Below, in pieces: positions 1 to 64,000 of a stretch of DNA of 64,000 nucleotides. Source of the DNA: Octopus sinensis (taxonomy: Eukaryota); NCBI RefSeq assembly GCF_006345805.1, contig NC_043000.1:90334001-90398000 (forward strand), in the 5' to 3' direction. Each line of letters opens with the position of its first letter. The stretch's first letter is position 1. Below the pieces are notes generated by a model, which saw only the letters and a program-made list of their open reading frames with translations, made no database searches and was not told the DNA's origin. Made by a program: the position numbers and the translations under genes.

Positions 1-90
1 GCAGCCATCTGGTTTGCCAGACTTCAGTCAAATCGTCCAACCCATGCTAGCATGGAAAGCGGAGGTTAAATGGTGATGATGATGATTCCA
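1..90 (+). mobile_element. RTE-type LINE/SINE 3' tail fragment ending in (GAT)n
   Basis: caacccatgctagcatggaaagcggaggttaaatggtgatgatgat resembles RTE-clade 3' tails; recognised from memory only. Confidence 0.4.
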
Positions 91-104
91 TGTGACACAG
101 AATG

Positions 105-245
105 TGACAAAGCTGGCCTTTGAAATACAGGTGCTACTCATTTTTGCCAGCTGAGTGAACTGGAGCAATGTGAAAGGGTACAATGTGCTGTTTAGTATTG
201 AATTCACAACCTTACAATGCTGAGCCAAATACTCCTAATCACTAA
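105..245 (-). mobile_element. tRNA-derived SINE family C, degenerate fragment
   Basis: Shares ttttgccagctgagtgaactggagcaa...ctaatcactaagccatgc with the copies at 47228 and 63150. Confidence 0.5.
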
Positions 246-744
246 GCCATGCATTTTCATGCTAAGAGTAATATAAGACATGGATTCAGAAAATCATGCA
301 GCTATCACAGTAAGCACCTCTTATGGACTTGGCTATCAGTCCACTTAGTAAACAATTACAAAGTAACATAATGTAAAGTATCCATGTAACTGAGAACCCG
401 GATAATTTTTTTCTATAATAATGGTTTCAAATTTTGACACAAGGCCAGCAATTTTAGGGAATGGGGTTAGATCTGGTTTTATCATTTCTTCCTAGTTCTT
501 TCTGTATTTAGTTTTATTTTTTTCTCCCTCTGGTTGAAAGAAACTGAAAGAAGCATGTCGTGTGTGTGTGTATGTATGTATATATCAACATATGGATCAG
601 TCCCACTACATGTCACTTTGCATAAGTGTCTTCTTCTATAGCCCGTGGCTGACCAAAGCCTTGTGAAAGGATTTGGTAGAAAGAAACTGAAAGAAGCATG
701 TCATATGTGTGTGTGTGTCTGTTTAACACACACACACATCCATT

Positions 745-1330
745 TACCATGCTGGCAAGGGTTACGTGGTTTGACTGGAACTGGTAAGCTGGAGAGCTGT
801 ACCAGGCTCCAGTCTGTTTTGGCTTGGTTTCTATGGCTAGATGCCCTTCCTAATGCCATCCTCTCCACAGATTGTACTGGGTGCTTTCACATGTTACCGG
901 CACTGGTAATGGCTATGATTTTACTTAGCCTGACATTTCTTCTCAAGCACAGCAAATAGCCAAAAGTCTTGATCACTTGTCATTATCTCCATGAGACCCA
1001 ACATCTGAAGATCAAGTTTCACCACCATGTCCCATGTCTTCCTGGGTCTACTTCTTCCACAAGTTCCCTCCACAATTAAAGATCAGTACTTCCTTACATA
1101 GCTGTCCTCATCCATTTGCTTCACATGGCCACGTCAGCACAGTCTTCTCTCTCACACACCACATCTGATGCCTTTTATGCCCAATTTTTCTCTCAAGATA
1201 CTTACACTCTGTTGTACATGCACACTGACATTGCACATCTAGCAAAGCATACTAACTTCATTTCTCTCAAGCTTCCCCATGTTTTCTGCAGTCATAGTCC
1301 ATGTTTCATGCATGTGCATGGTGTATGTGT
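745..1330 (-). mobile_element. RTE-clade LINE 3' fragment (decayed ORF C-terminus plus 3' UTR)
   Basis: Minus strand reads GHVKQMDEDSYVRKY*SLIVEGTCGRSRPRKTWDMVVKLDLQMLGL...AVLEK*, the GRPRKTW-type RTE C-terminal motif, with an in-frame stop. Confidence 0.7.
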
Positions 1331-1745
1331 GTGTGTGTGTGTTAGGGTCTCCTTGTCTTAATATTGTGCAATAGTTGTAAACAATATTTTGTTTCCAATC
1401 TTCCATGAAAATATTACCTTGCTTGAAAGTAGGTCAGGTCGGTTACTAGAAGGGCATCCAACTGTAAAAAATTTGCATCAACAGATTCCATACAACACAT
1501 GTGTCCAATGGAAAAGAGAATATTAAATGATGATGATGGTGTTGTCTAGATTCTCTCTCAGCTAATTTGCATTTTGTTTGCCTTTCATGTATTTTAACAT
1601 CAGTAAAAGACATCATATGTTGAGATATATTTGTTGGACATTCATCTTTAAATTTATTTCCATCCTCACATCTAGCAATCATTTGTCAGTTTGTGTGTGT
1701 GTGTATAACTTTGTATATTAATTTTGTTATTTGAATCTTTCATAG

Positions 1746-1946
1746 ATTGCTGTTGATGGCGTTGGAGGAGTTGGAGGAGATGACCAGGATGATGGCTCAA
1801 ATGTTATTGGCACTGATGCGGACAACTTAGAAGAAGTGCATGATGCTGCAACAGCGATGATGGAAAATAGCAGTGTTGATAACATTGAATGTGATCCAAA
1901 TCCCTGTGTTGAATTGGGCAAAGAGAAAGAAAACCATATCTGCCAT
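1746..1946 (+). CDS. ZNF236: C2H2 zinc-finger protein (ZNF236-like), internal exon
   Basis: ctttcatag|ATT...CAT|gtgagt; 201 nt, stop-free (IAVDGVGG...KENHICH). The terminal C-H joins L-C of the next exon in phase 0 to complete a CxxC finger. Upstream exons were not found in the window. Confidence 0.8.
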
Positions 1947-2415
1947 GTGAGTTGATGTTTGTGAATTGTTTTTTTTCCTGTGGTCATATATTTATTTTTA
2001 ATTGTTTTTGATATTCTTTTACTGGTTTCATTCATTGGATTTTGGCCATGTTGGGCCACCATCTTCAAAGGCTTTACTTGTTAATCAGCCTCTGATTATT
2101 GAAGCATTAAGCTATGGTTTTGGTATTATGGGAAGCATACAGAAATGAACAGATACGTACGTGTGTGTGTATGTGTGGTTCAAAATTATGCAAAAAACAT
2201 AAGATAGACAGGTGAAAGAACAACAAAAGGTGAAGGAACAACAAACAAGGTGTGTTAGTGTAATGCATAGGGAAAATGGAAGAAGTCTTTGATGTTTTGA
2301 GCCTATGCTCTTCTTCTGAAAGGAATGAAGAGAGAAAGCAGATGGAGACAGGAAAAAAATGGAGAAAAAAAAGTGTCTGGATTAAGGGTTGTGTATATAT
2401 ATATATACACACACA

Positions 2416-2473
<58 letters not shown>

Positions 2474-2861
2474 ACACACAGAATTTTGTTGTATCTTGGG
2501 AGGGTAATTATGCTAAGAATAAGCACATACATACTTCTATTTCACTTCATTAATTTTATTAGTCAGTTGGTTAACTGCCCTTTAGCCAATTAATTGATTG
2601 TTTGATTAATTGTTTGGTCAGTCATCAACCTGGTAAGTTGATTAATTAGTTAATTGGTTAAATGGTTAACCAATTGACTAACAAAAATGAAGGAGTGTAA
2701 AACAACCAGGGCATGTCTTTATTATTGGCATAAGGATCCTCCCAGTATGCAGCAAAATATGTTTGTAAATCAAGTACTTCATTATTCTTTAAATATTCAA
2801 ATTTACAAAAAAACCCCAAATAACACCACAAACTAAAAGCAATGCAAATTTACGTTTTCAG

Positions 2862-3036
2862 TTGTGTCAGAAGAATTTTAAGCTGCAGGTCAATCTCAAA
2901 GAACACTTGCTCAACGTACACAACAGTTCCTTGCTGAATCAAAAGAAACTGAAACGAACACCTCATGCTTGTTCAGCTTGTGGGAAAGCTTTTCAGAAAC
3001 CCAGCCAGCTGGAACGTCACATACGTATACATACAG
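2862..3036 (+). CDS. ZNF236: C2H2 zinc-finger protein (ZNF236-like), penultimate exon
   Basis: ttttcag|TTG...ACAG|gtaatt; LCQKNFKLQVNLKEHLLNVH and CSACGKAFQKPSQLERHIRIHT; phase-1 intron inside the TGERP linker. Confidence 0.92.
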
Positions 3037-3269
3037 GTAATTTAGATATATTATTCGTTGTTTCTCTCTTATTTTATTCTTTTTCCTTCTCCTTTCTCTT
3101 CATAGAACTATTGGCATTGCTGTTGTGTCTTTTTTGGTGCTGTTCTACTGTCTGAAAAGGGTCAGAAGTTTGTGTCTCAAGACTGGGACAGCACTGTGTC
3201 ACCAGGAAATATATTTCCCTCATGCTCAGTCTACTTACCTAGAAAACAGCTAACACACTCTAGACGTAG

Positions 3270-3540
3270 CTAAATATTTTATTCTTTTATTTCTTCTACT
3301 TGTTTCAGTCATTTGATTGTGGCCATGCTGGAGCACTGTGTTTAGTTGAACAAATCGACCCCTAGACTTACTCTTTGCAAGCCTAGTACTTATTCTATTG
3401 GCCTCTTTTGGCCAAACCACAGACACACATGCTTCCGTACTATATGTAGCCCCAAGTAATAGTAAGAGACAGACACAAATACATACATACATACATACAT
3501 ACATACATACATACATACATACATACATACACTCACACAC
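3270..3540 (-). mobile_element. SINE family A, 3' half
   Basis: acttgtttcagtcatttgattgtggccatgctggagcac tail plus (CATA)n. Confidence 0.7.
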
Positions 3541-3602
3541 ACCTCATGTATAAAAAAATCCTTATTGTTTATTTTTTTTTAACACTACTACTACTGCTGC
3601 TC

Positions 3603-3633
<31 letters not shown>

Positions 3634-3884
3634 AGATGATGATGTACTGTTGCAACATGAAATAGAATGTTTTGCTTAAGAACACAATGCACCACTCTGT
3701 CTAGGAATTGAAACCATGACCCTGTGATATTGAATGCAACACCCTAAATACTAGGCCTCATGCCTATTGTTCTTTAAATAAAACAATTTTTTTTATCACT
3801 CTTTTAGAAAGTGAAATAAGTATATATGGTTTAGAAATGTCTTTAGAAGTACAGTTTGAATATGTTAATTAGTTAAATGACACA

Positions 3885-4070
3885 AGTTTGGGGAAAGGAA
3901 TGAGTTGATTGCATCAACGTCAGTGTTGAACTGGTACTTCTTTTATCGATCCCAAAAGGATGAAAGGCAAAGTCGACCTCAGTGGAATTTGTTCTCAGAA
4001 TGTAAAGACGGATGAAATGCCACTAAGCATTTTGCTTGTCATGCTAATGATTCTGCCTGCTCGCTGCCTT
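3885..4070 (-). mobile_element. tRNA-derived SINE family B
   Basis: gaaaggatgaaaggcaaagtcgacctc core shared with more than 10 other copies in the window. Confidence 0.7.
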
Positions 4071-4098
4071 ACTCATTACTGTAAATTAGTATCTTTAA

Positions 4099-4740
4099 CA
4101 ATTTAGTGTTTAAACCTGCTATATCCAGCTCAAATATTTCAGCTGTTTTATGTTCAAACAAGCAAGATTCAGGCTCTTACACCTACTCTACAATGTCATT
4201 CTAAAACTGAACAAACACACCATCAAAATCTCAAAGATAATGCATGATTAATTCAAATGCATGATTTATTCAAAACAATGTGAATAAGTAGGTGTAGGAG
4301 TGGCTGTGTGGTAAGTAGCTTGTTTACCAACCACATGATTCCGGGTTCAGTTTCACTGCGTGGTACCTTGGGCAAGTGTTTTCTACTATAGCCTCAGGTC
4401 GACCAAAGCCTTGTGAGTGGATTTGGTAGACGGAAACTAAAAGAAGCCTGTCATATATATGTATGTGTGTGTGTGTGTGTGTGTGTATGTTTGTGTGTCT
4501 GTGTTTGCCCCCCCAACATCGCATGACAACTGATGCTGGTGTGTTTACGTCCCCGTAGCTTAGTGGTTCGGCAAAAGAGACCGATAGAATAAGTACTAGG
4601 CTTACAAAGAATAAATCCTGGGGTCGATTTGCTTGACTAAAGGCAGTGCTCCAGCATGGCCACAGTCAAATGAGTGAAAGAATTTAAAGAGCAAGGGAAA
4701 TAAGCATTATGTTTGACAGGATAATCTGAATGGTAAAGGG
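4099..4740. mobile_element. piggyBac-like MITE interrupted by a SINE A copy
   Basis: ttaa|caatttag (degenerate) ... ggtaaaggg|ttaa ends; the left TIR is imperfect. Confidence 0.35.
4291..4690 (+). mobile_element. SINE family A (tRNA-like head, ccttgggcaag core, internal TA/TG microsatellite), full length
   Basis: Head ggtgtaggagtggctgtgtggtaag...ccgggttcagt; tail cagcatggccacagtcaaatga; many near-identical copies in the window. Confidence 0.85.
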
Positions 4741-4882
4741 TTAAAGTAGCATTATGCAAAATGGAGCAAAACAACAAAATATAATAAAGAAAAAGCTACC
4801 CAAAATTTAAGAAAAAATATCTTGTACTGAAATTATTATTTTTTAAATTTGTTATTGAAATTTTTTTTGTTTTGTTTTCCAG

Positions 4883-5313
4883 GAGAGCGACCGTTTATTT
4901 GCAGTAAATGTAACAAGACGTTCAACCAGAAGAACGCTCTGCAAATTCATCTAAAGCAGCATAGCGGAGAGAAACCGTACAAATGTACATACTGTGATTT
5001 AGCTTTTATTCAAAAAGGAAATTTGAAAACGCATATCAAGAGAGCACATCATATGGATATGGTTCAAGCGATGAATCTTCCTCCAACAATCCTCCCGACT
5101 ACTGGCACGGCTGCTTGTATGTCTTCAGACGGTGTGAGCAACACTGCACCGACGCTAGGGAGCAGCATCGACAGCACCATCACCACTACCACTACCACCA
5201 CTACCACCACGACCACGACCACCACCACTACCACTTCTAAAGACAACTTGGACCTCGTTGAATTATTACAGAGAAATGGGCTTAACTCTTGGGATATGGA
5301 TGATGATGTATGA
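4883..5313 (+). CDS. ZNF236: C2H2 zinc-finger protein (ZNF236-like), last coding exon
   Basis: ttttccag|GA GAG CGA CCG; two fingers ([43 protein letters not shown]), then a Thr-rich tail and TGA at 5311-5313. KPSQLERH/NQKxALQxH/QKxNxKxHxKRAH match the last three fingers of vertebrate ZNF236 as I recall them; orthology needs a tree. Confidence 0.9.
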
Positions 5314-5427
5314 TGGCAGGACAATGCTGGAGGAATGTCACAGCTATTGGTAAAAAAAAAATCCCGAAAAATCCCAATGTATAGAAGTTATTACTGAATC
5401 TAGCTCCAGTATTTTTGGGAAAGTAAA

Positions 5428-5480
<53 letters not shown>

Positions 5481-5594
5481 TCAATAAGCATTCAGTTGAT
5501 TTTGATGGTTCTTTTTTTGATTGAAATTTTTCAATGAGAGAATGTAAAAAAAAAAATATGCAAGAATAAAGAAAGAAATTTATAAAAAGAGTAA

Positions 5595-5637
<43 letters not shown>

Positions 5638-6039
5638 GTAAAAGAATTTCTTTTGAGGACCAACATTTTCATTGCCTGAAATCTGCAAATCAATACACAC
5701 ACACACACATTCATACACACACACACACATTCATACACACACACACATACAACATGCATATATATATATTTATTTATTTATTATCATTATTAGGGCAGTG
5801 GAGTTAGCAATGACAGTAGAGAGCTGGACTACTATTGCCATACAGTTCTGAGCTCCAAATCCTTTCTGATTGATTTTTGCCCTTCATCCATCAAGTGGAT
5901 CGATAAAAAAAGAAAAAAGAGAGTATACTTGTATTAATATTGACTGAGAGTCACTTCAAACAACAGTACCATTTTCCTTTATAAAAAATATCTTGGCTTT
6001 GTGCCTCATCTATAAAAAAGTTCATTATTTTTTTTTTTA

Positions 6040-6076
<37 letters not shown>

Positions 6077-6299
6077 AAACGATGATGTGATTTTTAGAAT
6101 TTCTTCTTTGAAATTCTAGTTAAATAAGTTTACTCTAGATTTAAATCCATCTCTGCTTTGATAAGTGGCAACCATACACTTCAGTTTTTAAAAAATTTAT
6201 TGCATACACATCTTGAACATATATATATATGTATATATATATATGTATGTATGTATGTATGCATGTATGTATATATATATATATATATATATTTATGTA

Positions 6300-6330
<31 letters not shown>

Positions 6331-6889
6331 ACATATGTATATTTAAACACACACACACATCTTGTGCCACCACCACAAATATCAAATATCACATCACTTT
6401 CTCAGACTGTTGTCGACTCAAATCTTGCCAGCTGCCTTAAGTTGTACAAAGAACTAAACAAAGAAGACATAATAATATTAATAATAATAATAATAAGAAG
6501 AAGAATAATATTAAAAAAAAAATCAACAAAAATAATATGGACTATAATTAACACAAATTAATTGTTTCAATAAATATTCATAAAAAAAATATTTGTTGGA
6601 AATATATATTTATTGTTATTGTTGTGGTTGTTGTTGTTGTTGTTGTTAAGCTCTGATTCAGCTGAACTTACGATCAGTTGTTGGTGTTTCAGCATTGATT
6701 AATCTGCTATTTTCATTTCCACAGCTACATTATCATGTGTCCCTTTTTTTTTGTTAAGGCAATAGGTGAGGAGTGATTTGAAGGAAACTTAGCTGTTATT
6801 TCTAGCAGATTGTTTGATTATGTAGAAGCTACTTAGATATGTTGTGGTTATTTGTTGTTGTTGCTGTTTATCCTTCAGAGTAGTTCTGC

Positions 6890-7225
6890 TGCAGGAAACC
6901 CATGGTCAAAAGGGATTTCTAGGGAGTTGAAGTTCAAGGGAGAAAAGACCAGGGACAGGGGTTAGTGTAAGATTTTGTACATTGTAAGACACAATGTAGG
7001 TGATAATAGGAGGGGACAAGGGACTAGCTAACAACCAAGTGCAGAGGCTGCTGTAATAGCTGTAGAAAAGAAAGTGAGAGGAGACAGGACATAGCTTTTT
7101 TGAAGATAATAGGACACAATTTTTAAGAGATTTGACTGGCATTTCTAGCAGGTCAAATGACCCTGTAGAGCAGTGATGGACAATCTCTGGGATGTGGTCC
7201 ACATATGACACATGTAACTTTCTAA
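6890..7225 (-). mobile_element. CR1/L2-group LINE 3' remnant
   Basis: Minus strand VSSHFLFYSYYSSLCT...SFLP*T resembles CR1/L2 C-terminal motifs; heavily decayed. Confidence 0.4.
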
Positions 7226-7929
7226 ATGTCATCATCATCATCATCATCACCACCACTTCCACCACCACCACCTGTCTTTTCAAGCACAGCAAACTACCAG
7301 GAGTCTGAGCCCCCTGTTATCCCTTCTGTGAGTCCCAGTGTTTGTAGATCCTTTCTCACCGCTTTATCCCATATCTTCCTGAGTCTACCCCTTCCGCATG
7401 TTCCCTCTACAATTGGTCTACTCCAACGAAAAATTACCACCAGTTTTTTTTTTCTTATTGGTGCATCCGACTTGATAATGAATCATGTCTGGTGTGGGTT
7501 GCTTCTTGGATAAGGTTGTGCATGCTTCGTATAGAGTCTTCCACAGTTCAGTTTGAAGTAAATAAAGTCATGTTCTAATTTCAATGATAAGACACTATCA
7601 ATTAAGACATATGAATTCACAAACAGTTGAAATATCTACTTGGATATAACATATCAGTAAAGTTTCTAGTTGCTTCTTTAATAATTTCTCATAATGGCTG
7701 TAAACATAGGAAAGTTTAAGTTTTACCCTTAACAAAAATAAATAAATAAATAAATAAAAAGGCGAAAAATTGTAAAAGTTATAACATTTTTGCTTTTTAA
7801 AATAAAACAAAAATCGTTTATTTTGATAGTAACAAGAATCCATTTTATAACCAAAACTTCCATTACAAATATTCTGTCATCAAAGACACTTATAAGTCAT
7901 TGTATTTCTTTACTTTTGAGAAGTTCTAA

Positions 7930-8150
7930 CCCTTTTGTTACCATATTTCTGTTGAAACACACTACCTTTGTTTTAATTAATTTTGAAAGATAATGAAGAA
8001 TTTAGTAAAATAATTGTCACATTAATTTGGTGTTTGGAACATAAATTAACATGAAATTTTGATGACAGGTTTTAAGTTTAGGTCACTTTAAAACAGGAAG
8101 TTTATTTCAGAGAACCAAGGACAGTCTCAAACAAAATGGTTTCAAAAGGG
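7930..8150. mobile_element. piggyBac-like MITE in the intergenic/3' UTR region
   Basis: ctaa|CCCTTTTGTTACC ... GGTTTCAAAAGGG|ttaa: TIR 11/13 with TTAA-type flanks. Confidence 0.55.
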
Positions 8151-8236
8151 TTAAATAAAGAACTTTTCTTTCCCAAATATTTAAATATATCATATTTTTT
8201 ACTCTTTCCATATAAAATAACAATACTGTTTTACTT

Positions 8237-8473
8237 TTAAGTTCTTCTTCCTCTGTCATCTGTTTGTGGTGACCCCATTACAATCAATCTAACCATTTGC
8301 TGTAGAGTCTGAGAATCCCATGTCTCATCACGCTCATCACTCCAGCGCCTGATATCTCCTACAGACTGCGGAAGCTGCCTGTGTCCTGTCTCTGGCAAAG
8401 CTAATACCAACAAGTTGGCAACTAGGCAGAAAAATGCGAAGATCACACTTGGTCCCCAAGAGATGTAGCGAGC
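8237..8473 (-). CDS. SLC22-like transporter exon 10 (TM12, LPET motif, stop)
   Basis: ttacag|GCT; ARYISWGPSVIFAFFCLVANLLVLALPETGHRQLPQSVGDI...RRT*; TAA at 8239-8237. Confidence 0.92.
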   Translation of the reverse strand, partial: ARYISWGPSVIFAFFCLVANLLVLALPETGHRQLPQSVGDIRRWSDERDETWDSQTLQQMVRLIVMGSPQTDDRGRRT

Positions 8474-8821
8474 CTGTAATTTGTCAAAATAACCATATTA
8501 ATAAATAGAAATAAATACTGGTTTCAAATTTTGGCATAGGGCCACCAATTTTGGGTGAAGGGAGAAAGTTGATTACATTGATCAGCTGGTACTTATTTTA
8601 TTGACTCTGAAAGGATGAAAGACAAAATCAACCTCAGAAGTAATAGGCCAAGTTATAGACTATTCAACATCGAGGCATCATATGATGATCTTTATAGAAG
8701 CCTCTAGAATATTTCCTTACAAGGCCTATAAACAAGCATGCTTTAGGTGCCAGATTTCAGTTTGTGAGCACCCACAGCTAAGCTAACCACACTCTCATTT
8801 TGCTGCTTTTGACAGTCATTC

Positions 8822-9130
8822 TGTAGGGATGTGTTACCCCCACCCTCCATATTCACCAGATTTTGCTCCTTCGGATTTCCACTTATTCAGAATAGTCTTA
8901 ATGGTAAAAATTTCAATTCCTTGGATGACGTAAAAAGATACCTTGATGAATTCTTTGCCATGAAACCCCCTCAATTCTGGGAAGAGGGTATTTTCATGTT
9001 AAAGGAAAGATGGAGATGCATTGTGCAACAAAATGGTTCATATTTGGTTGATTAAAAATGTAATGGCAAGTATTTATCGACCTTTTTCTTTCCTTTAAAA
9101 ATCGGCACAAACTTTCCGAACAACCCACTA
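8822..9130 (+). mobile_element. mariner transposon 3' fragment with right TIR
   Basis: HPPYSPDFAPSDFHLF (frameshifted)...NGKNFNSLDDVKRYLDEFFAMKPPQFWEEGIFMLKERWRCIVQQNGSY; mariner-like end aactttccgaacaacccacta. Confidence 0.85.
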
Positions 9131-9279
9131 CTATAAAGTATATTACATTAATAATAATGATTAAAATGAACTTATTGTATATAATGCTCAGATGAACTTC
9201 AAAGAGTAAAAGAAGGGACAGAAAGCAGTCATATAAGTCAAGCTAAAGAATGACAGCAATGAATGTCAAAAGCACATGC

Positions 9280-9735
9280 ACAGTTCACAGAATAAAACAC
9301 AAAAAGGCAGGAAAATGAACAATAAAAGAGTCATAAAGAGGAAAAGATCCATAGGCACATCAGGAATAGTGTTAGTGAATTTTGGTAAGTATGGAGTTTT
9401 TGAAGGATGCAGTATCTTGATAGCTAACAACTGATGTAGGTAGTTTATTGTATGTTTTCTTAATTCTGAGTATGAAGAAATGTTTCTGAAAGTCAAGTGA
9501 AGAAAGGCAGCAAGGAAAGCCAAATGTAGATGTACAGCACACAGAATTAAACAAACAGATGGAAGAGTAAACAAACAGTAAAAGAGTCAGAGAGAGGAAA
9601 AAGTGTATAGGGAGTAGTATTGGTGAATTTCGGGAAGCATAGGATGCAGTGTTCTGACTGTTAACAACCAATGTGAATAGTTTGTTCCATGCTTTGATAA
9701 TTCTGCATACAAACACAAAAAAAGCTTCTGGAAGT
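9280..9735 (-). mobile_element. Two tandem, diverged CR1-like LINE 3' remnants
   Basis: RIIKAWNKLF-TLVV and HFFILRIKKTYNKLPTSVV...SFKN match the CR1-type FFxxRVVxxWNxLPxxVV...SFK terminus. Confidence 0.45.
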
Positions 9736-9922
9736 GTGTCCCCCCCTCCCAAACATCAGTTGACAACTGATGGTGGTGGGTTTACGTCCCCATAACTTAG
9801 CGGTTCGGCAAAAGTAGTAGGCTTACAAAGAATAAGTCCTGGGGTCAATTTCCTTGACTAAAGGCAGTGCTCCAGCATGGCCGCAGTCAAATGACTGAAA
9901 CGAGTAAAAGAGTAAAAGAGTA
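9725..9922 (+). mobile_element. SINE family A, 3' half
   Basis: ttgacaactgatgg...ccagcatggccgcagtcaaatgactgaaacgagtaaaagagtaaaagag. Confidence 0.75.
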
Positions 9923-12220
9923 AGTCATTGGATCAACCTACCAATACCCTTGTCAGGGGTAAGAGTGTATCACTTATGAGATCTTGCTTTGCTGTACATG
10001 ACGTTTTTATAAATCAGTATTGTGCTTCACTATCCATATTGAAAGGAATGGGTTGTTAAATGGATACATGGAACAAACTCACCCTTTGGGGGTGGGGTGG
10101 GGGGAAATAAGCTCCTTAATCTAGTTGTAATGAAAATCTCCTCATAAAATACCCACCCTCTGGGTCATTCAATGCATTTTTCTGTTGCATACCAAAGCTG
10201 ACAACTGTGTCTACTACTGCATAACCTACACAAGACTTCTAGCTTTGCTGTTAACTTTTATATGTAACAGATTTTTAACCTTTCATGAGGGGGTTTTATA
10301 AATAGGTTAATATTGTTAACAAATTCAAGAGAAAAAGTTTACATCAAAGCAACAACTACAAAAAAAAGAATACATCAAGAACTACTACTACTACTACTAC
10401 TACTATTACTACTACTACTACTACTACTACTACTACAAATGCTACAATGAAGATACAAAACGCATGCATCACTCTAACAACATCAGGGATTGCAAAAAGA
10501 CTGTCATATAACCAATTGTATATTGGATTCTTTTTTGAAACAATAATCAAAATCAGGCATGGGTAACCATTTTTGAGAAGCAGGTAGCATATGACACAGC
10601 TCATCATCAGATGAGCTGCACTACATAAAAGCTCATGGTAATTTCTCATTAGGTGTACCATTCAGAAAGACCTATGAGCCACAGTTTGCCCATGACTGTT
10701 CCAAATGTTTGGTAATATATAACATACAGGCAAAAATATACCATCAAGTTTTATCCTTATGTGTTTGAAGAGTGTCCAAGCAGTGAATCAATGCAATAGC
10801 ACTGATTCCATACTAGAATGGAAGAAGATTCTCTTTAGATTATCAGAGGTAGTAATGACTTGTAAATAATGCCAAGGCCATCAAGAAAAGCCCATTTTTA
10901 CACAAGACATTTTTACATTCTCCTCTGTAGATATCATGTTACTTCTTAAATATACAAAAGAGTTAGAAAATTTTAGAGGGTTTTGTTTGATTATGGCTAT
11001 TGAGTCCCCATGAAATGGTATAAATCATCCTAATACATGTCAAGAGGCAGACTAACAAGTCTTTTTAGTTACAGTTTTTGTATTTTATAAGGCCACACAT
11101 ATCCTCTTAAATGTTTAATGAATTTCCCTTGTATTTTTTCCATGTCTAGAATTATCTCCCATATTTTTATTTCATATCACAGTTTGTGAACAATACTCTC
11201 ATTACTGAGAAACTTCCAACAGGCCAATCACTAGTTTGCTTCAGGAATAATTAAAGCATTCTTTTGTAGCAAGATTTGAAGCTGAATTAACAAATTGTCA
11301 AGTTAAAATCACAGCTTAGTAACAGCCTTTTAATATGTCAGGCTAAGTTATAGACCAATCAACATCGAGGCATCATATGATGATCTTTCTAGAAGCCTTT
11401 AGAATATTTCCTTACAAAGCCTATAAACAAGCATGTTTTGGGTGCCAGATTTCAGTTTGTGGGCACCCACAGCTAAGCTAAGCACACTCTCATTTTGCTG
11501 CTTTTAACAGTCATTCTAATGGCTCTTTACTCAACCTAGACAGCAGCTATAATTCATTGTCATGAACCCAGTGTGATATATTTTCTCCTGCTGTGGCATC
11601 TTATTTACAGAGCCTTCTTAATCAAATATTTATAATAGCTACAGAATTATCCTTGCAGTGTGTGAATTTTGTTGTCACATTTTTAATTCATGACCAACAT
11701 TGAAAATATTTGTGCAGTGAAATACAAGTCTGTTAATTGTCTATGAGTGTTATGCATTCATTATATGCAGCCAGAATCCAACTCAAACCATAAACATCTC
11801 ACATCTTTCATTCTATGACGATCATAACATAAATAACCATATATTGTGACAGTTTCTTATTGATGACTATTGGTTTTTTTGCATCATCCTCCTCGGCAAT
11901 TAACACCTGTTTTCCATGTTGGCATTAGTTGAATGATACAACAAGAACTAACGAACCAGAGGATTATGTTGAGCTCTTGAATTTTTAATATTCCATATAT
12001 CAAATCTCTTAATACTGACTTAGCTATGGTTCATTTATGCAGATGTCGTGTGTGAATCATGTGGGGAATTTTTGTCACACTTTTGCATTAATAAGTGATT
12101 TGGGACATTGAATTAATGTGGTTGGCACGGAAACTGATGTGACTGAGTATGCCTATTTAAAATCACTGATTCAATCATGTAAAATTTGACAGAAAGTAAA
12201 ACAACATGGTTTTAACTTAC

Positions 12221-12293
12221 CAGAATACCAGAAAATGGTGATAACATACTTCCAATTCTTGATGCAGTACTTGCTAAACCCATTCCAGCATTT
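12221..12293 (-). CDS. SLC22-like transporter exon 9 (TM11)
   Basis: ttcag|A AAT...CTG|gtaagt; (R)NAGMGLASTASRIGSMLSPFSGIL. Confidence 0.92.
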
Positions 12294-12400
12294 CTGAAGA
12301 GCAACCAAAATATTACATTTAATATATATATATGGGTTAAAAATATCCATATAAAACATGTTACATAGGAAAACAACAAGGGTTGAAATTGTGCTAAATT

Positions 12401-12433
<33 letters not shown>

Positions 12434-12444
12434 ATATATATATA

Positions 12445-12850
12445 GGCGCAGGAGTGGCTGTGTGGTAAGTAGCTTGTTTACCAACCACATGGTTCCGGGT
12501 TCAGTCCCACTGCATGGCACCTTGGGCAGGTGTCTTCTACTATAGCCTCGGGCCGACCAAAGCCTTTTGAGTGGATTTGGTAGACGGAAACTGAAAGAAG
12601 CCCGTCGTATGTATATGTATGCGTGTGTGTTTGTTTGTTTGTGTGAGTGTGTTTGTCCTCTTAGCATTGCTTGACAACCGATGCTGGTGTGTTTATGTCC
12701 CCGTTACTTAGCGGTTCGGCAAAAGAGACCGATAGAATAAGTACTGGGCTTACAAACGAATAAGTCCGGGGGTCGATTTGCTCGATTAAATGCGATGCTC
12801 CAGCATGGCCGCAATCAAATGACTGAAACAAGTAAAAGAGTAAAAGAATA
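12445..12850 (+). mobile_element. SINE family A, full length
   Basis: Head ggcgcaggagtggctgtgtggtaag to tail agtaaaagagtaaaag. Confidence 0.85.
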
Positions 12851-12978
12851 TATATATACCAAAGTAAGCACATAAATGTGAAAAAAAGTGGTGAAAAATA
12901 GTGCTCGAATACCGGAGGTAGAGCAATATGCTTTATTATTATTAAAGCTGCAGAAATGTTGCAAAAAATATCACTAAG

Positions 12979-13020
12979 AACTGCTGCTCAGAGTTTCACG
13001 TTCCTGTTCATCGGACAGTT
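12979..13020 (-). ncRNA. Hammerhead-ribozyme-like motif (type I, degenerate: CCGAUGA core, GCA triplet)
   Basis: aactgt-CCGATGA-aca ggaa cgt-GAAAC-t ctg a-G C A-gcagtt; 6-bp stem I, GNRA-capped stem II, short stem III. Confidence 0.55.
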
Positions 13021-13304
13021 TAGATTGACCCCCCCCCCACACGTGTGTATATTAATGATAAGAAGTTATATTTTAGCATTAAAATTTTACTGTAAAATAT
13101 TTGTCAATGTTTTTACTCGGGTGATTTGAACAGAATGTAAAGAGCCGGATGAAATATTATAAAGCCTTGTGTCTGATGCTCTCACGATTCTGCCAGCTCT
13201 CCATTTTTAATCGGCATTTTGTTTTTATTTAATAAGCCTTAAATAGTCCTTTATAGTATATGCATAAGTCATGAAATTTTAGTCAATTACATTCGACCAC
13301 AGAT

Positions 13305-13852
13305 ACTCGAGTGGTACTTATTTCACCGACATCGAAAGGATGAAAGGCAAAGTCGATCTCGGCGGCATTTGAACTCAGAACGTGAAACCGGAAGGGGAGC
13401 CGCTAAGAATTTTGTTTAGGCACGCTAACGATTTTTATTTCCTATTTCTTTATTGCCCACAAGGGGCTAAACATAGAGGGGACAAACAAGGACAAAGGGA
13501 TTAAGTCGAGTACATCGATCTCAGTACACAACTGGTACTTAATTTATCGTCCCCGAAAGGATGAAAGGCAAAGTCGACCTCGGCGGAATTTGAACTCAGA
13601 ACATAACAGCAGACGAAATACCTATTTCTTTATTACCCACAAGGGGCTAAACACAGAGAGGACAAATAAGGACAGACAAACGGATTAAGTCGATTATATC
13701 GATCCCCAGTGCGTAACTGGTACTTATTTAATCGACCCCGAAAGGATGAAAGGCAAAGTCGACCTCGGCGGCATTTGAACTCAGAACATAACGGCAGACG
13801 AAATACCGTTGAGTATTTTGCCCAGTGTACTAACGTTTCTGCCAGGTTCGCC
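13305..13852 (-). mobile_element. SINE family B, tandem multimer (about 3 units)
   Basis: The gaaaggatgaaaggcaaagtcga...gaactcagaac core recurs at about 13333, 13555 and 13740. Confidence 0.8.
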
Positions 13853-14464
13853 AACGATTATGTCCGTGAACTGTCTTAATAAGCACGAAATAACGTTAAC
13901 ATTACCCTTCAGTTATCATAGTCAGTTTGCGGTTGAAGGGAGACAACCTCTTAATTCGAATTGAACGTTGCTAAAGGTAGAACATTACAATCGATTCTAA
14001 TGACAAAAGATGCTTATGTTTGTGTATCACTTTGGATTTAACAGCAGCATCTTACCAGCGTTAATACTAAAGACATCCTGCTTGATAATAAGGATGATAT
14101 TTCAAGATTTATGATCTTATAACCTTTATTTTAAAGACAGTACAGAAGCCGATAGACACATACAAGGGAGGCAACTCCTTACATTGTTGAATTTTATTAA
14201 CATTGAGATTCATCTAAAGTTATGGTGGCGAGCTGACAGAGTTGTTATCTCGTCGGCAGAAAAAATAAGTGCTTAGCGGCATTTCTTCTGAGTCAATAAT
14301 TTATGAGTTCAAATTACAACACCATAAACTTCGCCATTCATCCTTTCGGTGCCAAAATTTGAAACAGATTTTAACGTTATTTCCTTCTGGAAATAATAAA
14401 AAAAGAAGTAAAATTATTAATTTTTTTTACACATAATTCTAACAAGGAATATTCTAGTCTACGC

Positions 14465-14814
14465 CATGGGTTCTTAACCATATTTTATCTATGGGCCTCT
14501 TTGATTTCTATTTTATTCAGGAGGACTCCCATAGTCATTCGATGTTTAAAAACTAGTTTTATAGAAACTTCTTTCAAAATACCTATTTTGTTTTTCACAC
14601 ATAACTTGTGTAGGTTGAATTATGTAAAACATTAGAGAAAGAAACCTAACTGTTTCTTGCAATACATACCAATACAAATATCTTGGGCAGAATTTTTTCA
14701 GGGACCCACAAAATATTATTGGGGATTCCCAATCTATTATTTTGTTGCTTGGACCCCCACCCCAATCTTATATGGACACTCAGGGGCTATACGGACCCTG
14801 GTTGAGAACCACTG
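14465..14814. mobile_element. hAT (Charlie/MER5-like) MITE
   Basis: Ends catgggttcttaacc / ggttgagaaccactg; 8-bp flanks gtctacgc / gtctacac (7/8) close to the Charlie TSD consensus. Confidence 0.7.
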
Positions 14815-15019
14815 GTCTACACTAACAGCAACAACACAAATAGTTGTATATCCATAAACCAGATATTTCAAGCTCCGTTAAAAGGCAATCCAACTTGTTT
14901 TAAAAATTATTATTATTACACACGTGTAAGGATTCAGAGGCGAAGATCCAGTGACGTTAAGTATTTTCAAAGGTTACATACAAAAAGGGGCCTAATAGAT
15001 GTATATAGGTTTAAGACCT

Positions 15020-15305
15020 ACTTCGGCCACAAATGACCATGAAATTGAACCTAGAAAGTTGCCCTCTGAGGCACAAGTTCGGGCAAGATTGTTTGTGGAG
15101 GACCAGCAATCACCCATGCATACCACCCTCCCCTCTCTACACTGTCGATGTTACCCAAGGGAAAGGCAAAGAGTGATACAGCTTGACACCAATGACGTCA
15201 CAATACATTTCTATACCTGAAGCAATGTGAAATAAAATATCTTGCTCAAGAACATTGCTCACGATTGTAAACTTGACGCTCTAACCACTGAGCCTTGCAC
15301 CTTTA
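15020..15305 (-). mobile_element. SINE family C (tail type 1), degenerate
   Basis: Same body as 47228-47572 and 55440-55777. Confidence 0.7.
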
Positions 15306-16326
15306 CTTAATAGTTGTGTAATGGTAGAGTTCTTCGTTGCAGTCGGGGGTCACCAATTGTAACGGTAAATGTAATAGCTGTTGGTTGCCATTTGTAAGAT
15401 GAAAAAACAGTGATCGAAGTTGTAAAGAAATATTTATTCACCGTTACTTTGTATATATCCAAAACCACGACAGGTCGGTATGTAAATGGAAAAGCATGCT
15501 AAGTAAAAAGAGTTAATTTCGGCTGGTATGTGTGTACACATTCTTATTGTAGTAGTAAACCATAGATAGTGATAGTAAGAGAAAAGAAATTGGTCTAGTG
15601 AAAGTTATAGAGTCGAGGGAAATTGCCTTATAGTTGGTTGGTTGTAACCTTCTTTATCCCTCTGGCCATTTGGTCTCTAGTGGCTGCCTGCTTGTGATCA
15701 TGACTCTAGTTGGTCTCTTTTCACTAACTGATGGTCACTCTCACTAACTGATTTTGCCTTACCAAATTCTAGTATTTATAACTATCCAAAACCACCTAGA
15801 AGGATGGACATATTGTTGAGAACAATAGATTTCGTTGGTGGTACCTGTTATATCTCAACTCTAATTTTTGGTGGCCTAGAAGAAGTTAGAAGGGTCAAGT
15901 GGCAAAGACATTATTTTGCTTAGCGAAGGCATCTGGCATATGTATCTGCTGTCGTTCACAGAAAAATTACTGTTTTACCGCGAGAAAAGTGTTGAAATTT
16001 GGCTATCGAGGATCGAATTCACGTTATGCTTGCATGAAGCCACTACAAATGTATAACATTATATTATTCCCAGTGGGCACATAAAATCGTAAAATAAAAT
16101 ATTAATTTAAGGTTCATTATAGAAAGCAAGATAAAAAATATTGGAAGATTTTTGTTGGAAAATGTGCTTGTCGCTGTGTGATAAGATGTTTAAAAACTAG
16201 TTTTGTGGTTCCGGGTTCAGTTTCACCGCGTGACACCTAGGACAGGTGTCTTCTACTATAGTCTTGGACTGATCAAAGGCATGTGAGTGGACTTGGTTGA
16301 CTGAAATTGAAAAATAACCCGTCATA

Positions 16327-16376
<50 letters not shown>

Positions 16377-16401
16377 TACGCACACACACACACACACACA
16401 C

Positions 16402-17778
16402 ATGTATATGGAGGGGGGAAGGATTCACAAAAAGCAAAAGACGAAGGACAATCCGAACACAGACAAGTGTTGAAAAGAGTGACTAGTAGAGCGGAAATGG
16501 CACGAGACCGGGGTGTCATTGTCGAGTCGGATGTTTCGGAGGTGTTCTGCGAACCGGTCAGCCAAGCGGCGTCCCGTTTGCCTGATGTATAGAGAAGGGT
16601 AGAGAGAAAGGAGATGTAGTAGATGAAATTGGTAGAAGTACAGGTGAAGGAGTTGGTGATATGATAGGTTCGATGATGGGTGCCGGTGAGGTGGGTGGTT
16701 TTGGAGAGGAAAGGGCAAGTGCGGCAGCATGGACGGGAGCAGGGGAACGAGCCGGGTTGGGAGCTTGGGTTAGGAAAGAAGCTATGGACCAAGAGATATC
16801 GTAAGTTGTTGGCTCGTTTGAAGGAGGGGAGGGGTCGGTTAGGGAAGATGTGCGAAGTGGAGGGGTCGGACTGGAGTCGCCGGAAGGCTTGGAGAATGGT
16901 GCGTTGGAGAGGTAGGGTGGTGGGGTGGTAGGTGAGAGGAAACGGGAGACGGCGGGGCGGGCGTGGGGGAGAGAGCAGATGCACGGTCCACGGAACGTAC
17001 TCTGACAAGGGCAGTGTGGATAGTAGCGAGGGGATATCCACATAGGATGAAGTGGCGAGCCATGATTTGAGACTGAGTCTCAAAATCATGGTCGTTACCG
17101 AAGGAATTGGGAATAGGGGATGGAAAGCTTGGTGTATTTAGGGTGGGAGGAAGAGAAGTTGAGGTATGAGTGTGAGTCTGTGTGTTTGTAGTGGATGGAG
17201 GTGGTGAGAGTGGAGTGATGAATGCTGACCGAAATGTCAAGAAAGGAGACAGAGGTGTCAGAGATAGGGCAGGAGAAGTGGAGGGCAGGATGGAAAGTTT
17301 TGACAAAAGAGAGGAAGGAGTCTAGATGTTTGCGGGAGAGTGAGGTCGCACCGATACAGTCGTCAATATAACGGCCGTATAATTTGAGGGTGGGACCAGT
17401 GAAACTTGAGAACATTTGGGCCTCAACGTAGCCAACGAACAGGTTAGCATAGTTGGGGCCCATTCTCGTTCCCATGGCCACTCCCGAGGGTTGCTGGTAA
17501 AAATCACCGGCGAACGAGAAGCAGTTGAGGGAGAGGACAAGTTCGGTCAGACGAACGAGTATGGATGTGTCGGGTTGGGGTTGAGTCAAAGGTTAAGGAA
17601 ATGTTGGAGTGCACGCAGCCTCTCGTGGTGAGGGATCACCGTGTAAAGGCTCTGGATGGCGAGAGTGAAGAGAAGTTTAGAGGGGCCAGGAGGGAAGGAG
17701 AAGAGTTGAACAAACAAAGCGCATGGTTGGTGTCATGGACGTGAGAGGGGAGGGAAGCCACTAGGGGGACAAGGACAC
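16402..17778 (-). mobile_element. Penelope-like element remnant (RT + Cys linker + GIY-YIG endonuclease), frameshifted
   Basis: GVAMGTRMGPNYANLF, RYIDD, FLDISV, YKHTDSHSYLNFSSSHP, PCSRPCCRTCP and LYIRQTGRRLADRFAEH are spread over several frames; 5'-truncated and flanked by (CA)n and (TA)n. Confidence 0.9.
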
Positions 17779-17889
17779 GGTATATATATATATATATATA
17801 ACAAAATATAGTTTAGTCTACACAAACAGCAACAACTCAAATGGTTGTATATCCATAAACCAGGTATTTCAAGCTCCATTAAAAGGCAG

Positions 17890-18035
<146 letters not shown>

Positions 18036-18262
18036 TGTGTGTAGTTGTTTGTTATGACAGGTCAGAAAGATACCATTTGATTAATGTTTATTAATTACTC
18101 TTAGCAATATAGGCGACTCTCATTAGACATGCTGGCCGGCGACACATAACCTCTTTACTAATGGAGGTAAGAATATATATCACCTACTTCTTGGAGGGCC
18201 TTCTCCCCATCAAACGCTTGACTTCTTTTCGTACATATGTTTATGCATTTTCATTGATAATG

Positions 18263-18344
<82 letters not shown>

Positions 18345-18654
18345 TGGCAATTAAATGGATAAACAAATTAGTCACATCAAATATATTAAATTTGCTTTCT
18401 CTCGTTTTGCATGCATACATATATACATATTTTGTATTTGATGTATTTAATATATTTAATTTATTTGATGTGTCTAATTTGTTTATCCGCATAACTGCCT
18501 CTACACCAGTTCAGCTTGAGCTTATAGCCTTTCGTTACCTTGTGGAATGATCCGCTCTAATGACATCGGAATTTAAGTTTGAATCTTAGCATTACTAAGT
18601 GTCTTCTATACGGAGAATCTCTGAATGGATCTCATCTGTGAACTATATACATAT

Positions 18655-18940
18655 ACTCTTTTACTCTTTTAATCTTTTACTTGTTTCAGTCATTTGACTG
18701 TGGCCATGCTGGAGCACCGCCTTTAGTCGAGCAAATCGACCACAGGACTTATTCTTTGTAAGCCTAGTACTTATTCTGTTGGTGTCTTTTGCCGAACCGC
18801 TAAGTTACGGTGACGTAAACACACCAGCATCGGTTGTCAAGCGATGTTGGGGGGGGGTGGACAAACACAGACACACACATACATACATATACACACACAT
18901 ACATACATACATACATACATACATACATACATACATACAT

Positions 18941-18996
<56 letters not shown>

Positions 18997-19015
18997 CACC
19001 ACACACATATATATA

Positions 19016-19054
<39 letters not shown>

Positions 19055-19231
19055 TATACAAATATATACGACGGGCTTCTTTCAGTTTCCGTCTACCAAA
19101 TCCACTCACAAGGCTTTGGTCGGCCCGAGGCTATAGTAGAAAACACTTGCCCAAGGTGCCACGCAGTTGGACTGAACCCGGAACCACGCGGTTCGTAAGC
19201 AAGCTACTAACCACACAGCCACTCCTACGTC
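18655..19231 (-). mobile_element. SINE family A, full length with expanded internal microsatellite
   Basis: Tail ttttacttgtttcagtc to head ccacacagccactcctacgtc. Confidence 0.85.
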
Positions 19232-19568
19232 TAAATAATAATGTAAACGCTTCCACAAATAAAATTGCCCTTCATTTTTGAAGCTCCGGTGAAGCTATAG
19301 GGTGATATACAAGCACTGAAGTATGAGCGCATTTCATCTTTAGTAGGAACAGTTGTAAGCTAACAAAGTTCATGACAATTTTTAGAGATTATTTCCCTTC
19401 CTCATATGGAACTGGTCTCAATTGCTATTTGATAATTGTGACACATCCTCTACAGGTGGAGATAATTTTGATAAATCAAGAACTTATGTTGGTCACTTGG
19501 AGTTATTTCTCTTTGTTTATTTTCAATGAACGTGCGTGCATCTGTGTGTGTGTGTGTTTGATATTTAC

Positions 19569-19689
19569 CGTAGTCCAGTTGGGAACAATTCTGGTATGTA
19601 AAGCCAATTAACAAGAAAAGATCCGCTGATGCCAAACATGCCAATCAATGAAAAGATGGTAGCCGCCATAACAGCATACGAATCTTCAC
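19569..19689 (-). CDS. SLC22-like transporter exon 8 (TM10, ELFPT motif)
   Basis: ttccag|GT GAA...CTA CG|gtaaat; EDSYAVMAATIFSLIGMFGISGSFLVNWLYIPELFPTGL(R). Absent from the ORF track. Confidence 0.92.
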
Positions 19690-19849
19690 CTGGAATGTAT
19701 TAAAATGATATTGATAAGGACAATACTAAGAATAACCAAAGTGGGAAGAAAAATAATGCATTTCAAGACTTATAGCCATTGGTCAAGCAATAAGTCACGA
19801 TACAGCCTCTATGTATTCCATATAAATAATTGGATCTTTTTTGTTTGGC

Positions 19850-21530
19850 TGTACCTGTGAAAATTTCAGTTTAGTGAAAACTTAAAAATTTGGTGTATTG
19901 ATGTAATTTTCCACGCTGAATCTCGGGTGGTATTTCACTTTTTCCAGAAAAAATTTAAAAAATGAGTTATAGAGGTTTAAAATTTAATAGTTTTTTTTAC
20001 CCAGTCAGAAAACAGGATTTGTGCGTGACTGCACGAGTTGTCCTATTGTAGTGATCGGTGTTGGGTGCTTGTATATGTTCTAATGACTTTTTAGTTACTC
20101 TGTGTTATATTTGTTACAAATTCTTGTAGTAAGTTGCACTTAAAGTGTAAATAACTTGTTATTTCAATTCCAGGCCAAGATGGGTAAACAAAGTGATCTT
20201 TGTCTCCATTGAATTAGACAAATAGAAGTGTATTTGAGGGATACATCAATTAAACAGAGAGAAATTGCATTGCAAAGAAGCTAAATGTTTCAACTCAGAC
20301 AATTAGTGCAATTAAGAAAAAAAATGGAAAAGAGCAAAGATTTCATGGTAAAAAGGGTTGGTAACTGTGGTAGGAAACGAGTAACAACCCCTAGGATTAA
20401 TAGAAAAGTAAAAAAAGAATTTCTCTCAATAATAGAAGAGCATCTTATAGTAAGATTTTCCGCAAATTAATGGAACATTAATGTGCATGGAAGAACAATT
20501 AACAACAGACTTTTAGAAGGTGGATTACACGCATATCATCTAAGGAAAAAACAAACATGCATGGGCTAAAAATCACATTGCAAGGACTTCTGAGCAATGG
20601 GAGCAGGTAAGAGTATCTAAAATAGTGGATTAGAGTCTTTATGTATTGTATCCATGATAAAATATAATATTATTGATAAAATAAAGATGTTACCATTGAT
20701 TTCAGTCATCAAACCAGCTTTACAAAGGATTATTTAAAAATGGCTATTAATTTCTGATTGTGATAGACTGAAACAATAACTTATTCTGGATGTCCTATTA
20801 ATCAAATATGGTTTTCAATTGTTGCAGGTGGTGTTTTCGGATGAATCCACTATAGCAATACTCAATGATCGGGTGTAAAGTGCGAGAAGGAGGCTTGGCG
20901 AAGAATTTCGTCCGGATTATCTTCGAAAAAACACTAAAATTTCCACAGAAGTTAATGGTTTGGGGGACAATTTCTGCCCATGGAACTAGTCGCCTGAAAA
21001 TAATTGAAGGTTCTATGAATCAAGAGAACTACATAGAGGTACTTAGAAATTAGAAGTAGAGTAATACCACAAGTACGGGAATGGTATGGGGACAGGTCTT
21101 GGATATTCCAACAGGACTCAGCACCATGCCATACAGCAAAATCGGTAAAGACATGGTTAGCCGAAAATGCTGTTAACGTACTTCCATGGTCAGGAAATTC
21201 ACCTGACATGAATCCAATTGAGAGCCTATAGTGTCTGTTGAAAGATGAAATACAACAATCTCCTATTACTACCAAATGCCTCCTTATTGAGCACCTCATA
21301 CAAGTTTGGTTCCATTGGGACAGAATCAAGGATTTGTGCAGAATGCTAGTTCGTGGCATGCCTCGACGTATACAAGCCCTTAATTCTACTAGAGGAGGGT
21401 AAACTGAAATACTAGTTCTGTGTAAGTAATAGGAAATAAATTATCTGCCGATACATAAATTTAGTTTATTTTACCTCTATTTATAGAAATACCAAAAATG
21501 TCAAAAACCCATAATAATGTTTCCAGTATT

Positions 21531-21531
<1 letters not shown>
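19850..21531 (+). mobile_element. Tc1-like DNA transposon (DD34E), decayed, intron-containing transposase
   Basis: ATG 20180 (MGKQSDL); WEQ|VVFSDES across a GT-AG intron 20607-20827; LMVWG; FQQD-34 aa-E (NSPDMNPIE); multiple stops and frameshifts; right end ccagtattg. The left end is unresolved. Confidence 0.85.
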
Positions 21532-21580
<49 letters not shown>

Positions 21581-21638
21581 TGTGTGTGTGTGTATTTAAG
21601 ATTAGGTTCCTTGGATAAGAATCACAAAGGGGACTTAC

Positions 21639-21724
21639 TTGAACTCATACGAAGTATAACTGCAACAATTAGACTTCCACCGGCGATACTCTGGAAAAGA
21701 ATACACGTTTTCTTCCGTCCAATT
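21639..21724 (-). CDS. SLC22-like transporter exon 7 (TM9)
   Basis: ttcttcag|A ATT GGA CGG AAG...TCA A|gtaagt; (R)IGRKKTCILFQSIAGGSLIVAVILRMSS. Confidence 0.9.
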
Positions 21725-23404
21725 CTGAAGAAAGAAAAGTAAATGCTAGCATATCTCAACTTATGTCTGTTATTGGTTCCAAGATACGCGAATTAACTCG
21801 GAAAACGACGTAACGTGAAATAGTGTATATCTGTTTTAATAAATGGTTTGTGTATATTTTCGCACGTATTTTATTTGATTTTTTTCCACTCCAGTATTGG
21901 TTTTCTGGAGCTTTTTAAAAATCTGTATGCTTTTAAATATTTTCGCCGAGGGCGACATAAAGTCGGAAGTTGAGTTTTATTTTCCCATTACTTTCTTAAA
22001 AGCACCAGAAAAAAGAAAGAGAAGCCAACTTGAAGTCGAAAAAGACGTAACGCGAAACAACGTAATTTGAGGGATGCCCGTGTTCTTATATAACAGAACT
22101 TATTGATTTCTATTGAGAAAAGGCACAAGACCGCAAATTTAGAGAAGGGGAATTTTGTCTTGAATATTTTAAAGTCAGAAGTGCATCGGCTGTGAATCGT
22201 TTAAATTATCTACATGACTGAAAAGATGAAAAGGGGATTTTAGTCTTAAAGCCAGGATACTGGCAGATGCTTGCAGTAGGGTGGATTCTATTAAGGACTC
22301 TCACTCCATGGCCCTGTTGGTGGTGGTTGTTAAACTGAATGTATTAAGTGTATGTTTGTCCCTATAACACAAACCGTATATGAGATTCTATCAAACTATT
22401 GTAGTTGTCGTTATCAATACAACAACAACAACAACGACGACAACAACAACAAAACAGCCTGTGGCGCTTGAGACGTTTGGAGGAGCTGGGCCGCCAGCGA
22501 AATGTTTTTCCCACGAGTATTCCGGACTCCAGTAATGAACTCATTTGCATACAGCCAATCAGAGCTCACCTTGACCTTGCTGTCGCCGCTCAGCTCTCAG
22601 ATGATACCTAGACGCAAAGTCCAACATAACGTTCGTGAATGTGTCAAAAACAACCAATCTCTTGGTAAAACAAACCCTACCAAGTAAACTCAAGACAAAG
22701 AACGGTGTTGTAAGTCGACCGATCACCAAGTTATGCCTGATTTTAGAAAGAAACAAGTAATTAGATAGATTTGCATCTATACCTATTGTCGGATTTTGTT
22801 AGGGCCCCATCTAGTAAAGATGTGGATGGGGAAAATGTGGGTAGAGGGTGATGTGTTAGCAACCCTCTCCCCTTACTGTTTTACAAAGTAAAACAACACA
22901 AATAACTACGCAGAGGCAGCCATGGTTGAAACAAGAACAAAAAACAAGCATTATTAAAAGAGAAAGAGGCATGGTCATTCCTTACCCAAGTGACCTTATC
23001 TTGTCACCCATCACTTGTTATGCGCTCATAAATTAGTTGGGTAGTCGAGCTCCGATTGGCTGTATGCAAATGAGTTCATAACTGGGGGTCCGGAACTCTC
23101 GTGGGAAAAAATTTTCGCGGGCCACCAACGGCGAAGTTCTTGTCATCGTTGGCGGCTTGCCTTACCGAGGTGCTCGGTGATGCCCGTGAGGGTGCTTGGC
23201 TCACCATACCCCGTGGTAATTCCGCAAGCTTCTTGGCTTCCTTCAGTAGGTCCCGTTCAACCTTCAATTGACGCCTGATGTTGAATTGATGCCTTTTTCT
23301 TCTCTTTCTTTTTCTTTCTTTGTTCCTCTTTTTCCATTTTTTCTCCCAGTTTACAATTTGTATTTTTAATGTGTTTTTTGTATTATATATGTATTCTTTT
23401 ATTT

Positions 23405-23808
23405 TTTATTTCTTTTACTTTTATTTGTTTCAAGTCATTTGACTATGGCCATGGTGGAGCACCTCCTTAAAGGGTTTTAGTTGAAAAAATCGACCCCAGG
23501 ACATATTCTTTATAAGCCTAGTACTTATTCTATCGGTCTCTTTTGCCGAACTGCTAAAATACGGGACGTAAACACACCTACATCGGTTGTCAAGCGCTGG
23601 TGGGGGGACAAACACAGACACAAAGACACACTCATACACACAGAGACCGCAGGCTTCTTTCAGTTTCCGCCTACCAAATCCACTCAAAAGGATTTGGTCT
23701 GCCCGAGGTTATAGTAGTAGACACTGCCCAGAGTGCCACGCTGTGGGACTGAACCCAGAACGACGTGGTTGGGAAGCAAGCTTCTTACCACACAGCCACG
23801 CCTGCGCC
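23405..23808 (-). mobile_element. SINE family A, full length
   Basis: Head ccacacagccacgcctgcgcc and canonical tail. Confidence 0.85.
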
Positions 23809-23844
23809 TACATGTTATATTCCAATAAAAAAAATGTGACTTAC

Positions 23845-23979
23845 CTTATTAATAGTTTCAGAGCTAGAACTTGAGAAGGGAATTCAGCCAAGGCGTATAA
23901 GAAGAAATTTAAATATCTGTTTCCTGCTAAAGTTTCCGATGTGAAGTAAAGTCCGTAATAAACCAGGGTGTTAACAAAC
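23845..23979 (-). CDS. SLC22-like transporter exon 6 (TM7-TM8)
   Basis: cttgcag|G TTT...ATA AG|gtaagt; (W)FVNTLVYYGLYFTSETLAGNRYLNFFLYALAEFPSQVLALKLLI(R). Absent from the ORF track. Confidence 0.93.
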
Positions 23980-24029
23980 CTGCAAGACATCACAAGTTAA
24001 TATAGATTCTATGTTTATTATATTATATA

Positions 24030-24585
24030 GGCATACGCGTGGCTATGTGGTAAGAAGCTTGCTTCCCAACCACATGGTTCCGGGTTCAGTCCCACTGCAT
24101 GGTACATTAGGCAGGTGTCTTCTACTATAGTCTCGGGCCGACGAAAGCCTTGTGAGTGGATTTGGCAGACGGAAACTGAAAGAAGCCCGACGTATGTATA
24201 TATATATATATATATATGGTTCCGGGTTCAGTTCCACTGCGTGGCACCTTGGGGGAGTGTTTTCTTCTATAGCCTCGGGCCAACCAAAGCCTTGTGAGTG
24301 GGTTTGGCAGACCGAAACTAAAAGAAGCCCGCCGTATATATATATATTTATGTGTGTGTGTGTCTTTATGTCTGTGTTTGTCCCCCCACCATCGCTTGAC
24401 ATTTGACGTTGGTGTGTTTACGTCCCCCTAGCATAACGGTTCGGCGAAAGAGACCGATAGAGTAATTACTTGGCTTGCAGAGAATAAGTCCAGTGGGCGA
24501 TTTCTTCCAAGTAAAAAAAAAACCCTTTAAGGTGGTGCTCCAGCATGGCCGCAGTCAAATGACTGAAACAAGTAAAAAAAATAAA
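24030..24585 (+). mobile_element. SINE family A with duplicated 5' half
   Basis: The ggttccgggttcagt...aagaagcccg segment occurs twice (about 24075 and 24218), separated by (TA)n. Confidence 0.8.
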
Positions 24586-24617
24586 ATAATTATAGAAGTA
24601 TCCTAGGTCATATTCCT

Positions 24618-24818
24618 TTTTATCTTTTACTTGTTTCAGTCATTTCACTGCGGCCATGCTGGGGCACCGCCTTGAAAAGTCGAACCGATTGACCCCAGTA
24701 CCTTTTTAAAGCCTAATACTTATTCTATCTTTCTCTTTTACCGAACCGCTAACCTATGGGGACGTAAACAAACCAACACTGGTTGTCAAGCAGTGGTTAG
24801 GAGACAAACACGGATACG

Positions 24819-24889
<71 letters not shown>

Positions 24890-25045
24890 GTACATGACGG
24901 GTTTCTTTCGGTTTCCGTCTTCTAAATTCACTCACAAGGCTTTGGTCGCCCCGAGGCTATAGAAGAGGACACTTGCCCAAGGTGCTTCGCAGATGGACTG
25001 AACCCAGAACCATGTGGTTGGGAAGCAAGCTTCTTACCACAGCCT
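24618..25045 (-). mobile_element. SINE family A
   Basis: Canonical tail and head in reverse with internal (CA)n. Confidence 0.8.
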
Positions 25046-25244
25046 TACAGAAAGTTGTTGGAAAAGTCACATGAGTTATGACCGTCTCCATGCAAAGATG
25101 TAACACTATGTAAAATTTCAGTACTTTGGTGAAATGTTGTAGTTTACGGTTTGGAACTCCCCCCCTCTCTCTCACATACACACACACGCATTCATACAAA
25201 CGGTGCATACATATATACATATATACCTACGCACATACATACGT

Positions 25245-25495
25245 ACATACATGTCTATTGAGAAATCTACAGATACTCTATCCAGATTACAAGTTCAGGT
25301 TTATACCTGTAATTATTGGTGCCCTGGGATATGTAACACACTGCTTAAATACTAATCTTGAGAAATTAGGCTTCTCAAAACCAGAAAGGAGAAAGCTAAT
25401 TCGAAGGTCAAATCCATCAATGGAACTGTAAAAATCTGTAAAACTTTCCAGAAGTTTATCATTTAAATATATATGAGCATGTCTAGATATGCAAC
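25245..25495 (+). mobile_element. REL-endonuclease non-LTR retrotransposon 3' fragment embedded in (CATA)n
   Basis: LLRNLQILYPDYKFRFIPVIIGALGYV...GTVKICKTF, with the IPVxIGALG motif typical of R2/R4/NeSL-type C-termini; (CATA)n on both sides. Confidence 0.7.
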
Positions 25496-26045
25496 TATAT
25501 GCATGAGAATACATACATAAAGCAAAACATACAAATCTGCACATATACATACATACATAAAACAAACATACAAATCTATACATATACACACATACATACA
25601 TACATACATACATACATACATACATACATACATACATACATACATACATACATACAAACAAAAATGCCCTGTTGTTGATGTTGAAATTCCAATGAAGGAA
25701 CCTTGGATCTAGGTTAGAAATCGGTTCTTTCTCTATTGGCAAGAAATCTTGAAATAAACTGAATAATGGCATACATACATACATAAAGCAAACATACAAA
25801 TCTATACATATACATACATACATTCCTACATACATACATACATACATACATACATACATACATACATACATACATACATACATACATACACACATGCATA
25901 CGTACATACATACACACATACACACATACATACATACATAGTAGATACATACGTACATGCATACATACATACATACATACATACACACATACATACATAC
26001 ATACATACATACACACACACATACATACATAAGCATGCATATATA
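25496..26045. repeat. Complex (CATA)n microsatellite region with internal duplicated sub-blocks
   Basis: Seen directly. Confidence 0.9.
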
Positions 26046-26061
26046 CTTGCATAAGTACAAA

Positions 26062-26352
26062 TATGGCCGGGCGTTCCATCGGTTACGATGACAAGTGTTC
26101 CAGTTAATCCGATCAATGGCACAACCGACTCGTGAAATTAACGTGTAAATCGCTGAGCAGTCCACAGACACACGTGGCCTTAACTCAGTTCTCGGAGATA
26201 TTCAGCGTGATACAGGATGTGACAAGGCTGACCCTTTTGAATTACAGGTATTACTCATTTTTGCCAGTTCAGTGGTCTGCAGCAACGTGAAATAAAGTGT
26301 CTTGCTCAAGGACACAACACGCCGCCGGGAATCGAACTCCCGACCTTGCCGT
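26062..26352 (-). mobile_element. SINE family C (tail type 2)
   Basis: Same body as 63150-63480; head partly lost. Confidence 0.75.
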
Positions 26353-26585
26353 GAGTCCGATACTTAATGTACATACATCGATGACAGTCAAATTACTGCG
26401 GTATTCAAAGGAGATAACGTCTCTGATGGACGTGCTGTGTTTAGAAACACTATATAGCGGAAGGAGACGAAAAATCTTTCCAGCAGCAGATCTCTCGAAC
26501 GAAAACCTCGAAAACTTGCCTTTCAATGATATATAAGCATTAAGGATGATGCGTAGATGGCTATTTTTATTTAATACTGCTTCAT

Positions 26586-26716
<131 letters not shown>

Positions 26717-26758
26717 AATAAACGGAGTTAAACGCAGGTGTTATTCAAATTCTTTTAC

Positions 26759-26843
26759 TTCCGACACATGTTTCGAAGATATTACTGGTATTATTCCAAA
26801 GAAATAAAATGGTGTAAAACAATGTAATCTTTTTTTCAGGGAA
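26759..26843 (-). ncRNA. Hammerhead-ribozyme-like motif, long stem II, decayed core
   Basis: ttcc-CTGAAAAAAA-gattac...gtaatatcttc-GAAAC-atgt-GTC-ggaa; stem I ttcc/ggaa, GUC triplet, G8 lost in an A run. Confidence 0.5.
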
Positions 26844-27238
26844 ATGAAGAAATGAAACTCGCCAATAAGACATTTTAACAGAAAATGATGGATATGTATA
26901 GTAATTAACTGAACGCTATTAAGTTTGTTTCAAAAAAACGTTATAGGATATAACGTCAAAGGTAGCCTATATATATATATATATATAAGTTAAATTTAAC
27001 TATTAAAAAATTAAGGATATAACGTCAAAGTTAACTTATATATATATAACAGTTAAATTTAAATTTAAAAAATTAAGCTTTAGAAAGGAGGCATTAGAAT
27101 GCGTTGCATCTGATGTCATTACATTGTTCTCCGTCCACTCGGGAGCAGTACGATTGCTGTTCTAATAAAGCTTCTAGTTATAATTCTTCCGTATCAATCA
27201 TTTAATGTGTGTGTGTGTGTGTGTACATACGTACTTAC

Positions 27239-28696
27239 CACAAATATAAACAAATGAAAACAATTCTACGCAAGACAGGTTCTTTGATGATGTACAACAT
27301 GCCGGGAAGTTGGCAACGCGATCTCACTGCCGTCTCTGTGAGCTGTTTGTGAGCACGTGAAGGTTTCTCCCGCTGCTGTTCGGATATAATTGTGTTTATT
27401 GGCATCAATTCAGTGATTGCAGCAATTTCTGACACCCCCGCTTCAATTTCTGGTAGACGGCCATTACATTTCACAAAGTTGTTTTCGTTATAAATATTAC
27501 GATCGACTTGTAACGCTTCTTGAGATACTGACGAATCGTTGTAAGTACCTAGATTGTCGTCTGTTTCATTACTAGCATTTATATGTCGATCATTGTCATG
27601 GATACTATTAGGCAATGTTTTATTAATACTAGGCATACTTTCAGTACGTATTCCCAGGTCTTCGTTCTGAATATGTATATGAGAAGTCATTACTGCACTT
27701 AATGTTCTTTTTAAAACGATATCATTCTTATCCGGTATCTGTTGGAATGTATCTAGGTCGGCGTTTATATATTCTGCTTTTGTTGAATACATTTCATCAA
27801 AGTTTACATTTGTATTTACTATGTCTGTTAGTATGTTATTAGTTTGTTGTAATTCAACCTTTCCAATGTCTTCATTGATGTCATGTATATCTTGCAGACT
27901 AGTGTTCTTGGCGATATTATTCGCTTTTGTTGGGTTTGTCCGTTTGGAAAGAATATTCATGGCGTCAGTATTGAGTTTTTGTGTTTGTTGGGAGACAGTG
28001 TCTTCGGTTTTGATGTCAAAATTTGTGTCTTGTACATGCTGTGAGGAGCGGGAACTATCGTTTACAACGGCGTCTTTGTCTTCTGCCTGTTTGTGACAAT
28101 TGTTTTCGATGTTAACATTTACATACACTGTCTGGTGGCAGGAAGTAGATTCTGTCAGTTGGAAGTCTCTCTGTTGATGTTTGTCTGTATTTACAACCAA
28201 GCCTTCAAGACAAACGTTTGAACTGTCGACATTTCTGATTTCAGAGTCATCGTTTTTCGCTGTATCGATATTTCTGTCTTCTGTTTGTGCAGAATTAATT
28301 TTCGAAGAGTTGGCATTTATCTGTTTTGCCAGCTGACCAGAAGCACTTGTTATGTGAACATTTTTGTCCTGTATTTTTGGAGAAAAGCTGTTCGATGATT
28401 TGTGAGCACTGTCGACATATTCAGTGTCATTCGTGATTTGGGTAGGTATTTCTCCTGTATAGGCACTTAGAGAAGGTTCAATGGAATTCAGTTTTGCAGA
28501 ATCTACAACATCTCCAATTACATGAGACGAGGTGTCTGAGTGGGAGGCTTCTGATCCCAACGGATCAAAATGGCGATAAACATACGCCACTTGGTCATAG
28601 TCAACATCATTCTTTTTTGCAGCTTTCTTAATCAGACGTTTTGCTTCTGTCCATCTGTCTTTGGCAATTAACCAACGTATAGACTCATCTATAGAC
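27239..28696 (-). CDS. SLC22-like transporter exon 5 (ESIRWL, greatly expanded TM6-TM7 cytoplasmic loop, start of TM7)
   Basis: gttttag|G TCT ATA GAT GAG...TTG TG|gtaagt; 1458 nt stop-free, phase 2 to phase 2; begins (W)SIDESIRWLIAKDRWTEAKRLIKKAA and ends IIKEPVLRRIVFICLYL(W). Confidence 0.88.
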
Positions 28697-29769
28697 CTAA
28701 AACAGTGAGAGGCAAGGGATTATTCTGCAAAAGAATCAAACCGAAGAAGTAGTTTCAAGGTGAAATAATATACTAAAGGTCACTTTAAAAAGATGTCGTT
28801 GGAATTAGTAAGAAAGAAATGCGACAAGTGATAAAAAGTATCACCAAGATGAAATAAAAAAAAGCTTAGAAACAGTCACCGCTGCCACCACCATCACCGC
28901 CACCAACAACAACAGGAACAGGAAACAAATAATAATTAGCTATAATAAAGCTTTCTCATTACATATAATATTGTCAACATGCATTGTGGTTTCCATGTAA
29001 AATGTCTATACTGGGTGGGTGGAAATGTCTTGCTTAAAGGCGGTACTCGTATCAGAGGCAGTATATGAATTCAAATCATTGTTAACAACTCGTGCTTAGT
29101 TTTTTGTCACATAAAATATTGCATGTTAACTCCACTCAGTATTATTAATTGATTTCACAGAAGAGGGGAAATGTTTACGAGATCCTCCCTTCAATAGTGA
29201 AACTGCTACTGTAGCAATGACAAAAAAAAAAAACAAAAACAAAAAAAAAACAAAAAACAAAAACAAAAAACAAAATCGTAACTTAAGATGGGCGATTTCC
29301 CTTGATCGGGATTATGGAGCAAATTGGGATAATCACCCTTAAGCTATAATTTGTTGTCAGCAATTTTGGAATAATTGACTTAGTCACTTGAGGGTGCTTC
29401 TAATAATGTAACTATTGTTTTGTTTCCATTACAACAATAGAGCAGTTACCTTTTCGTCTGCGACTAGCATTTTTCATGATACGCCATGTTTGATCGTAAC
29501 AGTTGCACTGTATTTTGCGTGAGTTCACATTCAATACACTAAGTTACTCTGTTCAAAGATGTCTTCTGCAGTTTAACAACACCAGCATTTTGTGTGTAAA
29601 CATCCCGACATAAAATAAGATTATTTATGAAACGAGATAAACGTTTGAAATTCTTTGCTTCAGTACATGAGCCAGTGGTGTTACTTCGACACGCGGAAGG
29701 CCGATAGTGTCATTTTCTTTCGGCTTTACACCGCATCTCGACGTCTATGAACGATTAACTAGTATCATT

Positions 29770-30110
29770 GGATAACATCCAACACTACTATAGATATTCA
29801 ATTTAAACTTCCATAGTCCGATATATGCATAAGAAAAGATATAAGCATAGAAGGAATTCCAGAGGAAAGCAAGTGATTGAGTGAAGTGTTTAGTCTGGGA
29901 TGTGTGATATGTGATGTAAGAATTAGCCAGGGAGATAAGAGCATGAGACACAGGGTCATCGCGTAAGCTCTGGTGGAGGTGATTTGCAGTTTGGTAATTA
30001 AGTTGAAACGATGCTGTTGCAGTAGCCCTATATAAACACAATTCGATTAATCTAGAAGCCTCATCAACCCTGATCAAACAAATCTATGATAAAAGGCATT
30101 CCAACCATAA
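29770..30110 (-). mobile_element. CR1/L2-group (Crack-like) LINE 3' remnant
   Basis: QTKHFTQSLAFLWNSF...IF...FKLNI resembles RTxHYxxSFxxRTxxLWNxLP...FKxNI termini. Confidence 0.4.
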
Positions 30111-31396
30111 TCATCCCGTCTTTTTGTATATTTGGGGCAGCTTATTTTTAGGATGGTAGGGTATGATTAGAAGGTGTTTCGGCTTCCATTTTAAATAGGG
30201 TAAACGATCACGAGGAAATTCCCTTATTGGTTTAGCCATGTCTGATATTGACCTCAGTGTTTCAGAAATGAAACCCATAATTCCTGAAATTTCTGGAGTA
30301 GGGAGGCACTGAAAATGGATAGCAGACTGGGAAAGTTTTGAATTATTGTTGAAGATAGTTTATTTTTTTTTAATGGCTCTGTTTGTCGGTGAAGATCAAC
30401 ATCATAGCTCTTTCCAGGAGGCCCGATACGTGTGCATATGTGTGTGTGTGTGTGTGTGTGTGTGAGTGTGGTGTGTGTGCATGTATGCGTGTATTTGTAT
30501 GTATATATATATGTGTGTGTGTGTGTATTTATGTGTGCGTACGTGTGTGTGTGCGTGTGTGTGTGTGTATGTGTGTGTGTGTGTGTGTGTGTGTACATGA
30601 ATCTTAGATGGGAGATCCACTCTGGATGCTTATAACAGAGCGGACTCCATTAAAAACACCAAAGAACTATGCGGCAGTGTTAAATTGAGAGACGGATTAA
30701 GTATGTCGCTCAATGTTAAGTCTCACTGCTTTTCACTAACGAAATATTAATCAAATTGCATTAATTAAAAACACTACTGTTAATTACATGCTTGATAAAC
30801 AATAATAATACATAATATCAAAATACATGATCCAGTGAAAGTCATTATTATTGTTTTTGTAGAATCCCATGTCAGAATTGATCAGGCAGACGATGACTGA
30901 AGATATTCTGGTCATGGCCACCATGTCTTTTCAGGCTTGTTTAGTCTCGAGCTACGTTACCCAGAATATCCCCGCTCGATACTTTTCTAAAAGGTGGCGG
31001 AATGCGTGATTTGAGAGAGATTTGATTGCTATGTCTAAACAGGTCGAGCGACCATGTACAGGGCAAAATGTAGGACTCATCTTTGATTTGAGTAGAGAAT
31101 GTTAAGCGTTCTGGTCCACGCCGATGACGAGCGATATACAGTAATAACATGTAAACTATTTAATAACGAACGCCAATCATGAGCACCGCGGCTCCATTAA
31201 GTCTGGACTACCATCAGACAACGTGCTATATCAATAAAGATTATATAACAAAACAACAGCAACAGCTACAAAACAAAATGCGAAGGTAGCGTGAGCAAAA
31301 TTAATTTACAAACATTTTGGGGAATCTTTATGTAATAATTAACGAAAATACACGAATAAATAAAAGACAATATTTTTTTTTCTGGAGAGAACTTAC

Positions 31397-31599
31397 CATA
31401 TCTCAAATAAAGAAGGACAGAAAAATAAAGCGAAAACAGCATGTAATATTCGCCAATTGAAATTTCGGAAAATATATGCTATTGGCGCCATCATCATCAC
31501 GCCAGAAACCCACATCACTCCACCAAGTAGTAGAACATGGGTTCGATTTTCAGTAGGGAAAAGCTCGGCTATCATTATAGTTCCTGGCACATTCATACC
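31397..31599 (-). CDS. SLC22-like transporter exon 4 (TM4-TM6, ELFPT motif)
   Basis: ctcctag|GGT ATG...ATA TG|gtaagt; GMNVPGTIMIAELFPTENRT...NFNWRILHAVFALFFCPSLFEI(W). Confidence 0.93.
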
Positions 31600-32443
31600 C
31601 TAGGAGAAAAGTGTAAAGGAAAAAAAAGATAAGTGATTTACCATATTTGCCGGCGTATAAAATGCACTCACACGTAAGATGTACCCCCATTTTACAAGTA
31701 TATTTCGTAGGAAAAAATAAAGTATGTTTTATCATACACTCATTGAAAAATATTTTAAAACGTTTTTTTAGGGGATACTGTATGATTCGTGCTTGTATAT
31801 ATAATGCTATGAACAGTGTATTGGAATAAAGTCTGGAACCATAAATTTATTATATATAAACTGTTATACGGATAGCGTATTCCAGATTAACCTTCTTTGT
31901 GATAAACTGTGTAGTAGTTTATATTTTAGCCAAGAGAAATTCCAGGCAGGACATAAAGCTCTCATTTTTAGCTATGATGTTGTAGCAGCATTTGCTGAAC
32001 ACCAACACTGGCAGAGCTTTCTGCCTGTCTATCTCCAGAGGCAATGCGCCCGCACTATTCGGAGCTTAAGATGGTAGCTGAGAGCAGCACACTTCACCTT
32101 TCCTGTAAATAAACCAGTTGTAAATAGCAGATGTACTTGAAGTTTTCTCTTCGCCTGCCGAAAGCCTGAACTACATAAAGAACAAGAAGAATGATGGAAA
32201 GGGATGATATTCCTCTGATATCATAAACCTTGCCTTCCGTTATTAAAATATCTTGTTATCGCAATCGTTCACCAGGGTGGTGCACCACCGCTATGATTTT
32301 GTCATCCACTCATTGTAAATAGTTGATAAGCGAATGAAACTTTAACGGTCCTTTTATCTTTCTGGGAGAATTTGCATTTAGTTAATTGGAAGAAAAAATG
32401 CTTCTTAAATGTTGGACAGTCATTAAATAACTTCTAATACATA

Positions 32444-32608
32444 GGCGTAGGAGTGGCTGTGTGGTAAGTAGCTTGCTTACCAACCACATGGCTCCGGGTT
32501 CAGTCCCACTGCGTGGCACCTTGGGCAAGTGTCTTCTACTATAGCCTCGGGCCGACCAAAGCCTTGTGAGTGGATTTGGTAGACGGAAACAGAAAGAAGC
32601 CCGTCGTA

Positions 32609-32700
<92 letters not shown>

Positions 32701-32940
32701 TGTGTGTGTGTGTGTTGTGAATATGTTTGTGTGTCTGTGTTTGTCCTCCCAACATCGCTTGACAACCGATGCTGGTGTGTTTACGTCCCCGTAACTTAGC
32801 GGTTCGGCAAAAACGACCGATAGAATAAGTACTAAGCTTACAAAGAATAAGTCCTGGGGTCGATTTGCTCGACTAAAGGCAGTGCTCCAGTATGGCCACA
32901 GCCAAATAACTGAAACAAGTAAAAAGAGTAAAAAGAGTAT
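32444..32940 (+). mobile_element. SINE family A, full length
   Basis: Head ggcgtaggagtggctgtgtggtaag to tail agtaaaaagagtaaaaagag. Confidence 0.87.
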
Positions 32941-33092
32941 ATGAAGTGTGAGCAATGTATACTGGGGAAGAAGTATAATGAAAAAAAATTACTTTCCAAC
33001 GTAACTGCCGGCGTACAATTAGCAATTTTTCGTTAGGTTGTGCTCCCAGACTACAATATTTTGGATTGTTTTCAATATCTTATAATTAGTTA

Positions 33093-33306
33093 AGGTGGCG
33101 AGCAGGTAGAATCGTTAGCTCGCCGGGCAAAATGCTAAGCGGCATTTCGTTCGTCTTTATGTTCTAAGTTCAAATTCCACCGAGGTCGACTTTACCTTTC
33201 ATCTTTTCCGGATCGATGAAATAAGAACCATTTGTGTTTTAGGGTCGATGTAAGCGACTTAGCCCCATCCCCCGAAGTTACTGGCCTTGTACCAAAATTT
33301 GAGACC
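33093..33306 (+). mobile_element. tRNA-derived SINE family B, full length
   Basis: Head ggtggcgagcaggtagaatcgttagc (A-box-like) and gttcaaattcc (B-box-like). Confidence 0.8.
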
Positions 33307-34314
33307 AAAATTTTATAATTATTAACAATTATTGTGCCTAGAGGACTTTATGCTTATCTACTTCCGTAGCCTATGACACTCGGCTTACGTCTGCAATACA
33401 GCCATAGTAGACGCTGGGCACTTTTTGCGTCTTATACGTCGGCAAACACATCATGTTAAACTATTTTGTATATGTTATACCAATCATAATTTATGTTATA
33501 TATAAATTAGGCCAACCAGAATCTCATTTTTAGTCTGAAATCAGTATTGGTTGAACATTATTAAAGTCTTTCTAGTTATAACCATAATGTCTTTTATGCA
33601 GTTTATCAAAGACTTTATCATCTAACGTTTCTAGACAAGAGTAGTGAAGACAGAACTACCATTTCTAGCAAACAGAGTGATCATAGAGACGTTTCCTCAT
33701 TGTTTCATGTTGCAGGGAAATATTTTTATTCCTAAATTACTAATAGAAAATAGCTGTTGTTTAACACCAGGTCAGCCTGATCGAGCATACTTTTGATTAA
33801 ATACATTCACGCCATGATATTACTGTCTTTTTTTTTCAAGCATAGAGTACACTGGACTATATTATCGAATGCATTCTTTTAAGAAGGTCATGGTGCGTCA
33901 TGGATTTGGGTGCTATTTCTACCAGCTCGAAAAACCACGTGGAGGGTCTCGCGCTGTCTCTGTTTATCATAAATAGGTCGCTATTATTATCTGGTGTACT
34001 ATAAATAGATCACAACTATTAGCTGGTGAGCCATTTGTAGGTCAGTCTTCTAATCGGGGCACCAGAACTAGGACAATATTGTAAACAGTGTACAATAAGT
34101 AGGTTAGTACTTTCAAACAGCCAACTATAACTGCCTTTAGTCTTTTTGTTTCCTTTGTGGTATATTCCCAAGAAGAGCAACATCTTTTGTCCGAGTATCT
34201 ACCACTCTATCTTCCAATATCTGAAAAATGATGGAAACATATGTAAAGAATTACACCCTTTACTATCTCCACTATTTTTCTCTCTTCATTATTTGGTCAT
34301 CAGAACGAAACAGC

Positions 34315-34441
34315 GATTTCTTTCTTACATCACACCCCAGTGATTTATCTCTTACGTCACGCACATGCGATCTTTCACCTCTGTCACATACAAACAATTT
34401 CTCTCCCACGTCACGCACCAACGATTTCTCTCCTACGTCAT
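34315..34441. repeat. 27-bp degenerate minisatellite, about 4.7 units
   Basis: cgatttctttcttacatcacaccccag / tgatttatctcttacgtcacgcacatg / cgatctttcacctctgtcacatacaaa / caatttctctcccacgtcacgcaccaa / cgatttctctcctacgtca. Confidence 0.8.
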
Positions 34442-35006
34442 TTATCAGTGGTTACACTCCAGTGTTACACACCAGTTACCTTTCTTCCTTGAGAACTTTG
34501 TCGGAAACAATTTTGCTGCCTTTGACGTCACCAGCAGACCTTTCAACTCGGTTTAACATGAAAATCTTTTAGTTAAGTTGCCTGTCTAAAGCGCTTATCC
34601 ATTTAATCATCTCTAGAATCGAAAATATCCTACCAATGCACACCATCTCAGTGTGCGCGGGTACGGTCTCTTTCATTCTTTCTCGCTCCTTCTCTCCCCC
34701 CTCTCTCTCCCCTCCTATCAACTTTAGTGTACTTCAGGGTTCGGTTACATCTCACATATTTTTCTGCTGTATATCAAAGACCTATTACCTGTCACTACCA
34801 ACAAAATGCATACATTCTCTTCCACAAATCATGCAACTTTTCCATTTCTCATCAAACTTCTGTAGAAAGGCTCCATCTACATGCAACCTACGCAAGCTTG
34901 CACAGTTTCCATGAAGGGAGTCTTTGAAAACATCCACATATAAAGACACGTCAATACCAAAACAGTTAATGCCAAAAAGTAATCGCTACATATACCGATA
35001 TGAATA

Positions 35007-35161
35007 TGGCTGTGTGGTAAGTAGCTTGCTAACCAACCACATGGTTCCGGGTTCAGTCCCACTGCGTAGCATCTTGGGCAAGTGTCTTCTGCTATAGCCC
35101 CGGGCCGACCAATACCTTGTGAGTGGATTTGGTAGACGGAAACTGAAAGAAGCCTGTCGTA

Positions 35162-35259
<98 letters not shown>

Positions 35260-35473
35260 TTGTGTGTCTGTGTTTGTCCCCCTAGCATTGCTTGACAACC
35301 GATGCTGGTGTGTTTACGTCCCCGTCACTTAGCGGTTCGGCAAAAGAGACCGATAGAATAAGTACTGGGCTTACAAAAAAGAATAAGTCCCGAGGTCGAT
35401 TTGCTCGACTAAAGGTGGTGCTCCAGCATGGCCGCAGTCAAATGACTGAAACAAGTAAAAGAGTAAAAGAGTA
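35007..35473 (+). mobile_element. SINE family A
   Basis: Canonical body with (TA)n(TG)n and tail. Confidence 0.85.
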
Positions 35474-35763
35474 ATATCAAGAGAAAAAAATTCTATTACA
35501 TTCCTCCCTATGTAAAAAAAAAAAAAAAAAAAAAAGAACTAAAACTTTACGATCGTTGCGATTGTCCAGAATCTCTGATGACTCACAGCAGTTTATCATA
35601 TAAAACATCGGCAAAGCTGTATTAAAAGGCTAAGTTTCCTCTTTAAAGCTCGACAACAATTTAGCTCCGATCAGCGGACGAAATGCTGCTGAGCATTTGG
35701 TTCGGCGTGTAAACGTTTCTGCCAGCTGGATGCCTTTAGTAATTATGGAAAAAAAAAAAGATG

Positions 35764-36145
35764 CTTGCTTCCCAACCACATGGTTCCGGGTTCACTCCTA
35801 CTACGTGGCATCTTGGGCAAGTATCTTCTAGTATAGCCTCGGACCGACCAGTCTTGTGAGTGGATTTGGTAGACGGAAACTGAAAGAAGCCAGTCGTATA
35901 TATATATATGTATATATCTTTGGATGTGTATTTTTATGTCTGTGTTTGTCCCCTCATCACCGCTTGACAGCTGGTATTGGTGTGTTTACGACCCTGTAAC
36001 TTAGCGGTTCATCAAGAGACTGAAAGAATAAGTACTATGCTTTTAAAAAGTCCTGGGATCAATTTGTTTGACTAAGACCCTTGAAAGCAGCGCTCCAGCA
36101 TGGCCGCAATCAAATGATTGAAACAAATAAGTGTAAAAAAGAAAA
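35764..36145 (+). mobile_element. SINE family A, older copy
   Basis: cttgcttcccaaccacatggttccggg...cagcatggccgcaatcaaatga. Confidence 0.8.
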
Positions 36146-36293
36146 AAAAAAAGAAAGAAAAGGAATAATTCAAAATGAAACGCTTTTGGGGAATTGTATA
36201 TGAAGGAGTGAAGGAAGAGGTTATGTCCCGTCACTTGATTTTTTTCCACACACCATGCTTGTGCGTTTGTGCTAAATAAATAATAATTCTTAC

Positions 36294-36524
36294 CGGTTGA
36301 AGTAAGCCACAGAGGAAACGGCAGACAAGTAGAAAGGAGTAGTTGGGTGAGACCAATACCATCAAATTGACGAACAGAGATCCAATCCGAGCTCCGACGT
36401 AAACTGGTTTTCTTCCATACTTATCCGCTAAAGATGGGAACAGAGCGGCCCCTATCATCATGCCAACATGAAACACAGTAGTGACTAGTTTACCGAATTC
36501 TTCTTGGTCGCATACCAGATCCCA
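36294..36524 (-). CDS. SLC22-like transporter exon 3 (WDLVC, TM2-TM4, MFS motif A)
   Basis: ttatcag|TGG GAT CTG GTA TGC...CAA CCG|gtaaga; WDLVCDQEEF...LADKYGRKP...RFLCGLLQP. Confidence 0.95.
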
Positions 36525-36594
36525 CTGATAAAACAGAAATTAGTACATATAATAAATGTAAAAAATAGTTATGTGTTGTGTATGTGCATGCATG

Positions 36595-36667
<73 letters not shown>

Positions 36668-36684
36668 GTCTATCTGTCTGTCTA

Positions 36685-36723
<39 letters not shown>

Positions 36724-36745
36724 GTCTGTCTGTCTGTCTGTCTAC
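36595..36745. repeat. (TCTA)n(TCTG)n microsatellite
   Basis: Seen directly. Confidence 0.95.
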
Positions 36746-37061
36746 CTCTTCAGTTGTATACTTTAATACAGTACACTTCACCAGATATTTCAGACTCAGT
36801 GTTTAGATCAACATTTTTATCTTATATCTGTGTTGCGTTGTAATCATATTATCAAAGAAGAGATCTAGATTATAATAAATTATAAACACGGGCCACATAG
36901 TATTTGAATATTAACGAAAACCATTTATTGATATTTCGAATGCATTTAACGTACTTCGCTTGTAATGACTGAAGGGGTAATTCATATGAGTAACAACTTG
37001 TTACATAACCACTTGAAACTTGCGTAGTAAATGCATTCGAAATATCAGTAATTGGTTTTTG

Positions 37062-37063
<2 letters not shown>

Positions 37064-37143
<80 letters not shown>
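37064..37143. repeat. (CA)n microsatellite
   Basis: Seen directly. Confidence 0.95.
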
Positions 37144-37144
<1 letters not shown>

Positions 37145-37277
37145 CTTTATTGATCACACTAACAAATGTCCTTATACATTGCTGGTCGCAATGTGTTCCT
37201 ATCCTTTTCATAGCGCCCTTCTTTTCCATTTCGACTCGAATTGTTTAACTGACAAAATACACACATATATAAATTTC

Positions 37278-37320
37278 TACCTACCTACCTACCTACCTAC
37301 CTACCTACCTACCTACCTAC

Positions 37321-37396
<76 letters not shown>

Positions 37397-37408
37397 TTAT
37401 CTATCTAT
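37278..37408. repeat. (CCTA)n(TCTA)n microsatellite
   Basis: Seen directly. Confidence 0.95.
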
Positions 37409-37736
37409 GTCTTTGTTCATGCAATCAGTACATGTTTAACACGGTCTCTAGATTACCTTGTGCATAAGCTTTGGGAGTAACAAAGATCAGTCATCTTTCT
37501 AATATCTATTATTTAATAAAACAATATGACAATCCATAAAGTAATTCCTTTACGATATAGGTATATTAATTACAAACATAAATACAGGGTTGAGCAAAAT
37601 CCACACACGAAAAAAGTTCTATACACTCCAGAATTATCAAACACAGGCTTTAATTTTTCTAAAATTGAATAAAATAAACAAAATAATGATAATTATACAA
37701 ATATTTGTACAGGATGAACAAAATGAATAATAATCC

Positions 37737-38112
37737 TTTCCACTAAAGGAATAAGACCTGAAATTTTGAGGGAGGGGACTAGTTAATTACATCGCCCCCA
37801 GTGTTTCACTGGTGCTTATTTTATCGACCCCGAAAGGATGAAAGGTAAAGTCGACCTCGGCGGAATTTGAACTCAGAACGTAAAGACGGACGAAATACCT
37901 ATTTCTTTACTACCCACAGAGGTGACAAACAAGGACAGACAAACGGATTAAGTCGATTATATCGACCCCAGTGCGTAACTGGTACTTATTTAATCGACCC
38001 CGAAAGGATGAAAGGCAAAGTCGACCTCGGCGGAATTTGAACTCAGAACGTAACGGCAGACGAAATACCGCAAAGCATCTTGGCCGGCGTGCTAACGGTT
38101 CTGCTAGTTCAT
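37737..38112 (-). mobile_element. SINE family B, tandem dimer
   Basis: Core repeated at about 37830 and 38000. Confidence 0.8.
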
Positions 38113-38203
38113 CAACTTACAAAAAAAAAAAAAAAAAAAAAAGAATAAAAGTAAAATGTTTTGGCCCACCCAATATAATGAAATTTCGACCATAAATTTT
38201 TAC

Positions 38204-38409
38204 CTCTGAAATGAATGATTTATATTTGCCTGTAGAGTAGTTGTAACTGTTCACACAGGTCAAGGTACGTTCCACATCTGGTTTGTTTTCTTTTCTTACA
38301 TTTATTTCACACTCTTGATAGTAGACTTTGATGTTGGTTTCTATTTCCTGCCGGAGTCCCATTAGCGTTTTATTGTCCAAATGTTGACATCTGTAATCGG
38401 GTTCGAAAC
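38204..38409 (-). CDS. SLC22-like transporter exon 2 (extracellular loop)
   Basis: cctttcag|GT TTC...TCA GAG|gtaaaa; FEPDYRC...QEC...TCVNSYNYS...SFISE; three of the four conserved loop cysteines and N-glycosylation sequons NKT and NYS. Confidence 0.92.
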
Positions 38410-38511
38410 CTGAAAGGCATATATTGAAAAGCATTATATTTGATTGGAAATGAAAGAGTAAAGAAGGAAAAACTGATGGGTTTTAAGATATAAATTATTG
38501 TTGCTATCATT

Positions 38512-38720
38512 ATGGCAAGCTGGCAAAAGCTTTAACACGCCGGGCAAAATGCTTCGCGGCATTTTGTCTTTCCTTATGCTCTGAGTTCAAATTCCACCAA
38601 AGTTGACTTCGACTTTCATCCTTTCGGTGTCGATAAAATAAGAACCAGTTGAGTATTGGGGTCGATGTAATCAACTAGCCCTTTCCACAAAGTTTCAGGC
38701 CTTGTGTCTATAGAAGAAAG
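38512..38720 (+). mobile_element. tRNA-derived SINE family B
   Basis: ggcaagctggcaaaagctttaac head, gagttcaaattcc B-box. Confidence 0.75.
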
Positions 38721-38751
38721 AATAATAATTATTATTATTATTATTATTATA

Positions 38752-39240
38752 GAGTGAGAGAGCAGTGCATGCCATCAAAGTGACACTGGGGTAAAAATAT
38801 ACAAAGCCCAGTATACCCATCATGACTACCCGTCTGATAAGGGTACACCAGGCACATGCATCATAACCATATGTGCGTGACATGGTGATCTCATATCAAG
38901 ATAAACAGCGCATGACCTTGCAGGTCCCTGAATAAGGGTTGTTTAAGGATGTTGAAAGAACCACCCATGTTTCCAGAGGTGAATTATTCAAACTCCAAAG
39001 AATCCCTCTCGACACATGGCTATGGTGCTCCCCCACTACTTCTGCTCGTGATCAGAAATCCACATATTGTCAGCCACTAAGGAACATGCTTAACTGGTTA
39101 AGGTCAAACAACTGACAAGCAAATGTGTGGTATTGAGCAGAATATTTGCTGTAGCCCATCTTTTATACCAAGGCAAAGCACTTCCAATTAGTTAAGATCA
39201 GAAGCCGCGAGAGCCACTGCCTGGTACTGCATCAGTGCAT
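38752..39240 (-). mobile_element. ~560-bp non-coding (TAA)n-embedded element, internally deleted copy
   Basis: Reverse complement of 51350-51908 with deletions of about 53 and 15 bp; (ATT)n on both sides. Confidence 0.8.
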
Positions 39241-39260
39241 TTTATTATTATTATTATTAT

Positions 39261-39337
<77 letters not shown>

Positions 39338-40006
39338 TATTATTATTATTAAGGCGGTGAGTTGGCAGAATCGTTAGTTCGCTAGATATAATCGTCTGAA
39401 GAGAAGAATTATCAAAATAATCGCTACCTAAGTGCTAACGGCGAAAATGGTACTCGACATTTTCTTCAGCGTAAAAAACACACGAAGATTTCGTTGTCAA
39501 GCTAAAGCGTGTACTTCTAGATACAAAGGAATGAAACCCTTTCTATTGGCGCTGCTGATAGAAGCACGACATGACAAAAAAAATCCACAATTAGGTCTTT
39601 GACAGGTCACGGAGGGCGCTTGCTAATCGATTCCAAGCAGAAGTATTTAGTTTTTATTTGGTAGCACCTTGCCCGAGTGTTTGGGAATAATGGCGGATCG
39701 AAGACGGCCTGCAGCGCCTTCCGATAACAGTAACTGAGATGTTGTTGATGGTGAATGGTTGTACAAAGAACAAAATGGATCAAACGAAGAGAAACATTGG
39801 GTATTTGGCGTCTGAGATAATGTCAAGCACTCAGAACTCCACCAGTCGAGCATGGCGATTAAAGTTACATCAACCTTTGCAATATAGGAAAATGATAAAG
39901 GTATTTGAACTCAGAAATCTATGGTATGGAGCATTCAAATAAGAACACAACACTCTCTAAATGTCTAGTTCGTAATCACCAAAAGAAAAATAATTAAAAT
40001 GGTAGT

Positions 40007-40090
40007 TGTCAGAAGTGGGATTCGAACCCACGCCGGGAAGACCCGACTGCGACCTGAACGCAGCGCCTCAGACTGCTCGGCCATCCTGAC
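40007..40090 (-). tRNA. trnL(CAG): tRNA-Leu(CAG), variant copy (G18A, A21G), possibly non-functional
   Basis: GTCAGGATGGCCGAGCAGTCTGAGGCGCTGCGTTCAGGTCGCAGTCGGGTCTTCCCGGCGTGGGTTCGAATCCCACTTCTGACA; the D-loop/A-box invariant G is changed. Confidence 0.8.
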
Positions 40091-40548
40091 TAACTGCTTT
40101 ACTTGTTCTTTAGTTTGATATAAAATCCACAATTAGGTCTTTGACAGGTCACGGAGGGCGCTTGCTAATCGATTCCAAGCAGAAGTATTTAGTTTTTATT
40201 TGGTAGCACCTTGCCCGAGTGTTTGGGAATAATGGCGGATCGAAGACGGCCTGCAGCGCCTTCCGATAACAGTAACTGAGATGTTGTTGATGGTGAATGG
40301 TTGTACAAAGAACAAAATGGATCAAACGAAGAGAAACATTGGGTATTTGGCGTCTGAGATAATGTCAAGCACTCAGAACTCCACCAGTCGAGCACGGCGA
40401 TTAAAGTTACATCAACCTTTGCAATATAGGAAAATGATAAAGGTATTTGAACTCAGAAATCTATGGTATGGAGCATTCAAATAAGAACACAACACTCTCT
40501 AAATGTCTAGTTCGTAATCACCAAAAGAAAAAGAATTAAAATAGTAGT

Positions 40549-40632
40549 TGTCAGAAGGGGGATTCGAACCCACGCCGGGAAGACCCGACTGCGACCTGAA
40601 CGCAGCGCCTTAGACCGCTCGGCCATCCTAAC
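40549..40632 (-). tRNA. trnL(CAG): tRNA-Leu(CAG), variant copy (C3T giving U3-G70; A64C T-stem mismatch)
   Basis: Starts GTTAGGA and ends CCCCCTTCTGACA; otherwise identical to the consensus copy. Confidence 0.85.
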
Positions 40633-41090
40633 TAACTGCTTTGCTGGCTCTTTAGTTTGATATAAAATCCACAATTAGGTCTTTGACAGGTCACGGAGGG
40701 CGCTTGCTAATCGATTCCAAGCAGAAGTATTTAGTTTTTATTTGGTAGCACCTTGCCCGAGTGTTTGGGAATAATGGCGGATCGAAGACGCCCTTCAGCG
40801 CCTTCCGATAACAGTAACTGAGATGTTGTTGATGGTGAATGGTTGTACAAAGAACAAAATGGATCAAACGAAGAGAAACATTGGGTATTTGGCGTCTGAG
40901 ATAATGTCAAGCACTCAGAACTCCACCAGTCGAGCATGGCGATTAAAGTTACATCAACCTTTGCAATATAGGAAAATGATAAAGGTATTTGAACTCAGAA
41001 ATCTATGGTATGGAGCATTCAAAAAAGAACACAACACTCTCTAAATGTCTAGTTCGTAATCACCAAAAGAAAAAGAATTAAAATGATAGT

Positions 41091-41174
41091 TGTCAGAAGT
41101 GGGATTCGAACCCACGCCGGGAAAACCCGACTGCGACCTGAACGCAGCGCCTTAGACCGCTCGGCCATCCTGAC
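41091..41174 (-). tRNA. trnL(CAG): tRNA-Leu(CAG), intact
   Basis: 84-nt cloverleaf, anticodon stem CTGCG/CGCAG, loop TTCAGGT, variable arm CGGG-TTTT-CCCG, T-loop TTCGAAT; T4/T5 runs just downstream; TATA-like TTTATAT about 30 nt upstream. Confidence 0.95.
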
Positions 41175-41632
41175 TAAATGCTTTACTTGCTCTTTAGTTT
41201 GATATAAAATCCACAATTAGGTCTTTGACAGGTCACGGAGGGCGCTTGCTAATCGATTCCAAGCAGAAGTATTTAGTTTTTATTTGGTAGCACCTTGCCC
41301 GAGTGTTTGGGAATAATGGCGGATCGAAGACGCCCTTCAGCGCCTTCCGATAACAGTAACTGAGATGTTGTTGATGGTGAATGGTTGTACAAAGAACAAA
41401 ATGGATCAAACGAAGAGCAACATTGGGTATTTGGCGTCTGAGATAATGTCAGGCACTCAGAACTCCACCAGTCGAGCATGGCGATTAAAGTTACATCAAC
41501 CTTTGCAATATAGGAAAATGATAAAGGTATTTGAACTCAGAAATCTATGGTATGGAGCATTCAAAAAAGAACACAACACTCTCTAAATGTCTAGTTCGTA
41601 ATCACCAAAAGAAAAATAATTAAAATAGTAGT

Positions 41633-41716
41633 TGTCAGAAGTGGGATTCGAACCCACGCCGGGAAAACCCGACTGCGACCTGAACGCAGCGCCTTAGACC
41701 GCTCGGCCATCCTGAC
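41633..41716 (-). tRNA. trnL(CAG): tRNA-Leu(CAG), intact
   Basis: Identical to the 41091 copy. Confidence 0.95.
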
Positions 41717-42174
41717 TAAATGATTTACTTGCTCTTTAGTTTGATATAAAATCCACAATTAGGTCTTTGACAGGTCACGGAGGGCGCTTGCTAATCGATT
41801 CCAAGCAGAAGTATTTAGTTTTTATTTGGTAGCACCTTGCCCGAGTGTTTGGGAATAATGGCGGATCGAAGACGGCCTGCAGCGCCTTCCGATAACAGTA
41901 ACTGAGATGTTGTTGATGGTGAATGGTTGTACAAAGAACAAAATGGATCAAACGAAGAGCAACATTGGGTATTTGGCGTCTGAGATAATGTCAAGCACTC
42001 AGAACTCCACCAGTCGAGCATGGGGATTAAAGTTACGTCAACCTTTGCAATATAGGAAAATGATAAAGGTATTTGAACTCAGAAATCTATGGTATGGAGC
42101 ATTCAAATAAGAACACAACACTCTCTAAATGTCTAGTTCGTAATCACCAAAAGAAAAAGAATTAAAATAGTAGT

Positions 42175-42258
42175 TGTCAGAAGTGGGATTCGAACCCACG
42201 CCGGGAAAACCCGACTGCGACCTGAACGCAGCGCCTTAGACCGCTCGGCCATCCTGAC
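42175..42258 (-). tRNA. trnL(CAG): tRNA-Leu(CAG), intact
   Basis: Identical to the 41091 copy. Confidence 0.95.
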
Positions 42259-42709
42259 TAACTGCTTTACTTGCTCTTTAGTTTGATATAAAATCCACAA
42301 TTAGGTCTTTGACAGGTCACGGAGGGCGCTTGCTAATCGATTCCAAGCAGAAGTATTTAGTTTTTATTTGGTAGCACCTTGCCCGAGTGTTTGGAATAAT
42401 GGCGGATCGAAGACGCCCTTCAGCGCCTTCCGATAACAGTAACTGAGATGTTGTTGATGGTGAATGGTTGTACAAAGAACAAAATGGATCAAACGAAGAG
42501 CAACATTGGGTATTTGGCGTCTGAGATAATGTCAAGCGCTCAGAACTCCACCAGTCGAGCATGGCGATTAAAGTTACATCAACCTTTGCAATATAGGAAA
42601 ATGATAAAGGTATTTGAAGTCAGAAATCTATGGTATGGAGCATTCAAATAAGAACACAACACTCTCTAAATGTCTAGTTCGTAATCACCAAAAGAAAAAG
42701 AATGGTAGT

Positions 42710-42793
42710 TGTCAGAAGTGGGATTCGAACCCACGCCGAGAAGACCCGACGGCGACCTGAGCGCAGCGCTTTAGACCGCTCGGCCATCCTGAC
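42710..42793 (-). tRNA. trnL(CAG): tRNA-Leu(CAG), degenerate copy (G23A, T32C, A42C, variable-arm C>T)
   Basis: Four substitutions; mismatches in the D stem (C12/A23) and anticodon stem (T28/C42); likely pseudogene. Confidence 0.75.
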
Positions 42794-43251
42794 TAACTGC
42801 TTTACCTGCTCTTTAGTATGATATAAAATCCACAATTAGGTCTTTGACAGGTCACGGAGGGCGCTTGCTAATCGATTCCAAGCAGAAGTATTTAGTTTTT
42901 ATTTGGTAGCACCTTGCCCGAGTGTTTGGGAATAATGGCGGATCGAAGACGCCCTTCAGCGCCTTCCGATAACAGTAACTGAGATGTTGTTGATGGTGAA
43001 TGGTTGTACAAAGAACAAAATGGATCAAACGAAGAGCAACATTGGGTATTTGGCGTCTGAGATAATGTCAAGCGCTCAGAACTCCACCAGTCGAGCATGG
43101 CGATTAAAGTTACATCAACCTTTGCAATATAGGAAAATGATGAAGGTATTTGAACTCAGAAATCTATGGTATGGAGCATTCAAAAAAGAACACAACACTC
43201 TCTAAATGTCTAGTTCGTAATCACCAAAAGAAAAAGAATTAAAATGATAGT

Positions 43252-43335
43252 TGTCAGAAGTGGGATTCGAACCCACGCCGGGAAGACCCGACTGCGACCT
43301 GAACGCAGCGCCTTAGACCGCTCGGCCATCCTGAC
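43252..43335 (-). tRNA. trnL(CAG): tRNA-Leu(CAG), intact
   Basis: Consensus cloverleaf with variable loop TCTT; upstream TATATA; downstream T runs. Confidence 0.95.
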
Positions 43336-43954
43336 TAACTGCTTTACTTGCTCTTTAGTTTCATATATAACAAATTGTTTTAGCGTGTAAGCGTGTATGT
43401 ATTTGTTTTTCATTGTTTGTTTATTCGTTAGTTTCTTTATCTCTTTGATTCTACTTGTGTTTTCTCTTTCTATCTTTCTTTCTTTCGTTCTTTCTTTCTC
43501 TCTTTCTTCCTTCCTTTATATTCCTTCGTGTGGTGCGGTCGCTTGTGTGCATCAGTTATCCTTGAGAGCTCATCCAGCAGAGCACAAGTTCCTGCAAGTA
43601 GAGCCTCTAATTTCGGACAAGTCAAAAGAGAGAGAGAGGCCAAAGTACTAGAGACCACTTCTTCCCAGAAGTAAAAAAAATGTTTGTATTGGGACCAACA
43701 CCCCTACCTAGACCCCACCCCCAAATAAAAAAAACAAACTGAAAAAGACCAAAGTTACTGAAGCATCGATAACAATTCAAAACCAATAAAATCTGCAAGA
43801 GGGATGCTTTCTCCTATGGAAATATTCGCGAAGCTGAAACAGCAGGGATAGAAAATATAGCCCAGAGTAGAAAACAGTAGAGCAAAGTCCTCAACGGTCT
43901 ATGATCCATATGGAGCGAAGCGCTTAAGTAAATATTGAGTAAGAATGATTTCAA

Positions 43955-44157
43955 ATGTTGGCACGAGGCCAGCAATTTCGGGGGAGGGGTTAATCGATTA
44001 CATTTACGCCAGTGTCCAACTGGTGCTTATTTCATCGGCCCCGAAAGGATGAAAGGCAAAATCGACCTTAGTAGTATTTGAACTCAGAATGTAAAGACAG
44101 ACAAAATGCTGCTAAACATTTTGTTTGGTATGCTAACAATTCTGCCAGCTCACCATC

Positions 44158-44198
<41 letters not shown>

Positions 44199-44413
44199 CC
44201 TTTCTACTATAGGTATAAGGCCTGACATTTTTTGGGGGAGGGGCAAGTCGATTATATCCATCTCAGTACTCAATTGGTATTTAATTTATCGACTCCGAGA
44301 GGATGAAAAGCAAAGTCGACCTCAGCGAAATTTGAACCCGTAACGTAAAAACAGAAGAAATGTTGTTAAGCATTTTGCCCGGTGTGCAAACGATTTTGCC
44401 CGCTCGCTGCCTT
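43955..44413 (-). mobile_element. Two adjacent SINE family B copies separated by (TAA)n
   Basis: Cores at about 44040 and 44295. Confidence 0.75.
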
Positions 44414-44724
44414 AATAGTTTGTATACGTGCGAATATTGTTATGAAGTTTATTGGCGGACCTGGTCGGCTCTACGCATGATGACGCCTCTGGGACCATTA
44501 ACTTGGATTGACCTAAGCCACATCAAGCAAGAGCACGGAGCCAGAAGCCAGGAGGTTTATTGGTGCTGTAGCGGCACAAGCAGCCAGCGCCATATCGGAT
44601 GAGATCTCGCGGCAGCCATTGCCATTATTCTCGAGGATACATCATACATTCTAAAGAAAAAAAAAATCACCCACTTCAGCTCGAGGCCACCTAAATCTTT
44701 CAAGCTCTTTCGAAATGACAGGCG

Positions 44725-44856
44725 TGGCTTCCCAAGCAAATGGTTCTGGGTTCAGTCCCACTGCGTGGCACCTTGAGAATGTTTCTTCTCTTATAGTCTC
44801 GGGCCGACCAAAGCCTTAAGAGTGGATTTGGCGGACGGAAACTGAAAGAAGCCCGT

Positions 44857-44857
<1 letters not shown>
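44725..44857 (+). mobile_element. SINE family A, 5' half
   Basis: gggttcagtcccactgcgtggcaccttg...ggaaactgaaagaagcccg, followed by (TA)n. Confidence 0.8.
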
Positions 44858-44922
<65 letters not shown>

Positions 44923-44927
44923 TATAA

Positions 44928-45150
44928 CGGGAAGGTTTACGAAAATAAACAAAAGACGAAGGCAGGTGGAGTACAAACAAACAATTGTATTAATATAGCG
45001 CTCAGGAATAGAAATAGAAAAAGTCTTTTACGTTTCGAGCCTACGCTCTTCGACAGAAAGATACACAGAAAAAAACAAGGAGAGAAACAAGGAGAGAAAA
45101 AAATGCGTGTAGGAGCTAACGATCTATCTTTGGTCGGACGCATATATATA
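44928..45150 (-). mobile_element. Penelope-type terminal-repeat (pLTR-like) fragment carrying a hammerhead motif
   Basis: Homologous to 62190-62335; its minus-strand 3' end matches the 3' end of the Penelope remnant at about 16410-16447. Confidence 0.65.
45024..45061 (-). ncRNA. Minimal type-I hammerhead-like motif with A6U core (CUGUCGA), GUA triplet
   Basis: tcttt-CTGTCGA-A-GAGC gtag GCTC-GAAA-CG-TA-aaaga; 5-bp stem I, 4-bp stem II, CG palindromic stem III. Confidence 0.7.
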
Positions 45151-45408
45151 TGCGCGTGTGTGTAATTAGTAAGGCAAAACCTTATAGAATAGGTGATGAT
45201 AGATATAACTTTTGTGTGGAAGAAATGTACCAAATTTTCACTTCTAAATTTGCTCTTATAAACACAAGACAGGAACAGGCTCTAAGATATCCACACTTGA
45301 GAAAATATACGTTTAAACAATCTAAATAAACACAACTCACCATTTATAGTAATTATGCTAGTTACAATATTGATTATAATAATTAATAATATTTATACTA
45401 CTACTACT

Positions 45409-45478
<70 letters not shown>

Positions 45479-45768
45479 ATAATAATAATAATAATAATAA
45501 GAATATTAATTAAGGGATAAAACCAAAATAAGTAAAATGCCTCTGAATAAATAATGTACTCCATACAGTAACATGGAATCAAAACTGCTACAATTAACTG
45601 AAATCTGAATAAACGTTTTAAAACCACTCTTCAACTGTAATAACAGTAGAGGTGATTATAAGACCAGAATTCCATTGGATTTAAAAAGGTAACGCTATCA
45701 CATTCAACTGAATACCAACGCAGGACGCTTGTTTGAGTCAGTTCACTTTCAAAACGTCGTGAGTGATG

Positions 45769-45853
45769 GACCCTTGATGAAATTACAACGACTAGAATGC
45801 ACAATTGCATACAAAGCAATGTGCAGTCGCTGCAGTCGAAACATATGTAGGTC
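45769..45853 (+). ncRNA. Hammerhead-like motif, long stem II, GUA triplet, extra U in core
   Basis: gacc-CTTGATGA-aattacaacgac...gtcgctgcagtc-GAAAC-atat-GTA-ggtc; the 5' strand of stem II is decayed by transitions; inner helix tgcacaattgc/gcaatgtgca. Confidence 0.55.
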
Positions 45854-45857
45854 AGTG

Positions 45858-46131
45858 GGCATTCTTTCGATATAGCTCGACAAAATCAAAACATTTCACT
45901 TAGGGTATTTCCGTGGAAGCAAATGACAGTTCGATTCTGTTTCCTGCTTGGAAATTTGCGGAATTTACATACACACATGAAACAGGTAAGAACAAAATAT
46001 GCAATGCTTTTTTTCTTCAAGTTCAAAATGAGACATTGCTGGCATAATTTCGTTATATGTATACTCCACAAACAACGGAAATACCCGAAGTGAAATGTTT
46101 TGATTTTGTCGAGTTATATCGAAAGAATGCC
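45858..46131. mobile_element. MITE, 57-bp TIRs, 8-bp TSD (Merlin-like GG...CC ends)
   Basis: TIRs 45858-45914 and 46075-46131 match 55/57; perfect TSD ggtcagtg at 45850-45857 and 46132-46139. Confidence 0.9.
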
Positions 46132-46424
46132 GGTCAGTGATACATATGGTGTTGAAAACTTTTTACAAAAAAAAGTTTTGGATGTGAATAAATCTTTACT
46201 CTTCTCTTCGTTATTAAGATGTGTGTGTGTGTTTTGTCCCTCATCACCGCTTGACAACCGGTGTTGGTGTGTTTAGGTCCCCAATATTTGGCCTCCTGTC
46301 GCTGCAGCATATCATTGCTACTCATAAATAGGACCCACAACAAAAGATCCGACTTGTTGTTCCTTGAGATTTCTAGATAAGACTCGAAGCAGCTCATATA
46401 AAACAAAGTAACAGCAATGAAAAA

Positions 46425-46630
46425 AGCTATTTCAAATATTGGCAATGGATAAGCACTTTTGGAGAGGAAGGTTAGCCGATTACACCAATTCCAGTGCTCA
46501 ATTGGTACATATTTTATCGAAGCTGAAAGGATCAAAGGCGAAGTTGACCTCAGCGGGATTTGATTTCAGCATGCAAAGAGCCAGAAGGAATGCCGCTAAA
46601 CATTTTGTCCAAAGCGCCAACGATTTTAAA
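46425..46630 (-). mobile_element. SINE family B
   Basis: gaaaggatcaaaggcgaagttgacctc core. Confidence 0.7.
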
Positions 46631-47227
46631 AGTGAATCGGGTACGTCAGTCTGCTAAAGCCAAACACAATAACAATCACAAAAACAACAATAACAACAAC
46701 AACAACAACAATAACGATACCATTCTAATCTCCATTTTCTTTCTCTATGTCCCTGAAAGTCCCGCCTCCTCACAATCTCATAAATGTACTTCGTGCTGAT
46801 GTCAATACCAATGAAGTTAACATGTGGTTGCATAATTAGCTGACTTAATGAATTCTTAATTAAGGTATGGAAACATGGTGGGTGAATTAGTATTGTCTTT
46901 GTTGTTGAGCCCCTGATCAAACATGATTAAACAGATTTATTGTTAAAGACACTCTAGTCCTGACCATCTCGTCTTTTTAGATGTATGACTACATAAAGAC
47001 GACAAATTGGTAGAATCGATAGAGCGTCGGGTAAAATACATTGCAGTATTTGTTTCGGCTCTTTACATTCTGAGTTCAAATCCCACCGGGGTTAACTTCA
47101 CCTCCCTTTCCTCCTGGGTCGATAAAATAAGTCTCAGGCCAATGGATTAGCGGAAATGTAAGGGCGTTGAGCATAATACTATGCGATATACTCACACATG
47201 TGTATATATATTATTCATTAGCAAGGA

Positions 47228-47572
47228 TAGTTGTTGAGACCCCCTTCGGTCATGACTGACCGTGGGATTGTACCTAGAAAGTTACCCTCCCAGGCACAAG
47301 TCCGGGCAAGGTTGTTTTATGGAAGACCAGCAGTCGCTCATGCATACCGGCCTCCCCTCTCCACGCCACCAGTGTTATCTAAGGGAATGGCAAGGGTCGA
47401 TACAGCTTGGCACCAATGATGTCACAACTCATTTCTGCAGCTGAGTGAACTGGAGCAACGTGAAATAAAGTGTCTTGCTCAAGAACACAACACGCATCCC
47501 GGTCCGGGATTCGAAGTCACAACCTCACGATCGTAAGCTCAACGCTCTAACCACTGAGCCATGCGTCTTCAG
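47228..47572 (-). mobile_element. SINE family C (tail type 1), full length
   Basis: Head gaagacgcatggctcagtggttagagcg (A box), gacttcgaatccc (B-box-like), ttcttgagcaagacact core. Confidence 0.85.
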
Positions 47573-47590
47573 CAAGGATAGTATTGGCAG

Positions 47591-47630
47591 CAATTCCGAG
47601 GTTTCGGCCTGCTAAGCCATCTTCGGATTG
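47591..47630 (-). ncRNA. Hammerhead-like motif (CCGAAGA core, GGA triplet), degenerate
   Basis: caat-CCGAAGA-T-GGCT tagca GGCC-GAAAC-ctc-GGA-attg. Confidence 0.5.
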
Positions 47631-47724
47631 ATAATTATCATTTAACAAAGCTCAGCTTACTCAAGCAAAATTTAGCTTAACAGAGACTATATAAAACAAA
47701 GATGAACTTATATATTAATGTGTG

Positions 47725-48040
47725 TGTATGTGTGTGTGTGTGCTTGTGTTGTCATCCTCGCTGCTTGACGACCGGTGTTGGTTTGTTTACATTCCCGTTA
47801 TCCAGTGGTTTGGCGAAAGAGGCCGATAAAATATGTACCAAACTTTCGATTTGTTCGGCAAAACCACCGAGGCAATATCCCAGCATGGCCGCAGTCCGGT
47901 AAGTAGCTTCCTTACCAACCACATGGTTTCGGGTTCAGTCCCACTGCGTGGCACCTTGGGCAAGTGTCTTCCACTATAGCCTCGGGCCGACCAAAGCCTT
48001 GTGAGTGGATTTGGTAGACGGAAACTGAAAGAAGCCCTTC

Positions 48041-48079
<39 letters not shown>

Positions 48080-48178
48080 TGTGTGTGTGTGTCTGTGTTT
48101 GTCCCACCAACATCGCTTGACAACCGATGCTGGTGTGTTTACGTCCCCGTAACTTAGTGTTTCGGCAAAAAAGACCGT
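47725..48178 (+). mobile_element. SINE family A, old 3' half followed by a younger truncated copy
   Basis: cagcatggccgcagtc at about 47882 runs into ggtaagtagcttccttaccaaccacatgg. Confidence 0.75.
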
Positions 48179-48789
48179 GTATACACACACACACATGTAT
48201 GTGTGTTGTGCGCGTGTGTCCCTCTCACCACCGTCTAACGGTGAATGGATACAATGTCATAGATACATGCATTCAAATATGAACCTACCTATACATATAT
48301 ATAAGCACACACAATCATATAAACACGTACACACACTCATATATATACGCTTACATTTATATATATATGTCTATCTACACATATATATGTCACTATTTTC
48401 ACGGACAACGGTTTAAATTCAAATTTTAAAAAAAATTCTTTAAAAAATTCTTTATTGTGTTGATAGCATTAATAGGTGTGTTTCTGTTACTATTAGTTTT
48501 TTTAAAATTCTCGTCTTCATTGTCAATGTTGCTGCTATCATTGTTGTCAATGGTGCTTATTGCTGTGTTGGTGTTGGTGATGGTGCCACTGTCACTATCT
48601 ATTCTTTCGTTTTGCTACCATTGTTATTGTTGTTGCTGCTGGTGATGATGATGTCGTTATTGTTTCTGTCGCCGAGACCCGTTGCATCGACATTGATGGT
48701 GGCGGTACTTTGACTTAAAATAGGGGAGGATCTTGCCAAAAATTTCAACGCCATGACTTGATTCTTTTTAAAAATGTGTGAGTTCCAGA

Positions 48790-49828
48790 AGAGGGTTAGT
48801 ATCATTAGAAGACTGCGTGGAGTTAGCTAGAATAGATATAGACTCCTATGTAGGTAACAGTGAAGAAAGCTTATTAAAAGCTGCTAGAGTCACAGCAAGA
48901 CATAGAGAAACCAAGACACCAAACGAACTTAAAAACCAGAAAAAAGAACAGAAATGATCTAACTGACAGGAGAAGGCGTTGTATGGTAGATTCCCAAAGA
49001 TAGTTGCAGCAAATAGTAGTAGTGAGACATGGTAAAGGACGCAGAAAAGAAAGCTGAAGAGGGAGACAGAAAGTTTGTTAGTTGCTGCACAAGATCAAGC
49101 GTTAAGGACTAATAGGATAAAAGATAAGATAGGCAAAAACCAAGTAGATTCTCAGTGTAGATTATGCAGATCAAAAGAGGAAAGCGTTACTCATATAGTA
49201 AGTGAAAGTAACATGCTGGCACAGAAAGAATACAAGAAAGTACAGGACAATCTAGGGAGAGCAATCCACTGGGAGCTATGTAGAAAGCTAGGATTTGAAC
49301 ATGCTGGTAAATGGTATGAACATGAACCTAGTAAAATACTAGAAAGTAAGAAATAGAAGATGTTGTGGAACTTTAACATTTAGACCAACAAAGTAATAGA
49401 AGCTAGAAGGCCTGATTTGGTAGTAGTAGATAAAGAGAATAGAAAGTGCCAGATAACTGACTTTACAGTCCCAAATAATGAAAACATCAATATGAGAGGT
49501 ATAGAAAAAATATCAAAGTACCAGGACCAAGCCATTGAATTACAGAGACTATGGAAAGTGTGGGTAAAATATATCCCAGTAGTTATATGTGCATTGGGAA
49601 CTATCCATAAAGATCTGAACAGAAGGATAGAGGAAATAGGCATAAAACTAAGTTCAGTACAGCTGCATAAAACAGTGTTATTAGGGACAGCTACGATACT
49701 TATGAGGGTTTTTGGGATTTAAGGTTACTAGCTGTAACCCAATAGGAGATTTCTTGGCATCTAAGGCTGCTTGTTGTAGCCTGATGTTAGGATTTATTTT
49801 CTTTTCCAACAGTCTAATCTGTTGAGTG
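48790..49828 (+). mobile_element. R4/Dong-like non-LTR retrotransposon 3' fragment (CCHC + REL endonuclease), decayed
   Basis: AAQDQALRTN, CRLCRSKEESVTHIVS, RRPDLVVVDK...DFTVP...KISKY, IPVVICALG; followed by (TAA)n. Confidence 0.88.
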
Positions 49829-50017
<189 letters not shown>

Positions 50018-50020
<3 letters not shown>

Positions 50021-50830
50021 AAAAAAAGCAGAATATTGCATCAGACGAGTCATGGTTATGGTTGAAGAATAGCGAACTCAAGGAAGAAACGAAAGGACAC
50101 ATTATGGCTGCTCAAAACCAATCATCACGAATGAATGTTATTAAGGCAAGAATAAACAAAGTCGTGGAAAGTGCTAAATGCAGAATGAGTTAAGAGAAGG
50201 ACGGGTTCATTGTATACATGATAAGTAACTTTAGTCTTTTGGTTTGAAAGAAAAAAGATAAACGCTGACACGATAGTGTAGTCAAGGTATCACATAGGGA
50301 CATATAACGGCAAGGGAGTTTTGAAGTAAGCAGAAAATGGTACCCAACACCAACCGGAGAGTTGTTGCAGAGAGCAATCAGCTTAGGATTTTATGGGACT
50401 TAACCATAAAACTAACCATGAGACCAGCCATGAGGTTCTGGACAGGATGATAAAAAAAAAAGTGCATCATCATAGATGTGGCTGTGCCTATTGATATGAA
50501 TGTTGTGCTTAAAGGACAGAAGAAAATAGGAAAATATCAAGACTTAGCAAGGGGAATGCGGTGACTGGAGAGTTTCTGCAAAAGAAATCCCAGTTCTTAT
50601 AGGTGCCCTAGGTACCGTTACCAATAGACTTAGTAGTTTACTTAATGAGATCGGAGTAACTACGAGAATTATATTAATAAGAGAAATCTGTTGTTTTAGG
50701 AACAGCAAGGATTTTTCGAAAGCTCTACGGTATCTAAGGAAACTAGTTGTGACTCACTATTATGGACGTTGATTCCAAGTGTAACGCTTACAATTAAATA
50801 ACGACAGCTACAACAATAGTATTAATAATG
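50018..50830 (+). mobile_element. R4/Dong-like LINE 3' fragment, second subfamily
   Basis: SWLWLKNSELKEETKGHIMAAQNQ, IIDVAVP, KIGKYQDL, IPVLIGALG, VLGTARI in broken frames. Confidence 0.8.
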
Positions 50831-51045
50831 GTTTCAAATTTTTGCACAAAACCAGCCATTTCAGGGGTGGGGGATAGTCGATTACATCGACCCCAGTGTT
50901 AATCTGGTACGTATTTTATCGACTACGAAAGCACAAAAAGGCAAAGTCGACCTCGACGGCATTTGATTTCAGAATTTAAAGATAGATGAAATGCCGCAAA
51001 GCATTTTGCCTGGTGTGCTATTAATCCTGCCAACTTTTCGCCTTA
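50830..51045 (-). mobile_element. SINE family B
   Basis: ggcaaagtcgacctcgacggcatttga core. Confidence 0.75.
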
Positions 51046-51069
51046 ATGATAATAATGATGATGATGATG

Positions 51070-51130
<61 letters not shown>

Positions 51131-51276
51131 TAATAATAATAATAATAATAATAATGATTTCTTTGTTAACCACAAGGGTTTTGCGTATAAACAAGACAAA
51201 TAATTAAAAAAACCCAACAATGTATGATCCTCAATACAGAGGCGACGTTCGAGGGCTGCCCAGAGAAAACCCCCAT

Positions 51277-51341
<65 letters not shown>

Positions 51342-51349
51342 CAATAATA

Positions 51350-51908
51350 AATGCCCTGATGCAGTACCAAGCAGTGGCTCTCATGGCTTCTGATCTTAAC
51401 TGATTGGAAGTGTTATCATGTACATTGTTATGTCTTGGTATAAAAGATGGGCTATAGCAAATATTCTGCTCAATACCACAGATTTGCTTGTCAGTTGTTT
51501 GACCTTTAACCAGTTGAGCATGTCCCTTAGTGGCTGACGATACGTGCTTCTCTGATCACGAGCAGAAGTAAAGGGGGAGCATCATAGCCATGTGTTGAAA
51601 GGAATTCTTTGGAGTTTGAATAATTCACCTCTGGAAACATGGGTGCTTCGTTCAACATCCTTAAACAACCCTTATTCAGGGACCTTTTGAGCGGGATGGG
51701 TTACTCCACCAGAAGAAAATTCTAACTGGGCCCCACCTGCAAAGTCATGCGCTGTTTATCTTGATATAAGATCACCATGTCGCGTTCATATGGTTGTGAT
51801 GCATGTGCCTAGTGTACCCTTATCAGACGGATAGTCATGATGGGTATACTGGGCTTTGTATATTTTTACCCCAGTGTCACTTTCATGGCATGCACTGCTC
51901 TCTCACTC
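51350..51908 (+). mobile_element. ~560-bp non-coding (TAA)n-embedded element, complete copy
   Basis: (AAT)n-atgccctgatgcagtacc ... ctgctctctcactc-(AAT)n; second copy at 38752-39240; no ORF or TIR seen. Confidence 0.8.
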
Positions 51909-51931
51909 AATAATAATAACAATAATAATAA

Positions 51932-52150
51932 AAATGTGGCATCTCAAGGCGACTACAGTACCAGCGATTGTAGGATCTCTAGGAATGATAAAAAAAGGCA
52001 CTGAAACCTATTTGAAAATGATACCAGGCTTACCATCCCTACAAAATCGTATTAACTGGAACGACTCATGTACTGAGAAGAGCATTATCGCTGTGAAAAC
52101 ATACATTCATGAATTTATTAATAAATTTTTTAAAATACATATTTTACCTG
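51932..52150 (+). mobile_element. R4/Dong-like LINE extreme 3' fragment
   Basis: KMWHLKATTVPAIVGSLGMIKKG...IPGLPSLQ; begins in (AAT)n. Confidence 0.7.
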
Positions 52151-52249
52151 TGAATTTGCGTGTGTAATCTAGGAATGCATACAATGAGCTTCTCTGCCCT
52201 AGGTGTACGGAAAACATTCGGCGAGAAATGGAAGAAAATTTGAGGAAAG

Positions 52250-52316
52250 AAGGAAACAACAACAGCAAAAACAACAACAACAGCAACAACACAACAACAA
52301 CAACAACAACAACAAC

Positions 52317-52405
<89 letters not shown>
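52250..52405. repeat. (CAA)n/(CAG)n microsatellite
   Basis: Seen directly. Confidence 0.95.
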
Positions 52406-52406
52406 A

Positions 52407-52600
52407 ATGGTTTCAAATGTTGGAACAGGGCCAGCGGTTTTTGAGAGGGAAGTCGATTACATCGACCCCAGTACTTGACTGGTACTTAATTCATCGACCC
52501 CGAAAGGACGAAAGGCGAAGTCGATTTCGGCAGAATTTGAACTCAGAGCGCAAGGTGGGCAAAATGCCGCTAAGCATACTGTCCGGCGTAGTAACGATTC
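52407..52600 (-). mobile_element. SINE family B
   Basis: gaaaggacgaaaggcgaagtcga core. Confidence 0.75.
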
Positions 52601-52670
<70 letters not shown>

Positions 52671-52673
<3 letters not shown>

Positions 52674-53094
52674 GAAATTAAGGCCAACAGACCAGATATA
52701 GTTGTCAGAGATCATGAAAAAAAAATGCTTTCTAATTGATGTATCAATACCGGCTGATGACAACGTGTCTCTAAAAGAAATGGAGAAACTCTCAAAATAC
52801 AAAGACCTGGAAATAGAGGTAACTAGAATGTGGAACCTGAAAACAGAAACATTCCTATCATAGTAGGTGCATAGGCATGATAAAAATATTCAGACAAATA
52901 CATAACAAAAACACCAGGACTTACAAACACATATAACATACAGAAAATTGCACTACTAGGCACTGCACACATCCTACGCAGAACACTTTCCATACAATAA
53001 CCATCAGAGCATCACAACAAATCACAGCACATACCCAAGGCACACAGAGCTGCGCTCGGTAGTGAAGTGAAAGCACGCTATAAAAATAAAACTA

Positions 53095-53097
<3 letters not shown>
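52671..53097 (+). mobile_element. R4/Dong-like LINE 3' fragment with 3' UTR
   Basis: EIKANRPDIVVRDH...LIDVSIPADDNVSLKEMEKLSKYKDLEIEV (PD-(D/E)xK REL motif)...LLGTAHILRRTL*; (AAT)n on both sides. Confidence 0.88.
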
Positions 53098-53134
<37 letters not shown>

Positions 53135-53174
53135 TGTATTTGAAAACCCTCTGGTTAAATCTGTATAGTCTTAC

Positions 53175-53331
53175 CTGTAAAGACGTTTGAAAAAATATTA
53201 ACCGCAGCAGGTAAAATCCCAAGCAATATCTGGACATATTGAGCAATCTGGTATTTCCCGAAGCGACCTAGGTACCTAAACACTAGATCTACGTCGACAT
53301 GATCGTCCCAGTCCTTCAGCGTACAAGACAT
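53175..53331 (-). CDS. SLC22-like transporter exon 1 (start codon, TM1)
   Basis: ATG at 53331; MSCTLKDWDDHVDVDLVFRYLGRFGKYQIAQYVQILLGILPAAVNIFSNVFT G|gtaaga; the D..F..LG.FG.YQ N-terminal motif is typical of SLC22. Absent from the ORF track. Confidence 0.9.
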
Positions 53332-54439
53332 TACTGCACAGCTTGTAGCACTGGCATCGTTGTATAATCAAAGCAAGAAAGCAAATCTAGAGAATCACAA
53401 CACAAACAGGAATTCAACCGCCTGTCGACTAAACCAATTCAACGGTGTATTGAAGCGATCATCATTTGCAGAAATGAACCAACCAAAATGTATGCAAGTG
53501 TTTTGTTGTTTCTTTCTTTAATCAACTTGAACTCAAAAACCGTTGAAAGAGCTGCTATCTTCGGTAGATAGAAGAGTGGCTTTTAATATTCACTATGTCA
53601 TTAGATATTTTAAATTGTGGTATACATATACATATATATTTGTTGCATAAGGGCCTTATACGCGTAAGCGGTTCGTTTTCACGCTGTCTTTCATTCTCAC
53701 CTTGCTGTCAGCAGAATAAAATTCTCGACTGTTCAAATTAATATTTTGTAGTTATTGGGAACAAATGATTAAACGGCGAAATGACTATTCGTATGTCAGT
53801 TTTTCTGAATGTCTGTATGTCTGTATGTATGTATGTATGCGCGCGTGTGTGTATGCATATGTATGCTTCCTCTACGTGTTGTTGCTGTTGTTATTTATAT
53901 GTTCTGAGTTATCTATGATGCGAAGTGTGTCATAAAAAAAGGAAAAATACTGAAGCTACGTGAGTGCCTGGAATATTTAGATAAGTTAATTACCATCACC
54001 ATCTCCAATACCAACAACAACAACATCAATAACAAAACCAATAACTACAATGGAATAAGGAAAAACATCTGTAAATCATGAAGAATGAAAATAGGTCAGC
54101 ACCATTCAAGCAGATCTGCAGATCTTTGATGAAAGGCTTTTTAGCATCTAGAACTAGATTATCTAATGTATGTCCTCTATCTTTATATCTTACAAAAAAA
54201 AACAACAAAAAAAACAACAACCAAAAAACCCAATAAACCTCTGGATTGTGATTTGAGGGTGATTCGGCTGCTATTGTGGTTGTTGCTTCTTCGTATGGCT
54301 CTGTCTCTCACATCGCCAAATTTACATTCAGAATCGAACGCTGGCTTCATCAATTGTTCTATATTCCCTATGGATAAAAGTGGCTGAATAGTATAATACG
54401 AGTTGGCCTCAGTCTTGTAGAGACACCCGACATATCTTA

Positions 54440-55222
54440 TCTTTTATCGTTTACTTGTTTTAGTCATTAGACTGTGGCTACGCTAGGGCACCGCCTTGAA
54501 GAATTTTTAGACGAATGAATCGACTGAAGTACTTATATTTTAAAGCCTAGTACTTATTCTATCGATCTCCTTTGCCGATCCGCTACGTTACGGGGTTGTA
54601 AACACACCAACACCGGTTGTCAAGTAGTAGTGGGGGACAGATAAAGTTAGAAAGGCACAGACAGACAGACACACACAAACATATATGACGGGCTTCTTTC
54701 AGTTTCCGTCTACCAAATCCACTTGTGAGGCTTTGGTCAGCCTGAGGCTATAGTTGACGATACTTATTTCATTATTGCCCACAAGGGGCTAAACATAGAG
54801 GGGATAAACAAGGACAGACAAAGGGATTAAGTCGATTACATAAACCCCAGTACATAACTGGTACTTAATTTATCAACCCCGAAAGGATGAAAGGCAAAGT
54901 CGACCTCGGCGGAATTTGAACTCAGAACGTAACGGCAGGCGAAATACCTATTTCTTTATTGCCCACAAGGGGCTAAACATAGAGGGGACAAACAAGGACA
55001 GACATCGACCCCGAAAGGATGAAAGGCAAAGTCGACCTCAGCGGAATTTGAAGTCAGAACGTAACGGCAGACGAAATACCGCAAAGCATTTCGCCCGGCG
55101 TGCTAACGATTTTGCCAGTTTGAGGCTTGACGATACTTATGCAAGGTGCTACGCAGTGGAACTCAACCCGGAACTATGTGGTTGGGAAGCAAACTTCTTA
55201 CCACACAGCCACTCCTGCGCTT
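54440..55222 (-). mobile_element. SINE family A split by a nested SINE B insertion
   Basis: Tail at about 54450, head ccacacagccactcctgcgc at about 55220; interrupted at 54768-55126. Confidence 0.8.
54768..55126 (-). mobile_element. SINE family B tandem dimer with 14-bp TSD
   Basis: TSD ttgacgatacttat at 54754-54767 and 55127-55140. Confidence 0.88.
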
Positions 55223-55439
55223 ATATAGTGGAAATATCGGAGGTGCAGCCTACTCTTTCCAGGTACATTAGACTCCATTCTTTTGTCATCTTACCTCAGC
55301 CTGTTTGCTTACGGTTGCAATGTATTGATATAAATTGATACATGTTTGTTTTTCTTACTTAAACGACAATTCTCAGATTTATAATGATGTAATGAAAGAC
55401 CACTGATAGATGAGTTTATGGAGCAATAAAAGGTAAGGG

Positions 55440-55777
55440 TAAAAACTCCCTTCGGTCATGAATGACCTTGGGATAGCACCTAGAAAGTTCCCCTTCGAGG
55501 CACAAGTCCAGGCAAGGTTGTTTATGAAAGATCAGCAGTCGCTCATGCATACCGGCCTCCCCTCTCCATGCCACCGATGTTATCCAAGGGAAAGGCAAAG
55601 GGCGATGCAGCTTGACACTGGTGACGTCGCAACTCATTTCTACCGCTGAGTGAACTGGAACAACGTGAAGTAAAATGATTTGCTCAAGAACACAACACAC
55701 AGCCCAGTCCAGGAATCGAAATCACAATCTCATGATTGGAAGCCCGGCGCTCGAGTCTCTGAGCCATGCGCCTTCGT
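55440..55777 (-). mobile_element. SINE family C (tail type 1)
   Basis: Same body as 47228-47572. Confidence 0.82.
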
Positions 55778-55914
55778 AGAGCAGTACTTCTTAAACATTT
55801 ATAACTACTGAAGTTGAACAAAATTAAATACACTACTAACCACTGGTTTATCGCCTTTAGAAAAACTTGCTTTTTAGTAATTTCCTCAATATAATATGGA
55901 ATTTCAAAACAACA

Positions 55915-56290
55915 TTTCGAATAGTAATACTCAACTGGTTTTATTGACTCTCGAAAGAATGAAAGGCTAAGTCAACCTCGGCGGAATTTGAACTTACAAC
56001 ATAAAGACGGACGAAATGCCGCTAAGCTTCTGCCAAATTCGACCAGTAATATTAGTTTAAAATTATGGCTCAAGGCCAGCAATTCTGGGAAGGGTGTAAG
56101 TCAATTACATCAACCTCAATGCTCGACTGGTCCTTATTTTCATTGACTGTGAAAGGACGAAAGGCAAAGTCAAGTTCAGCGAAATTTAAACTCAGAACCT
56201 GAAGACGGACGAAATGCTACGAAGCATTTTGTCCGGCTACTAAGCATTTTTTCTGGCGTGCTAACGTTTCTACTATCTCGCTGCTTTATT
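55915..56290 (-). mobile_element. Two SINE family B copies
   Basis: Cores at about 55960 and 56160. Confidence 0.7.
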
Positions 56291-56334
56291 TCGACCAGTA
56301 GTATTGTTTCAACGGATTACATCAACCTCAGTAC

Positions 56335-57280
56335 CGTGTCCCTGGGAAGATCTTGACCACCAGCTCGGTCTTGTTGCTGTAGGCAGAGCGCTGGTGACTT
56401 TCTAAACTGCACCGAGACATAGTAATCCATGGGATTAGGTAAAGTTACTTTCTCGAGTCATACCGACACATAAGGGCCGTTTTTCCGGTTTCATGGCGTA
56501 TATATTCCTCACCTGGATGGGACGCCAGTCCGTCGCAGGATTGCTCGTTTTTGCCAGCTCAGTGGTTTGGAGCAACTTGAAAGGAGGGCGTTTTGCTCAA
56601 GAACACAACGCGTCACTCGGTCCATGGATCGACACTACAATTTTACGATCATGAGTCCAACACCCTAAGCACTAAACCTCGCGCCTCCGCACCCATGGGA
56701 TTACAATCGGGGTGATTAGGAGGCTAGAAATTGTGGTTGGTGAAATCGTAGAAATTCTCCGACAACCATTTCTGAGTCTTTCCAGAAGTAAAGTAAGGAG
56801 CTAAATCCTGCTGACACAGATATGGCATTCCAGCAGCAACCCTCTCCAGCCGGGGTTTGTCCACAGCCTCCAGCAGCTTCACATAGGCGTCTGAATTTAT
56901 CCTAACGCCCTGCTCAAAGACGTGGGGCGGCATGACACCACTCTCACTGGACACACTCCCAAAGACCATCACAGTTTGGGGGAATTTGGTTTTCATGATG
57001 TCCCTGTTCACATTTTACAGCCTTTACAGTGTTCACGGAGCATTGAGCAGCAGTCATAATGTCGGCATTTTGATACCCAGCACAAATCATCATGATACAG
57101 GTAATTCCTTTCAAATATTCAGATAGCATTCAGTGCTCCATATAAGCAGCTAACCTTTTCTCAACCACAAATTTAATCTTTATTCTCTCCAGCGCTGTAG
57201 ACTGTTCACTAATACATCAAGCTGTTCCTAAAAAAAGGAGGCATGATATCTCGTTAAATTAAGCCCGAACACCCTGCATA
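56335..57280 (-). mobile_element. DD37D (maT-type) Tc1/mariner remnant, internally deleted, split by a SINE
   Basis: KTKFPQTVMVFG...QQD-37 aa-D (PDCNPMDYY, rejoined across the SINE); 5' end tgcagggtgttcggg resembles CAGGGTG-type TIR starts. Confidence 0.82.
56438..56692 (-). mobile_element. SINE family C (tail type 3) with 11-bp TSD
   Basis: TSD ccatgggatta at 56427-56437 and 56693-56703. Confidence 0.85.
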
Positions 57281-57284
57281 TATA

Positions 57285-60200
57285 TAGTCCAGTAAATGTA
57301 CACCAGGACCCACCACTAATTGCAACAGAAATGAAACCAGTATTATTTGTCTTGAAAAAAGGTTTTTTATAACATACTAAAAGTCTCAAAGAATCGCCGG
57401 AGTGGAACATGGTGAAATAACAGAATAAAAAAGCATCACTATTTTACCATTTTTTAACTTAGCGAAACTTCAAATGGTCATAACTTCTCAACTAATCAAG
57501 ATAATTCAAAAGAACACTTTTACCTATGTTTTCATGGTTAATCTTTCAAGCAAAAGTGTGATAAATGAGTTCCCCCATCCCATAAAGTTAAAAGGATTTA
57601 CCCTCATTTACACCCACTTCCGCACACACATATAGGTCCACAATAAAATTGTTTACCACAGGATAAAATAAAAAATTCCGAATCCCAAGTGTTTTCATTT
57701 ATATTGACATCATCAGGGGATATGAAAAAAATAAAATAAAATACATAGACACAAGTATATGCTGTACAGTAAAAGCTTACAGTCCACAATGTCCATCATT
57801 TCAGTTACCTCTTCAGTCAGATTTAGCTGTTACCTCCATCCTCAGCACTGTCATAGTCATTGTTCTGACAAACACCAGAACAAGCAATTGAGCATGGAAG
57901 CCCATGCCGGCGGCAGCTACAGCGCAGCGTCCTACAACCTGACTTGTAGGCATACCGCACTAGAGTCAACAACGACTGTGGTGCCGGGGCAAGGTTAGAG
58001 ATGACTGATTTAAACGTTCCATCTGATAGTTTCCATCCCCAGTCTTCAGCATTCAGCGTGTTCCCCTGCCTCTCTTGGACTTGATGGTAGACATGCAGGC
58101 TATGGTACTTCGTAGATGCTGATGTTGGTGGCTACATGTTAGGAAGAACTGCCTTATTTCCCGTGATGACAAGGGCTTGGAATCGGTGATATCTAACATC
58201 ATTGAGGGAATCACTGGGGTTCCACGCATGGACAATGGCCATTGCGTTCTCTAACCAGCCGTGATGATGTTGTCCTTTGTTGCCATTTTACTTCAGAACA
58301 CAAAATATACATAAAATATATGATGTGAAGTACATAAAAATTTATATAGTGAACAAGCTATAAAAATATACAATATATAAAAATTAGTGAGAAAAAAGCA
58401 GATATACAGTAAATATGACAGCAGAAAACCGGAGGACCACTACTGTCAAACTAAAGAGAACCAGGCGAAAGGAGCAGCAACCACAGCTCTCATCCCCTTT
58501 CACTTGCACCAGATGTGGTAGAGACTGCCACTCGATGATTGGTCTGCACAGCAACACCAGGAAGTGCAGATAAACCCACCACCTTTTTCGAGCTACACCA
58601 TCGTCTCTCGAGACGGACGGATGCCGAATATACTCCAGAACACCTCCGCCTGTTTCCGAAATGCCTCACTATAAGTTTGAAACCTGCTACCTTCCCGATC
58701 CTAAAACCTCTGGATGTGGTATCACACCTCAAGAAAGCATGCACGAAGAGAATATACCTCAAAACCTGGACTCCAAGCTTATGCTTGATCGAATTAACAC
58801 TCACAACACCTGACTTCTGCTCCTTTCTTTGGTTCAGATCGGAAGTGGGTGTCATGTTTGCTTTCTCCTGCAAGGTGGAGGGGGAGAACAAGTAGGTCTG
58901 TGTCGTCTCCGACTAACACAGTTTCTCTGTCCTCAGAGATTCTCATTGCAGTTTGGACAATAAGAGTATCTGCATCCCTCTGGCACGGATAACTTCATAG
59001 CTTTCTTTGGCCAGGGCATCTCCCAAAAGTTCAAGAAAGCGTTGCTTGCTCTCTTGGTTTGAGAGGAATTCCATCCTTTTTTACTGGAGCTTCGTGGACA
59101 GATGGAATGTCACCTTCTTACCCTCAAACTCCACTCGGCGCTGATGTGTGCTGTCTTTTGTTGAAGGCCCAGCCTCATAACCCGCAAACACAATCACTAC
59201 CTGACCACAGTGTTTTGTAACATATCTAGTATAGTCCTGCAATATCTTGTATGTTTCACTATGTTGCCATGGAATGCGATGGAGAAGAATACTTCCATCA
59301 AGGACATATGTGATATTTTTACATGGTGCTGGGTTGTGTGGTACCTCGGACCAGATAACATCAGCTAGTTGTGGTTTACAGCTTTCAGGAGCTTTTCCTT
59401 CCTTTCGAACAAGGTAGGTGGGTAGTTGTAAAGTTCATAGGTGAGGGCATTCAGAAGATCATTTGCCTGAGATCCTGCAATGATGAGTCGTTGAAACAAA
59501 AAAAAAAGAGAGGATCAATCTGTACTTTCTCATCACCTATCTTGATTGCTGGCTTAGAGTCAAAAGTCACAGCTTGAGCTTTTCTTTTGAAACTGTACTT
59601 GACCACATGTTGTCCAACCATTTCATTAAGAATGTCATATCCGATTCTTTTTGCATCATCCACATTAACCTCGGAACCAACCAAGATTCGGCTGACTATG
59701 TCGCGGCGGGATGAGTCTGCTTCGAATGGAGACCTCCAGTCAAAAAGGACAGTAATTTGCTACAGTCTTGACTGTCCCTTGTTTGCCGAGCTTGTGATAT
59801 GTCTTCATGCTATTCACTCGTCTCGAATGTGATGAATGTCAGTTGTTGCATTACCATGTTTACTTCTGTACAGACTGGCCTTGAAAGACACTAGACCAGT
59901 CTTTTGGTTTCCTCCATTCCTCTTCCTCTGGTGAAACCTCCACTAGTCTTCAGACTTCTCATTAGTACCTGTTCGATCACTAGGTCTCGAGGCAACCCTA
60001 CCCAGAAGCGGTCAATCCTCCTGACTACATGTAGTTCCTGGGTGAACTGTTGGTAGACACTGGGGTATATGTCTTCCAGTTTTGTCATCTGCACCTCTGA
60101 ATATGAACTACAGAATCCAGGGGAATTCAGTGTGTCAATCAGAAATCTTGAAGCAAAATGCGAAAGCATTTGCACACCGAGACCTACTTGAAATGGTGCA

Positions 60201-61841
60201 GTCAGAACTCTGGGGCGGGCAGCCTGCACGATCGTTTGCACCAATGAGCATACCCTCAACCGTTTTTCTTTTCTAACAAATGCGGTGTTCAGTAGTAAGT
60301 GTAGTGACTCTGGAATATGGTTAGTAGCTTCTAAAAAAAACACTCATAAAAAGACTAGTTGAGTAAGTGTCCTTCAGTTGTACAACTGACTTAACATCAC
60401 TTCTAATGAGGTTGGCCGTAGTTTCTATCAGTCTCAACTTCTCCGCTTCTGGGCCACTATCCTTGGGCTGTTTATAGAAGTCGTTCAGGATCACAGAAGC
60501 TGTACCTCGGAATGTCACAATATTTTGAAATACATTGATTTTAGTTATTATTATTCTCTCTCCAAAATGATCAAGAAGTTTCTCTTTCATGTGAGTAAAA
60601 CCATAAGATTCCAGATTGATGTCTTCCAGGAACTCCTTCATTTTGTTAATGAGAGCAGTAATCGTCATCTGTTCCTCATCGTTCTCCTTCAGGAAAGCCG
60701 TCATCGTTTAAAAAAGCATCTGCCGTAACTATATCCGATGGTCACCCTACTTTCCGATTTTTTGACAGGCTCTCAACATCAACGAACTGAGGAACATCTT
60801 TTCCTGTTCAGAAGGTCACACTTCAGGCTTGGTGGTATACAGCATCAGCTGCTTGGAGGCCTTGTGCAAACAACACCCTGCCTTTTACCTTCTCTGCCTA
60901 GTCATTCTTACGGTCATCATGAATCTTAATAATAGACCTGTCAAAACCTAATGTGAAAACAGGAATTAAGTCAAATCATTCCCCCCCCCCGCCATATTTG
61001 TTATCTGATCCACAGACCAAATAGTGGTCCTTGTATAAAAATTATTCTTTGCAGCGATGAGTGAGCATTGTTTCACTGTCTGAAGAACGTTTCCACTTGA
61101 ACCGTTCTATTTCACTTGGATGACAAAATTTCTTTTTTACTTTCTCTGTGAACAACTTTACGTGGTTTCACCACAATACTGAATTCATGTTGAAGACTTT
61201 GCTTTTGCTATGCCTTCATAACCTCTATCAGCCAGAGTGACTGCTGCTCCATCTACCAGTTTCTTGTTACAAAATACGCTGTCTGCCATGATGAGCCTGA
61301 AAAGAAAATGGTTGAATATTAATATAGGCCTAAAGACAGACGTTATGAGAAAACCTACATGTAGTTATAAATATTACTACTTATACTGATGTTATACAAG
61401 CAGCACAGACATCCCAACTTTAGAATCCAATACTTGGACATGCTATATCATACACACTTCTTATACCAATCGTATAGCAGATATAATGTCGGTTAAGGGT
61501 TAAGGTGGGGTGAATCTACTTCTGGTAAAGGTATAGAGCAGTCTCGAATCTCTTGGCAGACATTTCCGTGTGAAAGATATACCAGAAAAAAACATAGGCT
61601 AGAAACCCAAAACTGTCTTGATAGCTTCACAAGAAGAGTTGCTGTGCCTATCTGTACCATGGTCGTCTAATCCTGAAATCCAAAAGTTCACCCCTGAAAA
61701 AACATGTTGTTCCACTCAAAAAATTTTGTGAGATTTTTAGTATATCATGAAGGATACCCTACTGAACAAATTCTAACAGGTTTTGTTTCTGTTGCAATTA
61801 GTGGCGGGTTCTGGGGAATAACAGTTAATTTGACTGGATTA
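57285..61841 (-). mobile_element. Academ-like DNA transposon with both TIRs, decayed ORF (about 57830-61289)
   Basis: Degenerate ~130-bp inverted termini (tagtccag...ccactaattgcaacagaaa... / ...tttctgttgcaattagtgg...ctggatta) with ata flanks. Minus-strand remnants VRRIDRFWVGLPRDLVIEQVLMRSLKTSGGFTRGRGM, VLDGSILLHRIPW, GDADTLIV, FLRCDTTS..IGK (XPG/PIN-like) and a Cys-rich tail CRTLRCSCRRHGLPCSIAC match Academ transposases as I recall them. Confidence 0.8.
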
Positions 61842-61887
61842 ATATATATATTTATACACACACACACGCACACACACACACACACAT

Positions 61888-61964
<77 letters not shown>

Positions 61965-62189
61965 TAATATAAACAGCAGTTTGCAGTGTTTACCAAAAAA
62001 GGAGAATTATAATTGTTGCTAAATGTGACTAGGGTGTTTGGAAACACCTACATTGCTAGAAATAAGAGCTAAACCGCTCTAATGCTGTAGTTAACACACA
62101 GACACACACGCGCGCGTGTGTGTGTTTGTCACCCCCCCCTATCGCTTGACAACCAGTGTTGATGTGTTTACGTCCCCGTAACTTAGCTG

Positions 62190-62335
62190 TTCACAAAAAA
62201 AGAAAAACAAAAGACGAAGACAGGTGGTGTAGACAACAAACAGATGTATTAGTTTAATGCTCGGAAAGTGAAAAAGTCTTTAACGTTTCGAGCCTACGCT
62301 CTTCCACAGAAAGGAACACAGAAAGAAGCAAACTC
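62190..62335 (-). mobile_element. Penelope-type terminal-repeat fragment (second copy)
   Basis: Homologous to about 44945-45075. Confidence 0.65.
62278..62313 (-). ncRNA. Minimal type-I hammerhead-like motif with A6U core (CUGUGGA), GUU triplet
   Basis: cttt-CTGTGGA-A-GAGC gtag GCTC-GAAA-CG-TT-aaag. Confidence 0.65.
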
Positions 62336-62454
62336 AATCTAAGAAGACTTTGTTTGGCTCGAGGCTATAGCAGAAGACCTTTGCCCAAAGTGAACCGGGA
62401 GTCATGTGGTTGTGAAACAATTTTCTGATCGCACAAACACACCTGTACCTGTGG

Positions 62455-62534
<80 letters not shown>

Positions 62535-62719
62535 CGTGTGTGTGTGTGTGTATGAATGTGTTCGTTACTATGTAAAGTTATATAAAAAACAATTTGACAT
62601 TAAACGGAAGAATTACTCAGTACTTTTGGTAGAGTACATAGTTATTAAAGTTTTGCAAGTAAAAGCTTGACAGTGACTTCTAAGTTTCGGTTGTGCTCAC
62701 CTTCGTCAGACACACGCGC

Positions 62720-63075
62720 GTGTATATGTATGTGCATGTATGTATGTATGTATGTATGTATGTATGTATGTGCATGTATGTATGTATGTATGTATGTATG
62801 TATGTATGTATGTATGTATGTATGTATGTATATAGTGAGAAAATAGGTCATTAGATATGAGAGAGAGAAAGAGAGAGAGAAGGAGAGAGTGATAGAAAGA
62901 GAGAAAGAGAGAAAGAAAATGTGATTGTGATAGACAGACACATACACGGATAGAGAGATAGACAAAGACACAGAAAGACAAATAGATAGATAGATGGAGA
63001 TAGATAGATATGTAGATAGATAGATGGAGATAGATAGATATGTAGATAGATAGATAGAGAGAGAGAGAGGGAAAG
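62720..63075. repeat. (TATG)n, (GA)n and (GATA)n microsatellite block
   Basis: Seen directly. Confidence 0.9.
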
Positions 63076-63149
63076 AGAGAGGGAGGGAGAGAGGGGGAGG
63101 GTCTGAGTTCTATAGTTGTGAATAAGAAAATTGAATAAAAATTAGATCT

Positions 63150-63480
63150 GAATAGGAGCACTCCGTGGGTTACGACGACGAGGGTCCCAACTGATACGAT
63201 CAACGGAACAGCTTGCTCATGAAATTAACGTGCAAGTGACTGAGCAATCCACAGACACGTGTATCCCTAAAATAGTTCTCAGGGAGATTCAGCGTGACAC
63301 ACAGTGTGACAAGGCCGGCCCTTTGAAATGCAGGTACAACTCATTTTTGCCAGCTGAGTGGACTAGAGCAACGTGAAATAAAGTGTCTTGCTCAAGGACA
63401 CAACACGTCGCCGGGAATTGAACTCACGACCTTACAATCGTGAGTCGAATGCCCTAACCACTAAGCCACGCGCCTTCACA
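63150..63480 (-). mobile_element. SINE family C (tail type 2), full length
   Basis: Head gaaggcgcgTGGCTTAGTGGttaggg (A box), GAGTTCAATTCC (B box), tgtccttgagcaagacact core. Confidence 0.87.
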
Positions 63481-63814
63481 GAGATCTGAATAAGATAAAA
63501 AGAAGATGGAAAAACAAGGTCATTGTTCGGAGAGAGTTAATGCATAAAAGTCTTGAGATAAGTCAATTGGAAGGTTATCACCTTGAATAACAAAACAGTG
63601 ACAGTAAACGTAGACACTTCGTGCTTGTGTATAAATATTTTTATGTGTATTTTAAAAGATTCCCGTGAATTTATCGGTTCTTTAATATTTCCGTTGCAAG
63701 GTTACTGTGAAAGTTGTAATCGTGTTAGTTAAGTAAGAAAGCCAAAAAGAGATTACTGTAATAATGGTGCGGTAATAATGGTGCTTTAGAAGTGGTGAAT
63801 AAATATTTGTAACC

Positions 63815-63955
63815 ACTTCCCAACCACATGGTTCCTGGCTCAGTTTCCCGTTGCTGTTATACCTTGGAAAATGTCTTCTACTGTAGTCTCGGGCCGACGA
63901 AAGCCTTGTGCGTGGGTGTGGTTAATGGAAACTGAAAGAAGTTCGTCGTATAGAC
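63815..63955 (+). mobile_element. SINE family A, degenerate 5' half
   Basis: cttcccaaccacatggttcc...ggaaactgaaagaag. Confidence 0.65.
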
Positions 63956-64000
63956 ATACATACATAAATACATACGTACATACATACATACATACATACA

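What the first reader, a model, noticed from the sequence alone, without database searches (positions are those of the whole stretch)
27239..28696. SLC22 transporter with an extra ~400-aa acidic, N/S/T/D-rich cytoplasmic domain in one 1458-nt exon
Seen: a stop-free 1458-nt exon with canonical splice sites and matching phases. Its first ~35 codons (ESIRWL...A.K.AAK.N) and last ~20 codons (IIKEPVLRR...LYLW) are ordinary SLC22 sequence, with about 430 low-complexity residues between them. Known: SLC22 proteins are about 550 aa, and this TM6-TM7 loop, normally well under 100 aa, is the main kinase-regulated cytoplasmic region. Inference: the 968-aa product has a large disordered regulatory or scaffold module, possibly lineage-specific. 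An ORF this long in such AT-rich DNA is unlikely by chance. I cannot exclude that long loops are common among mollusc paralogs.
Basis: partly seen in the sequence, partly recalled or inferred. Interest (0 to 1): 0.7.

Follow-up and report, generated by a model that had tools for sequence, protein, structure and literature searches.

The report
Octopus SLC22 transporter with giant disordered loop
An octopus membrane transporter of the SLC22 family has its central cytoplasmic loop stretched about eight-fold by a 415-residue acidic, unstructured insert found only in this cephalopod gene lineage. The insert is real and kept in frame, but its sequence evolves almost freely, so it looks like a tolerated flexible spacer rather than a proven regulatory domain.

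Summary
On the minus strand, 28696..27239 is a 1458-nt stop-free exon with canonical AG/GT sites. It is exon 5 of a complete 10-exon, 968-aa SLC22-family gene (53331..8237). The window is probably Octopus sinensis, because the RefSeq protein LOC115210859 is 100% identical.

Residues 312-726 (window 28560..27316) form a 415-aa insert with pI 4.8, 39% N+S+T+D and no Pfam domain. It has no homolog among 1.84 billion representative proteins. AlphaFold2 gives it pLDDT below 50 and no secondary structure, while the transporter core scores about 90.

The TM6-TM7 loop is 462 aa here, 604 aa in Argonauta and 234 aa in a spliced transcript of another cephalopod. It is 47-117 aa in 53 other SLC22 homologs, including octopus paralogs, so long loops are not routine.

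The frame is kept in at least five species. Against another octopod, however, substitutions match neutrality in pattern (omega about 0.95, 0.66-1.37) and in rate (equal to the intron rate). Only over the saturated Octopus-Argonauta distance does weak constraint appear (33% identity, conserved islands, conserved acidity).

It grew inside the exon, and Argonauta still carries an in-frame 45-nt tandem array. It is not a retained intron or a transposon.

Verdict: a real, lineage-specific disordered linker expansion. The proposed regulatory or scaffold role is unproven.

The parts
27239..28696 (-). Exon 5 (1458 nt). It encodes the whole TM6-TM7 cytoplasmic linker, residues 266-752 of the 968-aa protein.
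   Evidence: Stop-free frame, acceptor ttttag|G and donor TG|gtaagt, phases matching the neighbouring exons. The same single exon with the same phases occurs in another octopod (L002), in Argonauta (L011 8512-10395) and in an unidentified cephalopod (L006).
27316..28560 (-). The 415-aa orphan insert (residues 312-726): acidic, N/S/T/D-rich and predicted disordered.
   Evidence: Composition. No Pfam hit. phmmer against 1.84e9 representative proteins finds only itself. AF2 pLDDT is below 50 with no secondary structure. Highest 19-residue Kyte-Doolittle window mean is 1.22, below the 1.5 cut-off used for membrane segments.
28561..28696 (-). Conserved 5' part of exon 5: ESIRWL motif and the helices after TM6 (residues 266-311, SIDESIRWLIAKDRWTEAKRLIKKAAKKNDVDYDQVAYVYRHFDP).
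   Evidence: 94% nucleotide identity to L002. Aligns to OCT2 residues about 283-311. AF2 helices at isoform X2 residues 172-209, which is +100 in the 968-aa numbering.
27239..27315 (-). Conserved 3' part of exon 5: CQLPGMLYIIKEPVLRRIVFICLYLW, the short cytoplasmic helix and the start of TM7.
   Evidence: 99% nucleotide identity to L002. Identical or nearly identical in Argonauta, P0004 and P0003.
53175..53331 (-). Exon 1: ATG at 53331, N-terminus and TM1.
   Evidence: tblastn with transcript-derived P0004; gene model.
38204..38409 (-). Exon 2: extracellular TM1-TM2 loop (Cys60, Cys86, Cys104; sequons NKT65 and NYS109).
36294..36524 (-). Exon 3: WDLVCD motif, TM2-TM3, MFS motif LADKYGRKP.
31397..31599 (-). 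Exon 4: TM4-TM6.
23845..23979 (-). Exon 6: TM7-TM8.
21639..21724 (-). Exon 7: IGRKK motif and TM9.
19569..19689 (-). Exon 8: TM10.
12221..12293 (-). Exon 9: TM11, including Arg878, which aligns with the substrate-site Asp of OCT2.
8237..8473 (-). Exon 10: TM12, C-terminal tail and the TAA stop at 8239-8237.

Best explanation
Exon 5 encodes the central cytoplasmic linker of an intact, strongly conserved SLC22-type (OCT/OCTN/OAT-like) major-facilitator transporter. The gene belongs to a cephalopod-specific orthogroup.

In this lineage the unstructured stretch of the linker has been expanded within the exon, at least partly by in-frame tandem duplication. That stretch lies between the helices after TM6 and the short helix before TM7. 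The result is a 415-aa acidic, polar, intrinsically disordered tether with no relatives elsewhere.

The insert is translated, because the C-terminal six-helix bundle lies downstream in the same frame. Selection removes stops and frameshifts and keeps the insert polar and acidic. Its residue sequence is only weakly constrained, and its length drifts from 187 to 557 aa among lineages.

Mechanistically it most likely acts as a long flexible connector. It leaves the rocker-switch core unaffected, because its two anchor points sit next to each other on the cytoplasmic face. Any function it has would come from bulk properties (length, negative charge, 80 Ser/Thr) or a few short motifs in its C-terminal third, not from a folded domain.

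Shown here: anatomy, translation frame, disorder prediction, lineage restriction and evolutionary rates. Inferred: cytoplasmic location (from family topology), tolerance by the core, and the function.
For: - Gene model: complete 968-aa model with canonical splice sites. Without the insert the protein is 553 aa with pI 8.7, a normal SLC22 size.
- Family: SLC22 by Pfam, PDB sequence search and fold search.
- Core conservation: 90.4% Octopus-Argonauta and 74.9% to P0004. Omega is about 0.06-0.11 for the exon-5 flanks.
- Orphan status: no domain and no homolog in 1.84e9 representative proteins.
- Disorder: AF2 pLDDT is below 50 with no secondary structure across X2 residues 216-614, while the core scores about 90.
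- Frame retention: open in O. sinensis, O. vulgaris, O. bimaculoides, a further octopod and Argonauta. All three indels against L002 are multiples of 3. Only 0.7% of neutral simulations stay open.
- Transcript evidence: RefSeq isoform X2 keeps the whole insert. A spliced 2689-nt transcript contig (L001, P0004) keeps its own 187-aa counterpart, colinear with a genomic single exon in a related species.
- Near-neutral short-term evolution.
- Weak long-term constraint: blastp E = 6e-23 and 33% identity although 4-fold sites are near saturation, 0.338 against 0.261 by chance.
- Bulk properties: pI 4.4-5.8, S+T 16-21% and hydrophobic residues 22-27% in all six inserts. F, Y, W, C, L and M are depleted relative to translated introns.
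- Growth by slippage: a 45-nt in-frame tandem array in Argonauta.
Against: - There is no direct octopus RNA or peptide evidence here. The RefSeq models are predictions whose read support I could not inspect.
- The alignment behind the AF2 prediction of the insert holds only 3-4 sequences, so low pLDDT is partly expected.
- Persistence and growth of a long insert in every lineage sampled, despite the usual bias towards deletion, could mean that length itself is selected. That would be a function beyond 'tolerated spacer'.
- The short-term omega interval (0.66-1.37) still allows moderate constraint. The long-term estimate (0.45-0.6 or lower) is inflated by alignment optimisation.
- The species behind P0003 and P0004 are unidentified, so 'coleoid-wide' is an inference from the core-identity tree.
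Confidence: 0.6

Rival explanations
1. One reading: the insert is a selected regulatory or scaffold module. Examples would be a phospho-regulated, partner-binding or autoinhibitory loop that controls activity, trafficking or clustering of the transporter. Function would be encoded in short linear motifs and in charge and length.
For: - The insert is retained and long in every member of the orthogroup sampled, at 187-557 aa.
- Net acidity, S/T content and low hydrophobicity are conserved across lineages whose sequences no longer align.
- Conserved islands are shared with Argonauta at saturated synonymous distance: QTVYVNVNIEN, LKRTLS..., LQVDRNIxNxN, KCNG, RSRCQLPGM.
- The C-terminal 187 codons trend towards constraint (P = 0.088).
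- The TM6-TM7 loop is the known kinase-regulated region of vertebrate OCTs (established knowledge, not tested here).
Against: - The substitution rate equals the intron rate, and the synonymous/nonsynonymous split equals the neutral expectation between two octopods.
- Substitutions are spread evenly over codon positions: 53, 44 and 58.
- Length varies three-fold, and there is no detectable similarity between the octopod inserts and the P0004 insert.
- The best candidate basophilic kinase site (KRTLS) is RTLR in the L002 species.
- There is no domain or motif hit.
Confidence: 0.25
2. The middle of exon 5 is an exitron, an intron inside a coding exon. It would be spliced out of most mature mRNAs, so the usual protein has a normal-length loop and the long form is minor or unproductive.
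For: The insert's nucleotide divergence equals that of the flanking intron. Its substitutions look neutral. No octopus transcript could be inspected here.
Against: - A neutral intron would not stay open: only 0.7% of simulations do. It would not have only in-frame indels.
- It would not remain open in five species, including Argonauta at a synonymous distance I estimate at about 1.6 from 4-fold sites.
- The only GTRAG donor-like site (exon offset 1369) lies downstream of all three acceptor-like sites, so no internal intron can be drawn.
- The coding strand is A-rich and T-poor, unlike the introns, and its translated composition differs sharply from translated introns.
- The spliced transcript contig L001 keeps its whole counterpart.
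- The RefSeq model keeps the insert.
Confidence: 0.08
3. The insert is a captured foreign or non-coding sequence, either a retained ancestral intron or an exonised transposable element, rather than an in-exon expansion.
For: One bivalve homolog (Mya arenaria P0009) has an intron inside the variable part of this loop. The introns of this gene are full of SINE-like and retroelement remnants.
Against: - The loop is one exon in Haliotis, Pinctada, the O. sinensis paralog, the Argonauta paralog and all orthologs. The Mya intron is therefore not ancestral.
- The insert matches nothing else in the window at the nucleotide or protein level.
- It matches nothing among 1.84e9 representative proteins.
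- A 561-1245-nt intron that was open at birth has a probability of about 1e-5 or less, using the stop rate.
- Argonauta shows ongoing in-frame tandem duplication.
Confidence: 0.04

Closest known systems
Vertebrate SLC22 transporters with solved structures: OCT1/2/3, OCTN2, OAT1, URAT1 (for example PDB 8et9, 9pdq, 8sdu, 9b1l)
   Same: Same family by sequence (E about 1e-47) and by fold (Foldseek probability 1.0, TM-score 0.6-0.75 normalised to the target). Shared features are 12 TM helices in a 6+6 arrangement, an extracellular TM1-TM2 loop with cysteines and sequons, SEWDLVC before TM2, LADKYGRK after TM2, ES(I/P)RWL after TM6, and cytoplasmic helices in the TM6-TM7 linker.
   Different: The TM6-TM7 linker is 462 aa instead of about 50-57 aa. 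The extracellular loop is shorter, at about 70 aa. Arg878 stands where OCT2 has the cation-site Asp, as in OATs and OCTNs (my knowledge), so the substrate is probably not a simple cation. No substrate has been tested.
Mollusc 'organic cation transporter protein-like' genes: O. sinensis paralog P0010, Argonauta paralog P0077, Mya P0009, Haliotis P0012, Patella P0011, Pinctada P0076, Elysia P0013
   Same: These are the nearest non-orthologous relatives, at 36-39% core identity for P0010 and P0009. Exon layout is the same around the loop, which is a single exon in all checked except Mya.
   Different: Their loops are 72-99 aa by the alignment measure, and about 125 aa in P0077 by my count from its sequence. 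None carries sequence similar to the insert.
Orthologs in other cephalopods: O. bimaculoides XP_014781136 (P0006), Argonauta hians Ahia01_000962300 (P0007), unidentified cephalopod transcript P0004 and genomic exon P0003
   Same: Same orthogroup, with 75-90% core identity. The insert sits at the same place, in one exon with the same splice phases. All the inserts are acidic and polar.
   Different: Insert lengths are 415, 557, 187 and 185 aa. Octopus-Argonauta identity in the insert is only 33%. The P0004 insert shows no significant similarity to either octopod insert.
[quoted passage not shown]
   Same: Both are cytoplasmic loops without defined structure and with high sequence divergence. 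That paper's title proposes autoregulation of signalling through this loop (title and abstract only).
   Different: The protein fold and family are different. No evidence here shows that the octopus loop gates the transporter.

Membership tests
SLC22 (organic cation/anion/zwitterion transporters, major facilitator superfamily) | MFS fold with two six-helix bundles (12 TM helices) | tested here: met
   Pfam Sugar_tr (1e-31) and MFS_1 (1e-29) cover both halves. The AF2 model of isoform X2 shows TM2-TM12 at pLDDT about 90, and TM1 is encoded by exon 1 (hydropathy peak at residues 29-51). Foldseek's top 29 hits are all SLC22 structures.
SLC22 | Closest sequence relatives are SLC22 members rather than other MFS families | tested here: met
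   In the PDB search OCT2 scores 6.7e-47, OCTN2 1.1e-46 and OAT1 1.2e-42. SV2 scores about 1e-5 and the bacterial glucose transporter GlcP 2e-15. Database homologs are named organic cation transporter or SLC22.
SLC22 | Large extracellular loop between TM1 and TM2 with conserved cysteines and N-glycosylation sequons | tested here: met
   Residues about 53-125 carry Cys60, Cys86 and Cys104, plus Cys126 in WDLVC, and sequons NKT65 and NYS109. At about 70 aa the loop is shorter than in mammalian members.
SLC22 | Signature motifs: (S/T)xxxEWDLVC before TM2, MFS motif A (LxDxxGRK) between TM2 and TM3, ESPRWL after TM6 | tested here: met
   SEWDLVCD at 120-127, LADKYGRKP at 153-161 and ESIRWL at 270-275. 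These columns are nearly invariant in the 57-sequence alignment.
SLC22 | Cytoplasmic TM6-TM7 loop of about 50-100 aa | tested here: not met
   The loop is 462 aa, against 47-117 aa in the 53 homologs outside the orthogroup. This is the departure that defines the finding. It is a length difference within a loop and does not affect the fold criteria.
SLC22 | Transport of organic ions, and substrate class | not testable with these tools
   The only clue is Arg878 at the position of the OCT2 substrate-site Asp.
Exitron (intron within a protein-coding exon) | Internal GT...AG pair usable by the spliceosome, and transcripts lacking the internal segment | tested here: inconclusive
   No donor/acceptor pair in the right order was found by the consensus scan. 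The L001 transcript retains its counterpart. Octopus transcripts could not be examined.

The most novel reading that the evidence does not exclude
The giant acidic disordered loop is a selected, coleoid-specific innovation. In this reading its length and negative charge, not its sequence, are under selection. It would act as a tethered autoregulatory lid or an entropic/electrostatic hub on the cytoplasmic face of a highly conserved cephalopod SLC22 transporter, for example by phosphorylation-dependent gating, clustering or sorting. This would be analogous to length-dependent autoregulation by GPCR ICL3.
Probability: 0.2. Interest if true: 0.55.

Novelty: new variant of a known kind. Interest (0 to 1): 0.35.

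Why it matters
SLC22 transporters are among the best-studied drug and metabolite carriers. Their TM6-TM7 linker is short (47-117 aa) in every homolog outside this orthogroup measured here. A naturally occurring version with an eight-fold longer disordered linker, attached to a core that is 75-90% conserved across cephalopods, has three uses.

1. It shows how much insertion the MFS inter-domain linker tolerates.
2. It is a clean example of a large orphan disordered region growing inside an exon by in-frame slippage. The frame is held only by the need to translate the downstream half of the protein.
3. It corrects the public annotation. The O. vulgaris GenBank model is truncated and mis-spliced. 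RefSeq isoform X2 is an exon-2-skipping form that lacks TM1.

The finding does not reveal a new mechanism or a new class of protein.

Tried and rejected
1. 'Long loops are routine': rejected. 53 homologs outside the orthogroup have loops of 47-117 aa. Proteins of 958-1192 aa from fishes, a centipede and a moth are tandem fusions with two ES(P/M)RWL motifs.

2. Nei-Gojobori omega = 0.63 (bootstrap 0.46-0.93) first looked like purifying selection. A simulation with the observed transition share (0.65 in the insert, 0.66 in the intron) and stops forbidden gives omega about 0.95 and P = 0.38. I therefore do not use the 0.63 value as evidence. The same test detects constraint in the 70 flank codons (P = 0.003), so it has power.

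3. Retained ancestral intron: rejected.

4. Transposon or repeat origin: there is no self-similarity, no other copy in the window and no protein homolog.

5. Exitron: no usable internal splice-site pair.

6. Conserved KRTLS kinase site: not conserved in the L002 species.

8. Literature searches for the gene identifiers, the run accessions and SLC22 in octopus found nothing relevant.

9. The species of runs SRR27666080, SRR11869384 (and its three sister runs) and ERR12370320 (and two further ERR runs) could not be identified. No named decapodiform ortholog was returned.
Full report
**1. Observation**

The feature lies on the minus strand. Reading 28695 downwards, the frame is open from upstream of the acceptor (ttttag|G, exon start 28696) to the donor (TG|gtaagt, exon end 27239). 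A TAA follows immediately in the intron. The exon is 1458 nt, made of 1 base, 485 codons and 2 bases.

I used a transcript-derived relative (P0004) as a tblastn probe and read each junction. This gave ten coding exons, all with AG/GT boundaries and consistent phases:
- 53331-53175
- 38409-38204
- 36524-36294
- 31599-31397
- 28696-27239
- 23979-23845
- 21724-21639
- 19689-19569
- 12293-12221
- 8473-8237

With a stop probability of 0.064 per codon, 486 open codons has a chance probability of about 1e-14. The next longest open stretch in the window is 304 codons, which I take to be the microsatellite-derived ORF at 25287-26171.

**2. What the gene is**

Pfam Sugar_tr and MFS_1 hit both halves of the protein and nothing hits the middle. 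The best solved relatives are OCT2 (6.7e-47), OCTN2 and OAT1. The alignment leaves the query at residue 296 and resumes at 711, while OCT2 moves only from 311 to 315.

An AlphaFold2 model of the O. sinensis RefSeq protein, built on a 57-sequence alignment, gives the membrane core pLDDT of about 90. Foldseek's best matches are OCTN2, OCT1, URAT1, OCT2 and OAT1.

The family motifs are present:
- SEWDLVCD at 120-127
- LADKYGRKP at 153-161
- ESIRWL at 270-275
- IGRKK at 798-802
- an extracellular TM1-TM2 loop with cysteines and two sequons

Arg878 aligns with the substrate-site Asp of OCT2. By my knowledge of the family this resembles OATs and OCTNs, so the substrate is probably anionic or zwitterionic. 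That is an inference.

The window is almost certainly Octopus sinensis. RefSeq LOC115210859 isoform X2 (P0005) is 100% identical over its aligned part. The O. vulgaris GenBank protein P0001 differs at two residues within the loop region encoded by exon 5.

**3. The insert**

Residues 312-726 (window 28560-27316) are the extra sequence.
- It is 415 aa with pI 4.84 and net charge -26. N is 11.1%, S 10.8%, D 8.7% and T 8.4%. GRAVY is -0.79 and there is no tryptophan.
- The remaining 553 aa have pI 8.7, which is a normal SLC22 size.
- No 19-residue window in the insert reaches membrane-segment hydropathy.
- AF2 gives pLDDT below 50 and no secondary structure across the whole insert. The alignment is only 3-4 sequences deep there, which is a caveat.
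- It has no internal repeats, no other copy in the window and no Pfam domain.
- An exhaustive phmmer search of 1.84 billion representative proteins returned only its own cluster.

It is an orphan, intrinsically disordered sequence.

**4. Is a long loop routine?**

No. I measured the distance from the L of ES(I/P)RWL to the position just before TM7 on one alignment.

| Protein | Loop length (aa) |
|---|---|
| O. sinensis and O. bimaculoides | 462 |
| Argonauta hians | 604 |
| P0004 | 234 |
| Next longest (P0008, unidentified source) | 117 |
| Other molluscs (Elysia, Haliotis, Patella, Mya, an O. sinensis paralog) | 72-99 |
| All remaining arthropod, vertebrate, tunicate, nematode and cnidarian homologs | 47-80 |

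An Argonauta paralog, P0077, has a loop of about 125 aa by my count from its sequence. The very long fish, centipede and moth hits are tandem two-transporter fusions. The sampling is limited by the word-index search, so more paralogs may exist.

**5. Distribution and age**

The insert sits at the same place, in a single exon with the same splice phases, in several species:
- an unnamed octopod (genomic contigs L002-L005; 77% amino-acid identity over the loop region)
- O. bimaculoides (91%)
- Argonauta (exon L011 8512-10395; 557-aa insert)
- two unidentified cephalopods: genomic exon L006 (P0003, 185 aa) and transcript L001 (P0004, 187 aa)

Core identity is 90.4% for Octopus-Argonauta and 74.9% and 74.7% for each against P0004. 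P0004 is therefore an outgroup to the two octopods, consistent with a decapodiform, although this was not shown.

L001 is a 2689-nt contig with one 771-codon ORF spanning all ten exons. It is therefore a spliced mRNA, and it keeps its whole insert, colinear with the genomic exon of L006.

**6. Origin**

The loop is one exon in Haliotis, Pinctada, the O. sinensis paralog and the Argonauta paralog. Only the Mya gene has an intron there. The insert is therefore not a retained ancestral intron.

Argonauta carries an in-frame 45-nt tandem array of 4.3 or more copies (L011 8743-8995), which encodes the DPQHxTGGKTRxGIG repeats. Growth by in-frame slippage and duplication inside the exon is the supported mechanism.

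**7. Selection**

Against L002, nucleotide identity is 87.5% in the insert, 87.2% in the upstream intron, and 94% and 99% in the conserved exon ends. All three indels are multiples of three. Only 0.7% of simulated neutral sequences with 154 substitutions remain open. The frame is therefore under selection, but this is required simply to translate TM7-TM12 downstream.

Nei-Gojobori omega is 0.63 for the insert and 0.06 for the flanks. Substitutions are strongly transition-biased, 101:54 in the insert and 25:13 in the intron. A simulation with that bias and with stops forbidden expects 111.7 nonsynonymous changes out of 155. The observed count is 110 (P = 0.38; omega about 0.95, 0.66-1.37). Changes are spread 53/44/58 over the three codon positions. 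The 70 flank codons fail the same test (P = 0.003). Over the short term the insert's residues are close to unconstrained.

Over the long term some constraint is visible. Octopus and Argonauta are near saturation at 4-fold sites (identity 0.338 against 0.261 by chance, which I estimate as a synonymous distance of about 1.6). Even so, the inserts still align at 33% identity over 310 codons, with blastp E = 6e-23 over the C-terminal 300 aa or so. Several islands are conserved: QTVYVNVNIEN, LKRTLSxV, LQVDRNIxNxN, KCNG and RSRCQLPGM.

All six inserts are acidic (pI 4.4-5.8), with 16-21% Ser+Thr and 22-27% hydrophobic residues. Compared with translated introns of the same gene, the octopus insert has 2-3.4 times more N, D, E and Q, and 0-0.5 times the F, Y, W, C, L and M.

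My reading is weak selection on bulk character and a few motifs, not on the sequence as a whole.

**8. Alternatives**

- Exitron: the only GTRAG donor-like site lies downstream of all acceptor-like sites. An intron would not stay open across species. I could not inspect octopus reads, so this remains possible at about 8%.
- Transposon or intron capture: rejected on the evidence in sections 3 and 6.
- Pseudogene or artefact: the core is under strong constraint and complete, so this is rejected.

**9. Mechanism (inferred)**

In SLC22 structures the two six-helix bundles are joined on the cytoplasmic side by short helices and an unresolved stretch. The insert sits exactly in that stretch, between HFDP at 311 and CQLPGM at 727. 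Its ends can therefore stay adjacent and the rocker-switch core is not disturbed.

I consider it a long, flexible, acidic tether that is tolerated and maintained in frame. Any regulatory role (80 Ser/Thr, conserved islands, charge) is possible but undemonstrated.

**10. Novelty**

The sequence is in RefSeq as an 'uncharacterized protein'. No paper found in the library mentions the gene or this feature. It is a new variant of a well-known family, interesting mainly as a natural experiment in linker tolerance and in how orphan disordered regions arise. It is not a new kind of system.

Noticed in passing
window 53175-53237 (-) and exon 2, 38204-38409 (-): RefSeq isoform X2 (P0005, 868 aa) begins MSRYCLGFYLLRLIFFQTSLQ. 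This is exon 1 read in another frame from an internal ATG and joined directly to exon 3. It is therefore an exon-2-skipping form that lacks TM1 and the extracellular loop, and is probably non-functional or a prediction artefact.
   Followed up: partly
whole gene, window 8237-53331 (-): The O. vulgaris GenBank model P0001 (748 aa) is a mis-model. Its first 66 or so residues match nothing in this window. It joins ...FPSLADK directly to SIDESIRWL, omitting the rest of exon 3 and all of exon 4 (TM3-TM6), and it ends after exon 7.
   Followed up: partly
window 17095-17589 (-), within 16000-18000: An ORF with a reverse-transcriptase-like motif (...GTRMGPNYANLFVGY...GRYIDDCIG...) lies inside intron 8. 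The surrounding 2 kb has GC 0.47 and GC skew +0.38, against about 0.37 and about 0 elsewhere. It looks like a retroelement remnant.
   Followed up: no
window 12212-12667 (-), 18844-19281 (+), 47787-48194 (-); weaker related ORFs at 32539-32955 (-) and 54916-55338 (+): An interspersed repeat translates as RRASFSFRLPNPL(T/K)RLWSARGYS(R/G)(K/R)HLPKVP(R/C)SGTEPGT. It recurs in both orientations in the introns and upstream region, usually next to (CA)n or (CATA)n microsatellites. It looks like a SINE-type element.
   Followed up: no
window 4849-5313 (+): An ORF has two C2H2 zinc fingers ([13 protein letters not shown]...[16 protein letters not shown]...) followed by a run of 20 threonines. It is probably an exon of a neighbouring zinc-finger gene on the opposite strand, beyond the transporter's stop codon.
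   Followed up: no
L011 (Argonauta hians) 501-18009, compared with window 8237-53331: The Argonauta ortholog spans 17.5 kb and the octopus gene 45 kb, with the same exon layout. The octopus introns are inflated by microsatellites and interspersed repeats.
   Followed up: no
L010 (Mya arenaria) 4529-5286: Among the loci examined, only the Mya homolog has an intron inside the variable part of the TM6-TM7 loop (KEHG|GMNKK). It is absent from Pinctada, Haliotis and the cephalopod genes, so it is probably a lineage-specific gain.
   Followed up: partly
L009 (O. sinensis paralog P0010) 27583-27831 and 28962-29210: The exon encoding residues 107-189 of the paralog matches two places 1.4 kb apart, each at 97.6% identity. 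This is either a local exon duplication or an assembly duplication.
   Followed up: no
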